In this document: piece by piece, positions 1-64,000 of the stretch
How the letters are laid out: every line of letters begins with the position of its first letter
Numbering within the stretch: position 1 is the first letter of the stretch
Origin: a virus
Lineage: Duplodnaviria > Caudoviricetes
Virus record (IMG/VR): IMGVR_UViG_3300020016_000006
Coordinates: 3,433 to 67,432 of that record
Direction: 5' to 3' (one strand)
Length of the DNA: 64,000 bases
Translations under genes and position numbers: made by a program
The notes under the pieces: generated by a model
Seen by the model: only the letters and a program-made list of their open reading frames with translations
Told to the model about the DNA's origin: nothing
Databases searched by the model: none

Positions 1-52
1 TTCAATTTATTGTGGATTACATACTTGAGAACCGAACAGTGAGGGTAACTGT

Positions 53-292
53 ATGGACGACAAAGTGCTATTGGTGGAACATCGTTTCCACCTTCGCGTC
101 CCGAAAGCTTGGAAGATTGAAGACATTCAAAAATACGTTAACAGCCATTGGACAGCAATTCAGCGAGTGGAAAAAGACATGGGTGTCGAAGTAGTTGCTG
201 ATGTGAGTTCACTCTATGCTGGGAGGAGATATGAAGAAGCAACATTGGACACAAACGCCAGAAGGAAGAATCAGATCGAAGGCACTTCTTGA
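53..292 (+). CDS. hypothetical protein
   Basis: 79-aa ORF, ATG after a weak purine-rich RBS; overlaps next ORF by about 60 nt. Confidence 0.45.
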   Translation: MDDKVLLVEHRFHLRVPKAWKIEDIQKYVNSHWTAIQRVEKDMGVEVVADVSSLYAGRRYEEATLDTNARRKNQIEGTS

Positions 293-551
293 TCGAGGCA
301 AGGCTGCTGTGGCGGCGCGGAGAAAGTTTGGGGAAAAACTTAACAATGGGAGCCTGAGGCATGCGCGCAAAGAAGATCCAACAGAAGAGCAGTTCATTTA
401 CGCTCTCGGCAGAACGCAGGGATGGCTGGAAGCCTACGCAGCGGGCACTGGCCGCTCTGTCCGCAGTCTTGCCGAACAGGTGGGATCAGCACTTCTCCAC
501 GATTCCAGCAGGACGCCACGTGGGCATTCGCAATCAATGCGGGATCTGTGA
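231..551 (+). CDS. hypothetical protein
   Basis: ATG at 231 preceded by strong RBS GGGAGGAG. Confidence 0.6.
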   Translation: MKKQHWTQTPEGRIRSKALLDRGKAAVAARRKFGEKLNNGSLRHARKEDPTEEQFIYALGRTQGWLEAYAAGTGRSVRSLAEQVGSALLHDSSRTPRGHSQSMRDL

Positions 552-641
552 GATCACTCCACCGTCTGGAATGTCAGCATACCAGCGTTGGAGGTGGATG
601 GCGATCCATACAGCAAGTCACCGAGCAATGAGGATTGAGAA

Positions 642-956
642 ATGACTCAACGCATTCTAACCCATGGACTTAATAGTGATTGCCCCAAGGTTAAGGCGGG
701 CGAGTGGAGCAGATGCGAGGGGCATGAGCTAGACGACATGAAGCGCGTCGTTGAAACATTCCCTCGCGTTGGTGGAGATTACATCATCCAGGATCGAACG
801 GACGCGCGCAGCTGTGCGATAGGAATGGAGAATGCGGCAAAAGCAGTTAAGGACGACATTCGTCAAGGTCAGTATCGGGATGCCCTTCGACACTCAATGC
901 AACTAGCGCAGAGTCTAGTTGAACTTCAACGTTGGTTACAGAGGCAACCACAATGA
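642..956 (+). CDS. hypothetical protein
   Basis: RBS and ATG; stop overlaps next start. Confidence 0.7.
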   Translation: MTQRILTHGLNSDCPKVKAGEWSRCEGHELDDMKRVVETFPRVGGDYIIQDRTDARSCAIGMENAAKAVKDDIRQGQYRDALRHSMQLAQSLVELQRWLQRQPQ

Positions 957-1159
957 GTACATTCGCCGCAGTAGCAATCAGGATTGACGGAACGACAGAT
1001 GCCATTAATACTCAGAAGAAAGTTGATGCAGCACTTGACACTCTTGTGGCTAAACTAGAACATCGTATGGAGTTAGTTCAAGCTGTCCATATTCCAGCAG
1101 GTATCGGTGGAACCAACGGTACGCTGGTTCTCATCGGGACCGGCGAGCTTCCCGACTAG
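953..1159 (+). CDS. hypothetical protein
   Basis: ATG at 953 coupled to upstream stop. Confidence 0.65.
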   Translation: MSTFAAVAIRIDGTTDAINTQKKVDAALDTLVAKLEHRMELVQAVHIPAGIGGTNGTLVLIGTGELPD

Positions 1160-1210
1160 GGCCGAGTGTGACACGATGTCTCGCGGCCGGAACGGGGCCT
1201 AGGAGCCTGT

Positions 1211-1240
1211 TTTACAGGGAGGGGCGACCCGGAGTAGCCT
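1211..1240 (+). promoter_or_regulatory. candidate sigma70-like promoter TTTACA-N18-TAGCCT with palindrome CCTGT-TTT-ACAGG over the -35
   Basis: Intergenic CG-rich stretch upstream of the ORF at 1296. Confidence 0.4.
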
Positions 1241-1295
1241 CGGGCGCGAAACAGCGTCCTACACGGTGCTACGGACGTTTACGAAAGGCGACAAG

Positions 1296-1475
1296 ATGAC
1301 AGTCAAAGAATTACGAGTGTTTCTCGATGAATTGCCGCATAGATGCGATAATGCTACTGTGATAGTTCAGATACATGGAGAAGCAGGATACTCTGATTCC
1401 TATAAAATCATTGGAGTCGAGGATCTGCGTATTGATAATGTTGTTATGTTTGATACTAATTCACCAGGACATTAA
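1296..1475 (+). CDS. hypothetical protein
   Basis: AAAGG RBS then ATG at 1296. Confidence 0.6.
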   Translation: MTVKELRVFLDELPHRCDNATVIVQIHGEAGYSDSYKIIGVEDLRIDNVVMFDTNSPGH

Positions 1476-1477
1476 TT

Positions 1478-1894
1478 ATGATACGACATGTTCATAATCC
1501 CGGCGACATTGTACCTGTGCCGATAACGGCTGATGGGTTGCGGTATTTGTATAATGCATGCAATGAGATAGCGAGGATCAATCGCATCCAAGCACTCGCG
1601 CTTACGAATGAAAAGGCACGATCAGAGAAACACCGAGAGGCGATATCAAAGATGCGAGTCATGCACATGCATATAGCAGATCAGTATGAAGCTATGGCGA
1701 AGGAGATTACCCAAGCCAAGGATCAGACAACATCGAGTGAGATGAGTCTAAGTATGGCTGGAGAAATGAAGCTAACGGTGATTGGATCGGATATTAATCA
1801 TACACGCTCACAGCAATGGGACGATGATCTTGCCGAGCTTGAACGGCGAACGGCCGCGCTCCGCGCCGAGCGACAGGCGGTCTCGCGCCCGTAG
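1478..1894 (+). CDS. hypothetical coiled-coil protein
   Basis: 138-aa helical ORF in a tightly packed operon. Confidence 0.7.
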   Translation: MIRHVHNPGDIVPVPITADGLRYLYNACNEIARINRIQALALTNEKARSEKHREAISKMRVMHMHIADQYEAMAKEITQAKDQTTSSEMSLSMAGEMKLTVIGSDINHTRSQQWDDDLAELERRTAALRAERQAVSRP

Positions 1895-1907
1895 CAGGGC
1901 CGTGCAC

Positions 1908-1957
1908 CCTGCTTCTCCCCTCGGGCGGACCTCGGGGGCCGGGCGGGGAGAAGCAGG
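1908..1957 (+). terminator. GC-rich hairpin (13-bp stem CCTGCTTCTCCCC/GGGGAGAAGCAGG), possible terminator or processing site
   Basis: Perfect inverted repeat right after a stop codon; no clear U-tract. Confidence 0.45.
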
Positions 1958-2061
1958 CTCTAACAAGGTGCTGCATTCGTTTTTAGCGATGCCCCTTTCT
2001 GATTTCCCGAAACGGGGTATCTTTCGGAGTGAACCTTATGATCGAGAAGGAGGATACGTGT

Positions 2062-2283
2062 ATGATTACAGGGCGGAGACGGCCGGCAACGAGGACCGGC
2101 GAATCATGCCTTGCCGTATGCGAACATTGTGATGCTGAGCCACAGAAGAACGGCGGGGTTGGAACGGATGCGATCAATGTACGACGCTGGGCTTCCCGGC
2201 ATGCGCACGCCGCGAGGCATCGGGTGATGCTGAAAACGACGCAGACAACCTACTACAATGGGCACATAAGGAAGCAAGCATGA
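2062..2283 (+). CDS. hypothetical protein with CxxC
   Basis: AGGAGG RBS near 2048; CEHC motif. Confidence 0.6.
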   Translation: MITGRRRPATRTGESCLAVCEHCDAEPQKNGGVGTDAINVRRWASRHAHAARHRVMLKTTQTTYYNGHIRKQA

Positions 2284-2510
2284 CTATGACACCTGAAGAG
2301 GCCAAGGCAATCCATCGCATGGAGCAGATGACTGCTGGACTTCGTCAAGGAGCAGAAGCTGTGTTTAAGTATTATCAAGCACTTATCCATGCAGGGTTCA
2401 AGCCGAAGGAGGCATTGCCCCTAGCTGGAACATTTCAAGCTACACTTTGGACGGAAGCGATGGCGAAAGGAGGAATGAATGATGACAATCAGGGCGGAGC
2501 TAATCCATAA
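2280..2510 (+). CDS. hypothetical protein
   Basis: ATGA overlap with upstream gene. Confidence 0.7.
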   Translation: MTMTPEEAKAIHRMEQMTAGLRQGAEAVFKYYQALIHAGFKPKEALPLAGTFQATLWTEAMAKGGMNDDNQGGANP

Positions 2511-2865
2511 TCGTCTCACGACAGCAGAACGCGTGTACCTGTTCCGTAGACGATCTGGAATGACGCAGAGTAAGATTGCGAAGAAGCATGGAATGGATGT
2601 TAGGGAATGGCGCATGCACGAGACAGGGCACCCCAAGTGCCCGCGTACACCCAAAACGATTATCATGAAGGGAACACCAACCAAGCCTGAGCTTATGGCA
2701 ATCTGGCGTCGGCGTCATGGTATTCCGATTGAGGAGATGGGTATTGAGATGGGCATCGCGCATGTGACCCTGAACAAGCGTGAGGATGGTGCTGGTGAAT
2801 GGCAGGAAACCTATGACTGGTGGATGGAGCGTGCGAATGGAACACGAACCGCAAAACGAGCTTGA
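2479..2865 (+). CDS. tandem Cro/CI (XRE)-type HTH protein
   Basis: Two HTH-like repeats: RRRSGMTQSKIAKKHG..WRMHETG and RRRHGIPIEEMGIEMG..LNKREDG. Confidence 0.75.
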   Translation: MMTIRAELIHNRLTTAERVYLFRRRSGMTQSKIAKKHGMDVREWRMHETGHPKCPRTPKTIIMKGTPTKPELMAIWRRRHGIPIEEMGIEMGIAHVTLNKREDGAGEWQETYDWWMERANGTRTAKRA

Positions 2866-3136
2866 GATTGGCCAGGCTATCACGCATGCCTATTCCGTTG
2901 GTAAGCGATTACTCCGGCATAAGGGCAAGAAACTCGTGATGTATATTGTACTTGAGAAGAATGTCATTGTGCCGGAGTGGTTGGCCAAAGATCTGGAAGA
3001 TCACTATGATATCTACAATCGAATCATGGGCAGAGATCACGTACTTACTGATGCATTAAAAGAGTGGGTTCGACAATGGACAGAACAGCGTGATCTCTTG
3101 CTTGAGAAAATGGAAAAGGAGAACATTGCCAAATGA
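2837..3136 (+). CDS. hypothetical protein
   Basis: In-operon ORF; start uncertain. Confidence 0.6.
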   Translation: MEHEPQNELEIGQAITHAYSVGKRLLRHKGKKLVMYIVLEKNVIVPEWLAKDLEDHYDIYNRIMGRDHVLTDALKEWVRQWTEQRDLLLEKMEKENIAK

Positions 3137-3417
3137 TTATCGGCAAACAAGAACGGGAGCGGCTGGCTGGTGAATATCCGAAGATCACGCACACAAGTGC
3201 GAAGTTGCTTGATGAATTGATTCGTACAGCAGGTAATCTTGGATGGTCAAATAGTCAGGGAACAAATGATGAAGTAGCAAGTGATAAAACTACTTTTGAG
3301 AAGGCAAAGAAACTCATGATACGTCGCATTCTGCGAATTGAGAGTAGTGTAAAGTTTCAGAAAATCAAACTTGTGAATGAGCGTAAGCTCCGTCATGGTG
3401 GGGGACTATTACTATGA
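3133..3417 (+). CDS. hypothetical protein
   Basis: Start/stop overlaps at both ends. Confidence 0.7.
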   Translation: MIIGKQERERLAGEYPKITHTSAKLLDELIRTAGNLGWSNSQGTNDEVASDKTTFEKAKKLMIRRILRIESSVKFQKIKLVNERKLRHGGGLLL

Positions 3418-3674
3418 TTGATGTACGCGTGGAAACACTCGATGTTGGTAATCCTGATCCTGTACAGTGTAAGGCATGCGATATTAATGCGCAGGCCATG
3501 GCTGTTCTAAGCATCTCAACAACACGTGAACGTGTTAATGGTAAGCGTCGAACGACAACAAAAGATACAGTGAATCATTTCCTTTGTGTTGATTGCGTAT
3601 TACGAATGGCTGCGCTCTTTGAAGTTGCGGTGGATTCATTCATGGAGTCTCATGGAAGAAGGAAGCGTGCGTGA
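3414..3674 (+). CDS. hypothetical zinc-binding protein
   Basis: Two CxxC motifs (CKAC, CVDC). Confidence 0.7.
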   Translation: MIDVRVETLDVGNPDPVQCKACDINAQAMAVLSISTTRERVNGKRRTTTKDTVNHFLCVDCVLRMAALFEVAVDSFMESHGRRKRA

Positions 3675-3937
3675 TGGTAAATCCAAAATTCAAATACTTG
3701 TGTCGGCATATTCGGGAAGGCAATGTGCATTATTCAGTTCTTGAGCCAGGAAGAGACTGTCGTGGTGATGCGCCAAAGCTTGAGCCTGGAACGTATTTAG
3801 TACAATGGCCAATTGGTGTGATTGAATTTGCTGATATCAGTGAAGATGAACGTGGTGAAATGTGGTTGAAAACGAAACATCATGGTGGGGAAATCAATTC
3901 ATGCCTTTTTGATGCGAAGGTGAGGATTCTGGCATGA
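3671..3937 (+). CDS. hypothetical protein
   Basis: GTGA overlap with upstream gene. Confidence 0.7.
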   Translation: MMVNPKFKYLCRHIREGNVHYSVLEPGRDCRGDAPKLEPGTYLVQWPIGVIEFADISEDERGEMWLKTKHHGGEINSCLFDAKVRILA

Positions 3938-4116
3938 AGCTCACTTTCACTGCGAAATGTATGTTCATTTGCGGCTTATTGATATGGTTCGCCATCATCA
4001 TGGCATTTAGGAGAGAATACTGGTGGGCACTACTTGACCTTATTGGCGCTGGCATATGGTTCTGGCTAGCAGCGAAGTATGGAGGTGAGTCCATTGACGT
4101 GGATCCAGTTGGATAG
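3934..4116 (+). CDS. small membrane protein (2 TM)
   Basis: Two hydrophobic segments. Confidence 0.65.
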   Translation: MKLTFTAKCMFICGLLIWFAIIMAFRREYWWALLDLIGAGIWFWLAAKYGGESIDVDPVG

Positions 4117-4279
4117 AATCCCAAATGAAGTGGATTTAAGCAGTGAAGAGGGAATGAAATGGTGGTTGCTGTGCAGACCCAAACTGAATGGTCAAAGAAT
4201 GGTGCTTGATCTTACACCCTTGAAGGATCACCTCAGAGAACTTGGAGATGAACATGGCCCGCATGAACTTCATTCCTGA
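4079..4279 (+). CDS. hypothetical protein
   Basis: In-operon ORF; start uncertain. Confidence 0.5.
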   Translation: MEVSPLTWIQLDRIPNEVDLSSEEGMKWWLLCRPKLNGQRMVLDLTPLKDHLRELGDEHGPHELHS

Positions 4280-4454
4280 GTTGCGTGAGAAGTTGAAGAC
4301 ACAAATCGAAAAGCAGGGAATCAATAAGCGAATTGTTCAGACGGCACTTGATCAATGGGATGCTGGCCAAAAACCAAGCAGCCCCTATGTGCGTGCATGC
4401 TTCCAGGTCTTTGAGAAGATTCAGGCTGAGATTGATGCTGGAAGGGAACCATGA
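4242..4454 (+). CDS. hypothetical protein
   Basis: GGAG RBS; coupled to next gene. Confidence 0.65.
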   Translation: MEMNMARMNFIPELREKLKTQIEKQGINKRIVQTALDQWDAGQKPSSPYVRACFQVFEKIQAEIDAGREP

Positions 4455-4738
4455 ATCCTGCCCAGATTGAGCGATTGGCCATTTGCGCTGAAGAGGCTGG
4501 TGAAGTAATTCAGGCTGTGGGCAAGTGTCTTCGTCATGGAATGGATTCTGAGAATCCAAATATTATTGGTGGTGGGTGTAATCATTATCACTTGGCGCGT
4601 GAACTTGGCCAGCTAATCAGAATCGCAGACTGGCTCGTAGGGCATGGCGATATTTATGATGAGTATCTCAAGAAGGGATATGATGAAAAGATGCGCAAAA
4701 TGAGAGAATACATTCATTGCGAGGAGAATCTGAAGTGA
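4451..4738 (+). CDS. MazG-like NTP pyrophosphohydrolase
   Basis: ERLAICAEEAGEVIQAVGKCLRHG...LARELGQL, EExxE all-alpha NTP-PPase motif. Confidence 0.75.
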   Translation: MNPAQIERLAICAEEAGEVIQAVGKCLRHGMDSENPNIIGGGCNHYHLARELGQLIRIADWLVGHGDIYDEYLKKGYDEKMRKMREYIHCEENLK

Positions 4739-4971
4739 ATCTTGATGAAATTACATTATGTAGTCGGCTCGCTGCACTGCTGGCATGGGCGCCTGGCATG
4801 AGTCCCGGTGCGCTGATGGACTTATCAATGGGTGACCATCATATCAGCGCTGTTCATCTGGCCAAAGAAACACCCTTGACATATGAACAAGCACGAATGT
4901 ATCTGGCCGGTTTACAACAGGATATTGAAGTGGTCCGTGCGAACAACTACAAAGTGGAGGGATTGTTATAA
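4735..4971 (+). CDS. hypothetical protein
   Basis: GTGA overlap. Confidence 0.65.
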   Translation: MNLDEITLCSRLAALLAWAPGMSPGALMDLSMGDHHISAVHLAKETPLTYEQARMYLAGLQQDIEVVRANNYKVEGLL

Positions 4972-5453
4972 TGACTAACTATGGAATGTGGAATTGGGAT
5001 CTTGCGACTCGATGGTGGAGGGGCATCTGTCTTGGCTGTGGTGAAGCGAGCCAGGAGCCAAAGCACTTTATTGGCGTGCGAATTGATCCCTCACGTGGGT
5101 GGAGTGCGTCGCACCCTGGATGTATTGTTGCTGATAAATATGAGATTCGACCAATGGTGGATCTATTGGAATCTGGCCATACAGGTGGCGTGGAATGGGG
5201 AACTGGGATCATGCCTCGGCTTCCATGGGCTCAGAAGAAGGAGTTGTGCGGTGATACGCCATTATATCGTGCGGATATGTTTGTAACGCATGAGCAATTG
5301 CGAGAGCAGCGGGAGATGATATTGAACTATGTTGAGAAGGAAATAATTCAGAAGTTGAAGAATGATAATCTTTTGATGAAAATCGTGGATGCTCGTGTGA
5401 GCCGTGCTCTGCGTGAAGGAGCGAATAGTGCTATGAAACAGGCTATGCGATAA
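4971..5453 (+). CDS. hypothetical protein
   Basis: 160-aa ORF, TAATG coupling. Confidence 0.7.
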   Translation: MTNYGMWNWDLATRWWRGICLGCGEASQEPKHFIGVRIDPSRGWSASHPGCIVADKYEIRPMVDLLESGHTGGVEWGTGIMPRLPWAQKKELCGDTPLYRADMFVTHEQLREQREMILNYVEKEIIQKLKNDNLLMKIVDARVSRALREGANSAMKQAMR

Positions 5454-5683
5454 TGGAACTGTTGCTATGGGCTGGTGTGGGTGTCCTGGTGGAAACAATC
5501 GAATGGGCTGGCCCACCGCCAAGCAGGTGGCGAATGCCATTTATGGATGGTCCAATAATTATACGTGATCCTGGTGAACAGTATGATCCAGTATATAGCA
5601 TCAAGCTAGAACGCACGTTTGAACGCATTACCCATTATCACCCTTCGCATCAGCGAGCCCATTACATGGAGGTACGGAAATGA
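5453..5683 (+). CDS. hypothetical protein
   Basis: TAATG coupling. Confidence 0.65.
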   Translation: MELLLWAGVGVLVETIEWAGPPPSRWRMPFMDGPIIIRDPGEQYDPVYSIKLERTFERITHYHPSHQRAHYMEVRK

Positions 5684-6087
5684 ACAGGAGAGGATGGCTT
5701 GGTGCACTGACCAGTGCATTGGGCAATGGTGCATTGAGGCGCTTTCTGCCGGCAAGGACGCCAGGTGTGGTGCCATATGCGGAACGGACAATGGTGATTA
5801 AAGAGGATGTGACTACTAATAGTAATGATTGGAATCCAGGTTATTCGACAGTGGGGACTGTGCTGCGGAGAACGATCTTTGGACCTGATGTAGGCGCTGT
5901 GGAATATGAGTTGCGCATAAGCCAGTATGAGCGTGACGGGCGTGGGTTATTGGGCCCATTATATGAGGCATATGTAACGCATGATATTGTGGCCTTTCCA
6001 ATGCGTCAAGATCCAGGGTGGGCGATTGGTGATTTTTTAGTCAAGGGCAAAGATGGATCGTGGGGTCGTTTATCCAGTCAAACATAA
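5680..6087 (+). CDS. hypothetical protein with twin-arginine (Tat)-like N-terminus
   Basis: MNRRGWLGALTSALG. Confidence 0.65.
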   Translation: MNRRGWLGALTSALGNGALRRFLPARTPGVVPYAERTMVIKEDVTTNSNDWNPGYSTVGTVLRRTIFGPDVGAVEYELRISQYERDGRGLLGPLYEAYVTHDIVAFPMRQDPGWAIGDFLVKGKDGSWGRLSSQT

Positions 6088-6320
6088 TATCCCCTATTAG
6101 GCTCTCGCGAGAGAGCTATGAAGTTTTTTTTCGGCATGGATACCCAATAGCTAATATACGAAATAGTCTGAATCAATGTAAGTATATGAAAATACATATA
6201 CTTAATATGATATTGATACATGAACATTTTGCTAATATATGCCAATATCATGTAAAACTGATGTAACTCTATATAGTATATAGTGTTATCTCTATATCAC
6301 CGGGTGTGTCTCGCTAAAAC
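6086..6320. repeat. dispersed AT-rich element copy 1 (palindrome CTCTCGCGAGAG ... CACCGGGTGTGT box)
   Basis: Same boxes in same order and similar spacing at 36906-37132. Confidence 0.75.
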
Positions 6321-6586
6321 AGTGACGATTTAGTAGACTCCTCGCGAGTGCCTAGTAGGGGTTTTATGCGGAAGGGCAATAGGCGGGGGAGGCCGGGATA
6401 TGGGGTGGGTGGCCGCAACCAGTCACACATGAAGCACAGCGCAAATCAACATTCACGTATAGCGTATTGGCTGTTACAAACAACATTGGTGGGCTCTGAA
6501 ACTGGTGAATCAATGAAATTACCATGATTCAAAGTTGGTGTGTTGGGTGTATGACTACATGACCCCATGCATTGGAGAACATTGCA

Positions 6587-7321
6587 ATGGCATTTGATCT
6601 TGAAACTGCGACTGATGAACAGAAGCTGCTTGTTCTCCGTGGGTATTGTGCACGTCCAACACGCAATCCAGCAGCCAAAGGGCCATACTGTACACAGAAT
6701 GCTGGACATAAGACAGATCACGCTGGTGAAGGAGCATGTTGGCTGCATGGTGGGAACAATCGCATTAAACATGGACGATTCAGTTCAGTTAAGCATACCA
6801 GGCTGGCTGATCTCATTTCAGAGATGGATGAAACAGAAGATCCACTCAACACGTTGCCTGAAGTGGCAGCCACCAGAGCACTCCTGGTTGATCACATTAA
6901 CAGATATGATGAATTTACAGCTGCGCTGATCGCATGGCATGAATCATACATGGCTGGTGTTCCGACACCCAAACTGTTCGCTTCACTTGAATCCATAATG
7001 GAGATGTTGGAGACCAATTGTACTGAAGCTGAACTGAAACGCAACAAAGATTATCAGACATGCCTCAAGGCTGTGATGTCCTATAAGAGCTCAAATCCAA
7101 AGCCAATTCAAATTCTTGATATCGCAGACTCAATGAGATTGCTTAGTGAAGTCACCAGGATGGTGGAGCGCATTGGAAAGTCCATGTCCATTAACGCAGT
7201 GGGCAGGCGTGATTTCCAGCGCATCATGCTGGAGATTGGAAACATCATTGACCAATGCGTCAGCAGCGATCGTGAAAAGATCAAGATCAGAGACAAAATT
7301 GCGAATCTCAGATTGGCCTGA
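6587..7321 (+). CDS. terS: terminase small subunit (HGG-motif family)
   Basis: C-x-GHKTDHAGEGACWLHGG-NRIKHGRFS motif typical of HGG-type small terminases; helical C-terminus; GGAG RBS before ATG 6587. Confidence 0.7.
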   Translation: MAFDLETATDEQKLLVLRGYCARPTRNPAAKGPYCTQNAGHKTDHAGEGACWLHGGNNRIKHGRFSSVKHTRLADLISEMDETEDPLNTLPEVAATRALLVDHINRYDEFTAALIAWHESYMAGVPTPKLFASLESIMEMLETNCTEAELKRNKDYQTCLKAVMSYKSSNPKPIQILDIADSMRLLSEVTRMVERIGKSMSINAVGRRDFQRIMLEIGNIIDQCVSSDREKIKIRDKIANLRLA

Positions 7322-7331
7322 TGCAGTGAGG

Positions 7332-7351
7332 TGCAATGGTGCACTGATGCA
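7332..7351. repeat. 20-bp TGCA-rich element TGCAATGGTGCACTGATGCA, copy 1
   Basis: Identical copy at 58325-58344. Confidence 0.8.
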
Positions 7352-7426
7352 CTGATCATCCAATCCTAATGGTTCAATTATGCTGAATGGTCAACTGCTA
7401 TCCAGCATAATTGAGGCAATGGGGTG

Positions 7427-7476
7427 AAAAGAAAAACAAAAGGCCATGGGCACCAGATCATCGGTGCCCATGGCCT
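7427..7476 (-). terminator. intrinsic terminator of the minus-strand wHTH gene
   Basis: 14-bp stem AGGCCATGGGCACC/GGTGCCCATGGCCT with A-tract on the + side, just after the TAA. Confidence 0.85.
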
Positions 7477-7483
7477 CAAGTGT

Positions 7484-7918
7484 TTACTTCACCTCAGCAG
7501 GAGTGTCCTTCGCCTGATCCCGCATCGCGATCACCGCGGTCCTGACCGCCTTGGCCTTGTCGCTGGCCTTGGCATCGTTCTCGGCAATCACGAACCGATA
7601 CTCACTGCCGATACGAATGGCGTCCAGGATGCCCGCCTCTCCCGCGCTGATCCCGAAGTACCTCACCGTCACATCACGGAGGCCGGTGGCAGCCACAAGC
7701 TCGCTGACCGTTGATCCTGCGCCCTGACGAATGGCGTCCCAGACCTTGCCTTCACGGAGAGGATTGATCCTGCCCTCTGCGAGCGCCTTTGGGTCTGGGC
7801 CGGTCTTGCCGTCCTTGCGTGCTGGGGTGGCCTTGCTGTAGGGAGCGACGGTGACCGTGGGAGTGGGGGTGGTCTCGGTGACCACAGGCTGGGTGCTGTT
7901 CTTCTTGTTGCGCTTCAT
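7484..7918 (-). CDS. winged-HTH-like protein, TG/CA-rich copy (paralog of 8535-9011)
   Basis: ATG at 7918 after AGAACGGGAG RBS; VWDAIRQGAGSTVSELVAATGLRDVTVRYF..LDAIRIGSEYRFV wHTH-like pattern. Confidence 0.85.
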   Translation of the reverse strand: MKRNKKNSTQPVVTETTPTPTVTVAPYSKATPARKDGKTGPDPKALAEGRINPLREGKVWDAIRQGAGSTVSELVAATGLRDVTVRYFGISAGEAGILDAIRIGSEYRFVIAENDAKASDKAKAVRTAVIAMRDQAKDTPAEVK

Positions 7919-7994
7919 GGTGTTCTCCCGTTCTTGTTGAGTTATCAAAGAGCACTTGGCTCGGGCCAGGGGATCGTCCCCCGACCTAGGTACT

Positions 7995-8040
7995 AATCTA
8001 CGTTGCCTCAGAAAAAAGCGAAACCCGAATAGTACCCGAA
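7995..8040 (-). promoter_or_regulatory. promoter TTTCGC-N17-TAGATT with two TCGGGT boxes upstream
   Basis: Inverted repeat of 8334-8363; 17-bp spacer; points into the 7918 gene. Confidence 0.7.
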
Positions 8041-8058
8041 GTGTTTTCGCCTTCACTC

Positions 8059-8255
8059 AAAACTCGAGCATGGAACAAAATTGGTGATTGGTGGTGAATG
8101 CCACTGTGCGATGCCAAACACCACTGTGCGACCAATGCCTAATGGTTGAATGGTCCATGGTTGGTGGGTGGGTGGTGGGTGTGTGGGTGGCCCTGGTGCC
8201 TGTGGACGTTGGGTTTTGAAGTTGTAGGATCAATCTTGTCGCATGCTCGAGTTTT
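8059..8255. repeat. 14-bp inverted repeats (AAAACTCGAGCATG) enclosing a TG-rich core with CCACTGTGCGA x2 and a G-tract
   Basis: 8059-8072 vs 8242-8255; direct repeats at 8101 and 8121. Confidence 0.8.
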
Positions 8256-8323
8256 GCGCGACAATTTCCACTCGACAATTTTGATCGCGACCGAGAACAA
8301 CTCGCGTTAGTCTATCGGACAAC

Positions 8324-8379
8324 TCGGGTTTAATTCGGGTACTATTCGGGTTTCGTTTTTTCCGAAGGATTCGTACTAT
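8324..8379 (+). promoter_or_regulatory. promoter TTTCGT-N17-TACTAT with three TCGGGT boxes at 11-bp period
   Basis: -35 8351-8356, -10 8374-8379; boxes at 8324, 8335, 8346. Confidence 0.75.
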
Positions 8380-8534
8380 AGTCTCGTCGCTCCGCGAAAT
8401 TCGGAAGCCTCCCCCGCGAGGGAAGTAGCCGAGCGACCCGATAGCCGAGCGGGCGCGGTCCCGAGCTAGGCGAACGAAAAACCGAACCCTCCGAGACGGG
8501 CCGCTCCCGTCTCGGTTAACTCCGAGGAGGCTAT

Positions 8535-9011
8535 ACGAAAAACCGAAAGAACCGCGCGACCCGCGCCCCCGAGACGCCCGAGGCTCCCGAGGCCGTAGCT
8601 CCCGAGACGCCCGAGGTTCCGACCGTAACCGTCGCTCCGTACTCGAAAGCGACCCCCGCCCGTAAGGACGGAAAAACCGGACCCGACCCGAAGGCGCTCC
8701 GCGAGGGTCGGATTAACCCCCTCCGCGAGGGTAAGGTTTTCGCGGCGATCCGGGCGGGCGAAGGCTCGACCGTCGCGGAGTTAGTCGCCGCTACCGGACT
8801 CCGAGACGTAACCGTTCGCTATTTCGGAATTTCCGGCGGCGAGGCGGGGATTCTCGACGCTATCCGAATCGGTAGCGAGTACCGGTTCGTCGTTTCCGAA
8901 ACGGACGCGCTAGCGAGCGCGAAGGGTAAGGCCGTAAGGACGGCCGTAATCGCCCTCCGAGACGCGGCGACCGCGACCCCCGCTCCGAGTACCCCCGAGG
9001 CGGCGAAGTAG
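8535..9011 (+). CDS. winged-HTH-like protein, TG/CA-free copy, ACG start (not in ORF track)
   Basis: GAGGAGG-CTAT-ACG; 158 codons to TAG; 100/114 aa identical to the 7484-7918 product; no M, W, C, Q or H. Confidence 0.9.
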   Translation, partial: TKNRKNRATRAPETPEAPEAVAPETPEVPTVTVAPYSKATPARKDGKTGPDPKALREGRINPLREGKVFAAIRAGEGSTVAELVAATGLRDVTVRYFGISGGEAGILDAIRIGSEYRFVVSETDALASAKGKAVRTAVIALRDAATATPAPSTPEAAK

Positions 9012-9018
9012 CTCCTAC

Positions 9019-9045
9019 GGGCCGCTAGGGCGATCCTAGCGGCCC
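9019..9045 (+). other. intercistronic hairpin GGGCCGCTAGG-GCGAT-CCTAGCGGCCC
   Basis: Perfect 11-bp stem between the two island ORFs. Confidence 0.7.
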
Positions 9046-9073
9046 TCCCGCTCCCCTTAGCTTAGGAGGCTAT

Positions 9074-9229
9074 ACGCGCTACCCCTATCTCGGACTTCCG
9101 GCCGCTCCGAGCGTCCGCGAGTCTCTAGAGCGGGCGGCGGAGATTATCGCCCGCCGGATCGTTTCGGAAATTCGATTCGTCCCCGTCGCCCGCGACCTCC
9201 CGCCCTACTCGGGCGAGGACGGTTCGTAA
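9074..9229 (+). CDS. 51-aa hypothetical protein, ACG start (not in ORF track)
   Basis: Same GGAGGCTATACG context as 8535; RYPYLGLPAAPSVRESLERAAEIIARRIVSEIRFVPVARDLPPYSGEDGS then TAA. Confidence 0.75.
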   Translation, partial: TRYPYLGLPAAPSVRESLERAAEIIARRIVSEIRFVPVARDLPPYSGEDGS

Positions 9230-9239
9230 AAACCGAAGG

Positions 9240-9268
9240 GGGGTAGCCGAAACGGCTACCCCTTTTTT
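9240..9268 (+). terminator. intrinsic terminator GGGGTAGCC-GAAA-CGGCTACCCC-T6
   Basis: GC stem with U-tract closing the island. Confidence 0.9.
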
Positions 9269-9354
9269 ACGGGCGGGGAGGGTGCCCCCTCCCACATGCA
9301 GGATGAAATCTGAAACATTTCAGCCATGAACTTTTCATTGATCACCTATGAGTC

Positions 9355-9383
9355 TTTTGTTTTCCCCGAGTGTTCTATAGCTT
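9355..9383 (+). promoter_or_regulatory. candidate promoter TTTTGT-N17-TAGCTT
   Basis: 17-bp spacer, -10 identical to other phage promoters; upstream of ATG 9393. Confidence 0.5.
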
Positions 9384-9392
9384 TATTTTATT

Positions 9393-9551
9393 ATGATCCG
9401 ATACAAAATTTGGTTTGAGCCGAGTGATGACAGTATAATGATGGGCACCACCCCAAGCCAACGAGCCACGGTGCTTCAAGAGTTTATCGCATATACATGG
9501 GAAGAAGCCTTACGCACCTTTGCTCGTTGGAGATCCATACGATTAATCTGA
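9393..9551 (+). CDS. hypothetical protein (52 aa, possibly near-leaderless)
   Basis: MIRYKIWFEPSDD...; ATG about 10 nt after the -10. Confidence 0.5.
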   Translation: MIRYKIWFEPSDDSIMMGTTPSQRATVLQEFIAYTWEEALRTFARWRSIRLI

Positions 9552-9851
9552 GCAGGTTGCGATTAGACGGGCGTGAGATTGCGGTGTGCCACCCCAACAC
9601 GGCCCATGAGATCACGAACAACCCAGAAGTGTTCGATGAACTTATGAGGACACTGCAATGCCACGAGGATGTAACTGTCCGCTTGAAGCCATCCTAGCGC
9701 GTTTGCTCCTGAGGATGACGGATAGGATGCGAGGATGGCAGATCGCTCGGCGCACTGGCCGGCGTAATGATACATTAACAATCATTGACAGGTGTGACAT
9801 TTGCAACCAGCAGTACACTTTAACCTTCACCCCCGACAGGAGACATCCAGA

Positions 9852-10013
9852 ATGAAATACCTCATCATCGCCATCCTACTGCTGCTCCCCGCTACGGGTT
9901 GCTCCGCTCCAACTGAGCCAGGCATCAGCAACTTTAATCCCCCACACAGTATCCAAGCCCTCAATCGGCATAAGCCACCCCCACCCCCACCCGACCCATG
10001 GGAGATAAGGTGA
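9852..10013 (+). CDS. small lipoprotein-like protein
   Basis: MKYLIIAILLLLPATGC signal with lipobox; Pro-rich tail. Confidence 0.6.
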   Translation: MKYLIIAILLLLPATGCSAPTEPGISNFNPPHSIQALNRHKPPPPPPDPWEIR

Positions 10014-10357
10014 ACCGACGCCAGGCGCTCAAACCCCTGCTCCTTCTCCCAGCTGTGGCGATTAGCTGTGAGGAACTACAACCCACCACTTCACAAGCAC
10101 TTGTGCCCTTTAAGTTGAATGCTGAGGGGGTGGGGTTTGCCCGAGACCGGAATGGAGACGTTCACCCAATCCACAATCCCCTTCTTGTACACCAAGTGGG
10201 CGATATTCGTCTTGATGGCCGGAAGCGGGAATATGTTCAAGAATTCAATACAGAAAAGGGTTGGATCCGGCAGGGGCTAGATAAGGATGATTTCTCCAAA
10301 TCGGGGCTTCATGAAGTGGTTTCCTACGGCAAAGTCACGGTGGAGTGGAGATCATGA
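10010..10357 (+). CDS. hypothetical protein with Tat/lipoprotein-like signal
   Basis: GTG start; NRRQALKPLLLLPAVAISC. Confidence 0.65.
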   Translation: MNRRQALKPLLLLPAVAISCEELQPTTSQALVPFKLNAEGVGFARDRNGDVHPIHNPLLVHQVGDIRLDGRKREYVQEFNTEKGWIRQGLDKDDFSKSGLHEVVSYGKVTVEWRS

Positions 10358-10647
10358 AAGAGAATGATGAGACGTACTACATGCTCCATACTGTCAACCG
10401 ACTGATCTTTGAGATTGATACATCAGAAGGCGACCGCATCTGCACCCTGCTCGACAAGCTCTCTGATAACATAATTTTGCCGGGAGATTCGGTTCCAGAT
10501 CCAATGTTTATCAATTTCACTGATCGCGCTGGATCAGATATTCGTGTTCGTGCCGCGCATATTGAGGCATTGTTTACCTCCAGCCCTGCCTCTCGTGCAC
10601 ATGACAAAATGGTTGAAGAGAGGGACAAAGACTGGTCTAGTCCGTGA
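10354..10647 (+). CDS. hypothetical protein
   Basis: GGAG RBS, ATGA overlap. Confidence 0.7.
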   Translation: MKENDETYYMLHTVNRLIFEIDTSEGDRICTLLDKLSDNIILPGDSVPDPMFINFTDRAGSDIRVRAAHIEALFTSSPASRAHDKMVEERDKDWSSP

Positions 10648-10838
10648 GTACACGAATTATTGGTTTCACCCTGATTGATATGACGTCAGATCCAGCCTTC
10701 CCTCGCGGTCACGTAGTTGTTTCAAGACCAACACGTGACCGCGAATGGTGGGATTTGGCGCTCACCGATGAAATGCCTATCACGTGTGTTCCTGCCGCTG
10801 TCGAAATGGCCATCGATTTGGAGAAGCGTGGGGGCTAG
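10644..10838 (+). CDS. hypothetical protein
   Basis: GTGA overlap. Confidence 0.6.
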   Translation: MSTRIIGFTLIDMTSDPAFPRGHVVVSRPTRDREWWDLALTDEMPITCVPAAVEMAIDLEKRGG

Positions 10839-10864
10839 CGCAAACCGTAGCTCCATCCTATCTT
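10835..10864 (+). promoter_or_regulatory. putative late promoter CTAGCGC-N17-TATCTT
   Basis: Matches the consensus also at 18924, 33841 and 37170. Confidence 0.65.
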
Positions 10865-10917
10865 TGCCCTTACGCGCGTTTCCATCATAGTTGAACCAAT
10901 TACTGGGGGTGTTGGCC

Positions 10918-11415
10918 ATGACGACCACGCTTTCTGGATCACTGGGCTTGTCGCTCGGCGCAAGTTACAAGGATGTTGGTGATCGAGTCACAAGCAAGGC
11001 GGATCTGAATACCACATACACCGACACCCTCACAAATGGAACCGCATCTGGACAATGCAACCGCCACTACTCTGCCCGCCTCACTGTTCCTGCCGCAAGC
11101 AACGTTGAGATTGACCTCGCATCACTGACGGATGTGAACGGTGCTGCACTCACCTTCGTGAAGGTCAAGCACCTTATCGTCAAGGCGATCACAGCCAATG
11201 CGAACAAGGTGACTGTGGGTGGTGGTGCATCAAATCCGTTTACTGCACCGCTCGGTGGGACCACACCCACGTTTGATGTCTTCCCTGATGACTCCATCAA
11301 GCTTAGTAACAAGCTGGCTGGATGGACGGTTGATGGCACTCACAAGACAGTGAAGTTTGCCAGTGCGGGTGCACAGTGCTTCGTGGACGTGGACATCTTC
11401 GGTACTGACGCGTGA
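10918..11415 (+). CDS. putative virion beta-sandwich protein
   Basis: Thr/Gly/Val-rich, beta-strand pattern, follows late promoter. Confidence 0.6.
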   Translation: MTTTLSGSLGLSLGASYKDVGDRVTSKADLNTTYTDTLTNGTASGQCNRHYSARLTVPAASNVEIDLASLTDVNGAALTFVKVKHLIVKAITANANKVTVGGGASNPFTAPLGGTTPTFDVFPDDSIKLSNKLAGWTVDGTHKTVKFASAGAQCFVDVDIFGTDA

Positions 11416-11582
11416 CCATTCTAGGATTGCTCGTCGTATTGCTGATCCTCGGACTCCTGTTCTATCTGGTCAGATACATTCCAGATGCTACAGGACAGAC
11501 GGTGGCCAGGATCATCATCGTGGTTATAGCAATCGTTTGGCTTGCCAAGAGTCTCGGGGCAGAGAACATTCGTCTCTGGTAA
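11412..11582 (+). CDS. small 2-TM membrane protein (not in ORF track)
   Basis: GTG; TILGLLVVLLILGLLFYLVRYIP..ARIIIVVIAIVWLAKSLG, resembles Thivi_2564-type proteins. Confidence 0.65.
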   Translation: MTILGLLVVLLILGLLFYLVRYIPDATGQTVARIIIVVIAIVWLAKSLGAENIRLW

Positions 11583-11598
11583 CAAGAAGGGAGACAGC

Positions 11599-11916
11599 GT
11601 GGCTTTCATCAAGTTGGCTCGCGCTGTCTCCCAGTACGCCGGCCATCCAATTGCTTCTGCACTTGCATTTTCGTTCATCGTAGGGTGGGCCATGATGGGC
11701 CCGAAGTTTGACTACTCGGAACAGTGGCAATTGATCGTTAACACGACAACGACAATTATCACGTTCCTGATGGTCTTTCTGATTCAAAGTTCACAGAATC
11801 ATGATACTGAAGCCATTCATGCCAAACTCGATGAACTGATCCGATCCTCAGATGCTCGGAATGAGCTGATGGGAATTGAAAGGGACGAAGATCATGGCAA
11901 CAGTCGCACGTCTTGA
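11599..11916 (+). CDS. low-affinity iron permease (Fet4-like) family protein
   Basis: GP.F.YSEQWQLIVNTTTTIITFLMVFLIQSSQNHDTEAIHAKLDELIR family signature. Confidence 0.85.
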   Translation: MAFIKLARAVSQYAGHPIASALAFSFIVGWAMMGPKFDYSEQWQLIVNTTTTIITFLMVFLIQSSQNHDTEAIHAKLDELIRSSDARNELMGIERDEDHGNSRTS

Positions 11917-12241
11917 CTTTGAAGTTGTCCATGGAGACACCTTCAGAAAAACATTGACGTTTGAACAACCAGCTGGTGTGCCACTTGATCTGACGGACTA
12001 TACCCTTCTTGCACAGATCAAGTTATATGCAGGTGATCTTGACACCCCGCAAGCTGAATTTGAAATTCTTGATGGCTCAGCAGTAAACAAAAAAATTCTT
12101 CGGCTGAGTGCAGAAATAGTTGCCACGCTCAAGGCAAGAAATTATTGGTGGGACTTCCAATGGATTCCTCCAAGTGGTGATACAGAAACCAAACTCCAAG
12201 GCATCTTTGATGTATTGCCTCAGGCTTCGGTGCCGACATGA
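11894..12241 (+). CDS. BppU-like fibre adaptor/baseplate domain protein
   Basis: GDTFRKTLTF...PLDLTDYT...YWWDFQ...G.F.VLP pattern. Confidence 0.65.
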   Translation: MATVARLDFEVVHGDTFRKTLTFEQPAGVPLDLTDYTLLAQIKLYAGDLDTPQAEFEILDGSAVNKKILRLSAEIVATLKARNYWWDFQWIPPSGDTETKLQGIFDVLPQASVPT

Positions 12242-14640
12242 GCGATGAAATTCTCGTTGTCGTTCACGATGATGATGATTCAATAACAGTTATTGTCTCG
12301 TCCACTGGTGAACGAGGAACGCCTGGCGTCGGATTGCCGGCTGGGGGAGTCGCAGGTGACCTTGCCTTCAAGCAGTCTAGTACTGATTATGATACTGTAT
12401 GGCGTCAAGCCGAGACAGCAGACATCTCGGGTCTTGACGCCGCGCTTGCGGCCATTGCCGATGACGTGGCGGATGCGCAGACTGATATTGTCGCGGAGAT
12501 AGCTGCCAGAGCGGCTGCTGATACGACTCTTCAGAACAATATTAATGCTGAAGCGTCAACTCGTGCTACTGCTGATACAACTGAGGCTTCAACACGAGCG
12601 GCTGCAGATACCACCCTTCAGACAAATATTACTGCCGAAGCAGCTACAAGAGCATCGGCAGATACAACACTTCAGGGAAACATAACCACCGAAGCATCAG
12701 CCCGAGCGGCCGCGGATGCGTTGCTTATTCCACTGACACAGAAGGGTGCTGCTAGCGGAGTAGCTGATCTTGATGGAACAGGAAAGGTTCCTATTGCTCA
12801 GCTTCCAGCGACGGTCCTCGGCGCGGTATCGTATCAGGGGACATGGAATGCCAACACGAATAGTCCTACCATCCCCGCCGCCTCCAGTAGCAATAAAGGA
12901 TGGTACTATCGAGTATCAGTTGCTGGATCAACAAGCATCGACGGCATTACCGACTGGAAACTCAATGACTGGATTATCTCGAATGGATCTGCATGGGAGA
13001 AGGTAGACAACACAGATCAGGTAACATCGGTCTTTGGTCGGCAAGGGGCAGTTGTCGCCGCACCAGGAGATTATGCCCTTGCAGATATTACTGGACTACA
13101 GGCTGCGCTTGATCTTAAGGCCACCATCGTTGCACTTCTTGCTGAAGAGACAGCACGGATCGCTGATGTTGACGCGGAGGAGTCAGCACGGATCGCGGCT
13201 GTAAGTTCTGAAGCATCCACGCGTGGCTCGGCCGATACAGCCCAGGTTGGACGCCTTGACGCGATTGAAGCGAACAATTGGGTAACAACCGCTCGAATTG
13301 CTGCTGGCCAGGTGACGAATGCCAAGCTAGCAGATATGGTTGAAGCGACGATGAAGGGACGCGCTGCCGGCGCCGGGACAGGCGCTCCTACTGATCTTAC
13401 GGCTTCCCAGATTCGGACACTTCAGGGCCTTGGCGCACTGGCACTATTGGCAACTGTAGGTGCATCACAGATTGATGATGCGGCGGTTAGTAATGCCAAG
13501 CTAGCCAACATGGTCGCGGCATCCTTTAAGGGCCGGCAGCTTGGGGGCGGTACTGGCGTGCCTGAGGACTTAACTGCCGCTCAGCTACGGACTGCCGCTG
13601 GGTTGGTTATTGGAACTGATGTACAGGCATTTCATGCCCTTCTGTTAGCACTGGCCGGACTAGACACCACTAGTGGGTCAGTACCGACTGTTCAAGCAGT
13701 GGGCACTCCGCTGGCAACGCAGACAGGTGGCGCAATCGTCTGGCCGGCGCACCAGCCAGGCGACGTGGCCCTGCTGTTCATTGCCCATAGTAATGATGAC
13801 ACAACCTCATTTACTGATGCTGCTGGGTTCCAGGCGCTCCCAGACTCACCACAAGCCACCGGCGGCACAGGTGGGGTCAATAACGAATCAAAGGGTGCGT
13901 TCTACTGGCACCGAGCTACGTCCAGCGCTATGGCCAACCCGGTTATTGCAGACACCGGGAACCATCAGTTTGCCGTCATCATTACCATTCGTGGCTGTGT
14001 ACCGACGGGGAATCCGTGGGATGTGACTTCTGGGGATGCGACGGCGTTGGGGGTTCAGTCTACCTCAGTATCAATCCCTGGCGATACCACAACCGGGGCT
14101 AACCGTCTTGTCGTTGTTGCAGTGGTTCATGGCCGTGATATTCTTGGCGCTCAGGTATCGGCATGGGCCAATACCGATCTGAGTGGGCTGGTTGAACTCT
14201 TTGACGACTCCACTGATTTGGGACATGGGGCCGGGATAGGTGTTGCCGCCGGGACGAAGACTGCAGCTGGAGCCTACGGGGCAACCACTGCCACTCTAGC
14301 GAATCAATCCGGTCAGGCACGTTTCTCTATCGCCCTAAAGCCAAGTCCAAGCTCGCTCATCTATGCGAGCGATGTGAATGTATTATCACTCGCCGCCTTG
14401 TCCGCAGCTGCAAGATCACTACTGGATGATGCTGACTACGCGACCATGCGGGCCACATTAGGTCTTGTGATTGGGACGAACGTTCAAGCATACAGCGCGG
14501 TGCTGGCGGCTATAGCAGCCTTCACTGGGATAGCGGATGGTACCTATTTGAAGCGCAGCGGTAGTAGCATTGTGGGTGATACTCCTTCTGGTGGCGGTGG
14601 TCAGACTTGGGCACGATCCTTTATGATGATGAGGACATAA
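12238..14640 (+). CDS. tail/side fibre protein (800 aa)
   Basis: Heptad EA.TRA.ADTTLQ repeats, QVTSVFGRQGAV, NAKLA.M and GLVIGT.VQA repeats. Confidence 0.8.
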   Translation: MSDEILVVVHDDDDSITVIVSSTGERGTPGVGLPAGGVAGDLAFKQSSTDYDTVWRQAETADISGLDAALAAIADDVADAQTDIVAEIAARAAADTTLQNNINAEASTRATADTTEASTRAAADTTLQTNITAEAATRASADTTLQGNITTEASARAAADALLIPLTQKGAASGVADLDGTGKVPIAQLPATVLGAVSYQGTWNANTNSPTIPAASSSNKGWYYRVSVAGSTSIDGITDWKLNDWIISNGSAWEKVDNTDQVTSVFGRQGAVVAAPGDYALADITGLQAALDLKATIVALLAEETARIADVDAEESARIAAVSSEASTRGSADTAQVGRLDAIEANNWVTTARIAAGQVTNAKLADMVEATMKGRAAGAGTGAPTDLTASQIRTLQGLGALALLATVGASQIDDAAVSNAKLANMVAASFKGRQLGGGTGVPEDLTAAQLRTAAGLVIGTDVQAFHALLLALAGLDTTSGSVPTVQAVGTPLATQTGGAIVWPAHQPGDVALLFIAHSNDDTTSFTDAAGFQALPDSPQATGGTGGVNNESKGAFYWHRATSSAMANPVIADTGNHQFAVIITIRGCVPTGNPWDVTSGDATALGVQSTSVSIPGDTTTGANRLVVVAVVHGRDILGAQVSAWANTDLSGLVELFDDSTDLGHGAGIGVAAGTKTAAGAYGATTATLANQSGQARFSIALKPSPSSLIYASDVNVLSLAALSAAARSLLDDADYATMRATLGLVIGTNVQAYSAVLAAIAAFTGIADGTYLKRSGSSIVGDTPSGGGGQTWARSFMMMRT

Positions 14641-14643
14641 CCA

Positions 14644-14970
14644 ATGGCAGAAGCAAATAAGGTTCTTGCACAAGTCAAGCCTGCAGCCGCGACACAGACA
14701 ACACTCTATACTGTCCCAGGAGGTGGGGTGTTGTCTGCAGTAGGGCACTTGACTATTTGTAATCAGGGGGCGGCAACAACATTTCGTGTTCGCATCAATA
14801 TCGCAGGGGCTGGTGATGATGATAAGCAATATCTGTTTTACGACACCCCCATCGGGGCTGGTGAAAGTATTCCATGTGGTCCAATTGTAATGGCGACAAC
14901 TGACGTTATGAAAGTCTATGCCACATTGGCGACAGTTAACTTTGTATTGCAGGGAACCGAGGTTAGCTAA
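14644..14970 (+). CDS. fibre-associated virion protein
   Basis: TTLYTVP...ICNQ...YLFYDTPI pattern; coupled to fibre gene. Confidence 0.6.
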   Translation: MAEANKVLAQVKPAAATQTTLYTVPGGGVLSAVGHLTICNQGAATTFRVRINIAGAGDDDKQYLFYDTPIGAGESIPCGPIVMATTDVMKVYATLATVNFVLQGTEVS

Positions 14971-15590
14971 TGCCACTGAAACGCCCCTACTATCGTGATC
15001 CACTTCGAGCCTCTGTTCTATTACAGGTTCAGCGTGGATCACGGGTTGGATCTATCTTGGGTGATGATGGGCCTGTGCAGCGGGTGATGAACAATCCACT
15101 GCGGTACGCTGATGCAAATGATTGGAACTTTGCTGGTGATTTTACTATTGAACTCGCGGAAGTAACCTACCCCAGCACCCCATCTGCCCGAGCCGGTTTG
15201 TTCGGCCACTATCTTGCAACGGGCAACCTTCGGTCATGGACTGCTTTCTACGACAATACCCAGGGTGGACTAAACGCTACTGTTTCGACTAACGGCACAG
15301 CCAATTTGGCTCTCGTTGCTGATGTATGGGCGCCGACAGCAGGACAAAAATATTACATCACCCTTGAACGCTCTGGTACAACAGTACGACTATATCGTGA
15401 TGGTGCTATTATTGATAGCGGCACCCTTTCTGGTGCTTTGTTTAACGCGACTGATCATATGTATGTAGGCGCTTACAACGACAGCGGTACTATAAGAATC
15501 CACACCGGCACTATCGGTGGGTGTCGTATTACCACTGCTGCGCGGTTTGCCGGAGCCCATGCGCTTCCGCCATTTCCCTGGCCTGCATAG
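14970..15590 (+). CDS. LamG/concanavalin-A-like domain protein
   Basis: DFTIE...YYITLERSGTTVRLYRDG..IGGCRIT. Confidence 0.8.
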   Translation: MPLKRPYYRDPLRASVLLQVQRGSRVGSILGDDGPVQRVMNNPLRYADANDWNFAGDFTIELAEVTYPSTPSARAGLFGHYLATGNLRSWTAFYDNTQGGLNATVSTNGTANLALVADVWAPTAGQKYYITLERSGTTVRLYRDGAIIDSGTLSGALFNATDHMYVGAYNDSGTIRIHTGTIGGCRITTAARFAGAHALPPFPWPA

Positions 15591-17161
15591 TGGCTGAGTT
15601 TCTTGGTGATATTCTGCACCAACCAACCCTAATGGAGCAAGGGTTAGCCTCCCTTGTGAAAGGCATTCGGACTGCCCCTGGTATCAAGTATGATGATAAC
15701 GGGGTGGCGCGGCCAATGACGCTGAGGGAATTCACCGAATATGTAAATCCACGATTCAAGTGGCATCGTCATAATATTGAAGTCAATGACACTCTTCAAG
15801 ATGCGATTGACGGTAAGCTGGGCATTCATGCTCGTATCATTATCATTGAACCTCCGCGTCATGGCAAAACGGAACAAGTCAGTCGTATCTTCCCAGCATA
15901 TTGGTTGTACCGATTCCCGACCAATGAAGTTGGACTCGCAACTTATGGTTCTGATCTCGCGTATACGATTAGCGAGCAGGCCAAGAATTATTATGTTAGC
16001 GCCACTAGTGATGCTGCTGAGGAGCGTGAGGTACTCGACAAGACAGCCGCTCGCCAGTGGGTCAATACTCGTGGCGGGAATATGTGGGCCACAGGTATCG
16101 GTGGTCCAGCGACGGGTAAGGGATGGCATCTTGGAATCATTGACGATCCAGTCAAGAATGCTGAGGAATCCCAGTCTGAGACAACAGGGCCGAAAAATTG
16201 GGAATGGTATCAGTCGGTGTTCTACACTCGTGAAGCGGCAGATGAAGATGTAGATATGCCAGCGCAAACGTGCCTGGTTGTAATGCATACGCGCTGGCCG
16301 GGACCAGGCGACTTGATTGGTAAGATTCTGGAGGAGGAGAAGGCTGACACTGAAGAGTTAGAACATTGGTATGTGATTCACCTTCCTGCCATCTATGATG
16401 GCGCTCCATTGGATGTCCCGGCTTCCTGTACGCTTCATCCAGATTGGCGCAGGGAGGGTGAGGCTCTCAGCCCTGGTCGTTTTGATGAAAAGAGGTTGAT
16501 GAAGATTAAGCGTCGGGTTGGCCCATACTTCTGGGCCTCTATTTATCAGGGACGCCCGAGGCCGAAGGAAGGTGGGGCATTCAAGGAGGATTGGTTCTTA
16601 TATATTGAGCCATGGGAATTAAAGCCTGAGGATTATAGGGAAATTCGATATTGGGATATGGGTGGATCAGAGAAGGGTGCTGGTGGTGATCCGACCGTTG
16701 GCGTAAAGATCAGGGTGTATGCTCCTGATGATATTGTAATTGTCCATGTGGCTTTAATGTACAAGACGCCTGCCCCTCGCGATAAAGAGATCAGACGAAT
16801 TGCTGAGGCGGATGGGATTGGATGCACCCAATGGGGACCGCAAGACCCTGCTGTTGCTGGCAAAGCAGAAGCAAGCCACTTCCGTTCACTCCTCGCTGGG
16901 TTTAAGGTTCATACGGAACCAGTCAATGGTGACATCGAAGTGCTTGCAGGACCGTATCAAGCGAGCATTGAGAATGGACACACCAAGATTCTACGTGCCG
17001 ACTGGAATCGTCCCTTCATAAACGAACACTTGGAACAGTGGACAGGGTCCCATGACGACCAAGTGTGGGCGGCGGCTAATGCTTATCTCAAGGGCACACA
17101 TCGTCGTCTCAAGCGCAATCGTCAAATTGTATCTTATGCCTTCTCCAATTATGGCAATTAA
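15590..17161 (+). CDS. terL: terminase large subunit
   Basis: Walker A PPRHGKT, Walker B IIDDPVK, HTRW coupling motif, YWD and HDDQV nuclease motifs; start GTG 15590 or ATG 15632. Confidence 0.95.
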   Translation: MAEFLGDILHQPTLMEQGLASLVKGIRTAPGIKYDDNGVARPMTLREFTEYVNPRFKWHRHNIEVNDTLQDAIDGKLGIHARIIIIEPPRHGKTEQVSRIFPAYWLYRFPTNEVGLATYGSDLAYTISEQAKNYYVSATSDAAEEREVLDKTAARQWVNTRGGNMWATGIGGPATGKGWHLGIIDDPVKNAEESQSETTGPKNWEWYQSVFYTREAADEDVDMPAQTCLVVMHTRWPGPGDLIGKILEEEKADTEELEHWYVIHLPAIYDGAPLDVPASCTLHPDWRREGEALSPGRFDEKRLMKIKRRVGPYFWASIYQGRPRPKEGGAFKEDWFLYIEPWELKPEDYREIRYWDMGGSEKGAGGDPTVGVKIRVYAPDDIVIVHVALMYKTPAPRDKEIRRIAEADGIGCTQWGPQDPAVAGKAEASHFRSLLAGFKVHTEPVNGDIEVLAGPYQASIENGHTKILRADWNRPFINEHLEQWTGSHDDQVWAAANAYLKGTHRRLKRNRQIVSYAFSNYGN

Positions 17162-17176
17162 CTAAGGGACCCAGAC

Positions 17177-18955
17177 ATGCCCGCTCGCGTACCCTTCCTC
17201 ACCTGGGATGATCTTCAGTTCCGTGAAGCCCTCGGACTGAAGCAAGGCGATCACTTTGCAGAAAATCGTGATTACCTAGAGGGCCATCATTGGCGTCTCG
17301 GTCTTGGGTGGATGGGGCCTGCACCTGATATTGGCGATAATGATTATCGAACCGTCATGTTGCTAATTGAAGCAGGATTTGTCTCGCGAAACGTCATTGA
17401 GGAAGTCACTGATCGTCACGGAAATGGAGTTGTTGGTAAGCCGATGCGGTGGAGATGGTCCACAAAGCGTTTCCTCAAGGTTGGTGAGTCAGCAACACCA
17501 GAGGAAATTGCCGACATCGCGCTTATCGAAGCATGGCAGACTGAGTGGTGGGATAAGCGAGAGACGAGTGCTGTTTTTCGCCAGGCCACCATCAACGCTT
17601 TGACGTTTGATCGTGGGCCAATTCGTCTTTTGATTCCTGAGGGATTACTTGAAGTAGTTAATAACGTGACGGTTGCGAAAGTTAAGCGTGGCGACATCGT
17701 CGCGGCCCTCGACTTGATTTGGCCTGAAGCTCCTGATCCTGAAGTTGCGTGTGTGTATCGTGATACCTATACGATGCGTGAAGTAGGAATCGTCAAGACT
17801 CAGGATGCTCCTGTGGATGGTGGCCCCTGGAATATGAATGGGCAAGAAACCCTTCACGCGTGTTATCTTGACGGATCGGATCTAAAGCCAGAACAGACAA
17901 TTGTTCGTACAACAGGTGCTCGCGTTGGCTACGCAACATACAATCTTGGTGGCCGCCTAACGGTTTCTGAAATTGTCCGGCCCCGGATCGTTACCGAGCA
18001 GCTTATCCAAGGTCAAAAGGCACTTAACCTCGCTTTGAGCATGGTGCCACGAACGGTCGTGATGGCCGGCTTCCTTGAGCGAGTGATTCTTTCAGGGCAG
18101 ATGCCGGGTGAATTTTCGCCAATTCTGGATGCGAATGGGAAACAGGTTGGTGAGAAGTTTATTGCCTCCCCACCCAGCTTTGGTGCCGGTAAGACTAACT
18201 ATGTTGCTCCTGTAATGATTGAAGAGGAAGATGGTAGGGGCGGGACTCGGACTGTGATGTCTTCACCGGATGTGAAGTGGAGAGAGCCGACTGATCCCAA
18301 GTTTGCCATTTCAGCGAAGGTTAGTCATTATCAGGATATGCTTGAGGAGTGCGATCAGGCTCATATCCTTATTCAATCTGATGCCACTCCGAGCGGCAAC
18401 TCTCGTGAGCAGGCACGATCTGAATATGAAGGTTCGCTCAATAAGACCAAGCCTCATGTTGATAAGGTCGGTCGCTGGTTTCTTGAAACACTTCTTGCCT
18501 TGGCTGAACAGTTGGCGGGAGTGCCGGGAAAGTACACGAGCAAGTACCGGGCTCTGTTTGAATGTAATGTAGACTCGGGTCCGCTGACTCCTGATGAGAA
18601 GCGCCAGTATATTGAAGCTGCTGACAAAGGATATTTGTCGTACCAAACGGCTATGGAGCTTCAGGGTGTTGAGGATACAGATGCCGAGGTTGCGCGCATT
18701 AAGGCTGAGAAAGAAGGTAATGTTGGTCAGATGCTTCAGCGGGCAACAGCACTGAAGACGCTTGTTGATTCCAAATTCCCTGTTAGTGTTGCGGTGAAGA
18801 TTCTTGGCTTTCCACAGGAGTTTTGGGAAGAGATTATTGCAGAAGTCGAGAAGCAGCAGCAGCAAGAGCAAGAAAACAAGCTTGCAGAGATCAAAGCAAA
18901 AGGCGCCCAGTCTCCCAACGGGACTAGCGCGCCCAGATCCGGCGCACTAGCTTAG
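17177..18955 (+). CDS. portal protein
   Basis: 592 aa directly after terL; SGNSRE motif and helical C-terminus. Confidence 0.8.
   Translation: MPARVPFLTWDDLQFREALGLKQGDHFAENRDYLEGHHWRLGLGWMGPAPDIGDNDYRTVMLLIEAGFVSRNVIEEVTDRHGNGVVGKPMRWRWSTKRFLKVGESATPEEIADIALIEAWQTEWWDKRETSAVFRQATINALTFDRGPIRLLIPEGLLEVVNNVTVAKVKRGDIVAALDLIWPEAPDPEVACVYRDTYTMREVGIVKTQDAPVDGGPWNMNGQETLHACYLDGSDLKPEQTIVRTTGARVGYATYNLGGRLTVSEIVRPRIVTEQLIQGQKALNLALSMVPRTVVMAGFLERVILSGQMPGEFSPILDANGKQVGEKFIASPPSFGAGKTNYVAPVMIEEEDGRGGTRTVMSSPDVKWREPTDPKFAISAKVSHYQDMLEECDQAHILIQSDATPSGNSREQARSEYEGSLNKTKPHVDKVGRWFLETLLALAEQLAGVPGKYTSKYRALFECNVDSGPLTPDEKRQYIEAADKGYLSYQTAMELQGVEDTDAEVARIKAEKEGNVGQMLQRATALKTLVDSKFPVSVAVKILGFPQEFWEEIIAEVEKQQQQEQENKLAEIKAKGAQSPNGTSAPRSGALA
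18924..18953 (+). promoter_or_regulatory. putative late promoter CTAGCGC-N17-TAGCTT
   Basis: Just upstream of the scaffold/capsid operon. Confidence 0.7.
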
Positions 18956-18996
18956 TAGACATTACTGAAACAATTTAATCCCCAAGGGGGCGCTCC

Positions 18997-19803
18997 ATGC
19001 GGTTCTGGTTCCTGCGTCATCTTTCGCCTGATGCGCCCGCTGGTGGTGGCGATCAGTCTGCTGTAAGGCCGTTTGACATGAATGCCTTTTTGGCTTCAGT
19101 GCTTGCACAGAATGGTGGCGATAAGGATGCATCCATTCGTCAACTTGGTCGTGAAAACAAGAAGGCGCGGGATAGTCGGAATCGCCATAAGGCACGAGCA
19201 GATAAGGCTGAGATGGAGCTTACTGCACTCAAGGCTCCTGGCAGCAAGACGTTTGCAGGTGAGCAGTTGAAGGAAGTTGAGGAGTTTCTTGGCCTCAACT
19301 TAAAAGCCAAGGACATCAAGGATGGCCTTGCTGAGCGTGAAACTCTTCGTGAGTTCAAGACGGGCACGGAGAGGCTGACGGCTTCGACCAAGGCGTCAAA
19401 GCTGCTCGGCTACAAGCAGCCCACGGTTCTCCTGGACCAGCTCAATGCCCCTGGGCGCGAACAAGACATCACGTTCAAGAAGGAAAAGATCAAGGATGAT
19501 GCTGGTGAAGATGTAGAGCAGGAAGTCGCGTATGTTACCAAGCGCGGTGACTCCAAGGCGAGTGCTGTTAAACTTGGTGATTATGTGACTGAACATCTCA
19601 AGGCGTACATCCCTGCGCTAATGTCCTCAGACGAGGATGAGCGTGTTGAGGATGAAGTCTTGACTCCGGTCCCTGGATCGGGCCCGGCACCCAGAGGGAA
19701 GCCCTCAAACACTGTAGGTCCGACCGAGAAGTATCTTGCTGGTCGGTACAAACTTCCTGCGGCGCTTGGTGGCAATGCCACTCCGCCCGCTGGGTCCAAG
19801 TAG
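18997..19803 (+). CDS. capsid scaffolding protein
   Basis: Charged coiled-coil, Pro/Gly tail, between portal and capsid. Confidence 0.7.
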   Translation: MRFWFLRHLSPDAPAGGGDQSAVRPFDMNAFLASVLAQNGGDKDASIRQLGRENKKARDSRNRHKARADKAEMELTALKAPGSKTFAGEQLKEVEEFLGLNLKAKDIKDGLAERETLREFKTGTERLTASTKASKLLGYKQPTVLLDQLNAPGREQDITFKKEKIKDDAGEDVEQEVAYVTKRGDSKASAVKLGDYVTEHLKAYIPALMSSDEDERVEDEVLTPVPGSGPAPRGKPSNTVGPTEKYLAGRYKLPAALGGNATPPAGSK

Positions 19804-19824
19804 ACTACTCCAGGAGCCGACACC

Positions 19825-20478
19825 ATGGGACGCGCTAACAACACGTCTGCTCTGACGAGGACACCGCCGATGTGGCAGGCTGATTTTCTAAAGCCTGACC
19901 ATCTCATGCCCGCTGGAGGGAAGCTGCTTTTGTCTGACTTCCCTCGGCCTGACTCGGTGCTCGTCACTGCAGGTGCTACCCTGGCTGCCGCGACTACGCT
20001 TGTAGTTGCTGCGCTGCCGACCCCGAAGGAATGGGATGGGTCCTCGACCATCATTCCTAACGGGACGGTGCTGAACTTTGGCACCAACAAGTTTGCCACA
20101 GTCAATGACGCGAACATCCAGCCTGGCGATACGGCGATCACAGTGCTTGCCATCCCCACTGCTCTTGCGGGTGGCGAGACGGCATCCTATGCCGGCACGA
20201 AGATGTACAGTGTGCCGTCTGGGACGGTTGTCGGTCGGACCTATACCGAGCAGGCTGCAGGCACCCGGTATGGCCTGGCGGCATCGGGCGATGAGGATGT
20301 CGCGATTGTGGCATTCGACATCGATGACATTAACGAGTGGGATGGTGATGTTGATCTTGTTCGGCCTTTCTCTGGGTATCCAGTGAAAGAGAATTTCCTG
20401 CCCGGATGGACTGGGCTGACGTCCGCCGTGAAGGCGCTTGTGCGCGCTCGTTACGTCACCCAGCAGGGCGTGGCGTAA
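19825..20478 (+). CDS. head decoration protein
   Basis: Position before capsid; VPSGTVVGRT motif. Confidence 0.65.
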   Translation: MGRANNTSALTRTPPMWQADFLKPDHLMPAGGKLLLSDFPRPDSVLVTAGATLAAATTLVVAALPTPKEWDGSSTIIPNGTVLNFGTNKFATVNDANIQPGDTAITVLAIPTALAGGETASYAGTKMYSVPSGTVVGRTYTEQAAGTRYGLAASGDEDVAIVAFDIDDINEWDGDVDLVRPFSGYPVKENFLPGWTGLTSAVKALVRARYVTQQGVA

Positions 20479-20504
20479 GCCGCCCCAGATAGGAGACCAG
20501 CAAA

Positions 20505-21596
20505 ATGGCCGTCCGTGATCTGGGTTCCTTGATTGCGCAGATGGAAGAGGATCAGTCCATCCTGCGCATCGCGCGCAACCCGCTTGCTCAGTTTGGTACT
20601 GATGAGGTTCCCCTCCTCGGTGCCGGCATCCTCCCTGAGCAGACTGTTGAAACCAACAGTTATCGTGAGGAGAAGGTTCAGTATCGCACCGTCATCGCCA
20701 ACCATGGCACCCGGTACTCTCCTATTCAGATCAAGGGAAGTGCCATGACTGGTTGGGTGGACGTCACCCTCTGGCATTCCGACAAGGGTGACATGATGAC
20801 TTCCAGAGATTTTGACGCGCTGCTCTCGTATCTGCGTCGTCGGAGTGACATGGAAGCCATCGCCTCGCTCACCAAGTTTGTGGATCGTGGGCTGGTGGTT
20901 CCGCTGAAGCATCGTAATGAGAAGGATCGTTGGGATGCCATCGTCAATGCGCAGGTGGTCCTACTCGGTGATAATGGTTACACTGAAACGATCAACTTCC
21001 TCAACCCTGCTGGCCATCGGGCTGCTGCTGGCGGAACGTGGTCGAATGATGCGTATGACCCGTTCCTCGACCTGTACACCATGCAGCAGATGCTTGCGGC
21101 GAAGGGCCTCAAGCTGAAGCGGCTCATCTCCTCGTATAATGTGGTCTCGATCATGAGTGCAAATGCCAAGGTGGCGGCACGCACAAATCGGATCACCATC
21201 ATCTCTGGTACAGTCACGGCACAGGAAGCCAATGTCCGACTCCCGGAAATCAATCAGGCCCTCACTCGCGATGGTCTGCCGCCCATTGAGCTGTTTGATG
21301 CTCAGTATCGGACGCAGACGGGCACGGCTCGGTTTATGCCGAACAACGTCGTGGTGGGTGTCTGCGAGACGGGTCGGGATGCTGAGCTTGATCTTGGCGA
21401 CCGTATCGTCATTCTCCCGAACACCCTCGGCTACACTGCCATTGGTACCCCGGCTGGTCAGTCCACTCCGGGCACTGCTATGGTTGTGGAGCACTTCCGC
21501 ACCAAGCCGCCCCGGATTGATGGTCAGATCTGGCAGGCTGCTGGCGTAGTCATCACGGAGCCTGAGGGGCTGATCGTCATCTCCGGTATCGCCTAA
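20505..21596 (+). CDS. major capsid protein (lambda gpE-like HK97 fold)
   Basis: 363 aa; E..RW.AIVN, W.N...DP..D, GYTAIG..AG motifs; high-expression codon usage. Confidence 0.9.
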   Translation: MAVRDLGSLIAQMEEDQSILRIARNPLAQFGTDEVPLLGAGILPEQTVETNSYREEKVQYRTVIANHGTRYSPIQIKGSAMTGWVDVTLWHSDKGDMMTSRDFDALLSYLRRRSDMEAIASLTKFVDRGLVVPLKHRNEKDRWDAIVNAQVVLLGDNGYTETINFLNPAGHRAAAGGTWSNDAYDPFLDLYTMQQMLAAKGLKLKRLISSYNVVSIMSANAKVAARTNRITIISGTVTAQEANVRLPEINQALTRDGLPPIELFDAQYRTQTGTARFMPNNVVVGVCETGRDAELDLGDRIVILPNTLGYTAIGTPAGQSTPGTAMVVEHFRTKPPRIDGQIWQAAGVVITEPEGLIVISGIA

Positions 21597-21604
21597 CACT
21601 TGGC

Positions 21605-21637
21605 GAGGGCAGGGATCAAGGTGGTCCCTGCCTCCTC
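21605..21637 (+). terminator. hairpin after the capsid gene
   Basis: GGCAGGGA..TCCCTGCC stem; weak U-tract. Confidence 0.45.
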
Positions 21638-21661
21638 ACTTTGCGCTGAAGGGTTCCGACG

Positions 21662-22033
21662 ATGAAAGCCGACAAGACCTATGTATTTGGTGGAGCGATC
21701 TACCTTCCTGGTGCTGAGATGCCAGAAGGGTGGGAGCCGCCCAAGCAGCCGAAGCAGAGTGCAGGCGTCACAATGTTTGGACCTGGGGGCCTGGTCACGG
21801 AATTGCCGGGACTCCCGTTGCCTCCTGGAGTGAGTGGTCCTGCGAAGTCGCCAGAAGAGCAGGAAGCTGCCATGGCTCCTCAGATTGGCAACCCGAACAT
21901 TCCTGGTGTACCACAGGTGCATCTGCCTGTGGCTGGCGGGCCTTCCGTTATCAAGACTCCTGAAGCCACAGCGAGGTCTGAGAAGGCTGCTGCTGAGGCG
22001 GCTGAAGGTGACAAGAACAAGAAGTCCAAGTAA
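21662..22033 (+). CDS. hypothetical Pro-rich virion protein
   Basis: Typical post-capsid position. Confidence 0.6.
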   Translation: MKADKTYVFGGAIYLPGAEMPEGWEPPKQPKQSAGVTMFGPGGLVTELPGLPLPPGVSGPAKSPEEQEAAMAPQIGNPNIPGVPQVHLPVAGGPSVIKTPEATARSEKAAAEAAEGDKNKKSK

Positions 22034-22044
22034 GGAGTGCACTC

Positions 22045-22446
22045 ATGACATTAACTGCGGCTCAGTTTCTATCGCCTCTTGGAGACATCGAAGCAGATAC
22101 GATGTTTGCCGGAGAGGATGAGTCTGTAGTTCGGACTCGTATAGAAACATACATTGCCGAAGGTGCTTTGAAGGTTACGGCCCTTGATCCCCTTGTTCAG
22201 GATGCCGCAGTTAATGCCTGGGTGTATTATCGAGCGTACAAGGCTGTGTTCATTAGCTTGTCAGCAACACCGTCATCGAACGCGATGGCAGATCAAGGCT
22301 CGACGTTGTATACTTCGGCACAAATTGCTAATTTCCTTGATCTGTCGAAAGAGGCACTCAAGGATTTTAACAACATGATTGAATCTGGAATTATCACGAC
22401 TCGTCCGCTCAGCTATTCTGTCTCGCATAAAGTTACATACCGATAA
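22045..22446 (+). CDS. head-tail adaptor
   Basis: Synteny and helical 133-aa size. Confidence 0.6.
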   Translation: MTLTAAQFLSPLGDIEADTMFAGEDESVVRTRIETYIAEGALKVTALDPLVQDAAVNAWVYYRAYKAVFISLSATPSSNAMADQGSTLYTSAQIANFLDLSKEALKDFNNMIESGIITTRPLSYSVSHKVTYR

Positions 22447-22877
22447 TGCGGCCATTCTTTAATGACCGAACGAAGGCCCTCCACCGTAACATGAGTAATC
22501 GCAATTTGACGGAACGGGCTGTTGTTTGGTATATGAAGGAACAGGCTCGGGATGCGAACACGAGTAATTATCCAACGATCAGAACAGTTGAGGCTGAAGA
22601 TGTACCGTGTAGGCTTTCTCCTCTTGATCTGCGCGTACCGTTTGAACAGGTGGTTGCACAACAGTATGGAGTTGACGCCAAGTGGATTGTCATTTTTGAA
22701 GCTGGCTACCGGCTGGAGCATACCCGTCGCCTCTTTATAACTGGCAGCATCAATAAGGTTCCTTTTGAACAGCATCTTGAGATTCTTGGTGATGTGATCC
22801 GTGAGAGCGATATGTTTTATCGAGTTGCCTGCGCCACCCTGAAATCTGTGAAGATTGCCCAGTATTATGCAACTTGA
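22446..22877 (+). CDS. head closure (stopper) protein
   Basis: Synteny; VPCRL motif. Confidence 0.6.
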   Translation: MRPFFNDRTKALHRNMSNRNLTERAVVWYMKEQARDANTSNYPTIRTVEAEDVPCRLSPLDLRVPFEQVVAQQYGVDAKWIVIFEAGYRLEHTRRLFITGSINKVPFEQHLEILGDVIRESDMFYRVACATLKSVKIAQYYAT

Positions 22878-23289
22878 ATTATCAGTTGAGGGGATCAGCG
22901 GTCTTGGTGCAAATCTATTTGCATTTGATGTTTCACTTCAAGCAAAGATTATTGAAGAGACGCATGAGTCTGGTGAATTTTGTAAAGAGTTAACACAGTT
23001 TTTCTGTCCTGTTGATACTGAATGGATGCAGGATCATGTACGGACGTTCTATCCCGGCATCGGGATGACATTTGAGACTGGCTGGAGTATTCTTGACTTT
23101 ATTGAGCGTGGAAGTGGGCGATTCTATCCCGTTGATCAAGAGTTTGGAAACTCTGTGACTTCTCCGCAACCGTCTTTGACCCCGGCATATGCAATCGCTG
23201 CCCCAATGTACAAGAAAAATGTTGGTAATCTAATTCGCGGCTCGATCAGAAAGTTACAACGTGATATTGATCGGAATGCCAGGCGATGA
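22867..23289 (+). CDS. HK97 gp10-like neck/tail completion protein
   Basis: CPVDT..FIERG..QPSLTPA. Confidence 0.75.
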   Translation: MQLELSVEGISGLGANLFAFDVSLQAKIIEETHESGEFCKELTQFFCPVDTEWMQDHVRTFYPGIGMTFETGWSILDFIERGSGRFYPVDQEFGNSVTSPQPSLTPAYAIAAPMYKKNVGNLIRGSIRKLQRDIDRNARR

Positions 23290-23696
23290 GCGCATCAACT
23301 GCTGAAGTTTACATCGGACTTGAACGATGGTTTAAGCAGAGTGCCAATCTGCTTGAAATGCTAGAAGGTGCGCATATCTATCCATGGACGGTGCCAGAGA
23401 AAAAGCCGCTCAGTTACATCACCTTTCCTGCACCTGAAGAGGGGCCTCTCAAGTTGCTGTTTAATAAGAAGCAAAATGAGGGCACGGTTCAGATTAGCAT
23501 TTGGACGGATGATCCATATAAGGCTGCAATCATTTGGAAGGTGTTATCAGCTCTTCTGGAAGAAATCAATATTCCAATTATTGAGGGGGTCATTATTACA
23601 GGTACATGTCGTTTGATTAATATTTTGAAGGATCAACATGACGATATGCTTCACCAGGGTGTCGTTCGATATGAGTGGCAGTCATGGACGACATAG
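23286..23696 (+). CDS. tail terminator (DUF3168-like)
   Basis: PLSYITF...GTVQISIWT...HQGVVRY. Confidence 0.75.
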   Translation: MSASTAEVYIGLERWFKQSANLLEMLEGAHIYPWTVPEKKPLSYITFPAPEEGPLKLLFNKKQNEGTVQISIWTDDPYKAAIIWKVLSALLEEINIPIIEGVIITGTCRLINILKDQHDDMLHQGVVRYEWQSWTT

Positions 23697-23953
23697 ACCG
23701 CTGGAAGATTCTGGCGAATCTATTGATTAGCATGAAAACCTTGATTGAGGCTGCTCTTGGAATTATCCAAGAGAAGATCAAGGAGTTACCGGCCAGGGGC
23801 CAAAGTAATGCTGATGAAGTGATGCAGAAAGTCCAGGAGGCATCTGGGAAGATTGTCAAGACATTTGGCACCCCTCCCGCATCGGCAAAGTCTGCCAAGG
23901 GCAGCGAATCGCAGGCGAGTGATACTCAACCTCAGGCCGGAGATGTTAAATGA
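23675..23953 (+). CDS. hypothetical protein
   Basis: In tail operon. Confidence 0.55.
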   Translation: MAVMDDIDRWKILANLLISMKTLIEAALGIIQEKIKELPARGQSNADEVMQKVQEASGKIVKTFGTPPASAKSAKGSESQASDTQPQAGDVK

Positions 23954-24351
23954 CAACCCCGACACAAGGCTCTCTTTTCCTCCTCAAAGTCGGTGGCGAC
24001 ATTGTGGAGGGGATGAACAAGTACAATAAGCAGCGGACGCGAAGCACACAGACGTTCCCTGTTTTCAATCGGGCCACCCCGTGGGCAATTACTCAGCCCA
24101 AGGAGGAGAAGTACAGCGTTGGTGGTCTGTTGGTGGATGGCGATCCTGGTCAGGGCGCGCTGCTTGCTGCCGAGATTGCGCAGACTCCAATCACCGTTAC
24201 GGTCCTCCCGAACGGTGTCAAGGGGTTCAGCCAGGAAGTGTACGTCAACTCGTTCACGCATGACGCGACTCCTGAGGGCTATCAGGAGATCACGTATGAG
24301 TTCATTGCGAATGCCGATGCCACAGCGGTGTCGGGCGGTGATCTCCTGTAA
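23950..24351 (+). CDS. major tail tube protein
   Basis: TP901-like tube size and beta pattern, precedes chaperones. Confidence 0.8.
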   Translation: MTTPTQGSLFLLKVGGDIVEGMNKYNKQRTRSTQTFPVFNRATPWAITQPKEEKYSVGGLLVDGDPGQGALLAAEIAQTPITVTVLPNGVKGFSQEVYVNSFTHDATPEGYQEITYEFIANADATAVSGGDLL

Positions 24352-24419
24352 GCGTTTCACCAGTGGGGGCCGGGATGCCCCGGCCCTCCGTTTCTCACTA
24401 CTCGCCCAAGGGGCAATCA

Positions 24420-24911
24420 ATGTCTGAGAACTCTGCAGTTGCTGAGGCTCCTGTCGCTGAGAGCGCGGAGCAGAAGGAAACTGGAACAGCGGTCGTTCAG
24501 AAGCACCTTCTCACCAAGGCCAATATCCTCGCGGCCAAGGACATTTTGTTTGAAGATGTCCACGTGCCTGAGTGGGCCTCAGGGGAAATGGACCCTGAGA
24601 AGTGCTTTGTTGTTATCAAGACGCTCAACGGGAAGGAACGTGATGCGTTTGAGGCGTCCATGATCCAGGGAGTCGGACGAGCACAGCGAATTGACGTTCA
24701 GAACGTCCGCGCTAAGTTTTGCTCGCTGATCATCGTGGATCCTGATACGCACGAGCGGATGTTTGGCAAGCCAGAGATTGATACTTTGGCGCAAAAATCT
24801 TCTGCCGCTCTCGACCGCGTGTATGCCGCGGGAATGAAGCTGTCGAAGTTCAGCAAGGAAGACATTGATGAGATCGTGGGAAACTCCGATGCAGACCAAC
24901 TCGTCGTATAG
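24420..24911 (+). CDS. tail assembly chaperone (G)
   Basis: Synteny; slippery G GGA AAC at 24878-24884. Confidence 0.85.
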   Translation: MSENSAVAEAPVAESAEQKETGTAVVQKHLLTKANILAAKDILFEDVHVPEWASGEMDPEKCFVVIKTLNGKERDAFEASMIQGVGRAQRIDVQNVRAKFCSLIIVDPDTHERMFGKPEIDTLAQKSSAALDRVYAAGMKLSKFSKEDIDEIVGNSDADQLVV

Positions 24912-25081
24912 CATGGATAATGGGAAAAGAGTTTGGTCTGCACCCAGATGAGGTGATGGAGAAGTTCAGTCTTGATGATATGAAAGAATGGATAGCCTTA
25001 AATATCATTGAGAATGAAGATCACGACGCAAGAATCAAAAAGCAGCAGCAATTACAAGACTGGGAAAACGACAGAGCATAA
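24878..25081 (+). CDS. tail assembly chaperone -1 frameshift extension (G-T)
   Basis: -1 frame open from GGGAAAC to TAA 25081: GKLRCRPTRRIAWIMGKEFGLHPDEV... Confidence 0.8.
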   Translation, partial: GKLRCRPTRRIAWIMGKEFGLHPDEVMEKFSLDDMKEWIALNIIENEDHDARIKKQQQLQDWENDRA

Positions 25082-25095
25082 CACTGGGGGCATCT

Positions 25096-28000
25096 GTGGC
25101 GACAATCGCGAGTCTTTTGATCCGAATCGGTGCAGATGCCACTAATGTTCGATCTACGCTGAATAGGACTGCCCGCGACTTACAACAGTTTGCCCGGAAC
25201 GCCAGCCGTCTCCGCACAACTGACGTCTTTGGGAATCTCCCCGCGAATCTGAATCGGAACGTCACTCGCGCTACACGTGAGCTGAATCGGCTTCGGGCTG
25301 AATTTGCACGAACCATGGAAGATATTCGTTCACGATCTGCGCAGGGGTTCATTAATGAACGCCAATTCTTCCGTGAGGGTCAGAGAGCCGAGGAGGCATT
25401 CAATCGTGGCATCCTCGCAGCACGACAGCGATTTGGTCAGGGCAACAGATCGGCTGGTGTTGATGCCAGGATCAGTGCTGGACTTCTTGCACAGCTCAAG
25501 ACGCCAAGTGGCCCAATTCGCGATCTTACCCAGCAATTGTCAGTTGTCGGTGATCTAACACAATCCCTCGGCCGAAGTTTGACGCGTGGTCTAACAATCC
25601 CCGTCACTGCATTCGGCATCGCCGGGGCCAAGGCTGCTGGTGATTTTGAAGCTGCGCTCAATCGCGCTGGCGCTCTGATTAGTGATAGCGCCGGGAGAAT
25701 CGATGAGCTGAAGCAGTCCGCTCTTGAGTTCTCTCAGCGGACGCCATTTTCACCAACGGAGATTATCAAGGGCATGCAGGTGCTCGGTCAGGCAGGACGA
25801 AGCACCACGCAAGTACTTGAGACCTTGCCGGGTATTCTTCGCTTGGCGACAATTGAAAGCGTTCCCCTGTCACAGGCAGTTGAAACTGTGGTTCGTGGTA
25901 TGACTGCGCTAGGACTTGAGTCTGATTCCACAAGTGCTTTTGTAGATAAGCTGGCTCGGGCCTCTCTGTCTGGCGTTGTGAGCATGACGGAATTGGGCGA
26001 TGCCTTCCGATATGCTGCGACGGTGGCTTCTCAGAGTGGTCAGCCACTTGATGATATTCTTGCGCTGATCACGAAGCTGGCTCAGGGTGGACTTGCGGGC
26101 GAGACGGGCGGCACCTCGCTGCGTAACATTCTTATCTCCCTCACCGACACTACTCCAAAAGCTGAGCGTGCACTTGAGCGTGTGGCAAAGCGTCTGGGGC
26201 AGACGGCGATTGCTATTCGCGACACTACAGGAGAAGTCACTGGAGTCAAGGGTCAGATTCTTCCTCTTGTCGCCATTCTTGATCAATTTGCTCGTGCGAA
26301 TCTTACTGCTGGTGAGGCAGTAGAGATTTTCGGCCGTCGTGGTGGTCCAGGATTTGCCGTTCTCCTTCAGCAGAGCATTCCTGAGATTATCAAGCTTTCG
26401 GCCGCGCTGAAGGGAGCGGGTGGAACTGCAGAAACAGTCGTTAATCAGCAATTCAAGGGCCTAAATGCTTCATTTACGCTCTTGAAGAATAGCATGATCG
26501 CGCTCGCAATTGCTGTTGGCCAGTCTGGCTTGCTTGGGTTCCTTACGGCTATGGTGAATACGCTCAAGGGCGTTGTTGATCAAATGACGAAGGCGAATCC
26601 ACAGCTTATCATCAGCGTTGCGAAATGGATTGCGTGGGCGGCGGTGATGGGGCCGATGATCAGTATTCTTGGTGGGGTGATCCGAATGGTCACTCTGCTC
26701 AGGATCGCCCTCTTTGGGTTGACAGCAACGGGCGTACTTGCCGCGCTGACTCCTGCCGGCCTTGTTGGTATCGCGATTATCGGTCTTGGTCTCTTGGCGA
26801 AGGCATTTCTGGATACTGCTCAAGATACGATCACCGCACAGCAGGCACTCGATAGCTTCAAGGCTTCGCTCGGGAGCCTCACAGGTGAACAGCTTGCAAA
26901 TGTTGTAACGTCGTTTAAGGGTCAACTTGCCCAGCTTAAGGCCGCTCGTGATGCTGCACAGAAAACAGTAAGTGCTGGCCGGCCCAAGGGCGCTGGCGTT
27001 TTTAGTCAGGATCTGGTTGAAGCGAACCGTGCCTTTAATCGAGCACAAGCTGAACTTGATCGGTTGAATCCTCTCGTTGATGAGATGGAGGCGAAGTTCA
27101 ATGCTGCCTCAACAGCATTGAAGGAATTTCAGGATCGTGCTAAGGCCACCGAGGAGTCTGAAAAGGCCATGGCTGCTCAGACAAAGGCCATGTCTGATGC
27201 GCTGAAGGCAGCGACCGGAGCGGAAGGTTTTGGAGTTGATAAGGATCAGCAGATTAAGGAAATGGTCAAGCGGATTCGCAATGTTGCCGATAATCTAAGT
27301 ATTGCTGATAGGCGTACAAAGGGTCTTGAAGATCGTGAACAGCAGCTCATTGCTCCGCTTGAGGAGGCGCGGTCGCTCTGGAAGGAAATCACTGACCTAA
27401 TTGATGAGGTTGGTGCAAAGAATGTTGACCCAAAGATCAAGGAAGGTGCTGTCCGACTGAAGGCCGCAATTGATCGGGCAAGTGCTCCTGATCCGGCGAG
27501 TTTTGAGCCATGGATTCGATCAGTAGATAATGTTCTTGCACGTATTGACGCGGTAAAGGATTCAACTGATAATGTCGCCCAGCGCTCTCGGCTATTAGCT
27601 CCACTTTACACTGAGCTTGCTCGACTTCAGGAGGAAGGGCGCAAGAAGATAGAAGCACAGGGTGGCGTTCAGAAAGCTAATATCCGTCTGCTGCAGAAGT
27701 ATAACCAGATTCTTCGCCAGCAAGCTGCTCCTGATCTTCTTCGTGATCTGGTGCCTGATATTGCTGCACAGGTTGATACGTTCGCCCGCCGCTTTGAACA
27801 AGCGAAACAGGCCCTTGCGGTTGCTCGGGCTGAGCAGAGCGAGAGTGGCGTTCGAGCGGCACAAGCGACTATTGACTCAATAAATGTTGAAGCAGCTGCG
27901 CTGATCCGACTGGCGAATACCGCACTAGCACGGATCAATGATCCAAATGTTACTGCTGATGATAAGATCGCAGCCTTCAATCAGCTACTTCAGATTTTCT

Positions 28001-29628
28001 CACAGCTTGGTGTAGCAATCAACGGTGTTGATTCTGATACGGCTCGTTGGTTGGAGACGGTTGATGATGTCATCAATGCGCTGGATTCTATCACTGGTGT
28101 TATTGATGATATTGGTCGAGCTATTGATGCGGACCTTTCTGATATAACCAATCTTATTGATGGCGTGGCAGACGTTCTTGCCGGGATATCTGACATTAAG
28201 AAGGCAAAGGATGAACTTGGGAAGTTTGACATCTTGAAGGCTATTCCAGGCATTGCCGGGGTCATCGGTGGCGCAGTGGGTGCCTTTGCCGGCCTTATCG
28301 GACGTGAATCGGCTGGTGATCGCCTACGTCAACAGAACACCGAGGCGCTTGATCGCCTGAGGGTTCAGCTTGCCGATAGTACCGAGGGTCTTGGCCAGCG
28401 AGCGGCTGTGAGTGGTGCGATTAGTCAATTAGATGTTGATACAGTTGTTAAGCGTGGAAAGGGTGGTCGAGCCGATTTTGTTGACTCGGAGGCCCTTAAG
28501 GCTCAGCTTGCTGATCTCGGGATCACCTTTGAAGAGCTTCAGAAAACGGCTGAGGATTTTGGCATTAGTCTCTTTGATGAAAAAGGGCGACTGCGGTTTG
28601 ATGCCTTTGAACGGCTTCAGGAGGCAATTGCCCTAACTGGTGACGCGCTCCGCCGATTCAGTCAGGATCTTGATACCAAGCTTTCGATTGCTACTCTTGA
28701 GCAGCGGCTACGGCAGGGTACGCCACTCACTTCGCAGCAAGATTTATCTGCACAGTTCCAAGTGCTCTTGGATGCAGTTGGACCGGGCATCTCCAAGTTT
28801 CTTCAGGGCATTGATGTTACAACCACTGCCGGGCAGCAGCAGCTTCGAGCAGCATTTTTGCGAATCATTAACGCGATCAAAACGGGACAAATTGCCTTTG
28901 AAGATTTTGGTGACTTTAAGAGTGCTGACGAATTCCTTGAATGGGTAGAAAAGATCACTGGCAGCCTTGAGGGACTTGATGAGGCTGTGAATGCCTCGTC
29001 CCTAAATATTCCCTCAGGCTTCAAGCTTATGCTTCGGCAGTTCCAGGCGGATCTGCCCCGGAGGCTCGGGGAGAATATCAACCTGGAGCCTGACCTGAAG
29101 CTCGACCCGATGACGGATGCGATTGTTAATGCTCAATTCGACTCGGCGGCAGGAATCATTGAGGCTTTGGAGAAGCTAACGGGGCGGGAGCTAGGGGATG
29201 TCTCGAATCCGCAGGCTAGTCCGGTCGGGGTAGAAGTAGATACAGGCTCTGCAGCGATGGTAGAAGTGCTAAATACGCTGGTAAACGTGAATCGGGCGAG
29301 CGAGGCTGGAATACGGGGTGTTGCGGATGCGGTAACAGCCCTAGCCGGAGTATTCACGGCAATTACCGACACCGAGGCTGCGGCTAGTTTCCGGGGCATT
29401 CAGGAGAATATTGTTCGCAATAGGGCCGAGACATTCGAGGTCGGGACTGAGACGGGTGATGCTATAAGCGGCGATAAGATCATTAACATCACCCAGAGCT
29501 TCGGAGATATCATAATTCAAGGTTCGGACAAAACGGCCCGAGAGCAGTGGAAGGAAATCAAAAACATCGCTCGTGAAGATTCCCAGCGGCGATATGGTAC
29601 ACCACATAAATGGGGTGAGGTGCCCTGA
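25096..29628 (+). CDS. tape measure protein (TP901-type core)
   Basis: 1510 aa; AGDFEAAL..TPFSPTEI..GE.GGTSLRN motifs. Confidence 0.95.
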   Translation: MATIASLLIRIGADATNVRSTLNRTARDLQQFARNASRLRTTDVFGNLPANLNRNVTRATRELNRLRAEFARTMEDIRSRSAQGFINERQFFREGQRAEEAFNRGILAARQRFGQGNRSAGVDARISAGLLAQLKTPSGPIRDLTQQLSVVGDLTQSLGRSLTRGLTIPVTAFGIAGAKAAGDFEAALNRAGALISDSAGRIDELKQSALEFSQRTPFSPTEIIKGMQVLGQAGRSTTQVLETLPGILRLATIESVPLSQAVETVVRGMTALGLESDSTSAFVDKLARASLSGVVSMTELGDAFRYAATVASQSGQPLDDILALITKLAQGGLAGETGGTSLRNILISLTDTTPKAERALERVAKRLGQTAIAIRDTTGEVTGVKGQILPLVAILDQFARANLTAGEAVEIFGRRGGPGFAVLLQQSIPEIIKLSAALKGAGGTAETVVNQQFKGLNASFTLLKNSMIALAIAVGQSGLLGFLTAMVNTLKGVVDQMTKANPQLIISVAKWIAWAAVMGPMISILGGVIRMVTLLRIALFGLTATGVLAALTPAGLVGIAIIGLGLLAKAFLDTAQDTITAQQALDSFKASLGSLTGEQLANVVTSFKGQLAQLKAARDAAQKTVSAGRPKGAGVFSQDLVEANRAFNRAQAELDRLNPLVDEMEAKFNAASTALKEFQDRAKATEESEKAMAAQTKAMSDALKAATGAEGFGVDKDQQIKEMVKRIRNVADNLSIADRRTKGLEDREQQLIAPLEEARSLWKEITDLIDEVGAKNVDPKIKEGAVRLKAAIDRASAPDPASFEPWIRSVDNVLARIDAVKDSTDNVAQRSRLLAPLYTELARLQEEGRKKIEAQGGVQKANIRLLQKYNQILRQQAAPDLLRDLVPDIAAQVDTFARRFEQAKQALAVARAEQSESGVRAAQATIDSINVEAAALIRLANTALARINDPNVTADDKIAAFNQLLQIFSQLGVAINGVDSDTARWLETVDDVINALDSITGVIDDIGRAIDADLSDITNLIDGVADVLAGISDIKKAKDELGKFDILKAIPGIAGVIGGAVGAFAGLIGRESAGDRLRQQNTEALDRLRVQLADSTEGLGQRAAVSGAISQLDVDTVVKRGKGGRADFVDSEALKAQLADLGITFEELQKTAEDFGISLFDEKGRLRFDAFERLQEAIALTGDALRRFSQDLDTKLSIATLEQRLRQGTPLTSQQDLSAQFQVLLDAVGPGISKFLQGIDVTTTAGQQQLRAAFLRIINAIKTGQIAFEDFGDFKSADEFLEWVEKITGSLEGLDEAVNASSLNIPSGFKLMLRQFQADLPRRLGENINLEPDLKLDPMTDAIVNAQFDSAAGIIEALEKLTGRELGDVSNPQASPVGVEVDTGSAAMVEVLNTLVNVNRASEAGIRGVADAVTALAGVFTAITDTEAAASFRGIQENIVRNRAETFEVGTETGDAISGDKIINITQSFGDIIIQGSDKTAREQWKEIKNIAREDSQRRYGTPHKWGEVP

Positions 29629-29981
29629 TGCCAGATTTTCTGACGTTTAATGGCACCCCGGTGCCTATCCTTCGGGATGGCGCCTCACAACGTCCTTCAG
29701 TCAAAATAGGTGATAGTGCTCGTGCATATGACGGAACCCTTCGTTCAACCGTCAGAGGAAAAAAGCGTGGTTGGGCAGTGAAGACCGGACCACTCTTGCC
29801 AGCAGAAGAGGATACCTTTCGTGAAATGGTTGATACGGATGATGAAATTACCGTTAATGGAGACGCAGTGAATAATACCCCTATTCAATGTCGAGTGGAT
29901 ATGGGCGAAACGGAATATATCTCAGACGGAACCGTGGATGGATTCCTGCGTCTAGCTAACTTTGAAATCAAGGAAATTTAG
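29628..29981 (+). CDS. distal tail protein-like
   Basis: RAYDGTLRS motif after tape measure. Confidence 0.6.
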   Translation: MPDFLTFNGTPVPILRDGASQRPSVKIGDSARAYDGTLRSTVRGKKRGWAVKTGPLLPAEEDTFREMVDTDDEITVNGDAVNNTPIQCRVDMGETEYISDGTVDGFLRLANFEIKEI

Positions 29982-29983
29982 CA

Positions 29984-31330
29984 GTGATTAATGATCCGAC
30001 TGTTCGTGGTCTTATTGGATCAAAGCATTATAATATTTGGGCACGTTTTCAAATTGCGAAGGTTGGGTATGTAGTTATCAACCTTAGCAACCCAAATGAT
30101 ATGCTGCTTAATGCCCAATGGGGCGAGGATCAAGAATCACCATGCGGGGCCGGGCAATTTCAGATCTTTGCTGATAGCGGTACTGTACTCGGGAATCTAT
30201 CACCATTTAGTGATGGTCCTCTCAGCACAGGTGCTTCCGATCCACTGATCTACCCCGGCGCATACGTCAACCTTGAGACTTCTATTGTATCCCCCGGATC
30301 TGGACCAGGGGAATGGCAGCAAATGTTCACAGGTCGGCTCGACAAAGTGAATGTAGCAAATGATGAACGATCAATGAGTCTTGTATGCCGGGATCTTGGG
30401 GGATTCCTTGTTAATCATTGGTTCTGGCCCACAGGAGCCGATCAAGGCGAGAGTGCTGTTAAGATGGCCGCTTCAACCCCGCGCCTTGACGCTCTGATTG
30501 AAGACTTGGTAAATTATGCAAATCCTAAAGGGGAATTTCACTTTGGGACGTCAAAGTCTGTTCTGCCACTTATCGTTCCTCAGATACCAGATTTCTTTGT
30601 TACTGTCTATCCCCAGGAACCAGGACCGTTGCTTGATATTCTTCAACAGAAGGCGCTTCAGATAGGATGGGATTGTAGGTATCGGTATAATGCAGCATCT
30701 AATCTGTGGCTCTTGACGCTTATTAATCCTGAGAAGGAGCAATTTGCGATTCATGATAATGAATGGATATTGGTACCTGAAGTTCGACTCTTGCCGAATG
30801 AGTATGTGAATATTAGTCGTCTTGAAATTGATGATAGTGATGTTCGTAACTATATTGAAGTGATTGCTTCAGATCGAAGCATTGCATATGCAGAAGATGC
30901 AAATAGCAAAAGCAAGTATGACTTTCGGCCGCTCCGAATTGCGGAAGATGCGGCTGAACACATAAATAATGTAGATGAAGCTCAAGTGATGGCCAACTCA
31001 GCCCTTCGTGATCTGAAAGATCCGAGGGCAACTCACGAATGCGAGTTTCTGTATTGGCCGCTTGTCCAGTTGAACGATATTCAGCAATATGCTGCGAATA
31101 ATGTATTGTACTCGCGGGATCTTACTTTTGCTGTGGAGAGTTATCAGCATACGTTAACAATGGATAAACATCGTACAATAATCACGGCGCGGGGCAACCC
31201 GATGACTACACGTACTAGGTGGTATAATGGTCAGCCTCGTATGCAGCACATCTACACAACCGATCCAGTCGGCACGGCAAAAGAACGCGCTGTCTGGTAT
31301 AAAGTACTGAGCACAGACTTCCTGACATAA
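29984..31330 (+). CDS. baseplate hub/tail tip protein
   Basis: GWDCRY..VRNYIEV..VESYQHT pattern; synteny. Confidence 0.7.
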   Translation: MINDPTVRGLIGSKHYNIWARFQIAKVGYVVINLSNPNDMLLNAQWGEDQESPCGAGQFQIFADSGTVLGNLSPFSDGPLSTGASDPLIYPGAYVNLETSIVSPGSGPGEWQQMFTGRLDKVNVANDERSMSLVCRDLGGFLVNHWFWPTGADQGESAVKMAASTPRLDALIEDLVNYANPKGEFHFGTSKSVLPLIVPQIPDFFVTVYPQEPGPLLDILQQKALQIGWDCRYRYNAASNLWLLTLINPEKEQFAIHDNEWILVPEVRLLPNEYVNISRLEIDDSDVRNYIEVIASDRSIAYAEDANSKSKYDFRPLRIAEDAAEHINNVDEAQVMANSALRDLKDPRATHECEFLYWPLVQLNDIQQYAANNVLYSRDLTFAVESYQHTLTMDKHRTIITARGNPMTTRTRWYNGQPRMQHIYTTDPVGTAKERAVWYKVLSTDFLT

Positions 31331-31331
31331 C

Positions 31332-33839
31332 ATGGCCACCAAAAGTCTTGAAACCTTCTCGGGTGCGCCCGATAATGATATCCACGGCCGTACTGTAGAT
31401 GGTGGAGGTGTGGGCCTAACTGATGGTGTATGGGATAAGGTAGAAAACTCTCCAGGCGCAGGAACATTTGATATTGTAACAATGCCCTTTCTTGGGGCAC
31501 AGCCACCCGAAGTTGCAATTAATTCTTCCAGCATCCCAGACATTAGCCTTCCACCTGCTCGAATTGTTGGGGATCTGCTTGGCCTTGTTGTGTATAGTAC
31601 TGATGGTACCCTTAGAAGTGCAGACACGCCGAGTGGATGGACACAAGAACAACGATCGTCGCTTGCTGGTCAACTAACCTACTATAGCAAAGTATGTGAC
31701 GGCACGGAAGCTGATACTCTTACAGTCAGCTTTACCGGGGCGGGCGGGGCCGCGATACACCAGGGTGCGTTTGCGTTTGGTATTCGTGGAGCCGTCACTC
31801 CATATATCGGCCAACTTGGCACGCTTTCATCATGGGGATCTGCGACAAATCTCGGCCCCATTGACGGCCTGACCCCGGATGAGCCGGGATCAATCGTTCT
31901 GATGTTTGGTGCAAAGAAAAATGATTTTGGCGGAGAGCCGAGCGCCACAGACTTTAATCTTGCTGGCTTCTCGGAATCCTTTAATGCTGGTGCCGTACTT
32001 TTTTGGCGTTTGTTAAGTGGCACACCAACTATTGGTTCAACGACCATTGTTGATCCAGTCGCGAGCGCGGGAGTTGGCACTGGGTTCATGGTCGAGATAC
32101 CGATGGGCGGTAGTTTCCCTACCGGATTGGTCCATCGTGGAAGTGAGCAATTAGAAGATTGGAACCATTATGTAGTCAAAAGTATTCCTGACATAGGTGG
32201 CGCGACAGGCATTACTGATTACATGGATGAAGCTGAATTTGACATTCGTTCAGCCGAACGTTGTACATTTGTTGCCCTTCTTGCTCGACATAGTGATACC
32301 TTAGAAACTGGATATGAGTTTAATATTGTACCACTTGAAGATGGTACACTCAATATTGAATTGTATCATATATGGGATGACTTTTATGATACGCTACGTA
32401 CCCTCAATTATGCTGATATAAATTGGCGTACTCAGAAAGTCAGAATACGCTTTTGTGTTTCTGGGCCGAGTACGGATGTTAATATTTCATGCTATGTTGG
32501 TCATGATGAAGCAAGTCTTGCACGCGTTATTCCTGATGACGGAACGCTTGATCCACTTGACATCTTCATTCATAACCCGGCGAGTGGAGAAGAAATTGAT
32601 GGTGGCTATCCAGGTCTTTGTATGTTTGACTTTTCACCAGGAGGCACCGGCTCGGGTGTAATTTGTACATATTGGCGAGCAGCGGAAGTTTGCGATGATC
32701 CGTATCCTGAAGAGCCATGTGAAAGTGATGATGGAACATGGCCCAATAATCCTCCCCCAGTAGAGCCTGATCTCACTGGCATCTGGGTGATGAAGAATAA
32801 GGTTTACCGGCCAGTTGATCCTGGTCTTGTAATCCCAGAATATCGGAAGGTTTATCGGGCAACGTCAAGTGAACTTCCGAGCGTTAATGTCTATATCAAT
32901 CGGGCGTGGCGTGAGATACCCATTTATGATACCGATCCAATTCCTGATACACCACGTCCACCTTATTATGATCCATGTGAAGATGGTGATCCCCTCCCGA
33001 TACCCGACACTGATCCAGGCCCACCGCCAGAACGTCTCTTTGGTGGTTGGGATATGCCAATACCGCAATTGGGTCCAGTATTCATAACCGCCATTAACGC
33101 GACTGGCCCATGGAGTACACTTAATCTATCTCAAGCAGCAGCACGTAGTAGTTACATTATTGGTGGAGTGGGGAGTTACAAAAAGTATCAATCAGGAGGG
33201 GTGTATCAGCGTTCGCTGATGCAGGCATGGATTGATAGTCATGGATCGTATATGCCAGGCTTAATGGCTAGTCCATGGTGGAAGGGCCAATTAAGTATGG
33301 ATGATCACGCGGCACGTGATCGATGGGGATGGCCGAGTAGCTGGTCCGATGATGATATTATTGATGAGTGTTCGTGGATTAATGGATATTGGAAAACACA
33401 ATATCCCGGCATTACGATCTGGATGCGGGCGAGGGAAGCTCAATTTGGCGCTCATGTTCCAGATTATGTCGATGGGATGATTGCACAATTCCGATTCTGG
33501 GGTCTTGGTGGTCATACGCCACCCACCTTCCGAGATGAGGAGCTAGGGTTAGCCAGTTCTCGTGGTCATGTAAGTTTGCTATCATACAATATTGAAAATG
33601 GTGGCCTAGGGCCTTCATCTCCTTATGGTGGTAGCAGCTTCACCCATCGTGTCGCATATGAAATGGGAACAGGAGAAGTCTTAGAGTGCTTGGATGCTTA
33701 TACGGATGCTGCTGCGGATATACCTGAATTTTGGGGCATAATGTTCTGGAAATTTAGTTATGAAGTGATGGGCCGGACAGGTATGATGGATGTACAAGCT
33801 ATTGGCCGGAATCAGCTTTACGCAATGGGCGCGCCATAA
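31332..33839 (+). CDS. multidomain receptor-binding/tail tip protein
   Basis: GDLL..PSGWT beta domain, lectin-like region, Pro/Asp linker, aromatic-rich C-terminal domain (possibly glycan hydrolase-like). Confidence 0.7.
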   Translation: MATKSLETFSGAPDNDIHGRTVDGGGVGLTDGVWDKVENSPGAGTFDIVTMPFLGAQPPEVAINSSSIPDISLPPARIVGDLLGLVVYSTDGTLRSADTPSGWTQEQRSSLAGQLTYYSKVCDGTEADTLTVSFTGAGGAAIHQGAFAFGIRGAVTPYIGQLGTLSSWGSATNLGPIDGLTPDEPGSIVLMFGAKKNDFGGEPSATDFNLAGFSESFNAGAVLFWRLLSGTPTIGSTTIVDPVASAGVGTGFMVEIPMGGSFPTGLVHRGSEQLEDWNHYVVKSIPDIGGATGITDYMDEAEFDIRSAERCTFVALLARHSDTLETGYEFNIVPLEDGTLNIELYHIWDDFYDTLRTLNYADINWRTQKVRIRFCVSGPSTDVNISCYVGHDEASLARVIPDDGTLDPLDIFIHNPASGEEIDGGYPGLCMFDFSPGGTGSGVICTYWRAAEVCDDPYPEEPCESDDGTWPNNPPPVEPDLTGIWVMKNKVYRPVDPGLVIPEYRKVYRATSSELPSVNVYINRAWREIPIYDTDPIPDTPRPPYYDPCEDGDPLPIPDTDPGPPPERLFGGWDMPIPQLGPVFITAINATGPWSTLNLSQAAARSSYIIGGVGSYKKYQSGGVYQRSLMQAWIDSHGSYMPGLMASPWWKGQLSMDDHAARDRWGWPSSWSDDDIIDECSWINGYWKTQYPGITIWMRAREAQFGAHVPDYVDGMIAQFRFWGLGGHTPPTFRDEELGLASSRGHVSLLSYNIENGGLGPSSPYGGSSFTHRVAYEMGTGEVLECLDAYTDAAADIPEFWGIMFWKFSYEVMGRTGMMDVQAIGRNQLYAMGAP

Positions 33840-33840
33840 C

Positions 33841-33870
33841 CTAGCGCCAGCCAGCGCAAGCAGTTAGCTT
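33841..33870 (+). promoter_or_regulatory. putative late promoter CTAGCGC-N17-TAGCTT
   Basis: Upstream of the lysis cassette. Confidence 0.7.
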
Positions 33871-33910
33871 CGATTTACCGCCTTTGACTAACTGCGAACA
33901 GGAGGTAGTG

Positions 33911-34228
33911 ATGGCAGTAGAGCCAGGGGAAGATGTATATCCGCCTCCCGCAAAACATTACAGGCGGTATGAAGATACACACCACAAGATCAACTGGAGT
34001 ATGATTGGCGTTCTCCTCGCTTTCACAGTTAATCTTTGTACCGTTGTTTGGGTAGCGGCAAATCTCAATTCTACCGTTCGACAAGGTCAAGTTGATACCG
34101 CGGAATTAAAAGCAGGAATCACCGGCTTAAGCGTTCAGGCGGCGCAGAATTCAGTGCGCATTGGAGTCTTGGAAACAAAAGTTGATGATATTCGTGATGT
34201 ACAACGTAGGAATCCCGCCAATCAGTGA
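33911..34228 (+). CDS. single-TM coiled-coil lysis protein (holin/antiholin-like)
   Basis: One TM followed by coiled coil. Confidence 0.6.
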   Translation: MAVEPGEDVYPPPAKHYRRYEDTHHKINWSMIGVLLAFTVNLCTVVWVAANLNSTVRQGQVDTAELKAGITGLSVQAAQNSVRIGVLETKVDDIRDVQRRNPANQ

Positions 34229-34242
34229 GAGCGAGGCTCAAT

Positions 34243-34512
34243 ATGACAGATCCCAAAACTGATCCCCCAAAGGTCGCTCCTGAAGATGACATTGGTCCAT
34301 TTTATCGTTATCTTGGTGGGCTTCTTGCGGTTGCTGGCGTATGTCTCTTTCTTGTACATGCATATAATCGTCAGACAATTTCATGGATTGATTTTGCCAC
34401 TCTGTGTGTTATCGCACTTCTTGTCCTTGCCATGATTCGCCCTCGGTTCTTCGACAGCACTGTAAAGACCATCGCAGACAAACTCCCGATGTTCAGTTAC
34501 AAAAAGGAATAA
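34243..34512 (+). CDS. putative holin (2 TM)
   Basis: Two TM, basic C-terminus, precedes endolysin. Confidence 0.65.
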   Translation: MTDPKTDPPKVAPEDDIGPFYRYLGGLLAVAGVCLFLVHAYNRQTISWIDFATLCVIALLVLAMIRPRFFDSTVKTIADKLPMFSYKKE

Positions 34513-34516
34513 CGCA

Positions 34517-34993
34517 GTGAGCATCATCATTACGCTGACCAGGGATATGCAGCATGCAGATGGGACGTTTGGTCAGCTTGTGATGCCGGGATGTCCCATG
34601 CTGTATACGATGGAAGATGATTGGCTTGAAAATCTGAAGGGGAAGTCTTGCATCCCGGCGGGAGACTATGACCTTCAGCGCTGTATCTTCCACAGAAAAC
34701 AAATTGAGACGTTTGAAGTAACTGGTGTACCGAACCGAACCCGTATTTTGATCCACCCAGCGAACACTGAGGAAGATGTTGAAGGGTGCATCGGACTTGG
34801 ATTGCGTTTGGGTGAGCTGTATGTAAAAAAGGATGAGGATACGGGTGAGGTCGGAGTGATGAAGAAAGCAGTGGTATCGTCCCGACAAGCCTTTAATACA
34901 TGGATGTGGGCTATGCAAGGGTATGACACCGCTGTGCTGCAAGTCCGTTGGGCCACTGGACTTCCTCGCCCTATAGATCCACTTACTGCTTAG
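34517..34993 (+). CDS. DUF5675-family putative endolysin
   Basis: TFGQL...SCIPAG.Y...VPNRTRILIHPAN...GCIGLG. Confidence 0.85.
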   Translation: MSIIITLTRDMQHADGTFGQLVMPGCPMLYTMEDDWLENLKGKSCIPAGDYDLQRCIFHRKQIETFEVTGVPNRTRILIHPANTEEDVEGCIGLGLRLGELYVKKDEDTGEVGVMKKAVVSSRQAFNTWMWAMQGYDTAVLQVRWATGLPRPIDPLTA

Positions 34994-35001
34994 GAGGGCA
35001 G

Positions 35002-35808
35002 ATGAGGTACGCAGCCGCGCTGGTCCTGCTGGTCGCTTTCACAGCATGTGATCGTGATCCGAAGGTAGACAAAGAACCCAATGTTGTTGATACGATTCCT
35101 CCACATGTGGAACCGGGTGGTGTGCCGAGCGATGCTCCTGAGGCACCGCCACTAACCCCTGAGGAAAAGGCAGATCTGGATTCGATCACTGGAGCAGTGG
35201 AATCACCGGCCGAGGAAGTGTCATTTATTCCTCAGATGACTGATGAAATTTTCCACCTTGCTGCGACTCGATTTGTGGATGTGCCGTTTTCGGTTGCCCC
35301 TGATTCGCTCGTGTGGCTGAAGACGAAGGTGTATGTCAGGAATATGAAAGCGAATGACCGCCTGGCCTATACCTACTTCAAAGACACATCTATGGTCAAG
35401 CGGAATATCAAAACAGGCGCCAAGGATTCTGTTCAGGCTGCTGCCCCGGACTATGGGCAGAAAGCAGTTTATAAGGGTTGTGTTCAGATATGGTATGGCG
35501 GTGACTCGACCAAGGTGTTCCCAGCTGAACCTTCCTGCTGGACTTGGGAATACACGCGCCCTGCGACTCCCCCAGCAACTATTGACTCTGTCGTTCGCCT
35601 TGCCCTGAGGTCACAGCCGCTTGTGCCGGGAGGTCCGTGGGAGCGTCGGGAAGATCAAACTGAGGCAATGGCGACTGACAGCAATCGGGTTCAGTTCTGT
35701 GCATACGTCAAAATGAAGGATAGTACATGGAAGAAGACAAGCAATGCTGATGGTATTCCCATTTGTGAGAATCTTTATCAGCAACTTCTCTCGGAGCGTA
35801 CAGGGTGA
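35002..35808 (+). CDS. lipoprotein of unknown function
   Basis: MRYAAALVLLVAFTAC lipobox. Confidence 0.7.
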   Translation: MRYAAALVLLVAFTACDRDPKVDKEPNVVDTIPPHVEPGGVPSDAPEAPPLTPEEKADLDSITGAVESPAEEVSFIPQMTDEIFHLAATRFVDVPFSVAPDSLVWLKTKVYVRNMKANDRLAYTYFKDTSMVKRNIKTGAKDSVQAAAPDYGQKAVYKGCVQIWYGGDSTKVFPAEPSCWTWEYTRPATPPATIDSVVRLALRSQPLVPGGPWERREDQTEAMATDSNRVQFCAYVKMKDSTWKKTSNADGIPICENLYQQLLSERTG

Positions 35809-35857
35809 AGCGAATTGCTGTTGCACAGAAGCATATGCGTAAATATGGGGGCAAGGG

Positions 35858-36217
35858 ATGGCGTTGTCTTGGTCAAAAGAATCGTTCTTGCCCCAAAAGG
35901 AGGAGAGGAGGGCGCAAGTGACTCTTGCAGAACAACAGAATCAAACGATGTCTCGACTCTGGAATATCTTTGTGCCAGAATTGCTCAAATGCTCTACTTT
36001 TGAAGAGCAAATTGCTCTAATTGGATATAGTCAGACAGTTGGCGATGCGTTCCGAAAGTATCATCAGCTATTGTATCTTAAGTGTATTCGCAGTAAACAA
36101 TTCATGGAAGATTTTCAGGATTATCGCAAGGATCAATGGGTCAAGTGCAATCTGGGACTTTTTCCTGATGATGATCCTCAGCCAAGTCTTCTACAGAACA
36201 CGGAGATGGTAGCATGA
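35858..36217 (+). CDS. hypothetical protein
   Basis: In-operon ORF. Confidence 0.6.
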   Translation: MALSWSKESFLPQKEERRAQVTLAEQQNQTMSRLWNIFVPELLKCSTFEEQIALIGYSQTVGDAFRKYHQLLYLKCIRSKQFMEDFQDYRKDQWVKCNLGLFPDDDPQPSLLQNTEMVA

Positions 36218-36876
36218 AAACTTCCACGTTGGCAATAATTGCTATTGCAATGGCGATTGCCGTTGCAATTACATTGGGTATCCTCACTCGGCCATCTCAG
36301 ACGCTCAATGAAATTATTGCTCAACGGGATTCTGCACAGGCATCTCGGGATAGTGTTCGTATTGTTGCTGAGTCGCTTGTGGATGTGCAAGTGGATCGCC
36401 AAAGAGTCACTGATTCGCTAAAAGCAATCAAACAAAAAACCGATACCGTCATTATCAAACGGATCAAATATCTGACGCCCAAGGTTGCGCACGCGGATTC
36501 AGTGGCTCCTGGTGATACGATCTGGAAGCCCATTGCGTTTGAAGTTATGGACCAGCGTGACTCGCTCCTCGCCAATTCCCTTCGTGCTGATACGGTTATT
36601 GCCCGACAGGATACCACAATCAGAGGCTATATTTTGATTGTGAGGAATTACGAGGCATATACTGATCGTGCTGAACGTCGGATTGGCCAACTAGAGGATT
36701 GGCAGCAAAAGCAGTTGCGAGAGTTCAAGTTGTTTGGCAAGATTCCCCTCCCCAAGCTTCAGGTTACAGCAGGGTTGAATACAAGCCTCAAACCGGATCT
36801 CGTCGCTGGCCTCGGATACACAGTGAAATTCGGCCGGAAGGCCGTGCCCCCGCCCGAGCCTACCCCGGACCCCTAG
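36214..36876 (+). CDS. i-spanin-like protein
   Basis: N-terminal TM, long coiled coil, end of lysis cassette. Confidence 0.55.
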   Translation: MKTSTLAIIAIAMAIAVAITLGILTRPSQTLNEIIAQRDSAQASRDSVRIVAESLVDVQVDRQRVTDSLKAIKQKTDTVIIKRIKYLTPKVAHADSVAPGDTIWKPIAFEVMDQRDSLLANSLRADTVIARQDTTIRGYILIVRNYEAYTDRAERRIGQLEDWQQKQLREFKLFGKIPLPKLQVTAGLNTSLKPDLVAGLGYTVKFGRKAVPPPEPTPDP

Positions 36877-36905
36877 CGGACTAGCCTGCGAAAACGGGAC
36901 ACGTC

Positions 36906-37132
36906 AATATTCCCTATTAGGGCTCTCGCGAGAGGGTGCGTATGAAAAATAAAAAATATTTTGCTAATAGGGAATATTTCTCGTTCAGTCAGCTAGGATA
37001 ACCCCCGGCTAGGATAACGACTTACAATGATATTAGTAAACCATATTAGAATGTTCAAGAGGGAATAGGCATGATAACTCATTATCGGATCGAAACTTAC
37101 ATCGTCTATTCACCGGGTGTGTTTCGCAAAAC
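36906..37132. repeat. dispersed AT-rich element copy 2
   Basis: AATATTCCCTATTAGGGCTCTCGCGAGAG, ATTTTGCTAATA, CACCGGGTGTGTTTCGCAAAAC shared with 6086-6320. Confidence 0.75.
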
Positions 37133-37169
37133 TAAAGAAAAACGAGACATCATCATAGATTCCCTATAT

Positions 37170-37200
37170 CTAGCGCAAGGATAGGTGACGGCGTTAGGTT
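37170..37200 (+). promoter_or_regulatory. putative promoter CTAGCGC-N18-TAGGTT
   Basis: Upstream of the SNF2 helicase operon. Confidence 0.55.
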
Positions 37201-37222
37201 CCGAGTAGAACGGGAGAGGACT

Positions 37223-38698
37223 GTGGACTTCTATACGACACCATTTGATTATCAAGCAGAGGACTGGGAGCTTACAAAGGATAAGCTCACATGGGCCTAT
37301 TTTTGGGGGCCAGGGTTAGGCAAGTCATGGATCAACTTAAATCTTGCCAGGTATCACTTTGAGGCCGGCCGCATTGATGCGATGCTTATCACAGCGCCCA
37401 ATGGCGTTCATGCAAATTGGATAACTGATGAAGCCCCAGCTCACCTTCCTCCTGGCTTTCCATGGGAGGGTATGATCTGGTGGCCGGCAGTGGTATCGCA
37501 TCACTGGCATAATGGTGTAAAGGAGAACCTACGAGAGTTTGTAAATCAGAAGAACAGACTCTTGATTCTCGCCACAAGCTATCACGCATTTCTTCAAGAT
37601 CGTTCATGGGCAATCATTAAGCAGTTTCTCCAAGAGCGGAAGGTTCTGTGGGTGCTCGATGAGTCAGACGATATTGGCAATCCTGATGCACTCTGGTCAG
37701 ATCGTATTCTGCGACGCGCCCCTCTTGCGGTGTTACGTAGAATCGGAACTGGTTCAGCATATAAAGATGGTAGTCCCTTACCATTCTGGAGTCAGTTCAG
37801 CTTCCTTCATCCAGACATTATTGGAATACCAAAATATCGCGCCTTCAAGCTGAAGTATGCAGAGTGGTACATGAGGCCATTGCCGAACAAGCCATATCCG
37901 CAGATGATCCCTGTAAAGGACAAACGTACCGGCCGGCAAAAGTTCAAGAACCTGGATGAGCTGAAAGAGAAAATCGGGCGTCGGACAAGTTGGCGCTCAA
38001 CCGAGGAGCACCTGAAGTTTCTTCCTGAGAAGTTGTACAACAAGCGATATGTCGAAATGACGCAAAAGCAGGCGGAGGTGTATGATCGGGTCCGCGATGA
38101 ACATGAGTTAGAGTTTGGTGATGGATTCGTCAGGCTGATTGAAATAGCAATGATTGTTCGACTTCGACAACAGCAAGTGGTTTGTGGGTTCTATCCTCGG
38201 GATGGTGAAGAGCCGGAGAAGCGCATTGAAGGGCCGCAACTTCGATTGGAGGCCACTGTTGATGAAGTGTTACGCGATCCTGGGCAAGTTATCGTGTGGT
38301 CGAGATTCAGGATTGATGTCACTGACTTGGTCAGACTCCTTGAACCACACGTTACGGTTGCGCGTTATGATGGTGGAGCATCCGCACGAGAAAAACAAGA
38401 GGCCAAGGAAGCGTTTCAGGGACGCAAGCTTAAAGTGTTGGTTGCAAATCAAGCAGCAATGGGTCGGGGGCTCACATATATTACTAGCCATCGCGCTATT
38501 TTTCACAGCAACTATGATAGACTCTTATTGCGCGAACAAGCCGAGGGCCGACAGCATCGCCCCGGCCAGCATAATGCCGTGCTTTATACTGATATAGTGT
38601 GCCAGCAGACAACTGATGAAAGTACGATACGGGCACTTCGCTCAAAAATGAATGTTGCGGACTACCTTGCGGGCAGGCCGCATAAGGAATGGATATGA
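37223..38698 (+). CDS. SNF2-family (SF2) helicase
   Basis: GPGLGKS, LDESD, GRGLT..EQAEGRQHRPGQ. Confidence 0.9.
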   Translation: MDFYTTPFDYQAEDWELTKDKLTWAYFWGPGLGKSWINLNLARYHFEAGRIDAMLITAPNGVHANWITDEAPAHLPPGFPWEGMIWWPAVVSHHWHNGVKENLREFVNQKNRLLILATSYHAFLQDRSWAIIKQFLQERKVLWVLDESDDIGNPDALWSDRILRRAPLAVLRRIGTGSAYKDGSPLPFWSQFSFLHPDIIGIPKYRAFKLKYAEWYMRPLPNKPYPQMIPVKDKRTGRQKFKNLDELKEKIGRRTSWRSTEEHLKFLPEKLYNKRYVEMTQKQAEVYDRVRDEHELEFGDGFVRLIEIAMIVRLRQQQVVCGFYPRDGEEPEKRIEGPQLRLEATVDEVLRDPGQVIVWSRFRIDVTDLVRLLEPHVTVARYDGGASAREKQEAKEAFQGRKLKVLVANQAAMGRGLTYITSHRAIFHSNYDRLLLREQAEGRQHRPGQHNAVLYTDIVCQQTTDESTIRALRSKMNVADYLAGRPHKEWI

Positions 38699-39063
38699 AT
38701 ATTGATAATCGTCGGGCGAGAGTCTACGTCACTCAGAAGCCGCCCACGGCCCGTCAAGGGAATCTGGTGTATTTCCATATTGATCTTACGCCAGCTTCAA
38801 AGTTGGGTGATATCCATTTCCTCTCCAATCGTGGGGATGTTGAACGAGGTACGGTACAATCCTTGCTCTGGGCATTTAGGTCAAAACTCAAAGAATATGA
38901 TTGTGAGAAGGATTACATCCTTCCGATTGGGCACACAATCACAATGGCAATCGCAGCGATCGTTGCCGCTGAAAATGGCCAGGGAATGATTCAGATCCTC
39001 CAATGGGACAAGAGGATTCGGGAGTATGAAATTTTCAAGTTGGACCTTCATGCACAACCATAG
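38689..39063 (+). CDS. conserved phage hypothetical protein (small Rossmann-like)
   Basis: DYILPIG..LQWDKRIREY pattern often seen beside phage SNF2 helicases. Confidence 0.6.
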   Translation: MDMNIDNRRARVYVTQKPPTARQGNLVYFHIDLTPASKLGDIHFLSNRGDVERGTVQSLLWAFRSKLKEYDCEKDYILPIGHTITMAIAAIVAAENGQGMIQILQWDKRIREYEIFKLDLHAQP

Positions 39064-39074
39064 GAGAACGGGAG

Positions 39075-39731
39075 ATGAGTACAATTAAGCGAGTTGCGGA
39101 TGTAGCACAACATGTTATTGATCTACAATATCAGATACTGAATCTGGAAACTGAACTGAAGGAAAAGAAAAAGGAGCTACGCTTCATTACTGAGTTTGTT
39201 CTGCCTGATGAGACAGATAGCCTAGATTGGAACAAGAGCATTATGCGGTACGATCCTGGTGGTGATGTTGTGACGATCAACCTTCCCAATGGTCATATTC
39301 TCGCCATTGCAGAGGAGTTTCACCCCCACACCCCCAAGAAGGACAATGAGAAGAGGGAGGCCATTCTTGACTGGGTTGAGGGTCACGGCGGTCAGGATTT
39401 ACTTACACTCGACGTTTCGCTATCCTTCCGGCGCGGCGAGGGAAAATTAGCCCGCAAGGTTCTGGCGGCGCTGGACGGAATCCCCGAAGCCAAATACACC
39501 AAAGAAAAAGGCATTCACCACGCACTCTACCAGACATTCTGTCGTGATCTGATTCGTAAGGGTCAAGATCTGCCTGAAATGCTGGGAGTGTTCAACCGCC
39601 GAGTTGCGAAGGTGGCCGAAACACAGCACTCTGAAATTCGCAAAGAGCACAATGTCCCTGAGTGGACACAGCCCGAAAAGCGTAGAGGTGTTCCTGCTGT
39701 TAAACGAGGTGAAGAAGGGTATGGGGAATGA
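39075..39731 (+). CDS. replication/recombination-associated protein
   Basis: Coiled-coil N-terminus, between helicase and SSB-like gene. Confidence 0.55.
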   Translation: MSTIKRVADVAQHVIDLQYQILNLETELKEKKKELRFITEFVLPDETDSLDWNKSIMRYDPGGDVVTINLPNGHILAIAEEFHPHTPKKDNEKREAILDWVEGHGGQDLLTLDVSLSFRRGEGKLARKVLAALDGIPEAKYTKEKGIHHALYQTFCRDLIRKGQDLPEMLGVFNRRVAKVAETQHSEIRKEHNVPEWTQPEKRRGVPAVKRGEEGYGE

Positions 39732-40024
39732 TCACTCTGGAGACGCTGAAGCGCATTCCTCAGTTTACGGCCGTCCGTGAGTCCATGCGACATACATTAA
39801 AGGTTCACGGCGCTCAATGTGTTCGTGGAATGCTTGATAATTTTACAATTGATGTTTGGGATAAACCACTTGCAGACTGGATCTTTTTTGCTGAAGATCA
39901 ACAGACGCTTAATCATCGAATCAAGGCACTTTATCTTGTAGTTGAAGAGTGGGAATCGAGTCTTGATCAGGGCGGACTCGACAAACAAAAACCGGCCCTG
40001 AACAATTTACCCCAGGGGGGTTAG
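39728..40024 (+). CDS. hypothetical protein
   Basis: In-operon ORF. Confidence 0.6.
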   Translation: MITLETLKRIPQFTAVRESMRHTLKVHGAQCVRGMLDNFTIDVWDKPLADWIFFAEDQQTLNHRIKALYLVVEEWESSLDQGGLDKQKPALNNLPQGG

Positions 40025-40028
40025 CACA

Positions 40029-40859
40029 ATGGCGAAGGACAAGCAGAAGGAAACGACTGATGTAGCAACCGTCCCTCAAGAAACCAAGGCTGTGGCTACC
40101 TCGGGTTATGCCGAGGATAGTGGCGCCGGGTTTGAGAGTATGACGGCAGATCACTTCCTGATGCCGTTTATCGGGATTCTTCAGAAGATGTCGCCGTTGA
40201 TGGATACCTTGGCTGGTGCGAAGGCGGGGAATATCCTCAACACCGCGACACAGGATCAGTTTGATGGAACGAAGGGTATTGCGTTCATCCCGGTCCATAC
40301 AGAGCATAAGTTTGTCGAGTGGATTCCGCGAGATAATGGTGGCGGATATGTTGGGCAATTCCCACCCGAGGCTCCCGAAGTCGCCAAGGCCAAGGCCGAG
40401 GCTGGCACGGAGTTTGGGAAGCTGGTGCTTGGGGAGAATGATCTTGTTGAGACATTCTACTGCTATGGACTTCGCCTTGATGAAGATGGAAGCACCTATC
40501 CAGAAGTCATCCCCTTCTCCTCCACACAGATTAAGGCATTCAAGACGTGGATGACGAAGGCGCGAGGCATCAAGTTGAGGGATGACGAAGGAAGGCAGTT
40601 TCCCGCCCCGCTTTTCGCTCATAAGTACCGGCTCAATACTCAGCTCACTCAGAACACCAAGGGATCGTGGCACGTTTGGACTGTAGCCTTCGATGGCCCT
40701 ACAGCAGAGTCAGCGCGCCTGCCGGCAGACTCGTCGTTGTATAAGGAGGTCAAGGAGCTTCGCAAGATGGTTGTTGAGGGTCGGGCCAAGGCTGACTTCT
40801 CCAAGGCTGAGGGCCTCAACGCCGATCCAGATGTTGTTAAGCCGGACGACAAGTTTTAA
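40029..40859 (+). CDS. putative ssDNA-binding/annealing protein
   Basis: GAGFE...PFIGILQKMSP..KFVEW..acidic C-terminus; high-expression codons. Confidence 0.65.
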   Translation: MAKDKQKETTDVATVPQETKAVATSGYAEDSGAGFESMTADHFLMPFIGILQKMSPLMDTLAGAKAGNILNTATQDQFDGTKGIAFIPVHTEHKFVEWIPRDNGGGYVGQFPPEAPEVAKAKAEAGTEFGKLVLGENDLVETFYCYGLRLDEDGSTYPEVIPFSSTQIKAFKTWMTKARGIKLRDDEGRQFPAPLFAHKYRLNTQLTQNTKGSWHVWTVAFDGPTAESARLPADSSLYKEVKELRKMVVEGRAKADFSKAEGLNADPDVVKPDDKF

Positions 40860-40966
40860 GTCACTCACCATAGCCTCATTTAGCAAAGGATCGTGGTAGT
40901 TTGCTAAATGCTTCGTACCGTGTGGCCCCGAGCGGTGGGCGATTCGGGGCTGGGGAGGAAGGGTGA

Positions 40967-42499
40967 GTGACACTTGCGAAACGGTTCTTTGACCGTTTTG
41001 CGGCCTTGGATCGTGTTTTTGGCCGCTACTCGTTGTCGAAGACAGCAATAGCAAATCACAAACCAGGGACAAAATTAGAAGGTGGGGCCGGAACAGTACA
41101 TGAGGCTCCGACCATTGATCTATGGCAACAGCACCTCGACGGAAAGGTCCAGATTGGGCTGGTGCCAATTCGGGATGATTCTACATGTTGCTGGGGCGCC
41201 ATAGATATTGATGACTATACCATTAACCTTGAAACATTAGAGCGCAAGATACGAGAAGTTGGATTGCCACTTCTCGTGTGTAGGACCAAAAGTGGAGGGG
41301 CGCATCTCTATTGCTTTACCAAGGAAGAAGTCAATGCTGAGATTCTCCGAGGGAAGCTGATGGAGTGGGCCGTCGCCCTGGGACATTCAGGCGTGGAAGT
41401 TTTTCCAAAGCAAACTCGATTAGCTGGACGTAATGATGATGGTAGCTGGATTAATATGCCGTATTCAGGAGGTGAGAAAACAGTACGTTATTGTTTGTAT
41501 ATGGGGGCGAAGCTCGGGCCGCAAGCGTTCTTGGATCTGATAGATTCCACGCTTGCGATTAATTTAGAACAGCTTCAGGAAATAGAGGCGCCTGAGCCTG
41601 AACGAGTGAAGACGTATTTTAACAGTTGTCCTCCATGCATACAGACATTGGTGTCGAGAGGCCCGATTGATGAACAAAGAAACCAGTTTCTCTTTAATCT
41701 TGTTGTATATTTGAAAAAGGTTCATGGCGATGATTTCAAAGAGGAAATGGTGGATGAGTATAACCAATCATTCATCGACCCACCCATCGGGCATAAAGAG
41801 CTTGCTCATATCATTAAGTCGAATAACAAGAAGATTTACAACTACAAGTGCAACGATGAGCCCATACGATCCGTCTGTAACCGGCAGATCTGCCTTACCC
41901 GCAAGTATGGAGTTGGTGGCGGGGAAGGTGATCCCGGCGTGGTATTTGGACAACTCGTTAAACTTGACTCCGATCCTCCTATATGGCTTTGGGATGTGGA
42001 CGGGCGACGACTTGAGCTTACAACTGATGAGCTTCTCACCCAAGGACGTTTCCACAAAAAGTGTACTGAAGTTGTGAATAAGTGGCCGAATACACTCAAA
42101 ACGAAAGCATGGCAAGAGTTAGTGAGGGAACGTCTGGCCAATGTTGAGATTCGGCAGGTGCCCCCGGATGCCAGCATAAGTGGTCAGATGATGGCGCATC
42201 TTGAAGCCTATTGTACCGGCCGGGTGACGGCTCGGGTGCGTGATGAACTCTTGATGAAGAAGCCATGGACAAACCCCGAGGACAAACGGACCTATTTCCA
42301 TGGACCCGACTTTATCCAATATCTACACCAGAAGCGAATGCAAGTTCAGGCGCGTCAGGTATGGTCTTGGCTAGAGAAAGTCGGAGCAGAGCATCATAAT
42401 TTCAACATCAAGGGTAAGTTCATCAATTGCTGGTCTATCCCGGCCTTTACGCAACAGACGGAGGAGCACACTACACCAGATATCAACGAGGAGATGTAG
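40967..42499 (+). CDS. archaeo-eukaryotic primase (AEP)-family primase/polymerase
   Basis: WGAIDID and RTKSGGAHLY motifs, PPC...RNQFLFN PriCT-like region. Confidence 0.85.
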   Translation: MTLAKRFFDRFAALDRVFGRYSLSKTAIANHKPGTKLEGGAGTVHEAPTIDLWQQHLDGKVQIGLVPIRDDSTCCWGAIDIDDYTINLETLERKIREVGLPLLVCRTKSGGAHLYCFTKEEVNAEILRGKLMEWAVALGHSGVEVFPKQTRLAGRNDDGSWINMPYSGGEKTVRYCLYMGAKLGPQAFLDLIDSTLAINLEQLQEIEAPEPERVKTYFNSCPPCIQTLVSRGPIDEQRNQFLFNLVVYLKKVHGDDFKEEMVDEYNQSFIDPPIGHKELAHIIKSNNKKIYNYKCNDEPIRSVCNRQICLTRKYGVGGGEGDPGVVFGQLVKLDSDPPIWLWDVDGRRLELTTDELLTQGRFHKKCTEVVNKWPNTLKTKAWQELVRERLANVEIRQVPPDASISGQMMAHLEAYCTGRVTARVRDELLMKKPWTNPEDKRTYFHGPDFIQYLHQKRMQVQARQVWSWLEKVGAEHHNFNIKGKFINCWSIPAFTQQTEEHTTPDINEEM

Positions 42500-42500
42500 C

Positions 42501-42983
42501 ATGGGAGAAGTCAAACTGATTCTGAAGGATGAGGAAGTCGCAGAGCACTTCAGGAACAAAGAGATCACAAAAAAGTTGGAGAAGTTGTTGGATGTTGTTC
42601 GTAATCTGACCATAGCATTTACAGCACTTACTCAAACCGTAGAGGTAACAATGGGACAGCTCAAGGATCAGCTGCTTGCGCAGCTTCAGGCCGCGAATGA
42701 GAAGGTGGTGGATGCAGAGGCTCGTCTGGCCCAATTCAAGGGCGCTGAGGACCAGGAAGATGTTCAGCAGAATGCAGAGCGAGATGCCCTCGCGGCTGAG
42801 GTTGCCCGTCTTCAGGCCGAGATTGATGCACTCAAGGCCCGTGCTGAACAGTCGCTGAGCCCCGAGGAGGCCACTGAGGTTACTGATCAGATCGAAACCC
42901 TGACCGAGCGTCTGGTTGAGCTTCAGGGCCAGTTGCCCGAGGTTCCCCCGGCGGAGCAGCCCCCGGCAGAGCCTACCGCCTAA
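42501..42983 (+). CDS. coiled-coil hypothetical protein
   Basis: Possible internal start at 42651. Confidence 0.6.
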   Translation: MGEVKLILKDEEVAEHFRNKEITKKLEKLLDVVRNLTIAFTALTQTVEVTMGQLKDQLLAQLQAANEKVVDAEARLAQFKGAEDQEDVQQNAERDALAAEVARLQAEIDALKARAEQSLSPEEATEVTDQIETLTERLVELQGQLPEVPPAEQPPAEPTA

Positions 42984-43091
42984 CCCTACACTCTGACGCG
43001 GGGAGGGGGCGACCTCTCCCCGCTTGAGGATTTAGGACATGGAGATATTCGTCGTTGCACTCGTTATCCTCATTGTATTTGTGAGGGTACG

Positions 43092-43367
43092 ATGAGCGAT
43101 AATCCAAGAATAGTTATCAGAGCAGCAATTACAGGACCGACTCAGGTGTTCCTGAATGGGAATGAAGTGCCAAATGTGATTAACTGGATGGCATATAAGA
43201 AAATTGATGAAGAGTTCCCAACGGTGATTCTGGAAATGAAAGTAGGATCAGTCCAAGTGGACGTGGATGTGCCGGTCCTTTACCTAGAACGGGAGAAGAA
43301 AGATGGAGTTCAGTCCTCTCCAAGCCCAAGCACTGGACAAGGTGGGTCAGTGGCTGAAGGAACGTAA
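43092..43367 (+). CDS. hypothetical protein
   Basis: GAGG RBS; overlaps next gene. Confidence 0.55.
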   Translation: MSDNPRIVIRAAITGPTQVFLNGNEVPNVINWMAYKKIDEEFPTVILEMKVGSVQVDVDVPVLYLEREKKDGVQSSPSPSTGQGGSVAEGT

Positions 43368-44538
43368 CAAGCCATATTTCTATCTGGCTGGTTACGCAGG
43401 CACTGGCAAAACCACACTCGCAAAATATCTAGCCAGCATGATTGGTGGAAATGTTCTTTTTGCCGCCTTCACTGGCAAGGCTGCGAGTGTGCTTAGAAAG
43501 GCCGGCTGTGAGAATGCACGCACCCTTCACTCAATCTTGTATAGCTCGTCAGATGATGTACGCAAAGAGAAGGTGAAGGAGTTACGACGTACATTAGCAA
43601 CTGTTTTATCTGGGCAAATTATAACTGATGGTGATCAGAAGGCACAGGATAAGTTGGCGAAGGAAATCAAGGAGGAAATTGCGGCACTCAAGAAAGAGAT
43701 CAAGGGTCCAATCTTCAGTCTGAATGATGAATCGGAATTGCGGGAAGCAGACTTACTGGTCCTTGATGAATGCTCGATGATAAATACACCCTTAGCGAAC
43801 GACACGTTGTACTTTAACAAACCAGTGCTTGTGCTCGGTGATCCGGCGCAACTACCCCCAGTTCAGGGCGCTGGGTATTTTACGCAGAATAAGCCAGATC
43901 ATGTTCTTACCGAGATTCATCGGCAAGCTGCTGATAATCCAATTATCAAGTGGGCCACTATGGTCAGGGAAGGTGAGCGGTTGCCGTTTGCTGATGAGGG
44001 AAGGGTACGGAAAGTCCGTCGAGGCACCATTGACTTTGATAGTCTTCCCATGGATGTTCAGGTACTTACCGGCAAGAACGCCGTGCGTCGTAATCTAAAC
44101 ATTCGCATTCGTCGGAGTCAGGGTCGAGATGGTGAGTTGCCAGTCAAGGGCGACAAACTTGTTTGCCTGAAAAATAATCATGAACTTGGGCTTCTGAATG
44201 GTGTGATTGGATATGCAATGGATGATGCGTTACGTATCGATGACGAGTGTATCTCTATGGGGGTGCTGTACGAAGGAATGGCTCTACCGGATGTAGCCGT
44301 GGCGGGGGTAACTTTCGAGCGTTACTCGGACCCCGAGGCCGAGACGGATTTCATTGATAGATACTTAGAGCAGTTTGATTATGGATACGCGCTCACCGTT
44401 CATAAATCACAAGGTTCACAGTGGGAGGATGTCATCTTGGCGGATGACGGTTTCGGAGCCTGGGATCCCAGGCTTCGGCGCAAGTGGCTTTACACAGCGA
44501 TCACCCGAGCGTCGGAAAGGATGACCATCGTAGCATGA
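43303..44538 (+). CDS. RecD/Dda-like SF1B helicase
   Basis: GYAGTGKT, LDECSM, GDPAQLPPV, YALTVHKSQGSQW, YTAITRA. Confidence 0.9.
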   Translation: MEFSPLQAQALDKVGQWLKERNKPYFYLAGYAGTGKTTLAKYLASMIGGNVLFAAFTGKAASVLRKAGCENARTLHSILYSSSDDVRKEKVKELRRTLATVLSGQIITDGDQKAQDKLAKEIKEEIAALKKEIKGPIFSLNDESELREADLLVLDECSMINTPLANDTLYFNKPVLVLGDPAQLPPVQGAGYFTQNKPDHVLTEIHRQAADNPIIKWATMVREGERLPFADEGRVRKVRRGTIDFDSLPMDVQVLTGKNAVRRNLNIRIRRSQGRDGELPVKGDKLVCLKNNHELGLLNGVIGYAMDDALRIDDECISMGVLYEGMALPDVAVAGVTFERYSDPEAETDFIDRYLEQFDYGYALTVHKSQGSQWEDVILADDGFGAWDPRLRRKWLYTAITRASERMTIVA

Positions 44539-44780
44539 GCAACCTAGACGGCATCCTATTAACAGGCGAGCGGCGACAATGGGTTGAGAACGGACTTCTC
44601 CCCCGAGTTGCCAGATTAGGTGTTGAAGTTCAGATCAAGTTGCGGGATGTTCGGACGTTCAATGATCTTGATGAAGTGGCGAAGTTTGCGCAGAGCATTT
44701 CTCGTGAGATCCAGGAGTGTCACGATAACTGGAGACAACTAGATGGCGCACGAAAAGATAGACCTGAGGGGCCACGCTGA
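44535..44780 (+). CDS. hypothetical protein
   Basis: ATGA overlap. Confidence 0.55.
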   Translation: MSNLDGILLTGERRQWVENGLLPRVARLGVEVQIKLRDVRTFNDLDEVAKFAQSISREIQECHDNWRQLDGARKDRPEGPR

Positions 44781-44928
44781 GCTTCACGAAGATTACCATC
44801 GACTTCATCAAACAGTCTGTAATCACGACTGTCAATATTATGAGGAGATAGGCAACTTCATATGCGGGGAGTGCCATCTTCCGTGGAATATTCATCCCCA
44901 CGAATTTTGTAAAGAGACAAAGTCATGA
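44743..44928 (+). CDS. small Cys/His-rich protein
   Basis: CNHDC and CGEC. Confidence 0.45.
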   Translation: MAHEKIDLRGHAELHEDYHRLHQTVCNHDCQYYEEIGNFICGECHLPWNIHPHEFCKETKS

Positions 44929-45236
44929 GAAAGCCGAGGGAGCCGTTTCAAGAGCCTTTGTTTCTCATATGCCGAGGTGGGCCGAGTGATCGAGAAGAAC
45001 GATCAATCAAAAGATCATGGTGGCCGATTGGAACCGAAGATGGTGGACGCCCAACGGGTATGTACCTACGCAAAGCCGAGCGGGGTGGTTCGTTATTCCA
45101 GTGGTATTCGTTTCCGAATGATCTTTTGGACTTATCATATATATTTGGATCTGAACAACGAGCAGTGGATTCCGGGCATCTCTGGGTTCCAGCCGACTTG
45201 CGAAACTTTATGACGAGGCATTTTCCTCGTGTTTGA
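44925..45236 (+). CDS. hypothetical protein
   Basis: In-operon ORF. Confidence 0.55.
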   Translation: MRKPREPFQEPLFLICRGGPSDREERSIKRSWWPIGTEDGGRPTGMYLRKAERGGSLFQWYSFPNDLLDLSYIFGSEQRAVDSGHLWVPADLRNFMTRHFPRV

Positions 45237-46728
45237 TAATGATAAGCTCAATGTGATCTTGGGAGGGCCAGGTTGTGGCAAAACAACTCGACTACTTGCT
45301 ATTGTTGCCGATGAAATTGCCAGAGGCGTTCTTCCAGGGCGAATTGCCTTTGTCACATTTACTCGCGCAGCAGCAGAAGAGGCTCGAAACCGAGCATCCA
45401 ATTTATTCTCTCTTGATCCCAAGAATGATCTCCCTTGGTTTCGCACCATACACTCCCTTGCCTATCACTCTCTGGGAATGTCACATGATGAAGTCCTCGG
45501 GCCTCGGGATTGGAAGCTGTTCAGCCGAATAGTCAAAGAGCCGATGAAAGGTACATATGAAGTTGATACTGCGCTCATCCCTACAATGGCTGATGCGGTG
45601 CGGAACATTGGAGATTCAATGTTACGAGTCGTTGATTATGGCTCAACCACCTGTCAAAGTCTTGAGGATGCATGGCACGACCTTGGAGACCCCATTGAGT
45701 GGTTCAGACTTAAGCGTTTCGCTGACACTCTTGATGCCTATAAACGGGAAATGGGAAAAGTGGACTTTACGGACATGCTCCACCTTTATGTGGCCCATAA
45801 TTCACCACTTCCCATCGATGTTGCTGTTATTGATGAAGCCCAAGATTTAACCAGAGCGCAATGGCGAATGGTCGAGCATGCATTCTCGCAATGCTCACGA
45901 GTCTATGTAGGGGGAGATGATGACCAAGCGATCTACCGATGGGCCGGGGCAGATGTCGAATATTTCCTGGGTCTTAAAGGAAAGCATGAAATATTGCCTA
46001 CATCCCACCGACTACCTGCGTCAATTTTTCGGCTCGCCCAGGGAGTCGTCAACCGAATTGAACATCGATTCCCAAAGGATTATCAGCCCAGTGAACGCCC
46101 CGGAAGCGTTGATTACCATCGTTCAGCAGACAGCGTTGATCTCTCCAGTGGAAACTGGCTCTTGCTCGCTAGAAATGGCTATATGCTCAGCAATTACGAG
46201 GGATTGTGTGAATCGGCTGGAGTCGCGTATCGCACTCGCGCTGGATCGAGCGTCAACCCGGAACATATCGTCGCAATCAAAACATGGGAAGGGCTACGAT
46301 CTGGCAAGCTTCAATCAGCACTTGCTCCAGAGCTTCGCCTCGTTGCGAAGTTTCTTGGCGTTCCAAAACCTGCTCTCCGAGAAACCCAGAAATACACGAA
46401 AGACAATTTTCCTGAATGGCCCTGGGAAAGAATATGGCACGTATCCATGGCCGAAATCCCTCGTAGAGTCAGGGATTATTACGTTGCCTGCTTACGGCGT
46501 GGAGAGCGTCTCACACAGGAACCCAGAGTCAGGATTGAAACGATCCATGGAGTCAAAGGCGCAGAAGCCGACCATGTTGTTCTCTCTACAGATATATCCG
46601 CCAAAACCCAATATACGGCTGATCTGAATCCAGATCATGAACACCGAGTCTTTTATGTCGGAGTCACCCGGGCAAAACACTCGCTCCATATCATCGAGCC
46701 TCAAACCACTGTGGCGTATGAGCTCTGA
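45229..46728 (+). CDS. UvrD/Rep-like SF1A helicase
   Basis: GGPGCGKT, IDEAQD, GDDDQAIY, TIHGVKGAEA, YVGVTRA. Confidence 0.92.
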   Translation: MFDNDKLNVILGGPGCGKTTRLLAIVADEIARGVLPGRIAFVTFTRAAAEEARNRASNLFSLDPKNDLPWFRTIHSLAYHSLGMSHDEVLGPRDWKLFSRIVKEPMKGTYEVDTALIPTMADAVRNIGDSMLRVVDYGSTTCQSLEDAWHDLGDPIEWFRLKRFADTLDAYKREMGKVDFTDMLHLYVAHNSPLPIDVAVIDEAQDLTRAQWRMVEHAFSQCSRVYVGGDDDQAIYRWAGADVEYFLGLKGKHEILPTSHRLPASIFRLAQGVVNRIEHRFPKDYQPSERPGSVDYHRSADSVDLSSGNWLLLARNGYMLSNYEGLCESAGVAYRTRAGSSVNPEHIVAIKTWEGLRSGKLQSALAPELRLVAKFLGVPKPALRETQKYTKDNFPEWPWERIWHVSMAEIPRRVRDYYVACLRRGERLTQEPRVRIETIHGVKGAEADHVVLSTDISAKTQYTADLNPDHEHRVFYVGVTRAKHSLHIIEPQTTVAYEL

Positions 46729-46855
46729 ATTCAAAGCACGATATGAGTCTATGTGCCTGATATGTAATGAATTAATACAGGAGGGTGAAATTTGTACTTA
46801 TCGCGAAGGCTATCCAGTTCACAAGAAATGTGCAGCTGAACAGGAGCAAGAATGA
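46718..46855 (+). CDS. small zinc-finger protein
   Basis: CLIC..H..C. Confidence 0.5.
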   Translation: MSSEFKARYESMCLICNELIQEGEICTYREGYPVHKKCAAEQEQE

Positions 46856-46999
46856 GATATCCATTTCAGATTAAACTTGATGTAAATTGGAAATGGTGGG
46901 AAGTGGGCTTCGGCATTAACTTTGGAACATATGATGAATGGTTCATTACCGTCAGTATCGGGCCTTTCATGTTAACAATTGGCTGGCAGGAGAAAATTT

Positions 47000-47350
47000 A
47001 TGAACCTCAAGAACTTTAGTCATGTCAATCGGTTACGTTGTGAACACCCGGAAGGGTTCAATCACAACTTAAATGATTGGTCACTTTCCGATTGGTTCAC
47101 TGCGATGCTAGGTGAATTTGGAGAGGCAGCGAATGTTGCGAAGAAACTCAACAGGTTTCGCGACGGCATCCGTGGTAACAAAGAAACCAAGGAGCAGCTT
47201 CAAGAACAACTGGAAGATGAACTCGCGGATGTCTTCATATATCTTGATCTTCTTGCTCAGCGTTCTGGATTTGATCTTAGTGATGCGGTTGTAAGAGTAT
47301 TTAACAGGAAGTCTGATTCTCTGGGCTGCCAAATAAAACTCGCACCCTGA
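47000..47350 (+). CDS. MazG-like NTP pyrophosphohydrolase
   Basis: GEFGEAANVAKK..EDELADVFIYL..FNRKS. Confidence 0.85.
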   Translation: MNLKNFSHVNRLRCEHPEGFNHNLNDWSLSDWFTAMLGEFGEAANVAKKLNRFRDGIRGNKETKEQLQEQLEDELADVFIYLDLLAQRSGFDLSDAVVRVFNRKSDSLGCQIKLAP

Positions 47351-47356
47351 TGGGTA

Positions 47357-47385
47357 TTTACTTTTCCCGCTGATGCACGTAGGTT
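47357..47385 (+). promoter_or_regulatory. putative promoter TTTACT-N17-TAGGTT
   Basis: Followed by CAAGAACGGGAGAACACC, identical to the leader of the 7918 gene. Confidence 0.65.
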
Positions 47386-47436
47386 CTCTATACGCGCTCG
47401 GGGCGAGCGACCGAACCCAAGAACGGGAGAACACCA

Positions 47437-47646
47437 ATGTATACCGTCACCGACTATAAGACCAAGAAGGCACTCAAAGAAGATGTTAAGGCAGGAAAGC
47501 AAGTCAAGGTGTATCAGCCAAACAATATGGGATTTTCCATTCCGACAGATGGAGTTGTTGACTTAGAAGGTCCGCACTACCCCAAGCCTCATACGTGGTA
47601 CGCAGCAGCGACATTGAAGAATGGAATTGTTGTTTCAGTGAAGTGA
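47437..47646 (+). CDS. conserved small phage hypothetical protein
   Basis: KTKKALKE..LEGPHYPKPHTWYA. Confidence 0.75.
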   Translation: MYTVTDYKTKKALKEDVKAGKQVKVYQPNNMGFSIPTDGVVDLEGPHYPKPHTWYAAATLKNGIVVSVK

Positions 47647-47655
47647 GAACGGGAG

Positions 47656-48336
47656 ATGACTGAGTTCATGGCCGACTATCTCTATTACACAGTATCAGAT
47701 GATCCCAGCCAAAAATTTGGGATCAGCGTGAAAGGTTTCACCCGGCGCAATCGGGCAGAAATCTTTGCCAAGACGGCCAAGAATCCCATTATCATTCGCT
47801 ACTCCAAGGTTGAACTGTCTCGACTCAAGATGGGACAGTTAATGAATATCGTGCGCACCGGAAGGGATGATGCGCCGAAGGTAACGCAGATGGGACGAGA
47901 TGATCTTGTCCTAGCTGCGTATGGCTGCCTTTGGGCGGCCTGTGTACGCACTGGGACGTTACAGCCACATGATCCCAGTGACTCTATCATCAACGAGGAG
48001 AACGGACAGATGGCGAAGAAGAACACTGGCGGCGACACCGCCACGGCAGAGGCTCCCGCGGGCAACGTTCGTCAGATGCGTGGTGCGAAGAAGGCCACTG
48101 GCGAGGGCGCGACGGCTGAGAAGCCCAAGCGTGAGGCCAAGCCGGATGAGTATGCCGGGAAGCGCATCAGCCTGGTGAGCAAGGACAACCCTCGGCGCGA
48201 GGGCACCCACGGCCACCGCTCCATGGAAGTGGTTCGCAACAAGCCCGGCATCACCTATGAAGATTACATCTCGGGTGGTGGCCGGCGCGTTGACCTGAAG
48301 GGCAGCATTGAGCTTAAGCAGGTGGAGCTTAAGTAA
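47656..48336 (+). CDS. putative DNA-binding protein with likely internal start at 48010
   Basis: GAGGAG RBS before ATG 48010; Lys/Ala-rich tail then NPRREG..TYEDY..DL domain. Confidence 0.65.
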   Translation: MTEFMADYLYYTVSDDPSQKFGISVKGFTRRNRAEIFAKTAKNPIIIRYSKVELSRLKMGQLMNIVRTGRDDAPKVTQMGRDDLVLAAYGCLWAACVRTGTLQPHDPSDSIINEENGQMAKKNTGGDTATAEAPAGNVRQMRGAKKATGEGATAEKPKREAKPDEYAGKRISLVSKDNPRREGTHGHRSMEVVRNKPGITYEDYISGGGRRVDLKGSIELKQVELK

Positions 48337-49302
48337 GTGCTGATCGTCGGTGCTGGGATGGCCGGCCTGCTGGCGGGGCATATACTCCGCCGGCACCGGC
48401 CACTCATCGTGGAAGCGCAGGAGTCCTTGCCAAATAACCATGCGGCCCTCCTGCGCTTCAAGACGCCGAAAGTCTCAGAGGCAACGGGCATCCCCTTCCT
48501 CAAGGTCTATGTCCGCAAAGCAGTTATGACAAGCAAGGGCCTTTCCGACCGGCCGAGTCTTGCGGACAATAATGAGTATTCAATCAAGGTAACTGGCGAA
48601 GCACTCGACCGATCAGTACTTGATCTGAGTCCTGGCGAGCGATATATTGCTCCTGAGGATTTCATAAGTCAGATGGAAAGTAATCTGAACATCCAGTTTG
48701 GGTACAAGTGGAATCCAACTCGGGATGAGTTTGATATTAATCAGCCCGAGGATGGCACGATCATTAGCACTGTTCCGATGCCGACACTAATGAAGATGGT
48801 TGAATGGCCGGCGATTCCTGAGTTCAAGCATAAGCGAATATGGACCGTTACGGCATATGTTGAAGATCCACCAGCCAGTTTGTACCAGACAATTTATTAT
48901 CCAGACCGGAGGCGTGACTACTATCGAGCCTCTTTGACGGGCAACCGCCTCTCATTAGAATACATTCAGTCAGTAGAGAGGGAAATAGCACAGATGGATG
49001 TGATGAAGGTTCTGGATGATTTCGGAATCTATCATCCAAAATGGAATATGAAGCCGCTTATTCATTATCATGAAGAGTATATCAAAGCACAGTTTTACGG
49101 TAAGTTGCTTCCAATTGATGAGATGGAGCGTAAGGCATTCATCATCGGGATGACGGATAAGTATGATATCTGGAGCCTCGGGCGATTCGCTACATGGCGA
49201 CAGATTCTCCTTGATGATGTAGTAGATGATGTGAAATTCATTGACCGCGTCGTTACCCAGAAGGATCAGTATCACCGCCGAATGCACCACCACAATAGCT
49301 AA
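48337..49302 (+). CDS. FAD-dependent oxidoreductase/mutase-like protein (UDP-galactopyranose mutase-like)
   Basis: IVGAGMAG dinucleotide-binding motif; C-terminal GRFATWRQ..DDVV like Glf GR..Y motif. Confidence 0.7.
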   Translation: MLIVGAGMAGLLAGHILRRHRPLIVEAQESLPNNHAALLRFKTPKVSEATGIPFLKVYVRKAVMTSKGLSDRPSLADNNEYSIKVTGEALDRSVLDLSPGERYIAPEDFISQMESNLNIQFGYKWNPTRDEFDINQPEDGTIISTVPMPTLMKMVEWPAIPEFKHKRIWTVTAYVEDPPASLYQTIYYPDRRRDYYRASLTGNRLSLEYIQSVEREIAQMDVMKVLDDFGIYHPKWNMKPLIHYHEEYIKAQFYGKLLPIDEMERKAFIIGMTDKYDIWSLGRFATWRQILLDDVVDDVKFIDRVVTQKDQYHRRMHHHNS

Positions 49303-49443
49303 CAACAGCCGGCTTCGTGCCGGGGGAGCGACCAATATGTGGCGTGAATTCCTAACCATCATGGGGATCATCTACGCCTGCTCGTTCGCGCTGGCACTCG
49401 TGTACCTATTGATCGGCGCACTGGCCGGGAAGGTTCATGTCGA

Positions 49444-49686
49444 ATGAATATCCAAGAGGCATTGGAAAAGAAACGGCAAGCCAAAAAGTGGTTTCGCAGT
49501 CTTACTCGCGAGGCATTGCTAGAGTTTCTTGCCGATACAGCATATCGTCTTAATGAGCTTGAAGGGGCCGCGATACTTGAAAATGAAAATGATGAAGAGT
49601 TTAGCAATCATATTCTCGACGCAGTGGAGAATGTAAATGCTGCGTATAAGGCAGAAACACGTTCTGAACTCCCGGCATTAACATGA
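49444..49686 (+). CDS. hypothetical protein
   Basis: In-operon ORF. Confidence 0.6.
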   Translation: MNIQEALEKKRQAKKWFRSLTREALLEFLADTAYRLNELEGAAILENENDEEFSNHILDAVENVNAAYKAETRSELPALT

Positions 49687-50663
49687 CAGTCAAGTTGCTA
49701 ACCTATACACCTGATGCGCTAGATATCATGCTGATGACGAAGCAGACTCGGCTGGATTTTAACCCCGAGATGCTGGAGGAGATTCGGCAATGGCCGATGG
49801 AGCAGAAATTGAAGGAACTGGCGTACATGCGTGGGACTATTCAGAGCAGTTGGGAATTTGTGGATTATACTTTTTTGTTGACGGGCGTATCGCGGGCCTT
49901 TACTCATCAGTTTGTTCGGACGCGACAAGGTTCCTACGCGCAGCAATCGCAGAGAACAGTAGACATGCAGGGATTTGATTATCTGGTCCCGAATGAGCTT
50001 CGGGAGAAGGATCTGGGTGAGGATGATTCTCCGCTTACCAAGACATCCGAATACGGGATTGATTTTCTTGACTTGGATGAGACGGTCAACACATCCCCGG
50101 ACATGTCCAGCGGTAGAAATTGGTATGATTGGGGAATGCTCGCCGCTGAACACGCCTATGCCAAGATGCGCGAAAAGGGAGTCAATCCTCAAGATGCGAG
50201 GGGTGTCCTTCCAACAAATATCGCTACAAATATCGTGGCGAAGTTTTCATTACGTGCCCTCTCAGATATGGCCAAGATCAGGCTTTGCACTCGCACTCAG
50301 GGTGAGTATCAAGACATCTTCCGCGAGATGCGTAAGCGAGTGATTGAAGTTCATCCTTGGGCCGAGCAGTTCATAGAAGTCCACTGCGTGGCGCTCGGGG
50401 TGTGTGCGTTCCCAAATTATATGGAGTGTCCAATTAAGGGTCCGCTCCTGAACCCTGAGACGGGACTTCGATGGGATGAGGCTCAGACCAAACGGACTCT
50501 CACAATACTTCCCAATCCTGAGAATGGTCTCAAGGACAAGATATTCCATACCATGGAGTATCCAGCTCACCCGGCTCCTCGGTGGTGGGTAAAGCAGAAG
50601 TGGGAGGAGCTACGGTATGAGGCTGTGCCGAAGCAACATAAGAACGAAGGGGAAGTACCATGA
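49683..50663 (+). CDS. thyX: ThyX-like flavin-dependent thymidylate synthase homolog with atypical RTR motif
   Basis: VSRAFTHQFVRTRQGSYAQQSQR, PQDARGVLP, R.CTRTQGEYQ. Confidence 0.85.
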   Translation: MTVKLLTYTPDALDIMLMTKQTRLDFNPEMLEEIRQWPMEQKLKELAYMRGTIQSSWEFVDYTFLLTGVSRAFTHQFVRTRQGSYAQQSQRTVDMQGFDYLVPNELREKDLGEDDSPLTKTSEYGIDFLDLDETVNTSPDMSSGRNWYDWGMLAAEHAYAKMREKGVNPQDARGVLPTNIATNIVAKFSLRALSDMAKIRLCTRTQGEYQDIFREMRKRVIEVHPWAEQFIEVHCVALGVCAFPNYMECPIKGPLLNPETGLRWDEAQTKRTLTILPNPENGLKDKIFHTMEYPAHPAPRWWVKQKWEELRYEAVPKQHKNEGEVP

Positions 50664-50842
50664 GGTTCCCACCGCATGAACCTTGGTTTGTGTATTATCT
50701 TCCCGATAAAGGATGGTGTATGATAGCTGCTTATGGCAAGGGAGAAAATGGTTATTACAAAGCTACGCAGCAATCTAGAATATCCAATAAGGAGCTAGGA
50801 AATGTCCCGGATTCCGGGGCTAGTCGGGTCCGTCCGAGATAG
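50660..50842 (+). CDS. hypothetical protein
   Basis: ATGA overlap. Confidence 0.45.
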   Translation: MRFPPHEPWFVYYLPDKGWCMIAAYGKGENGYYKATQQSRISNKELGNVPDSGASRVRPR

Positions 50843-50881
50843 AGACGCAGCTGCATACAGGCGCCTAGGAGGCTGAAAAAC

Positions 50882-51352
50882 GTGCTTTCGACCCCCGCGA
50901 CCGTTCCGCCCGCGACTATTTGGGCAATCATAGACTTGGACGGTACTCTTTGTGATATTACCCATCGGCTTCACATTCTTTCGGAGCCAAAAAAGAAATG
51001 GGCCGAGTTTCATGCATTACTTGTAGATGATATTCCCAATTTAGCCATTAGTATCATCATGAGAGCAATCCGAGGATATGGAGTTCGCATTGCGCTATGT
51101 ACGGGCCGGCCTGAGGAGTATCGAGATGAGACAATGGATTGGCTAAGAAAACACGCTATTGATTGGGATCGTCTTTTGATGCGCCCTGAGGGGAATTATC
51201 AATCTGATGACCTCGTTAAGCCAGCCCTCGCGGCCGACGCAGGGCTAACAAAGGATAATGTCCTTTTCATAATGGAGGATAGAGACAAAATGGTCCGCAT
51301 GTGGAGACAGCTAGGCTTCGTATGCTTTCAGGTTCAGGAGGGAGCATACTGA
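50882..51352 (+). CDS. HAD-family phosphatase (PNK-phosphatase-like)
   Basis: DLDGTL, TGRP, K.., EDR motifs I-IV. Confidence 0.88.
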   Translation: MLSTPATVPPATIWAIIDLDGTLCDITHRLHILSEPKKKWAEFHALLVDDIPNLAISIIMRAIRGYGVRIALCTGRPEEYRDETMDWLRKHAIDWDRLLMRPEGNYQSDDLVKPALAADAGLTKDNVLFIMEDRDKMVRMWRQLGFVCFQVQEGAY

Positions 51353-52137
51353 TGAAGAAGGATCAAATTTCTGGAATGTACATAAAGGATCAGAAGAAAC
51401 AACATGATTACGCGGTGCGGATTGTTCGCGCCCCCTCGCATCGTACCGCAGTCGTCACCGGCGCAAGCAAGCGAGGAAGTATCGGTCAGGCCATTGTGGA
51501 GATGCTTACGGGAATACCATACCACTCGATTCACTATCCTGCTGAATATCAACTTGACGTCACGAATCCAGATCAGGTTGAACGATACTTTACAAGTCTC
51601 GCCGGAATGGATACGCTTATCTGTTCTCATGGTGTAAATGCGATGTCGTGGTTTGAGAATATGAGCATTATGGATATAACCAGAATTATTGATGTAAATC
51701 TAACAGGATCGGCCATTGTGGCTCATTCCTTCGTGAATCGTACACTTGGACTCCCGTGGCGTAAACAGATCATCTTTATCGGGTCCATGGCGTATAATCA
51801 CGTGCTGAATGCCTCGGCTGCTTATTGCGCGAGTAAAGCAGGATTGGCAATGCTGACACGGTGTCTCGCTTGGGAATTGGCACCGAAGGGATATGATGTC
51901 TTCTGTGTTCACCCATCCAATACGGAGGGTGCGCCAATGACTGAGGATACAATCCAAGGCATCATGTCATATAGAAATGTCCCTCGGGAGGAGGCAGAAG
52001 GATACTGGGGTGCGGTACTGCCGCGCCATCGTTGGCTCCAGCCAAAAGATATTGCGCGAACGATTGAACATCTTCTCAAGGATGAATCGGGGTATCTTTC
52101 AGGGGCCAATCTTGAACTCGCGGGAGGTCAGCGATGA
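51352..52137 (+). CDS. short-chain dehydrogenase/reductase (SDR)
   Basis: TGASKRGSIG, VNLTG, GSM, YCASK. Confidence 0.9.
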   Translation: MKKDQISGMYIKDQKKQHDYAVRIVRAPSHRTAVVTGASKRGSIGQAIVEMLTGIPYHSIHYPAEYQLDVTNPDQVERYFTSLAGMDTLICSHGVNAMSWFENMSIMDITRIIDVNLTGSAIVAHSFVNRTLGLPWRKQIIFIGSMAYNHVLNASAAYCASKAGLAMLTRCLAWELAPKGYDVFCVHPSNTEGAPMTEDTIQGIMSYRNVPREEAEGYWGAVLPRHRWLQPKDIARTIEHLLKDESGYLSGANLELAGGQR

Positions 52138-52670
52138 GGCCTGATATGTCCATTCGGTATGCTGATGCACGCCGTGCGATTGCGGAGCATCTAGCGCACA
52201 CCGTCGTTAGTCGCTTGGCGATGCGGTTTGCTTATTCAGCCGATCTACCTGATGCCCCGCCGGGTATGACCCCAGTCATGAATAATGATGATTTACGGAA
52301 TTATGAAACTGAACTAACGGCCATTGCTGTACAAGACTTAAAATTGCTTGGAGAAGTATTTGGCGATGTGTTCCTTCAGTATAATGGCATTGAACCAACT
52401 GATTCTAATTTAGCACAGTTTAATGTCTTCATGGAAGCTATGTCACTCTACGATGAGCGCAATAAAAGATACAAGGATCAGTGGAAGGAATCTGGTTGGA
52501 TGGGCGCTCTCTATGATATACGCAAAAAGGCGGCAAGGTTGTTTCGTCAATTCTTTGGTGAAGAACCAACCGAGGGCGCCAGTGAGGATGACGCATGGGA
52601 TCTCATCAACTTCGGCGGATTCTTCATCCGTGGACGACGGGAACAAAACAAGTGGGGGAATTGGCTGTGA
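52134..52670 (+). CDS. DUF1599 / nucleotide-modification-associated domain 1-like protein
   Basis: ERNKRY.DQW...I.KK..RL...ED...DLINF. Confidence 0.7.
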   Translation: MRPDMSIRYADARRAIAEHLAHTVVSRLAMRFAYSADLPDAPPGMTPVMNNDDLRNYETELTAIAVQDLKLLGEVFGDVFLQYNGIEPTDSNLAQFNVFMEAMSLYDERNKRYKDQWKESGWMGALYDIRKKAARLFRQFFGEEPTEGASEDDAWDLINFGGFFIRGRREQNKWGNWL

Positions 52671-53563
52671 TTAATGATGATATCTTCCGAACGATGAGCC
52701 TTGGGATTATTCTGCCATCAAATAATCCTGATGACTACTTCACGAAATTCAGCCCGAGCCTTCCATATCTCAGGAGTGGACTAGAGCGATTGGATATCAA
52801 GATTCTTATATGTGCCCAAGAGCCATGGACTGAGGTAAAACTCGCAGAGGCAAAATATATTGCCATGAGTGAAGGTTTAGATTTGCGAGCTATTCTTCAC
52901 TCCGCTGAATCACCTCCGAGAATGTGTTACTTTCGGCAGCAAGCGGCGAATCTCTTTCCCAATGCATCAATCTACATGCTCGCAGATGATAATATGAGCT
53001 TCTATAAGGGACTTGGAACAGAGGAGATTCCACATGGACTCACCAGCGGACGATGTTACGCCGAAGTCCTTGACTATATGTTCCATTATCCCCGGTGCGG
53101 ACTTGTACAATGCCATACGACAGCACCAACAGGATTTGGCCGTAGCATCAGACCTACTAGCAATGGCCTTATCACCACTAACAAAGGCTTATTCATCCGC
53201 AATCTCAATAGAGGCTACCTGTGGCCACAATGGTCCTGGTCGTTCAAGTCCTCTCTTGAAGAGACTATTGCGGGATATAGAGTGCTTGATCAGGGCTACT
53301 TCCCAGCCAGACAGCATCAGAATCCGACAATACACACCATCCACAAAATAGGCGACGACGACGCACTACATAGTCATGATCTGATTTACGCAAATGCCGG
53401 GAGATGGGTGCGAGAGTTTTATCAGTCGCCTGAGTGGGATCACCAAGATGGACTCTTTCCTGAAATGCTAATTGATTCGGCAGTTAAGAATGCACCTATG
53501 GACGAGGTGACATTTTTCTCGGCTAACCCTCGGTTCATCAGGCGGTATGATGATATTAGCTGA
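52667..53563 (+). CDS. putative GT-A fold glycosyltransferase
   Basis: IILPS beta1, RQQAA..IYMLADDNMSF metal/NDP-sugar motif region. Confidence 0.55.
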   Translation: MINDDIFRTMSLGIILPSNNPDDYFTKFSPSLPYLRSGLERLDIKILICAQEPWTEVKLAEAKYIAMSEGLDLRAILHSAESPPRMCYFRQQAANLFPNASIYMLADDNMSFYKGLGTEEIPHGLTSGRCYAEVLDYMFHYPRCGLVQCHTTAPTGFGRSIRPTSNGLITTNKGLFIRNLNRGYLWPQWSWSFKSSLEETIAGYRVLDQGYFPARQHQNPTIHTIHKIGDDDALHSHDLIYANAGRWVREFYQSPEWDHQDGLFPEMLIDSAVKNAPMDEVTFFSANPRFIRRYDDIS

Positions 53564-54089
53564 TACGGAGAGTACAGGCCTCCATGAGATCACGGCTGCT
53601 CCCTTGGAGCGACAACCACGAATCATTGAAATTGCACTTCGGAAGATTGATGATAAGACGTTGAAGCTAAAAGAAGATTTCCAAACATTGATCAATCCTG
53701 GTATACCGATTCCGGCAAAGAATGTTGAGATAACAGGCATCACTGATGAAATGGTCAAAGATGCGAAGCGATTCGCGGCATGGTTCAATACATTGGTTGA
53801 CTTTTTCCTCGGGGAGCAGATTCTTGTTGGCCATAATCTTCCCTATGATGTACAAATTATGTTATGGGAACTTACGCGCATCGACAAGATCACCAAATTC
53901 CCGTGGCCGCCAGTACACTACTGTACCGTAGAATTGACACAAGATTTGAGTGGTAAGTATTTCAACTTGAATGATCTTTATGTTCATTATTATGGACATC
54001 CACCAGAACACAAGGCGCACCGAGCGATGGCTGATGTGATTACCCTTCACGAAGTTGTGAAAGCCATGAGGAAGGAGAAACGACTGTGA
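53547..54089 (+). CDS. DEDDh 3'-5' exonuclease (Pol III epsilon-like)
   Basis: DTESTG, GHNLPYD, AHRAMAD. Confidence 0.92.
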   Translation: MMILADTESTGLHEITAAPLERQPRIIEIALRKIDDKTLKLKEDFQTLINPGIPIPAKNVEITGITDEMVKDAKRFAAWFNTLVDFFLGEQILVGHNLPYDVQIMLWELTRIDKITKFPWPPVHYCTVELTQDLSGKYFNLNDLYVHYYGHPPEHKAHRAMADVITLHEVVKAMRKEKRL

Positions 54090-54201
54090 TCTGGTGGATT
54101 ATCAAACGAGATGATCGGGCGATTGGATGCGTCTGTGCGGCAACGAAAGAGGAAGCATTGGCGAAGTTTGAGGGCAACGTCACAGCTCATAAGGCGGCAG
54201 C

Positions 54202-54387
54202 ATGATTATACAACTTGAAGATTACAAGAACGGGGAGGCTCGCGCCTGGGAAATCAAGGAAACAACACCTCCTGATATCATCGGTATTGCTGGCGTGTAC
54301 TGGAAATATGATTGTGAGTTTGAGTCAGATGGACAGACATATCACAGCTATGAACGTGCGACCTTTGTGGAAATGGACCCTCTGTGA
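54202..54387 (+). CDS. hypothetical protein
   Basis: In-operon ORF. Confidence 0.55.
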   Translation: MIIQLEDYKNGEARAWEIKETTPPDIIGIAGVYWKYDCEFESDGQTYHSYERATFVEMDPL

Positions 54388-54617
54388 AGCCTGGCGAATG
54401 GCTTCACCTCAAAAATCTTTCAGGGGCAAGAAGTAATATCTGGCGTTGCTATATTGCTTGGAATATGTATTGGCAAGCTAATGAAATAAACAACGGAACA
54501 GCATGGGAGCTTCGTGGTTGGAATAATAATGATGGCGGAGTAACTGATCCACAGATTTTTGATACATTAGAAGATGTCCGAGATTGGGCTAAAACGCACA
54601 CCCCCGAGTTCAAATGA
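54384..54617 (+). CDS. hypothetical protein
   Basis: GTGA overlap. Confidence 0.6.
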   Translation: MKPGEWLHLKNLSGARSNIWRCYIAWNMYWQANEINNGTAWELRGWNNNDGGVTDPQIFDTLEDVRDWAKTHTPEFK

Positions 54618-57499
54618 TTCAGCTTCGCCTAAGATCTGAGTATTGCTTCCGCCGGGCCTTTGGCCGAGTAGAGAAGGTGCTGGATTCGGCGGAAGGAGAT
54701 GCCGTTGCCACAACGGACCCAGGTTCATGGGGCCACGCGATCTTTTATAAGGCGGCAAAAGCCAGGCAACGGAGAGCTCTACTTGGCTGCGAAGTGTATG
54801 TGATCCCCTCACATGAGGATGAGAAGGAAAAGCGTGGCGGAGTGTACGGTGCATTCCTTGCTAGGAATCAACGAGGGCTGGAGGAGTTATATGAGTGGAT
54901 CACAATGGCCAATCAAGCACCCCGGTTCTACCATTGGCCACGACTCGACTACGCTGATATCAATCAAGCAACTAAAACGCGCAACTTGGTCTACTTATCG
55001 GGATCTGGTGCCAGGATTGATCTCCTCAGGAACCGTCCGAACGTCTATCTGGAAATCAATCCGTCGAACCCTGCATGGAACAGAAGGGCAATGAAGGAGA
55101 AGGGGTGGAGCAAAGTCGTTTGCTGCGACAATCTCTATCCTACCGTCAGCGATCGAGTGGCGTGGGAAATATTGAGTGGTCTTGGTCCCGGCAAGAAGGG
55201 CCTCGGTGCTCCCGGCAGGACTAGTCCTCAGCATATTCTGAATGAGGATGAACTTCGGCTCGCTTGCCCCGAGGCGGGACGTGAGGAGTTTTTGAATACC
55301 GAGCGGATCGCAGCTGAGTGTGATGTTGCGATGCCGAAGGCGACAATGGTTAAGATGGACTGGCCTAAGACACTAGAGCAGATGTGTAAGGAAGGGTGTA
55401 AGCGGCGAGGGTTCAAGACGCATCGTAAACCAAGTGGCAAATGGTCTATGGCTGATGAAGTTTACAATGATCGCCTCTGGCTGGAATTGGAGATGATCCA
55501 TACGAAGAAATTTGAGGATTATTTCTATGTCATTGCCGATTTGGTTCAAGAAGCCAAGAAACATATGCTTGTCGGCCCTGCTCGCGGCAGCAGCGCTGGG
55601 AGTTTGGTCTGCTACCTTCTGGACATTACGGACGTGGATCCAATCGTACACGACCTTATGTTTGAACGTTTCATCGACATCACACGTGCCGATCTACCCG
55701 ACATTGACATCGACTTCCAGGATAACAAACGAGAGTTGGTCGCTCAGCACTTGTCCTCCAGATATGGAGCTGAGCGTGTTGGACAGCTTGGGACCATCCT
55801 CACATACAAGGCTAAGTCTGCCATTGGTGATGTGGCAAAAACAGTCGGCATTCCCATGTACGAAGTCGCAGACCTCAAGGGAGCAATAATTGAGAGGAGC
55901 AGTGGAGATGCCCGAGCGCAGTTCTGCATCGCTGATACATTTGAGACGCTCGACATTGGAAAGGAAATGCTCAAGAAATATCCGTCGCTTGCCTTGGCAG
56001 GCGAATTGGAGGGGCATGCTCAGTACTCTGGGACTCATGCTGCTGGAGTCATCGTTACCAATGATCCGGTCACTCGCTACGCCGCCATCGATCATAGCGG
56101 CTCAGCCCAGATTGATAAGAAATCCGCGGAGGTTCTCAACATCCTCAAAATTGACGCCTTGGGGTTACGAACCTTATCAGTCCTCCAAGACACGCTTGAT
56201 CAGATTGGTAAAGATCGAGATTGGCTCATCCATTACCCATTGGATGACACCGAGGCATTTGAGGTTTTTAATGAGGAACGCTTTACTGGAATTTTCCAAT
56301 ACGAAGGTAAGGCACTTCAGATTCTCACCAAGCAGATGAAGATAAGGAGCTTCGATGATGTCGCTGTCATCACCGCACTGGCTCGCCCCGGCCCTCTACA
56401 TTGTGGGGCTGCTAACGAGTTTATTGCTCGTCGTATTGGCGCTAGTCCAGTTAGTTATCTCCATCCAGTTGCGAAACCATTCACAGAACAAACCTACGGA
56501 ACCGTCATCTATCAAGAACAGGTAATGATGATATGTAGGCACATCGGGCAATTGTCATGGGATGATGTCCAGACGATTCGCCGGGCAATGTCTAAATCAA
56601 TGGGGGATGAATTCTTTGGAAAATATCTTGAGCGATTCGTTGAAGGAGCGATCCGACAAGGCATGGTCGGAGCTGATGCAAAGAATGTCTGGGACAAGAT
56701 CTGCACTTTTGGCTCTTGGGCATTCAATAAGAGTCACGCAGTTAGCTATGGACTCATTAGTTACTGGTGTGCGATGCTTAAGGCCCGATACCCCCTTGAG
56801 TTTGCCGCCGCATGTTTACGGAATGCATCTGATGAAGAACAAAGCATCAAAATGCTCCAAGAAGTCACAAAGGCTGGGCTAGAATATGTTCCTGTGGATT
56901 CTGAAAAATCTGGGTTGACATGGAGTGTAGTGGATGGGAAGCTACTTGGTGGGTTGACGAATATTAAAGGTGTTGGCCCGAAGAAAGCTGAGCAGATTCT
57001 AAGGTGTCGCGGAAACGGCGCGGCCAGAAGTCTCCCCCGAGGATTACGCACGCTCCTAGAGGCTGCACAGACGCCCTACGGCGACATTTTCCCCGGCCAG
57101 CGGCGATTCGCGGACCTCTACGCTGATCCGCCGAAGTACAACGTCCATAGTGGGGCAATCAGCTTTTGCCAAGATATGTCGGAGCCAGGTGAGTATGTCT
57201 TTATTGCTCGGATCAGAGAAAAGAACCAACGGGATATGAACGAGGCGCACTCTCTAGCCGCCAGAGGCGGCAGAGTGATCAAACGCAATAACCTCTTTCT
57301 CAACTTGGTACTTGAGGATGATACTGGATTAGTGTTTGCGACGATTGGCCGATTCCAGTATTCTGCCATCGGCAAGAAGATCATTGAAGAAGCCAAAGTT
57401 GGTGATTGGTTTCTCTGGAAGGGGAAAATTGAGCCTAAGTGGCAGAAAGTCTACATTGAGAAGTATCGCAACTTGGAGACTGATGAATGGCCGAAGTAA
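54614..57499 (+). CDS. dnaE: DNA polymerase III alpha subunit (family C)
   Basis: PHP-like N-terminus, GPARGSSAGS, PDIDIDF, HAAG, LKID.LG, FNKSH, OB-fold C-terminus. Confidence 0.96.
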   Translation: MIQLRLRSEYCFRRAFGRVEKVLDSAEGDAVATTDPGSWGHAIFYKAAKARQRRALLGCEVYVIPSHEDEKEKRGGVYGAFLARNQRGLEELYEWITMANQAPRFYHWPRLDYADINQATKTRNLVYLSGSGARIDLLRNRPNVYLEINPSNPAWNRRAMKEKGWSKVVCCDNLYPTVSDRVAWEILSGLGPGKKGLGAPGRTSPQHILNEDELRLACPEAGREEFLNTERIAAECDVAMPKATMVKMDWPKTLEQMCKEGCKRRGFKTHRKPSGKWSMADEVYNDRLWLELEMIHTKKFEDYFYVIADLVQEAKKHMLVGPARGSSAGSLVCYLLDITDVDPIVHDLMFERFIDITRADLPDIDIDFQDNKRELVAQHLSSRYGAERVGQLGTILTYKAKSAIGDVAKTVGIPMYEVADLKGAIIERSSGDARAQFCIADTFETLDIGKEMLKKYPSLALAGELEGHAQYSGTHAAGVIVTNDPVTRYAAIDHSGSAQIDKKSAEVLNILKIDALGLRTLSVLQDTLDQIGKDRDWLIHYPLDDTEAFEVFNEERFTGIFQYEGKALQILTKQMKIRSFDDVAVITALARPGPLHCGAANEFIARRIGASPVSYLHPVAKPFTEQTYGTVIYQEQVMMICRHIGQLSWDDVQTIRRAMSKSMGDEFFGKYLERFVEGAIRQGMVGADAKNVWDKICTFGSWAFNKSHAVSYGLISYWCAMLKARYPLEFAAACLRNASDEEQSIKMLQEVTKAGLEYVPVDSEKSGLTWSVVDGKLLGGLTNIKGVGPKKAEQILRCRGNGAARSLPRGLRTLLEAAQTPYGDIFPGQRRFADLYADPPKYNVHSGAISFCQDMSEPGEYVFIARIREKNQRDMNEAHSLAARGGRVIKRNNLFLNLVLEDDTGLVFATIGRFQYSAIGKKIIEEAKVGDWFLWKGKIEPKWQKVYIEKYRNLETDEWPK

Positions 57500-57726
57500 C
57501 TTCAGGTTGGTGTCGGCCACGTGGCGTGTTGCATGATCACTTTTACCGTAAAATCGGAGAGCAATGTGCATGTGGAAAATACGACCATAAATATATAAAT
57601 TATGCTAAAATGTATTGCCCATTGTATCTTTCACCAACAAAGCCTGATAAGCTCTGCATGATGGCAAGTAAGTACATTCCACGGGGGAGAACGGAAGATG
57701 GTAACAGAACGAATCACCACGACTAA
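57487..57726 (+). CDS. Cys-rich hypothetical protein
   Basis: Multiple Cys/His. Confidence 0.4.
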   Translation: MAEVTSGWCRPRGVLHDHFYRKIGEQCACGKYDHKYINYAKMYCPLYLSPTKPDKLCMMASKYIPRGRTEDGNRTNHHD

Positions 57727-57874
57727 TCTGAAGTACCTTTGGCACGAGGTGATTGGAAATGTCACAACCAAGCAAAAACGCTACCGCGTCATGGCGCGGG
57801 ATAAGGTGGTTGGTGCACTCGTGACGGCTGAAGACCTTGAACTCCTCGAAAGGATGGATCGCAATGGCCGATGA
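57698..57874 (+). CDS. Phd/YefM antitoxin-like protein (not in ORF track)
   Basis: MVTERITTTNLKYLWHEVIGNV....YRVMARDKVVGALVTAEDLELLE fits the Phd/YefM N-terminal pattern. Confidence 0.65.
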   Translation: MVTERITTTNLKYLWHEVIGNVTTKQKRYRVMARDKVVGALVTAEDLELLERMDRNGR

Positions 57875-58064
57875 TCGGAAGCGCAAGGGTGACTCCTACC
57901 CCGGCATAACGCATCCTGCGGTAAGTGCAGTGGCCTGCCCAACTTGTAAATCACCCAAGGGTGCACCATGTAGGTTGGTTAACTTCCCTCGGCACACCCG
58001 TACCCACCGCACGCGGCTGAATCTCTGGCGTGTTCAGCAGCAGGAGAAGGGAGGCAAGAAGTGA
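57864..58064 (+). CDS. phage zinc-finger protein
   Basis: CPTCKSPKGAPC..H..R. Confidence 0.7.
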   Translation: MADDRKRKGDSYPGITHPAVSAVACPTCKSPKGAPCRLVNFPRHTRTHRTRLNLWRVQQQEKGGKK

Positions 58065-58324
58065 ACTTCTGGCCATTAGCATCTTGGCTACTTGCTCTTA
58101 TATCTGGTGCAGCATTTGGCCTCTGGTATTCTGCTGAGAATACTGGATTTGTAATGCGACCGATTTCCCACTTTTATTCTAATGGAGTTGACTCGACGCG
58201 GTGTGTTGAGAAGTTGTTACTTGATTATTCTTTCATCACACTTCCTTTTGAGAAGAATATAATCAGTCGGTATGACACGGAGATTCCATTCACGCCTGGA
58301 GTTCACATTACTGGGGGTGATTGA
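58061..58324 (+). CDS. membrane-anchored hypothetical protein
   Basis: N-terminal TM. Confidence 0.55.
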   Translation: MNFWPLASWLLALISGAAFGLWYSAENTGFVMRPISHFYSNGVDSTRCVEKLLLDYSFITLPFEKNIISRYDTEIPFTPGVHITGGD

Positions 58325-58344
58325 TGCAATGGTGCACTGATGCA
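58325..58344. repeat. 20-bp TGCA-rich element, copy 2
   Basis: Identical to 7332-7351. Confidence 0.8.
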
Positions 58345-58384
58345 TTGGTGCAATGTACGAATTGCGGGGCTGATCTAAAGCGAT

Positions 58385-58798
58385 ATGAAGTGGGGTTATG
58401 CGGGAAGTGCATCAATGGGGACTAAGCATGGGCATAGCCCACGACATGGACCAAAGAGTCCAACCTACCAATCATGGCAGCATATGAAGGATCGTTGCTA
58501 TAACAAAAACAGTGAATTTTACCAACAGTATGGTGGGAGGGGGATACGTGTCTGTAAACGATGGTTCTACTCATTTAGTAACTTTCTCAAAGACCTGGGT
58601 GAACGACAATCTGGAACCTCCCTTGACCGAATTGATCCAAGGGGTCATTATACGCCGTCTAACTGCCGATGGGCTACAACAACTGAACAGAATCTTAACC
58701 GGAGAAACTCAAAAATCAATAAGCGGAGAAAACAGAGACGAAGGGCGCCAAGACTTCATGAGGGAGACCGTCGTCATACTCAGGAGGCCGAAGCATGA
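58385..58798 (+). CDS. HNH endonuclease
   Basis: MKDRC..YGGRGIRVC..SLDRIDPRGHY..NCRWAT. Confidence 0.9.
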   Translation: MKWGYAGSASMGTKHGHSPRHGPKSPTYQSWQHMKDRCYNKNSEFYQQYGGRGIRVCKRWFYSFSNFLKDLGERQSGTSLDRIDPRGHYTPSNCRWATTTEQNLNRRNSKINKRRKQRRRAPRLHEGDRRHTQEAEA

Positions 58799-59118
58799 AG
58801 TGCTTCGTTCAGAGTAGCTGCCTCGGAATTATGTGCGTGCTGATTGGCCCGAAGCATGGATTGTATGCAGTGAAGGATGGGCCGGCGAATGGGGTCTTAC
58901 TTCATGTTCGGGATGAGATGGCACCGACAACGTTTGAGACAAAAAAACTCGCTCAGGCAGCAATCGCCCGGACCCGGACATACTTCAAAAAGATCAATTT
59001 GCCAATGGATGAGGATGCGTTGATAATTTTGACTGAAAATCAATATGAGTCAATGCTTGAAGATAAGCTCGATCGCAAGCGCAAACGGCGTGCCAAAAAT
59101 AGCAACCATGACGTCTGA
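58795..59118 (+). CDS. hypothetical protein
   Basis: ATGA overlap. Confidence 0.6.
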   Translation: MKCFVQSSCLGIMCVLIGPKHGLYAVKDGPANGVLLHVRDEMAPTTFETKKLAQAAIARTRTYFKKINLPMDEDALIILTENQYESMLEDKLDRKRKRRAKNSNHDV

Positions 59119-59177
59119 ACCAATCAAATCAATGTGGGGGGATTCCGATGGGTTGTGAGATTTTAGCCTATGGCGAC

Positions 59178-59609
59178 ATGACTACAGAACTCAGGAAATT
59201 TGATCGAAGGTATCACGGATCACGCATTGAGAATGCAGTGGGCAGCGGCACGCCAGATGTAACCCAATGTATCAAGGGAGTGGAGCATTGGGTAGAAATG
59301 AAGGGCATGCAAAAGTTCAGAGGGAAGCCCAGTTCTGTTCTGCATCTGCCTCATGAACTCCGAGACACCCAACGCAAATGGCTCAGGAACAGATGGGATG
59401 CCGGAGGGAATTGCTGGGTCGTGCTCGGAGTCAGAGAACCAAAGGAATGGTTGATCTGGACCGGCCCCGTTGCTGCCGCCTATCTTGGTTTTGAAACACG
59501 AGAACGAATGATTAACCTTGCGGCAGTGCACGTGGTGGGTAACTTCCCGTCAGCGGCATTTTACGAGACCATTCGGGAGCGGCAGTCCGTGATCTCTAAC
59601 CTCTATTAG
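59178..59609 (+). CDS. PD-(D/E)xK nuclease (VRR-NUC/resolvase-like)
   Basis: RIEN..GTPDV..WVEMK..QRKW. Confidence 0.8.
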   Translation: MTTELRKFDRRYHGSRIENAVGSGTPDVTQCIKGVEHWVEMKGMQKFRGKPSSVLHLPHELRDTQRKWLRNRWDAGGNCWVVLGVREPKEWLIWTGPVAAAYLGFETRERMINLAAVHVVGNFPSAAFYETIRERQSVISNLY

Positions 59610-59614
59610 AGGCC

Positions 59615-59678
59615 GTTTCGTTTTTTCCGAACGCGCAACTGCTGGTATCTTTCGCTTTTTCCTGCTGTATAGTATCGT
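59615..59678 (+). promoter_or_regulatory. putative early promoter TTTCGC-N17-TATCGT, with upstream 17-mer identical to the island promoter
   Basis: GTTTCGTTTTTTCCGAA at 59615 equals 8350-8366. Confidence 0.65.
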
Positions 59679-59777
59679 TAGATAGCGGGGAGACGAACGC
59701 CCCGCACTATAGAAGGCAACGCCTGAGGGGCCGACCCCCTCGGCAACCAATTAACCCCGGCCGACCCGGAGGATATC

Positions 59778-60101
59778 ATGAGGAGCAGCAGGAGCTTTAC
59801 GCTTCAAGGCGTCGAGATTCAGTACAGCACGCGCACGACGAAGGGCAACGATCCCACCGTCATTCAGACCTACAGAATCATCCGCCCCGGTTGGAGCGAC
59901 ATCATCCTCACTGAGTTCTTCGGTGACTGGCAGTTTGAATTGGATGACATCGATGAGCGTGGCCTCACCCACGACGAAATCACTTCACGTTTGACCGCTA
60001 GGGCACTTCCAACATTAATGCAGATTGAAGATGAGAACGGCAATCTTGAAGAGGCAGAAGCCGCTGAATACATCGATGACGGCATTTACGGGGAGGCATA
60101 A
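59778..60101 (+). CDS. acidic hypothetical protein
   Basis: GGAGG RBS; first gene after promoter. Confidence 0.75.
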   Translation: MRSSRSFTLQGVEIQYSTRTTKGNDPTVIQTYRIIRPGWSDIILTEFFGDWQFELDDIDERGLTHDEITSRLTARALPTLMQIEDENGNLEEAEAAEYIDDGIYGEA

Positions 60102-60105
60102 GACA

Positions 60106-60516
60106 ATGCGCGCAGAAAAGTTTCGGATCGCGACCGGCATGGCTGCCTTCGCGAATCCTCAAGATACCTTGCTCCACAACGTCTGGGGTTTTGTGAATGG
60201 AGTTCACCTGCGGGAACAGGCGAATCTTCCGCAGAGTTACATGTGGGTGGATAACAATATCCAGGAATGGCCGCGTGAATGGGATCGGGATGGCGACAGC
60301 TATATCCAACGGATCAGCTTCCCCTATCCCGGCGCGACGAAGGGGCAGGCTCAGGAGTTCATTGAGCACGTGTATGGGGTTCACGAGCCTCATCATTGCT
60401 CCGTGCTCGACGCAGGCGGCGATTGCTGCGGACACTGGATTACTTCATGGGCTGAGGTCTGGGGCGGGGACGATGGTGATTGGCATGGGATCGTTCGCGT
60501 CAGTCAGAACGTCTAA
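60106..60516 (+). CDS. hypothetical protein
   Basis: GGAGG RBS, ATG 60106. Confidence 0.7.
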   Translation: MRAEKFRIATGMAAFANPQDTLLHNVWGFVNGVHLREQANLPQSYMWVDNNIQEWPREWDRDGDSYIQRISFPYPGATKGQAQEFIEHVYGVHEPHHCSVLDAGGDCCGHWITSWAEVWGGDDGDWHGIVRVSQNV

Positions 60517-60528
60517 CTGGAGACCACA

Positions 60529-60738
60529 ATGAACCTTCAAGAATATCGCGCACGTGATGCGCAGGTGGAGCGGGAGTTGGAGCAAGTGGGGTACTATTTG
60601 CTTGACTTCTTCTCCTATGCGAGAGTGCCAGATCAAGCATACATAGACCGATTCAAAAAGCTAGTCACGGAAGATCCAGAGTTGAGTGACTATGCGAGAA
60701 AATACATTCTGGAAAGGACAGATTTGCGATATGAATAA
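60529..60738 (+). CDS. hypothetical protein
   Basis: GGAG RBS. Confidence 0.7.
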   Translation: MNLQEYRARDAQVERELEQVGYYLLDFFSYARVPDQAYIDRFKKLVTEDPELSDYARKYILERTDLRYE

Positions 60739-61006
60739 TGTTCCGTGGAATCACCCTGAGCTGGACTCTATTCAAAGTATGCGATTTGAGCAGAGTCCCA
60801 GTAACAAACTGATTGATGTAGTCAGTTGTGAGGGCAGGATGAAGAATGGTATGCCTGTTAAAGTGGAGCTACCATTCCGGCAGTTACCCAAGTCCGACTG
60901 GCATGGCGCCATGCTGGACTATGGACGACGAGACAATGTGAGTCTGAAGGGGCTGGGCATTTTCAACGGAGCAGTGATCACCATCTTATGGAAGAGGTCA
61001 GCATGA
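60731..61006 (+). CDS. hypothetical protein
   Basis: In-operon ORF. Confidence 0.65.
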   Translation: MNNVPWNHPELDSIQSMRFEQSPSNKLIDVVSCEGRMKNGMPVKVELPFRQLPKSDWHGAMLDYGRRDNVSLKGLGIFNGAVITILWKRSA

Positions 61007-61311
61007 GTCAGCAACCTTGGGTGATTTGTCCCGAATGCAATGGTGAAGGCACGATCGTTCACCCTGCGTGTTCAGTCTGGACTCAGGACGATATTGCCGA
61101 GGATCCAGACAGCTTTGAGGAAATGATGCGTGGGACATATGACGTCACGTGTAACACTTGTCACGGATCAGGCAAGATCCGCGAGCCCACTGAGGAGGAG
61201 TTACAGGATCAGATTGACCTCGCAAACGACGCGAGGACAAGAGCAGCCGAGAACGGTGATGCTGAGGCATATCACAATTCGGCAATTCGCAGGTACTACT
61301 ATGGCCACTGA
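61003..61311 (+). CDS. DnaJ-type zinc-finger-like protein
   Basis: CPECNGEG and CNTCHGSG. Confidence 0.75.
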   Translation: MSQQPWVICPECNGEGTIVHPACSVWTQDDIAEDPDSFEEMMRGTYDVTCNTCHGSGKIREPTEEELQDQIDLANDARTRAAENGDAEAYHNSAIRRYYYGH

Positions 61312-61472
61312 ACCCAGAAAGAAACGTTCAGCGCATTCATGGCTCCGACGAGCAGACATGAATATTCAAAATGCTTTAGGAGATGGACGACTAGATGATG
61401 AGCAGAAGTCTACGCTCTCAGGAATGCGATATGAGATAGCTGAGATCATACTTCAGATTACAGGAGAATCAA

Positions 61473-61769
61473 ATGTTACTTGAAGGGAAGGTCTGCGTGG
61501 AGTTCATGCGGATCGCCATGACGCTCTCAGGGATCACACTTGAGCGCAAGACAGGACTGTATATGACTCGGCGCATTAAGGCAAGCTACATTGCCAAAGA
61601 TGACCTCGCTCGCGCCGGGGTCAAGTACAAGGGCAAGCCTATCTCCCGGCGCACCCGCATCCCACTTCTGGAGTTGTACGAAATCTATGAAGCATATTAT
61701 GAGAAGTACAAAACGGAAAATCACAATGTGTTGCGGGAGAACATCACAGACTACACCGGGAGAGAGTGA
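61473..61769 (+). CDS. hypothetical protein
   Basis: AGGAG RBS. Confidence 0.65.
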   Translation: MLLEGKVCVEFMRIAMTLSGITLERKTGLYMTRRIKASYIAKDDLARAGVKYKGKPISRRTRIPLLELYEIYEAYYEKYKTENHNVLRENITDYTGRE

Positions 61770-62054
61770 TGATTACATCCTATGATAGATACAAGCAAAT
61801 AAAGGGGATATGGACCAATAAGCAAATAACATGGTCCGAATATGTCGCTGTCATTTTCCACCGATACAATATTCTATCGGAGGCATGATGGATACGGGGG
61901 TGTTTATCAGGGCCAATATTGGACAAAAGTATGAGTCTGTTGATATTGGCGATCCACGATTGAGTAATGAAGAATTGACTCGATTCCTGGCCGGGAAGTC
62001 AATGGACTGGTTGATTGGTCTGATTCTTATTCTTCTCGGCCGAAGGGAAGGTGC

Positions 62055-62252
62055 ATGATGGAGCAATCAAAGCAATGCCCCAAGTGCGGGGATACTGCCT
62101 GGTGGAACAATTACTGTGGTGCGTACGTATGTGGTGGATGCGATCACCACCTGGGCCTCGCCCGGTGCTACTGCGGATGGGCGGAAGATGGCGGCAACGG
62201 CAAGGAGCAGTTAGAGGAGCTTGGTGAAACAATTGAACCGGAGGAATACTGA
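62055..62252 (+). CDS. Cys-rich zinc-binding protein
   Basis: CPKC, CGGC, CYCG. Confidence 0.7.
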   Translation: MMEQSKQCPKCGDTAWWNNYCGAYVCGGCDHHLGLARCYCGWAEDGGNGKEQLEELGETIEPEEY

Positions 62253-62524
62253 TGTCACAGATTAACTTGGTAATCAAAGGTGATCGAGTCACTGCTGAGA
62301 AGGCAGCACATGATCGCGGAGTGACGTTTACCTTTGATACGCAGATGGAGTATGAAGCAATTGGAACCGCACCTGAGGAGGACAGGGAAAAGATCGTCGC
62401 ATGGTACCAAGAAGATCTGACGCGCAGAGCACCATTCCCACAGGGATCGCTTCTGTTCTATGGCCGACCATATGTGGTAGGTTTGGTCGATGACCTTAAA
62501 GATGGGGGTCACGCCAATGACTGA
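62252..62524 (+). CDS. hypothetical protein
   Basis: GGAGG RBS. Confidence 0.7.
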   Translation: MSQINLVIKGDRVTAEKAAHDRGVTFTFDTQMEYEAIGTAPEEDREKIVAWYQEDLTRRAPFPQGSLLFYGRPYVVGLVDDLKDGGHAND

Positions 62525-62840
62525 CATGGCACCAAACCCGCGCTCGGAAATTGATACGAGCAATCCACAACATGTTTCGGATATCTTGATTCGCTTTCTG
62601 AATGGGGCGAATGATAGCAAGGTTGAGATGCTGGTTGAATGCATTTCCCAGGAACACCGTACACTCCAGCAAAAGTTTTCGGGCTTCGTGGTCCACTGGA
62701 TTAAGAACTGCGTATATAACAAACATGGACATGATGGTCGTAATGAAGTATCCGTCACATTCTGGAAAGATTTGGCGCCATTTATTGAGAATCGGTTGCC
62801 CTCTGGGCTTCAATATTTCAGACGGTTCCCGATTGTATGA
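62511..62840 (+). CDS. hypothetical protein
   Basis: EHRTLQQ motif; in-operon. Confidence 0.65.
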   Translation, partial: TPMTDMAPNPRSEIDTSNPQHVSDILIRFLNGANDSKVEMLVECISQEHRTLQQKFSGFVVHWIKNCVYNKHGHDGRNEVSVTFWKDLAPFIENRLPSGLQYFRRFPIV

Positions 62841-63166
62841 GACGACAACTCAGCGTACCAGAGAGACATCAACTCAAGATCGCTCGCGACATCTTGAAGA
62901 TGAATGATGTGTTTGTAAAAATCATGGGCGGAATGACCAAGGACGAAGCACGAGCCACGATTGCGAGGTTGACCGATGAGAAAGAAAAAGGTTGAGCCTC
63001 ATTGTGAGTCTCGCTGGCGCGAGGGGCGCAGAGGCGCGTTGGTGCCATGCCTTCGACCGCAACAAGTGGAGTTGGTGAGTAAAGGTTGGACCACGCGACA
63101 TTGCCAGCAATGTGCGACTTTACACGTTGACGCATTTCCCAAGAACACCTTCACATGGAGAGATTT

Positions 63167-63493
63167 ATGAGTGGTGAATACACTGGACCAGAACGTCGGA
63201 AGCATCCTCGCGTGCTTCCGTATCACCCTGACGATTCCAGGACATGGCACGATGCTGGACGAAAACTGATCTTCACGACTGAGCGGTATCGCTTGGCTGG
63301 GTATCTGCGTCGTGTTCTGTGCCAAATTGAGGGTGAAGAGAAATGGGTGATCTGGGAGGAGAACCTGGCTGATAGCGAACGAGTGGGTCACCCAGCCACT
63401 TTTGGCGGAGATTATCACTTCTCACTTTTGCGTGCTGTCATTGAGTTTTTCCATCGTGCCGAGAAGGATGGCTTGAAGGTACTGGTGCCCTAA
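63167..63493 (+). CDS. hypothetical protein
   Basis: GGAG RBS. Confidence 0.65.
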   Translation: MSGEYTGPERRKHPRVLPYHPDDSRTWHDAGRKLIFTTERYRLAGYLRRVLCQIEGEEKWVIWEENLADSERVGHPATFGGDYHFSLLRAVIEFFHRAEKDGLKVLVP

Positions 63494-63747
63494 TGAATGA
63501 ATTCAGAGAGAAAATTGCGGAGCTAGCGATCCGGTATCAAAGCATGATTAAGAAACTTGAAGCAATGGATGCCGAAGAAGGATCTGATGAACCATCACAG
63601 ACAGTCCAAGGCCTCAAATCAAATTATGATGCTCTCCTGGGACTTCGTGGACAACTATGGGTGATTGAAGAGATTCTCAAGAATTATCATGAGGGGATGA
63701 ATTTCCTTCAGCGCAATCTTGAGTTTATGGAAAGGACATTTAAATAA
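63493..63747 (+). CDS. coiled-coil hypothetical protein
   Basis: TAATG coupling. Confidence 0.65.
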   Translation: MNEFREKIAELAIRYQSMIKKLEAMDAEEGSDEPSQTVQGLKSNYDALLGLRGQLWVIEEILKNYHEGMNFLQRNLEFMERTFK

Positions 63748-64000
63748 TGGATGATCCGATCTACAAGGTGAACGTTGAACTGCGTGGTCGTGGCTACATG
63801 CTCAAGCGAGCACCAAATGGGCAAGCAATACATATAATGAATGTTAATGATGGAATGTTTCTCCAGCGCACCGGGAGCATAACAGAAGCAGTTCAGATCA
63901 TTAATGATATGGAGGGTAAAACAGAAGATGACCCCGAATCATGGAAGCTCAAGTTTTCACGTATTGGCCGAGGCCACACAGGATCACGAAAGAACAGGGG
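63747..64000 (+). CDS. hypothetical protein, truncated by window end
   Basis: TAATG coupling, open to position 64000. Confidence 0.55.
   Translation, partial: MDDPIYKVNVELRGRGYMLKRAPNGQAIHIMNVNDGMFLQRTGSITEAVQIINDMEGKTEDDPESWKLKFSRIGRGHTGSRKNR

Follow-up and report, generated by a model that had tools for sequence, protein, structure and literature searches.

The genes between positions 47656 and 53563 of the window, by which we mean the whole 64,000-nucleotide stretch of viral DNA analysed here, may well form an accessory operon of the phage's replication module that takes part in, or by itself carries out, the synthesis of a sugar-bearing thymine (a 5-substituted uracil) in the phage DNA, of the type measured at TG in Pbunavirus, a reading to which we give even weight. 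The phage is known from soil metagenomes only. The window also holds a gene unit free of TG and CA dinucleotides, which is compatible with a mark at TG and is no proof of it. The GT-A/Nmad1-like variant of the cluster and its co-occurrence with an absolutely TG/CA-free island are new. Therapeutic phages of the genus Pbunavirus carry a thymidine hypermodification specific to TG for which the literature names no enzymes; a short list of candidates comes from the present cluster and those related to it. The variable slot of the cluster (SDR, sulfotransferase-like, GT-A) predicts chemical variety of the mark. Marks of this sort determine whether a phage sets off or slips past a given defence, be it restriction, an END-type system or another.

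The genes from 48337 to 53563 constitute one co-directional, tightly packed run on the + strand (Table 1), and the calls made for them in a preliminary description are essentially right as judged by profile matches and folds, as is its placement of the cluster directly before an epsilon exonuclease and DnaE. A MazG-like gene 1 kb 5′ of the cluster possibly encodes a pool-editing partner. The 226-aa protein that precedes the flavoprotein matches no Pfam, PHROG or NCBIfam family; it has 38% identity to its counterpart in L003 and occupies the same position upstream of the flavoprotein gene as the K/E/A-rich proteins 14-1 gp67 and Bas99_0053, to which its alignment is weak.

Table 1. Features of the replication-linked cluster and of the TG/CA-free island (window coordinates)
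Feature	Position	Strand	Evidence or remark
TG/CA-rich paralogue of island winged-helix gene	7484..7918	-	83% amino-acid identity over 130 residues
TG/CA-free island	8321..9283	.	zero TG/CA over 963 bp
Winged-helix gene in island	8535-9011		behind GGAGGCTAT-ACG
51-aa ORF in island	9074-9229		behind GGAGGCTAT-ACG; terminator hairpin then follows
MazG-like NTP pyrophosphohydrolase	46979..47350	+	PF12643 3.5e-6; PF03819 1.4e-4; weak PHROG pyrophosphatase matches
226-aa protein, no family	47656..48336	+	directly upstream of flavoprotein gene
UDP-galactopyranose-mutase-like flavoprotein (phrog_4828 family)	48337..49302	+	phrog_4828 1.7e-64; AF2 and Foldseek
80-aa ORF	49444..49686	+	Pfam matches sub-threshold, none significant
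ThyX homologue, R-T-R-x7-S for R-H-R-x7-S, C-terminal extension	49683..50663	+	PF02511, TIGR02170
60-aa ORF	50660..50842	+	open reading frame call
HAD phosphatase, PNKP-phosphatase type	50882..51352	+	PF25109 2.5e-24; phrog_415; DLDGT
Classical SDR (FabG-like)	51352..52137	+	PF13561 2e-24; PF00106 1.7e-20
178-aa protein, C-terminal ~90 residues remotely DUF1599/Nmad1-like (all-alpha, MazG-type)	52134..52670	+	
GT-A-fold glycosyltransferase-like protein	52694..53563	+	AF2 and structure matches
DnaQ-type 3′-5′ exonuclease	53547..54089	+	PF00929 1.1e-23
DnaE-type DNA polymerase III alpha	54614..57499	+	tblastn 37-42% identity to phage DnaE proteins

The flavoprotein had been described as Glf-like, and UDP-galactopyranose mutases (UGM) are its best fold match by a narrow margin, being the top Foldseek matches of its AF2 model (pLDDT 87, E ∼1e-10) and ranking first in VIA-align (Z 18.6). 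This likeness is nearly tied with that to protoporphyrinogen oxidase (PPOX, 17.8) and amine oxidases (16.2) and does not extend to sequence, where the Pfam GLF family gives no match even at E 10 and a profile search against PDB sequences reaches UGM at E 0.73 only. The protein has an N-terminal dinucleotide-binding motif, which scores below the cut-off (PF13450, E 0.0012). The flavoprotein has 2082 homologues and is the most constant partner of the module, being present even in L059, for which the portion examined yielded no ThyX call.

The ThyX homologue scores above the curated cut-offs of both family profiles (PF02511, 5e-34, with 118 bits where 24.8 suffice; TIGR02170, with 92.8 bits where 87.9 are required). 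As the TIGR02170 cut-off is that of an equivalog, plain dTMP synthesis would fit this protein. Its signature motif, however, departs from RHRx7S and reads RTRQGSYAQQS; every ThyX of the group has R-[T/N]-R, several ending in T rather than S, whereas the M. tuberculosis enzyme has RHR. There is precedent for the exocyclic-methylene chemistry of ThyX to be diverted (PMC8989533). The earlier proposal that ThyX produces a non-canonical dUMP derivative for incorporation by the polymerase is insufficient on its own, as a pool enzyme of this kind cannot alone give TG specificity.

Profile matches and motifs likewise bear out the HAD and SDR calls. The HAD protein has its DxDxT nucleophile motif near the N-terminus and consists of the phosphatase domain alone, with no kinase domain, while the SDR carries the TGxxxGxIG cofactor motif as TGASKRGSIG and YxxxK as YCASK; its reading frame is open from 51301 and its likely start is the ATG that overlaps the HAD stop. 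For the 178-aa protein the label DUF1599-like holds at best as a remote likeness, with 23 of its 30 nearest protein atlas clusters being DUF1599/Nmad1 (score 0.90) and residues 89-176 superposing at TM 0.72 when normalised to the matched cluster model, but not as a family match, since the protein hits nothing in Pfam even at E 10, PF07659 included, and only one of 40 homologues touches PF07659 (E 0.0038).

The GT-A fold of the last protein is real. Its AF2 model (pLDDT 90) matches TarS, TarP, SpsA and RmlT (E ∼1e-7, probability 1.00), and it contains a DxD-type motif, ADDN, of which D99 and N101 are invariant in nine homologues. The reading frame is open from 52595, with the predicted start at 52694, and no Pfam GT family is matched even at E 10. 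Models of phage ‘TET-associated glycosyltransferases’ are among the fold matches and score no better than generic GT-A proteins. The preliminary description had named this enzyme as the TG-preferential writer, an assignment undermined by its distribution: none of the phages compared outside the lineage of this one has it, including every one in which a mark or a purge was seen, and the same holds for the 178-aa protein.

The type of mark predicted in the preliminary description, a sugar-modified pyrimidine at TpG, has been measured in phages that share the core of the cluster. LC-MS and restriction mapping identified a sugar-like thymidine at TG in the DNA of the Pbunaviruses F8 and 14-1 (Yee et al. 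2025 preprint, PMC12191111), where ∼1/4 of T is exchanged for modified nucleosides (362 and 390 u) and enzymes with TG in their recognition site are blocked; no genes were assigned to the mark in that report. In the 14-1 genome TG accounts for 27% of T. These phages possess the flavoprotein (gp66; 35% identity), an RTR-type ThyX (gp60; ∼40%) and the HAD protein (gp58, a fusion) in the same place before DnaQ-DnaE. On the other hand, 14-1 lacks the SDR, the GT-A protein, a separate Nmad1-like gene and any TG/CA-free island, its HAD protein has a C-terminal domain that the one in the window does not, and the hosts and virion genes of F8 and 14-1 are unlike those of this phage. The earlier proposal can therefore point to a measured case.

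Phages of the genera Pbunavirus and Wifcevirus, Ss1/VA-RY-3-like phages and many uncultured ones have the core of flavoprotein, RTR-ThyX and HAD protein next to DnaQ-DnaE, often fused to or paired with a MazG/Nmad1-like domain. These five genes are syntenic in Bas99, VA-RY-3 and 14-1, in all nine named relatives, in marine Pam3-like contigs and in 17 of 17 long IMG/VR contigs. Close relatives keep the entire cluster, GT-A included. More widely, the slot between HAD and dnaQ varies, holding SDR, Nmad1-like and GT-A genes here, an SDR in Wifcevirus and a sulfotransferase-like gene in VA-RY-3, and being empty in 14-1. As the core is inherited by descent together with the replication genes, its co-occurrence with the Pbunavirus mark is not independent evidence.

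The TG/CA-free island noted previously is real, its 963 bp comparing with an expected maximum of ∼58 bp and a next-longest gap in the genome of 56 bp. The island is kept free of TG/CA by selection, because its homologue in L056, at 68% DNA identity, likewise has none, although 199 random changes, the number separating the two, would create ∼57. Structural neighbours of the paralogue encoded beside the island are winged-helix folds. The preliminary description had suggested looking for islands in relatives that carry the cluster. Of 27 phages with the module, a sample chosen by module with partly related lineages, 6 have stretches strongly purged of TG/CA, as against none of four controls (T7, lambda, T1, phiKMV); the other 21, 14-1 included, have neither island nor purge. 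The sole TG/CA dip in 14-1 was rejected as a low-complexity artefact. Purged blocks outside this genome are those of Bas99, VA-RY-3, Ss1 and two IMG/VR contigs, G006 (1097 bp with zero TG/CA) and G017. In Bas99, genes 0098, 0100 and 0101 have 0.02-0.045 TG/CA per bp versus 0.143 genome-wide. Wifcevirus and its relatives resemble this phage in having a purged block of small genes by divergent promoters, where extra CG and TA make up for the loss, whereas the purge here is absolute, forces ACG starts and is adjoined by a TG-rich paralogue. The genome-wide TG/CA excess, which the mark had been proposed to explain, exists but is ordinary (rho* 1.18; lambda 1.16, phiKMV 1.17).

If the operon does make a sugar-bearing thymine, its steps can be proposed as follows. 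ThyX and UGM classes both work through covalent flavin-N5 adducts, and the flavoprotein and ThyX together would equip uracil at C5 with a carbon or sugar substituent. Stripping off a terminal phosphate, or lowering the level of dTTP/dTMP that competes, would fall to the HAD phosphatase and the MazG-type domains. The sugar would be tailored by the SDR, and once the base is in DNA the lineage-specific GT-A protein could attach one more sugar to it, as in base J. The island would be the sole unit that needs to work on fully marked incoming DNA and might therefore be stripped of every markable site at the cost of ACG starts, with the TG-rich paralogue serving later. A bolder version, in which the UGM-like flavoprotein and RTR-ThyX weld a sugar-derived carbon chain onto C5 of uracil at TG, the GT-A protein of this lineage adds a second sugar and the bulky mark stops host RNA polymerase, so that a mark-proof, ACG-start ‘bootstrap’ unit with a recoded winged-helix regulator is required for the first reading of genes, is speculative and we think it unlikely. 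Should the islands prove to be a trace that the mark has left in the genome, the sequence context of a DNA modification could be read from genome sequence alone, and a phage DNA mark would be seen to disturb gene expression enough to force recoding, non-canonical starts and gene duplication.

The same genes could instead serve ordinary nucleotide supply, with ThyX making dTMP, the HAD protein acting as a 5′-nucleotidase or in PNKP-type repair, MazG-type enzymes cleaning the pool, the flavoprotein and SDR as redox helpers, the GT-A protein working on a host envelope polymer or protein and an unrelated cause behind the island. The equivalog score of ThyX favours this, as do the co-inheritance of the module with DnaQ/DnaE in every relative, the wall-teichoic-acid glycosyltransferases that are the best structural matches of the GT-A protein and the lack of a purge in most module-bearing phages. 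We nevertheless judge it unlikely, given that the RHR signature is altered throughout the group, that the most constant partner is a flavoprotein of UGM/PPOX fold, for which no part in making dTMP has been described, that a slot of changing tailoring enzymes is atypical for housekeeping dTMP supply, and that T in Pbunavirus bears a sugar-like mark to which the reporting paper assigns no genes (PMC12191111).

Two further alternatives keep the mark or the island and separate it from the cluster. In one, a TG mark exists, the sequence-reading writer is encoded elsewhere in the genome and the cluster supplies only a precursor, such as a modified dUTP analogue or an activated sugar. Family profile searches found no recognisable DNA-binding or base-flipping domain in the cluster proteins, many genes of the genome have no family assignment, and the pentyl-uracil of phage SP-15 is made at the triphosphate level (PMC5977210). 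However, TET/JBP, DNA kinase, transglycosylase and methyltransferase families were all absent among the ∼40 proteins scanned, and the GT-A class that makes base J renders an on-DNA step inside the cluster plausible. We find a writer elsewhere improbable. In the other, which is also unlikely, the island has no link to the phage's mark and either evades a host factor reading CA/TG in DNA or RNA or, for reasons of translation, drops all NUG starts from the two strands. A stretch without TG/CA is by definition one with no NTG triplet on either strand, and 14-1 has the mark without an island. The purged Bas99 genes retain ATG starts, though, which argues against start-codon loss as the aim; a module present in only 362 of 50,697 phage records is carried by each of the six purged genomes (in a module-chosen sample of partly related lineages), and we know of no nuclease with CA/TG dinucleotide specificity.

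A sugar-bearing thymine made by these genes would have parallels in known systems. In base J formation a GT-A-fold enzyme glucosylates hydroxymethyluracil in DNA, and base J hinders RNA polymerase II. The GT-A protein here could likewise sugar a 5-substituted uracil in DNA, and the polymerase hindrance parallels the proposed mark-free unit, but unlike in base J and TET/JBP systems no dioxygenase of that type was found among the scanned proteins. The 5-hmdU-derived hypermodifications of ViI, M6, PhiW-14 and SP10 (PMC8989533) show partial T replacement, pool editing by phosphatase/pyrophosphatase, post-replicative tailoring and restriction protection; the enzymes at work there are a ThyA-family dUMP hydroxymethylase, a P-loop 5-hmdU DNA kinase and amino-acid:DNA transferases, families not detected among the ∼40 proteins scanned here. 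Bas99 has 92 CACAG sites, the number published for EcoCFT_II, to which it is resistant; it also has 89 AGACC sites, which lack TG/CA, and 19 EcoRI sites, which lack it too, and a TG mark gives no explanation for the EcoRI resistance of Wifcevirus. Finally, Bacillus phage SP-15 has two Thy1/ThyX-family genes, one a proposed non-canonical synthase, with an adjoining reductase gene, and in its base, 5-(4′,5′-dihydroxypentyl)uracil, which glycosyltransferases decorate further, the pentyl chain at C5 comes from ribose (PMC5977210). This likeness is drawn from published gene descriptions, and SP-15 differs in making its base as the triphosphate and in having neither TG context nor UGM-like flavoprotein reported. 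Two oxygens added to the SP-15 deoxynucleoside (330 u) would give the mass of the F8 nucleoside (362 u).

The island of the window contains no TG or CA, against a genome average of one per 6.8 bp, and all other genes of the window are normal in this respect (0.10-0.16 TG/CA per bp). It comprises a winged-helix gene and a 51-aa ORF, each preceded by GGAGGCTAT-ACG, and is closed by a terminator hairpin; a TG-rich paralogue, whose protein is 83% identical, adjoins it on the opposite strand, and the combination, in one genome, of a wholly TG/CA-free island, ACG starts and a TG-rich twin gene is new. A homologous island on the metagenome contig L056 (Ga0068864_100331037) is likewise devoid of TG/CA over 693 bp at 68% DNA identity, has a promoter-like AATTCGGGTACTATTCGGGTTTCG box and a GGAGGCTAT-ACG start, both as in the window, and encodes a winged-helix protein that is 79% identical; its purge (the local depletion of TG/CA) stops 13 bp 5' of the ATG of the next gene. 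Simulating 199 random substitutions in the window's island (2000 trials) creates ~57 TG/CA, and never fewer than 38, whereas the L056 island has none; that TG/CA in the island is selected against is thus not in doubt. The genome-wide TG/CA excess, which the preliminary description had also sought to explain, proved to be of ordinary level and is no longer used as an argument. Searches found no DNA match to the island among 50,697 phage records, a protein search with the TG-rich paralogue gave no match either, and exact-pattern scans of IMG/VR did not return the island's promoter and SD-ACG context. As the phage has no tRNA genes, it does not encode an initiator tRNA reading ACG. Besides the island, only two stretches have ≤8 TG/CA per 150 bp, both of them intergenic and at marks of promoters or AT-rich elements in the preliminary description.

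Coordinates and order of the features discussed in the text
Feature	Genome or contig	Position	Strand
226-aa protein, no family	window	first gene of the run, starting 47656	+
Flavoprotein, 321 aa	window	after 226-aa protein	+
ORF, 80 aa	window	between flavoprotein and ThyX	+
ThyX	window	between 80-aa and 60-aa ORFs	+
ORF, 60 aa	window	between ThyX and HAD	+
HAD phosphatase, PNKP-phosphatase type, 156 aa	window	after 60-aa ORF	+
SDR	window	after HAD phosphatase	+
178-aa protein	window	after SDR	+
~290-aa protein (GT-A-like)	window	after 178-aa protein	+
DnaQ then DnaE	window	end of run, to 57499	+
HNH endonuclease	window	58385-58798	
TG/CA-free island	window	8321-9283	
TG/CA-poor intergenic stretches	window	36822-37024; 59591-59743	
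Homologous island	L056	161-854	
ATG following the homologous island	L056	852-854	
TG/CA-free block	G006 (IMGVR_UViG_3300020201_000027)	8866-9962	
Purged block	G017 (IMGVR_UViG_3300022562_000664)	~34377-35000	
Sulfotransferase-like gene	VA-RY-3 (L002)	10265-11020	
Epimerase/GDP-mannose-dehydratase-family protein	L003	20042-20897	
gp67	14-1 (L005)	5994-6878	
Bas99_0053	Bas99 (L001)	8008-8847	
Identical assembly ends	C1	1-105; 67328-67432	

The order flavoprotein, ThyX, HAD, (variable genes), DnaQ, DnaE is found in Wifcevirus Bas99, Vibrio phage VA-RY-3 and Pbunavirus 14-1, likewise in Ss1, Pluto, Carpasina, Gekk3-15, one Ralstonia phage and marine Pam3-like contigs, and in 17 of 17 long IMG/VR contigs sampled; among phages at large this module is rare (362 of 50,697 records). 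All of its ThyX proteins read R-T-R or R-N-R in place of the canonical R-H-R. Gene content between HAD and dnaQ, which we refer to as the tailoring slot, varies by phage: it is an SDR in Bas99, Pluto, Carpasina and Gekk3-15, a sulfotransferase-like gene (PF13469, 5.8e-7) in VA-RY-3 where the window has the SDR, nothing in 14-1, and an SDR with Nmad1-like and GT-A genes only in the window phage and its close metagenomic relatives, a lineage whose GT-A- and Nmad1-like-containing slot is new. The VA-RY-3 HAD protein, adjoining the sulfotransferase-like gene, has a terminal DUF3310 match. The GT-A is carried by the JGI relatives L003 and L004 and the Logan contig L060; no homologues were found in IMG/VR, 14-1, Bas99, VA-RY-3, Gekk3-15 or Ralstonia PY059, in searches without a positive control that give weak evidence of absence. 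L003, a GC-rich relative with the whole cluster, also encodes a sugar-nucleotide enzyme of the epimerase/GDP-mannose-dehydratase family ~9 kb downstream.

As a measure of purging we took the ratio of the TG/CA count in the poorest 600-bp window to the genome mean. This ratio is 0.00 in the window, 0.21 in Bas99, 0.37 in VA-RY-3 and 0.43 in Ss1; it lies at 0.57-0.78 in the other five named relatives and at 0.69-0.75 in the controls T7, lambda, T1 and phiKMV. CG and TA increase in the purged windows as they do in the window's island, and the purged Bas99 genes (0098, 0100 and 0101) lie beside divergent promoters and retain ATG starts. When 17 more IMG/VR genomes with the module were measured, two had islands. 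In G006 a stretch of 1097 bp lacks TG/CA altogether, and three minus-strand genes there lie behind GGAGGCTACT-ATT, with ATT as start codon; in G017 the ratio falls to 0.02 for one 600-bp window. These two unrelated genomes with absolute or near-absolute islands are new, and their block proteins are unrelated to those of the window's island. The island proteins likewise lack homologues in the purged gene sets of Bas99 and VA-RY-3 and in the 17 IMG/VR contigs, so purging is not tied to one protein family. The preliminary description had proposed checking whether cluster-bearing relatives have islands, and strong purge indeed occurs in 6 of 27 module-bearing genomes versus none of four controls, a count that is itself new, but not in 14-1 or most others. 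This supports an association of module and purge, in a sample picked by module, with partly related lineages, few controls and a proven-mark genus that has no island. Presence of the SDR shows no simple correlation with purge depth. A local TG/CA minimum in 14-1 (50.5-51.5 kb) was dismissed as an artefact of the low-complexity, K/E/A-rich gp67: AC/GT is depressed there as well, and A accounts for just 7% of the bases. Both gp67 and Bas99_0053 lie just upstream of the flavoprotein gene and encode long, low-complexity, K/E/A-rich proteins with a small conserved C-terminal domain; such genes give joint TG/CA and AC/GT dips that are easily mistaken for purge.

Three gene assignments in the cluster had been uncertain. 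The flavoprotein, described as Glf-like, belongs to a large family of 2082 homologues, almost all unnamed, and its model (from 39 homologues, pLDDT 87) has UDP-galactopyranose mutases (UGM) as top Foldseek matches (E ~1e-10). The VIA-align Z-scores are a near-tie (UGM 18.6, protoporphyrinogen oxidases 17.8, amine oxidases 16.2) and sequence profile searches did not find a link to GLF, so that a UGM-like enzyme is the best available reading of the predicted fold, though not a settled one. For the 178-aa protein, called DUF1599-like, language-model features and an atlas model indicate DUF1599/Nmad1, but it has no Pfam match, and among its 706 relatives from a profile search only one of 40 sampled touches PF07659; the likeness is remote. 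Its C-terminal motif type recurs at the end of the longer 14-1 HAD protein. The GT-A assignment of the third protein is confirmed at the level of the modelled fold: the model (pLDDT 90) matches TarS, TarP, SpsA and RmlT with probability 1.00 and resembles many viral GT-A proteins too, and an ADDN motif is invariant in the family, which has only nine homologues among 5.8 billion proteins.

A mark at TG has been published for the Pbunavirus phages F8 and 14-1, whose DNA is cleaved by EcoRI, HindIII, XbaI, DraI and BsaI at sites without TG, and in which LC-MS revealed additional nucleosides, with masses of 362 u in F8 and 390 u in 14-1, in place of roughly one T in four; Yee et al. name no genes for this mark and find none known from other modification pathways (PMC12191111). 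By our count TG makes up 27% of T in 14-1, consistent with all TG sites being marked. By our arithmetic the masses correspond to dT + 120 and dT + 148; equivalent readings are 5-hmdU + tetritol - water for the first and 5-hmdU + pentose - water for the second. The 362 u mass would also match 5-(tetrahydroxypentyl)-dU, i.e. the SP-15 base (330 u) with two more oxygens. SP-15 has two Thy1-family genes, one with a reductase gene beside it, and derives its side chain from ribose (PMC5977210). Bas99 is strongly sensitive to EcoP1_I, as an exception, and its genome (PQ850618.1) has 89 AGACC sites for this enzyme, with no TG/CA within them. It also has 92 CACAG sites, equal to the published count for EcoCFT_II, to which the phage is resistant; from this equality we take CACAG to be the likely EcoCFT_II site. 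The contrast fits a TG-specific mark, but the resistance of Bas99 to EcoRI (19 GAATTC sites, no TG/CA) is not accounted for by such a mark. A paper on phage T-dioxygenases (10.1101/2025.08.14.668559) mentions neither Pbunavirus nor ThyX, and the modifications treated in the E. coli HS phage paper are other ones.

The preliminary description saw the cluster as candidate writer of a sugar-modified pyrimidine at TpG. What the analysis shows is the protein folds, the conserved gene order, the change in the ThyX motif, the variability of the tailoring slot and selection on the island. A pool-level route by itself cannot give TG specificity, the main gap of this reading, and we consider it evenly poised whether the cluster writes a DNA mark. 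If it does, the product would be a 5-substituted uracil with a sugar-derived group. UGM acts via a flavin-N5-sugar adduct. ThyX transfers its carbon via a flavin-N5 iminium, and the exocyclic methylene intermediate formed on the way is open to capture by nucleophiles (PMC8989533). The neighbouring ThyX and UGM-like flavoprotein could provide an appealing means of building a sugar chain on C5. The GT-A may then attach another sugar at the DNA level, as the base J GT-A enzyme does. The HAD phosphatase and MazG-type domains might serve to remove a terminal phosphate or to exclude dTMP/dTTP, as occurs in hmU phages (PMC5977210). The most fitting interpretation of the island is a unit which would have to work on fully marked incoming DNA. 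For this the nearest analogy is base J, which impedes RNA polymerase II.

The phage genome (67,432 bp, of which the window covers 64 kb) was assembled from soil metagenomes and is present in two studies; nearly all genes of the window lie on the + strand. A MazG-like pyrophosphohydrolase is located 1 kb upstream of the cluster and is itself preceded by helicases (UvrD-type, Dda-type and others), a primase-polymerase and Pam3 gp32-34-like genes. A DNA search returned no match to the cluster among the 50,697 phage records. The HNH endonuclease gene 0.9 kb 3' of dnaE (phrog_374, 4.5e-39) has a copy in Cronobacter phage Ss1 at 49% identity, and the two ends of the assembly are identical over ~100 bases, indicating a circular or terminally redundant assembly.
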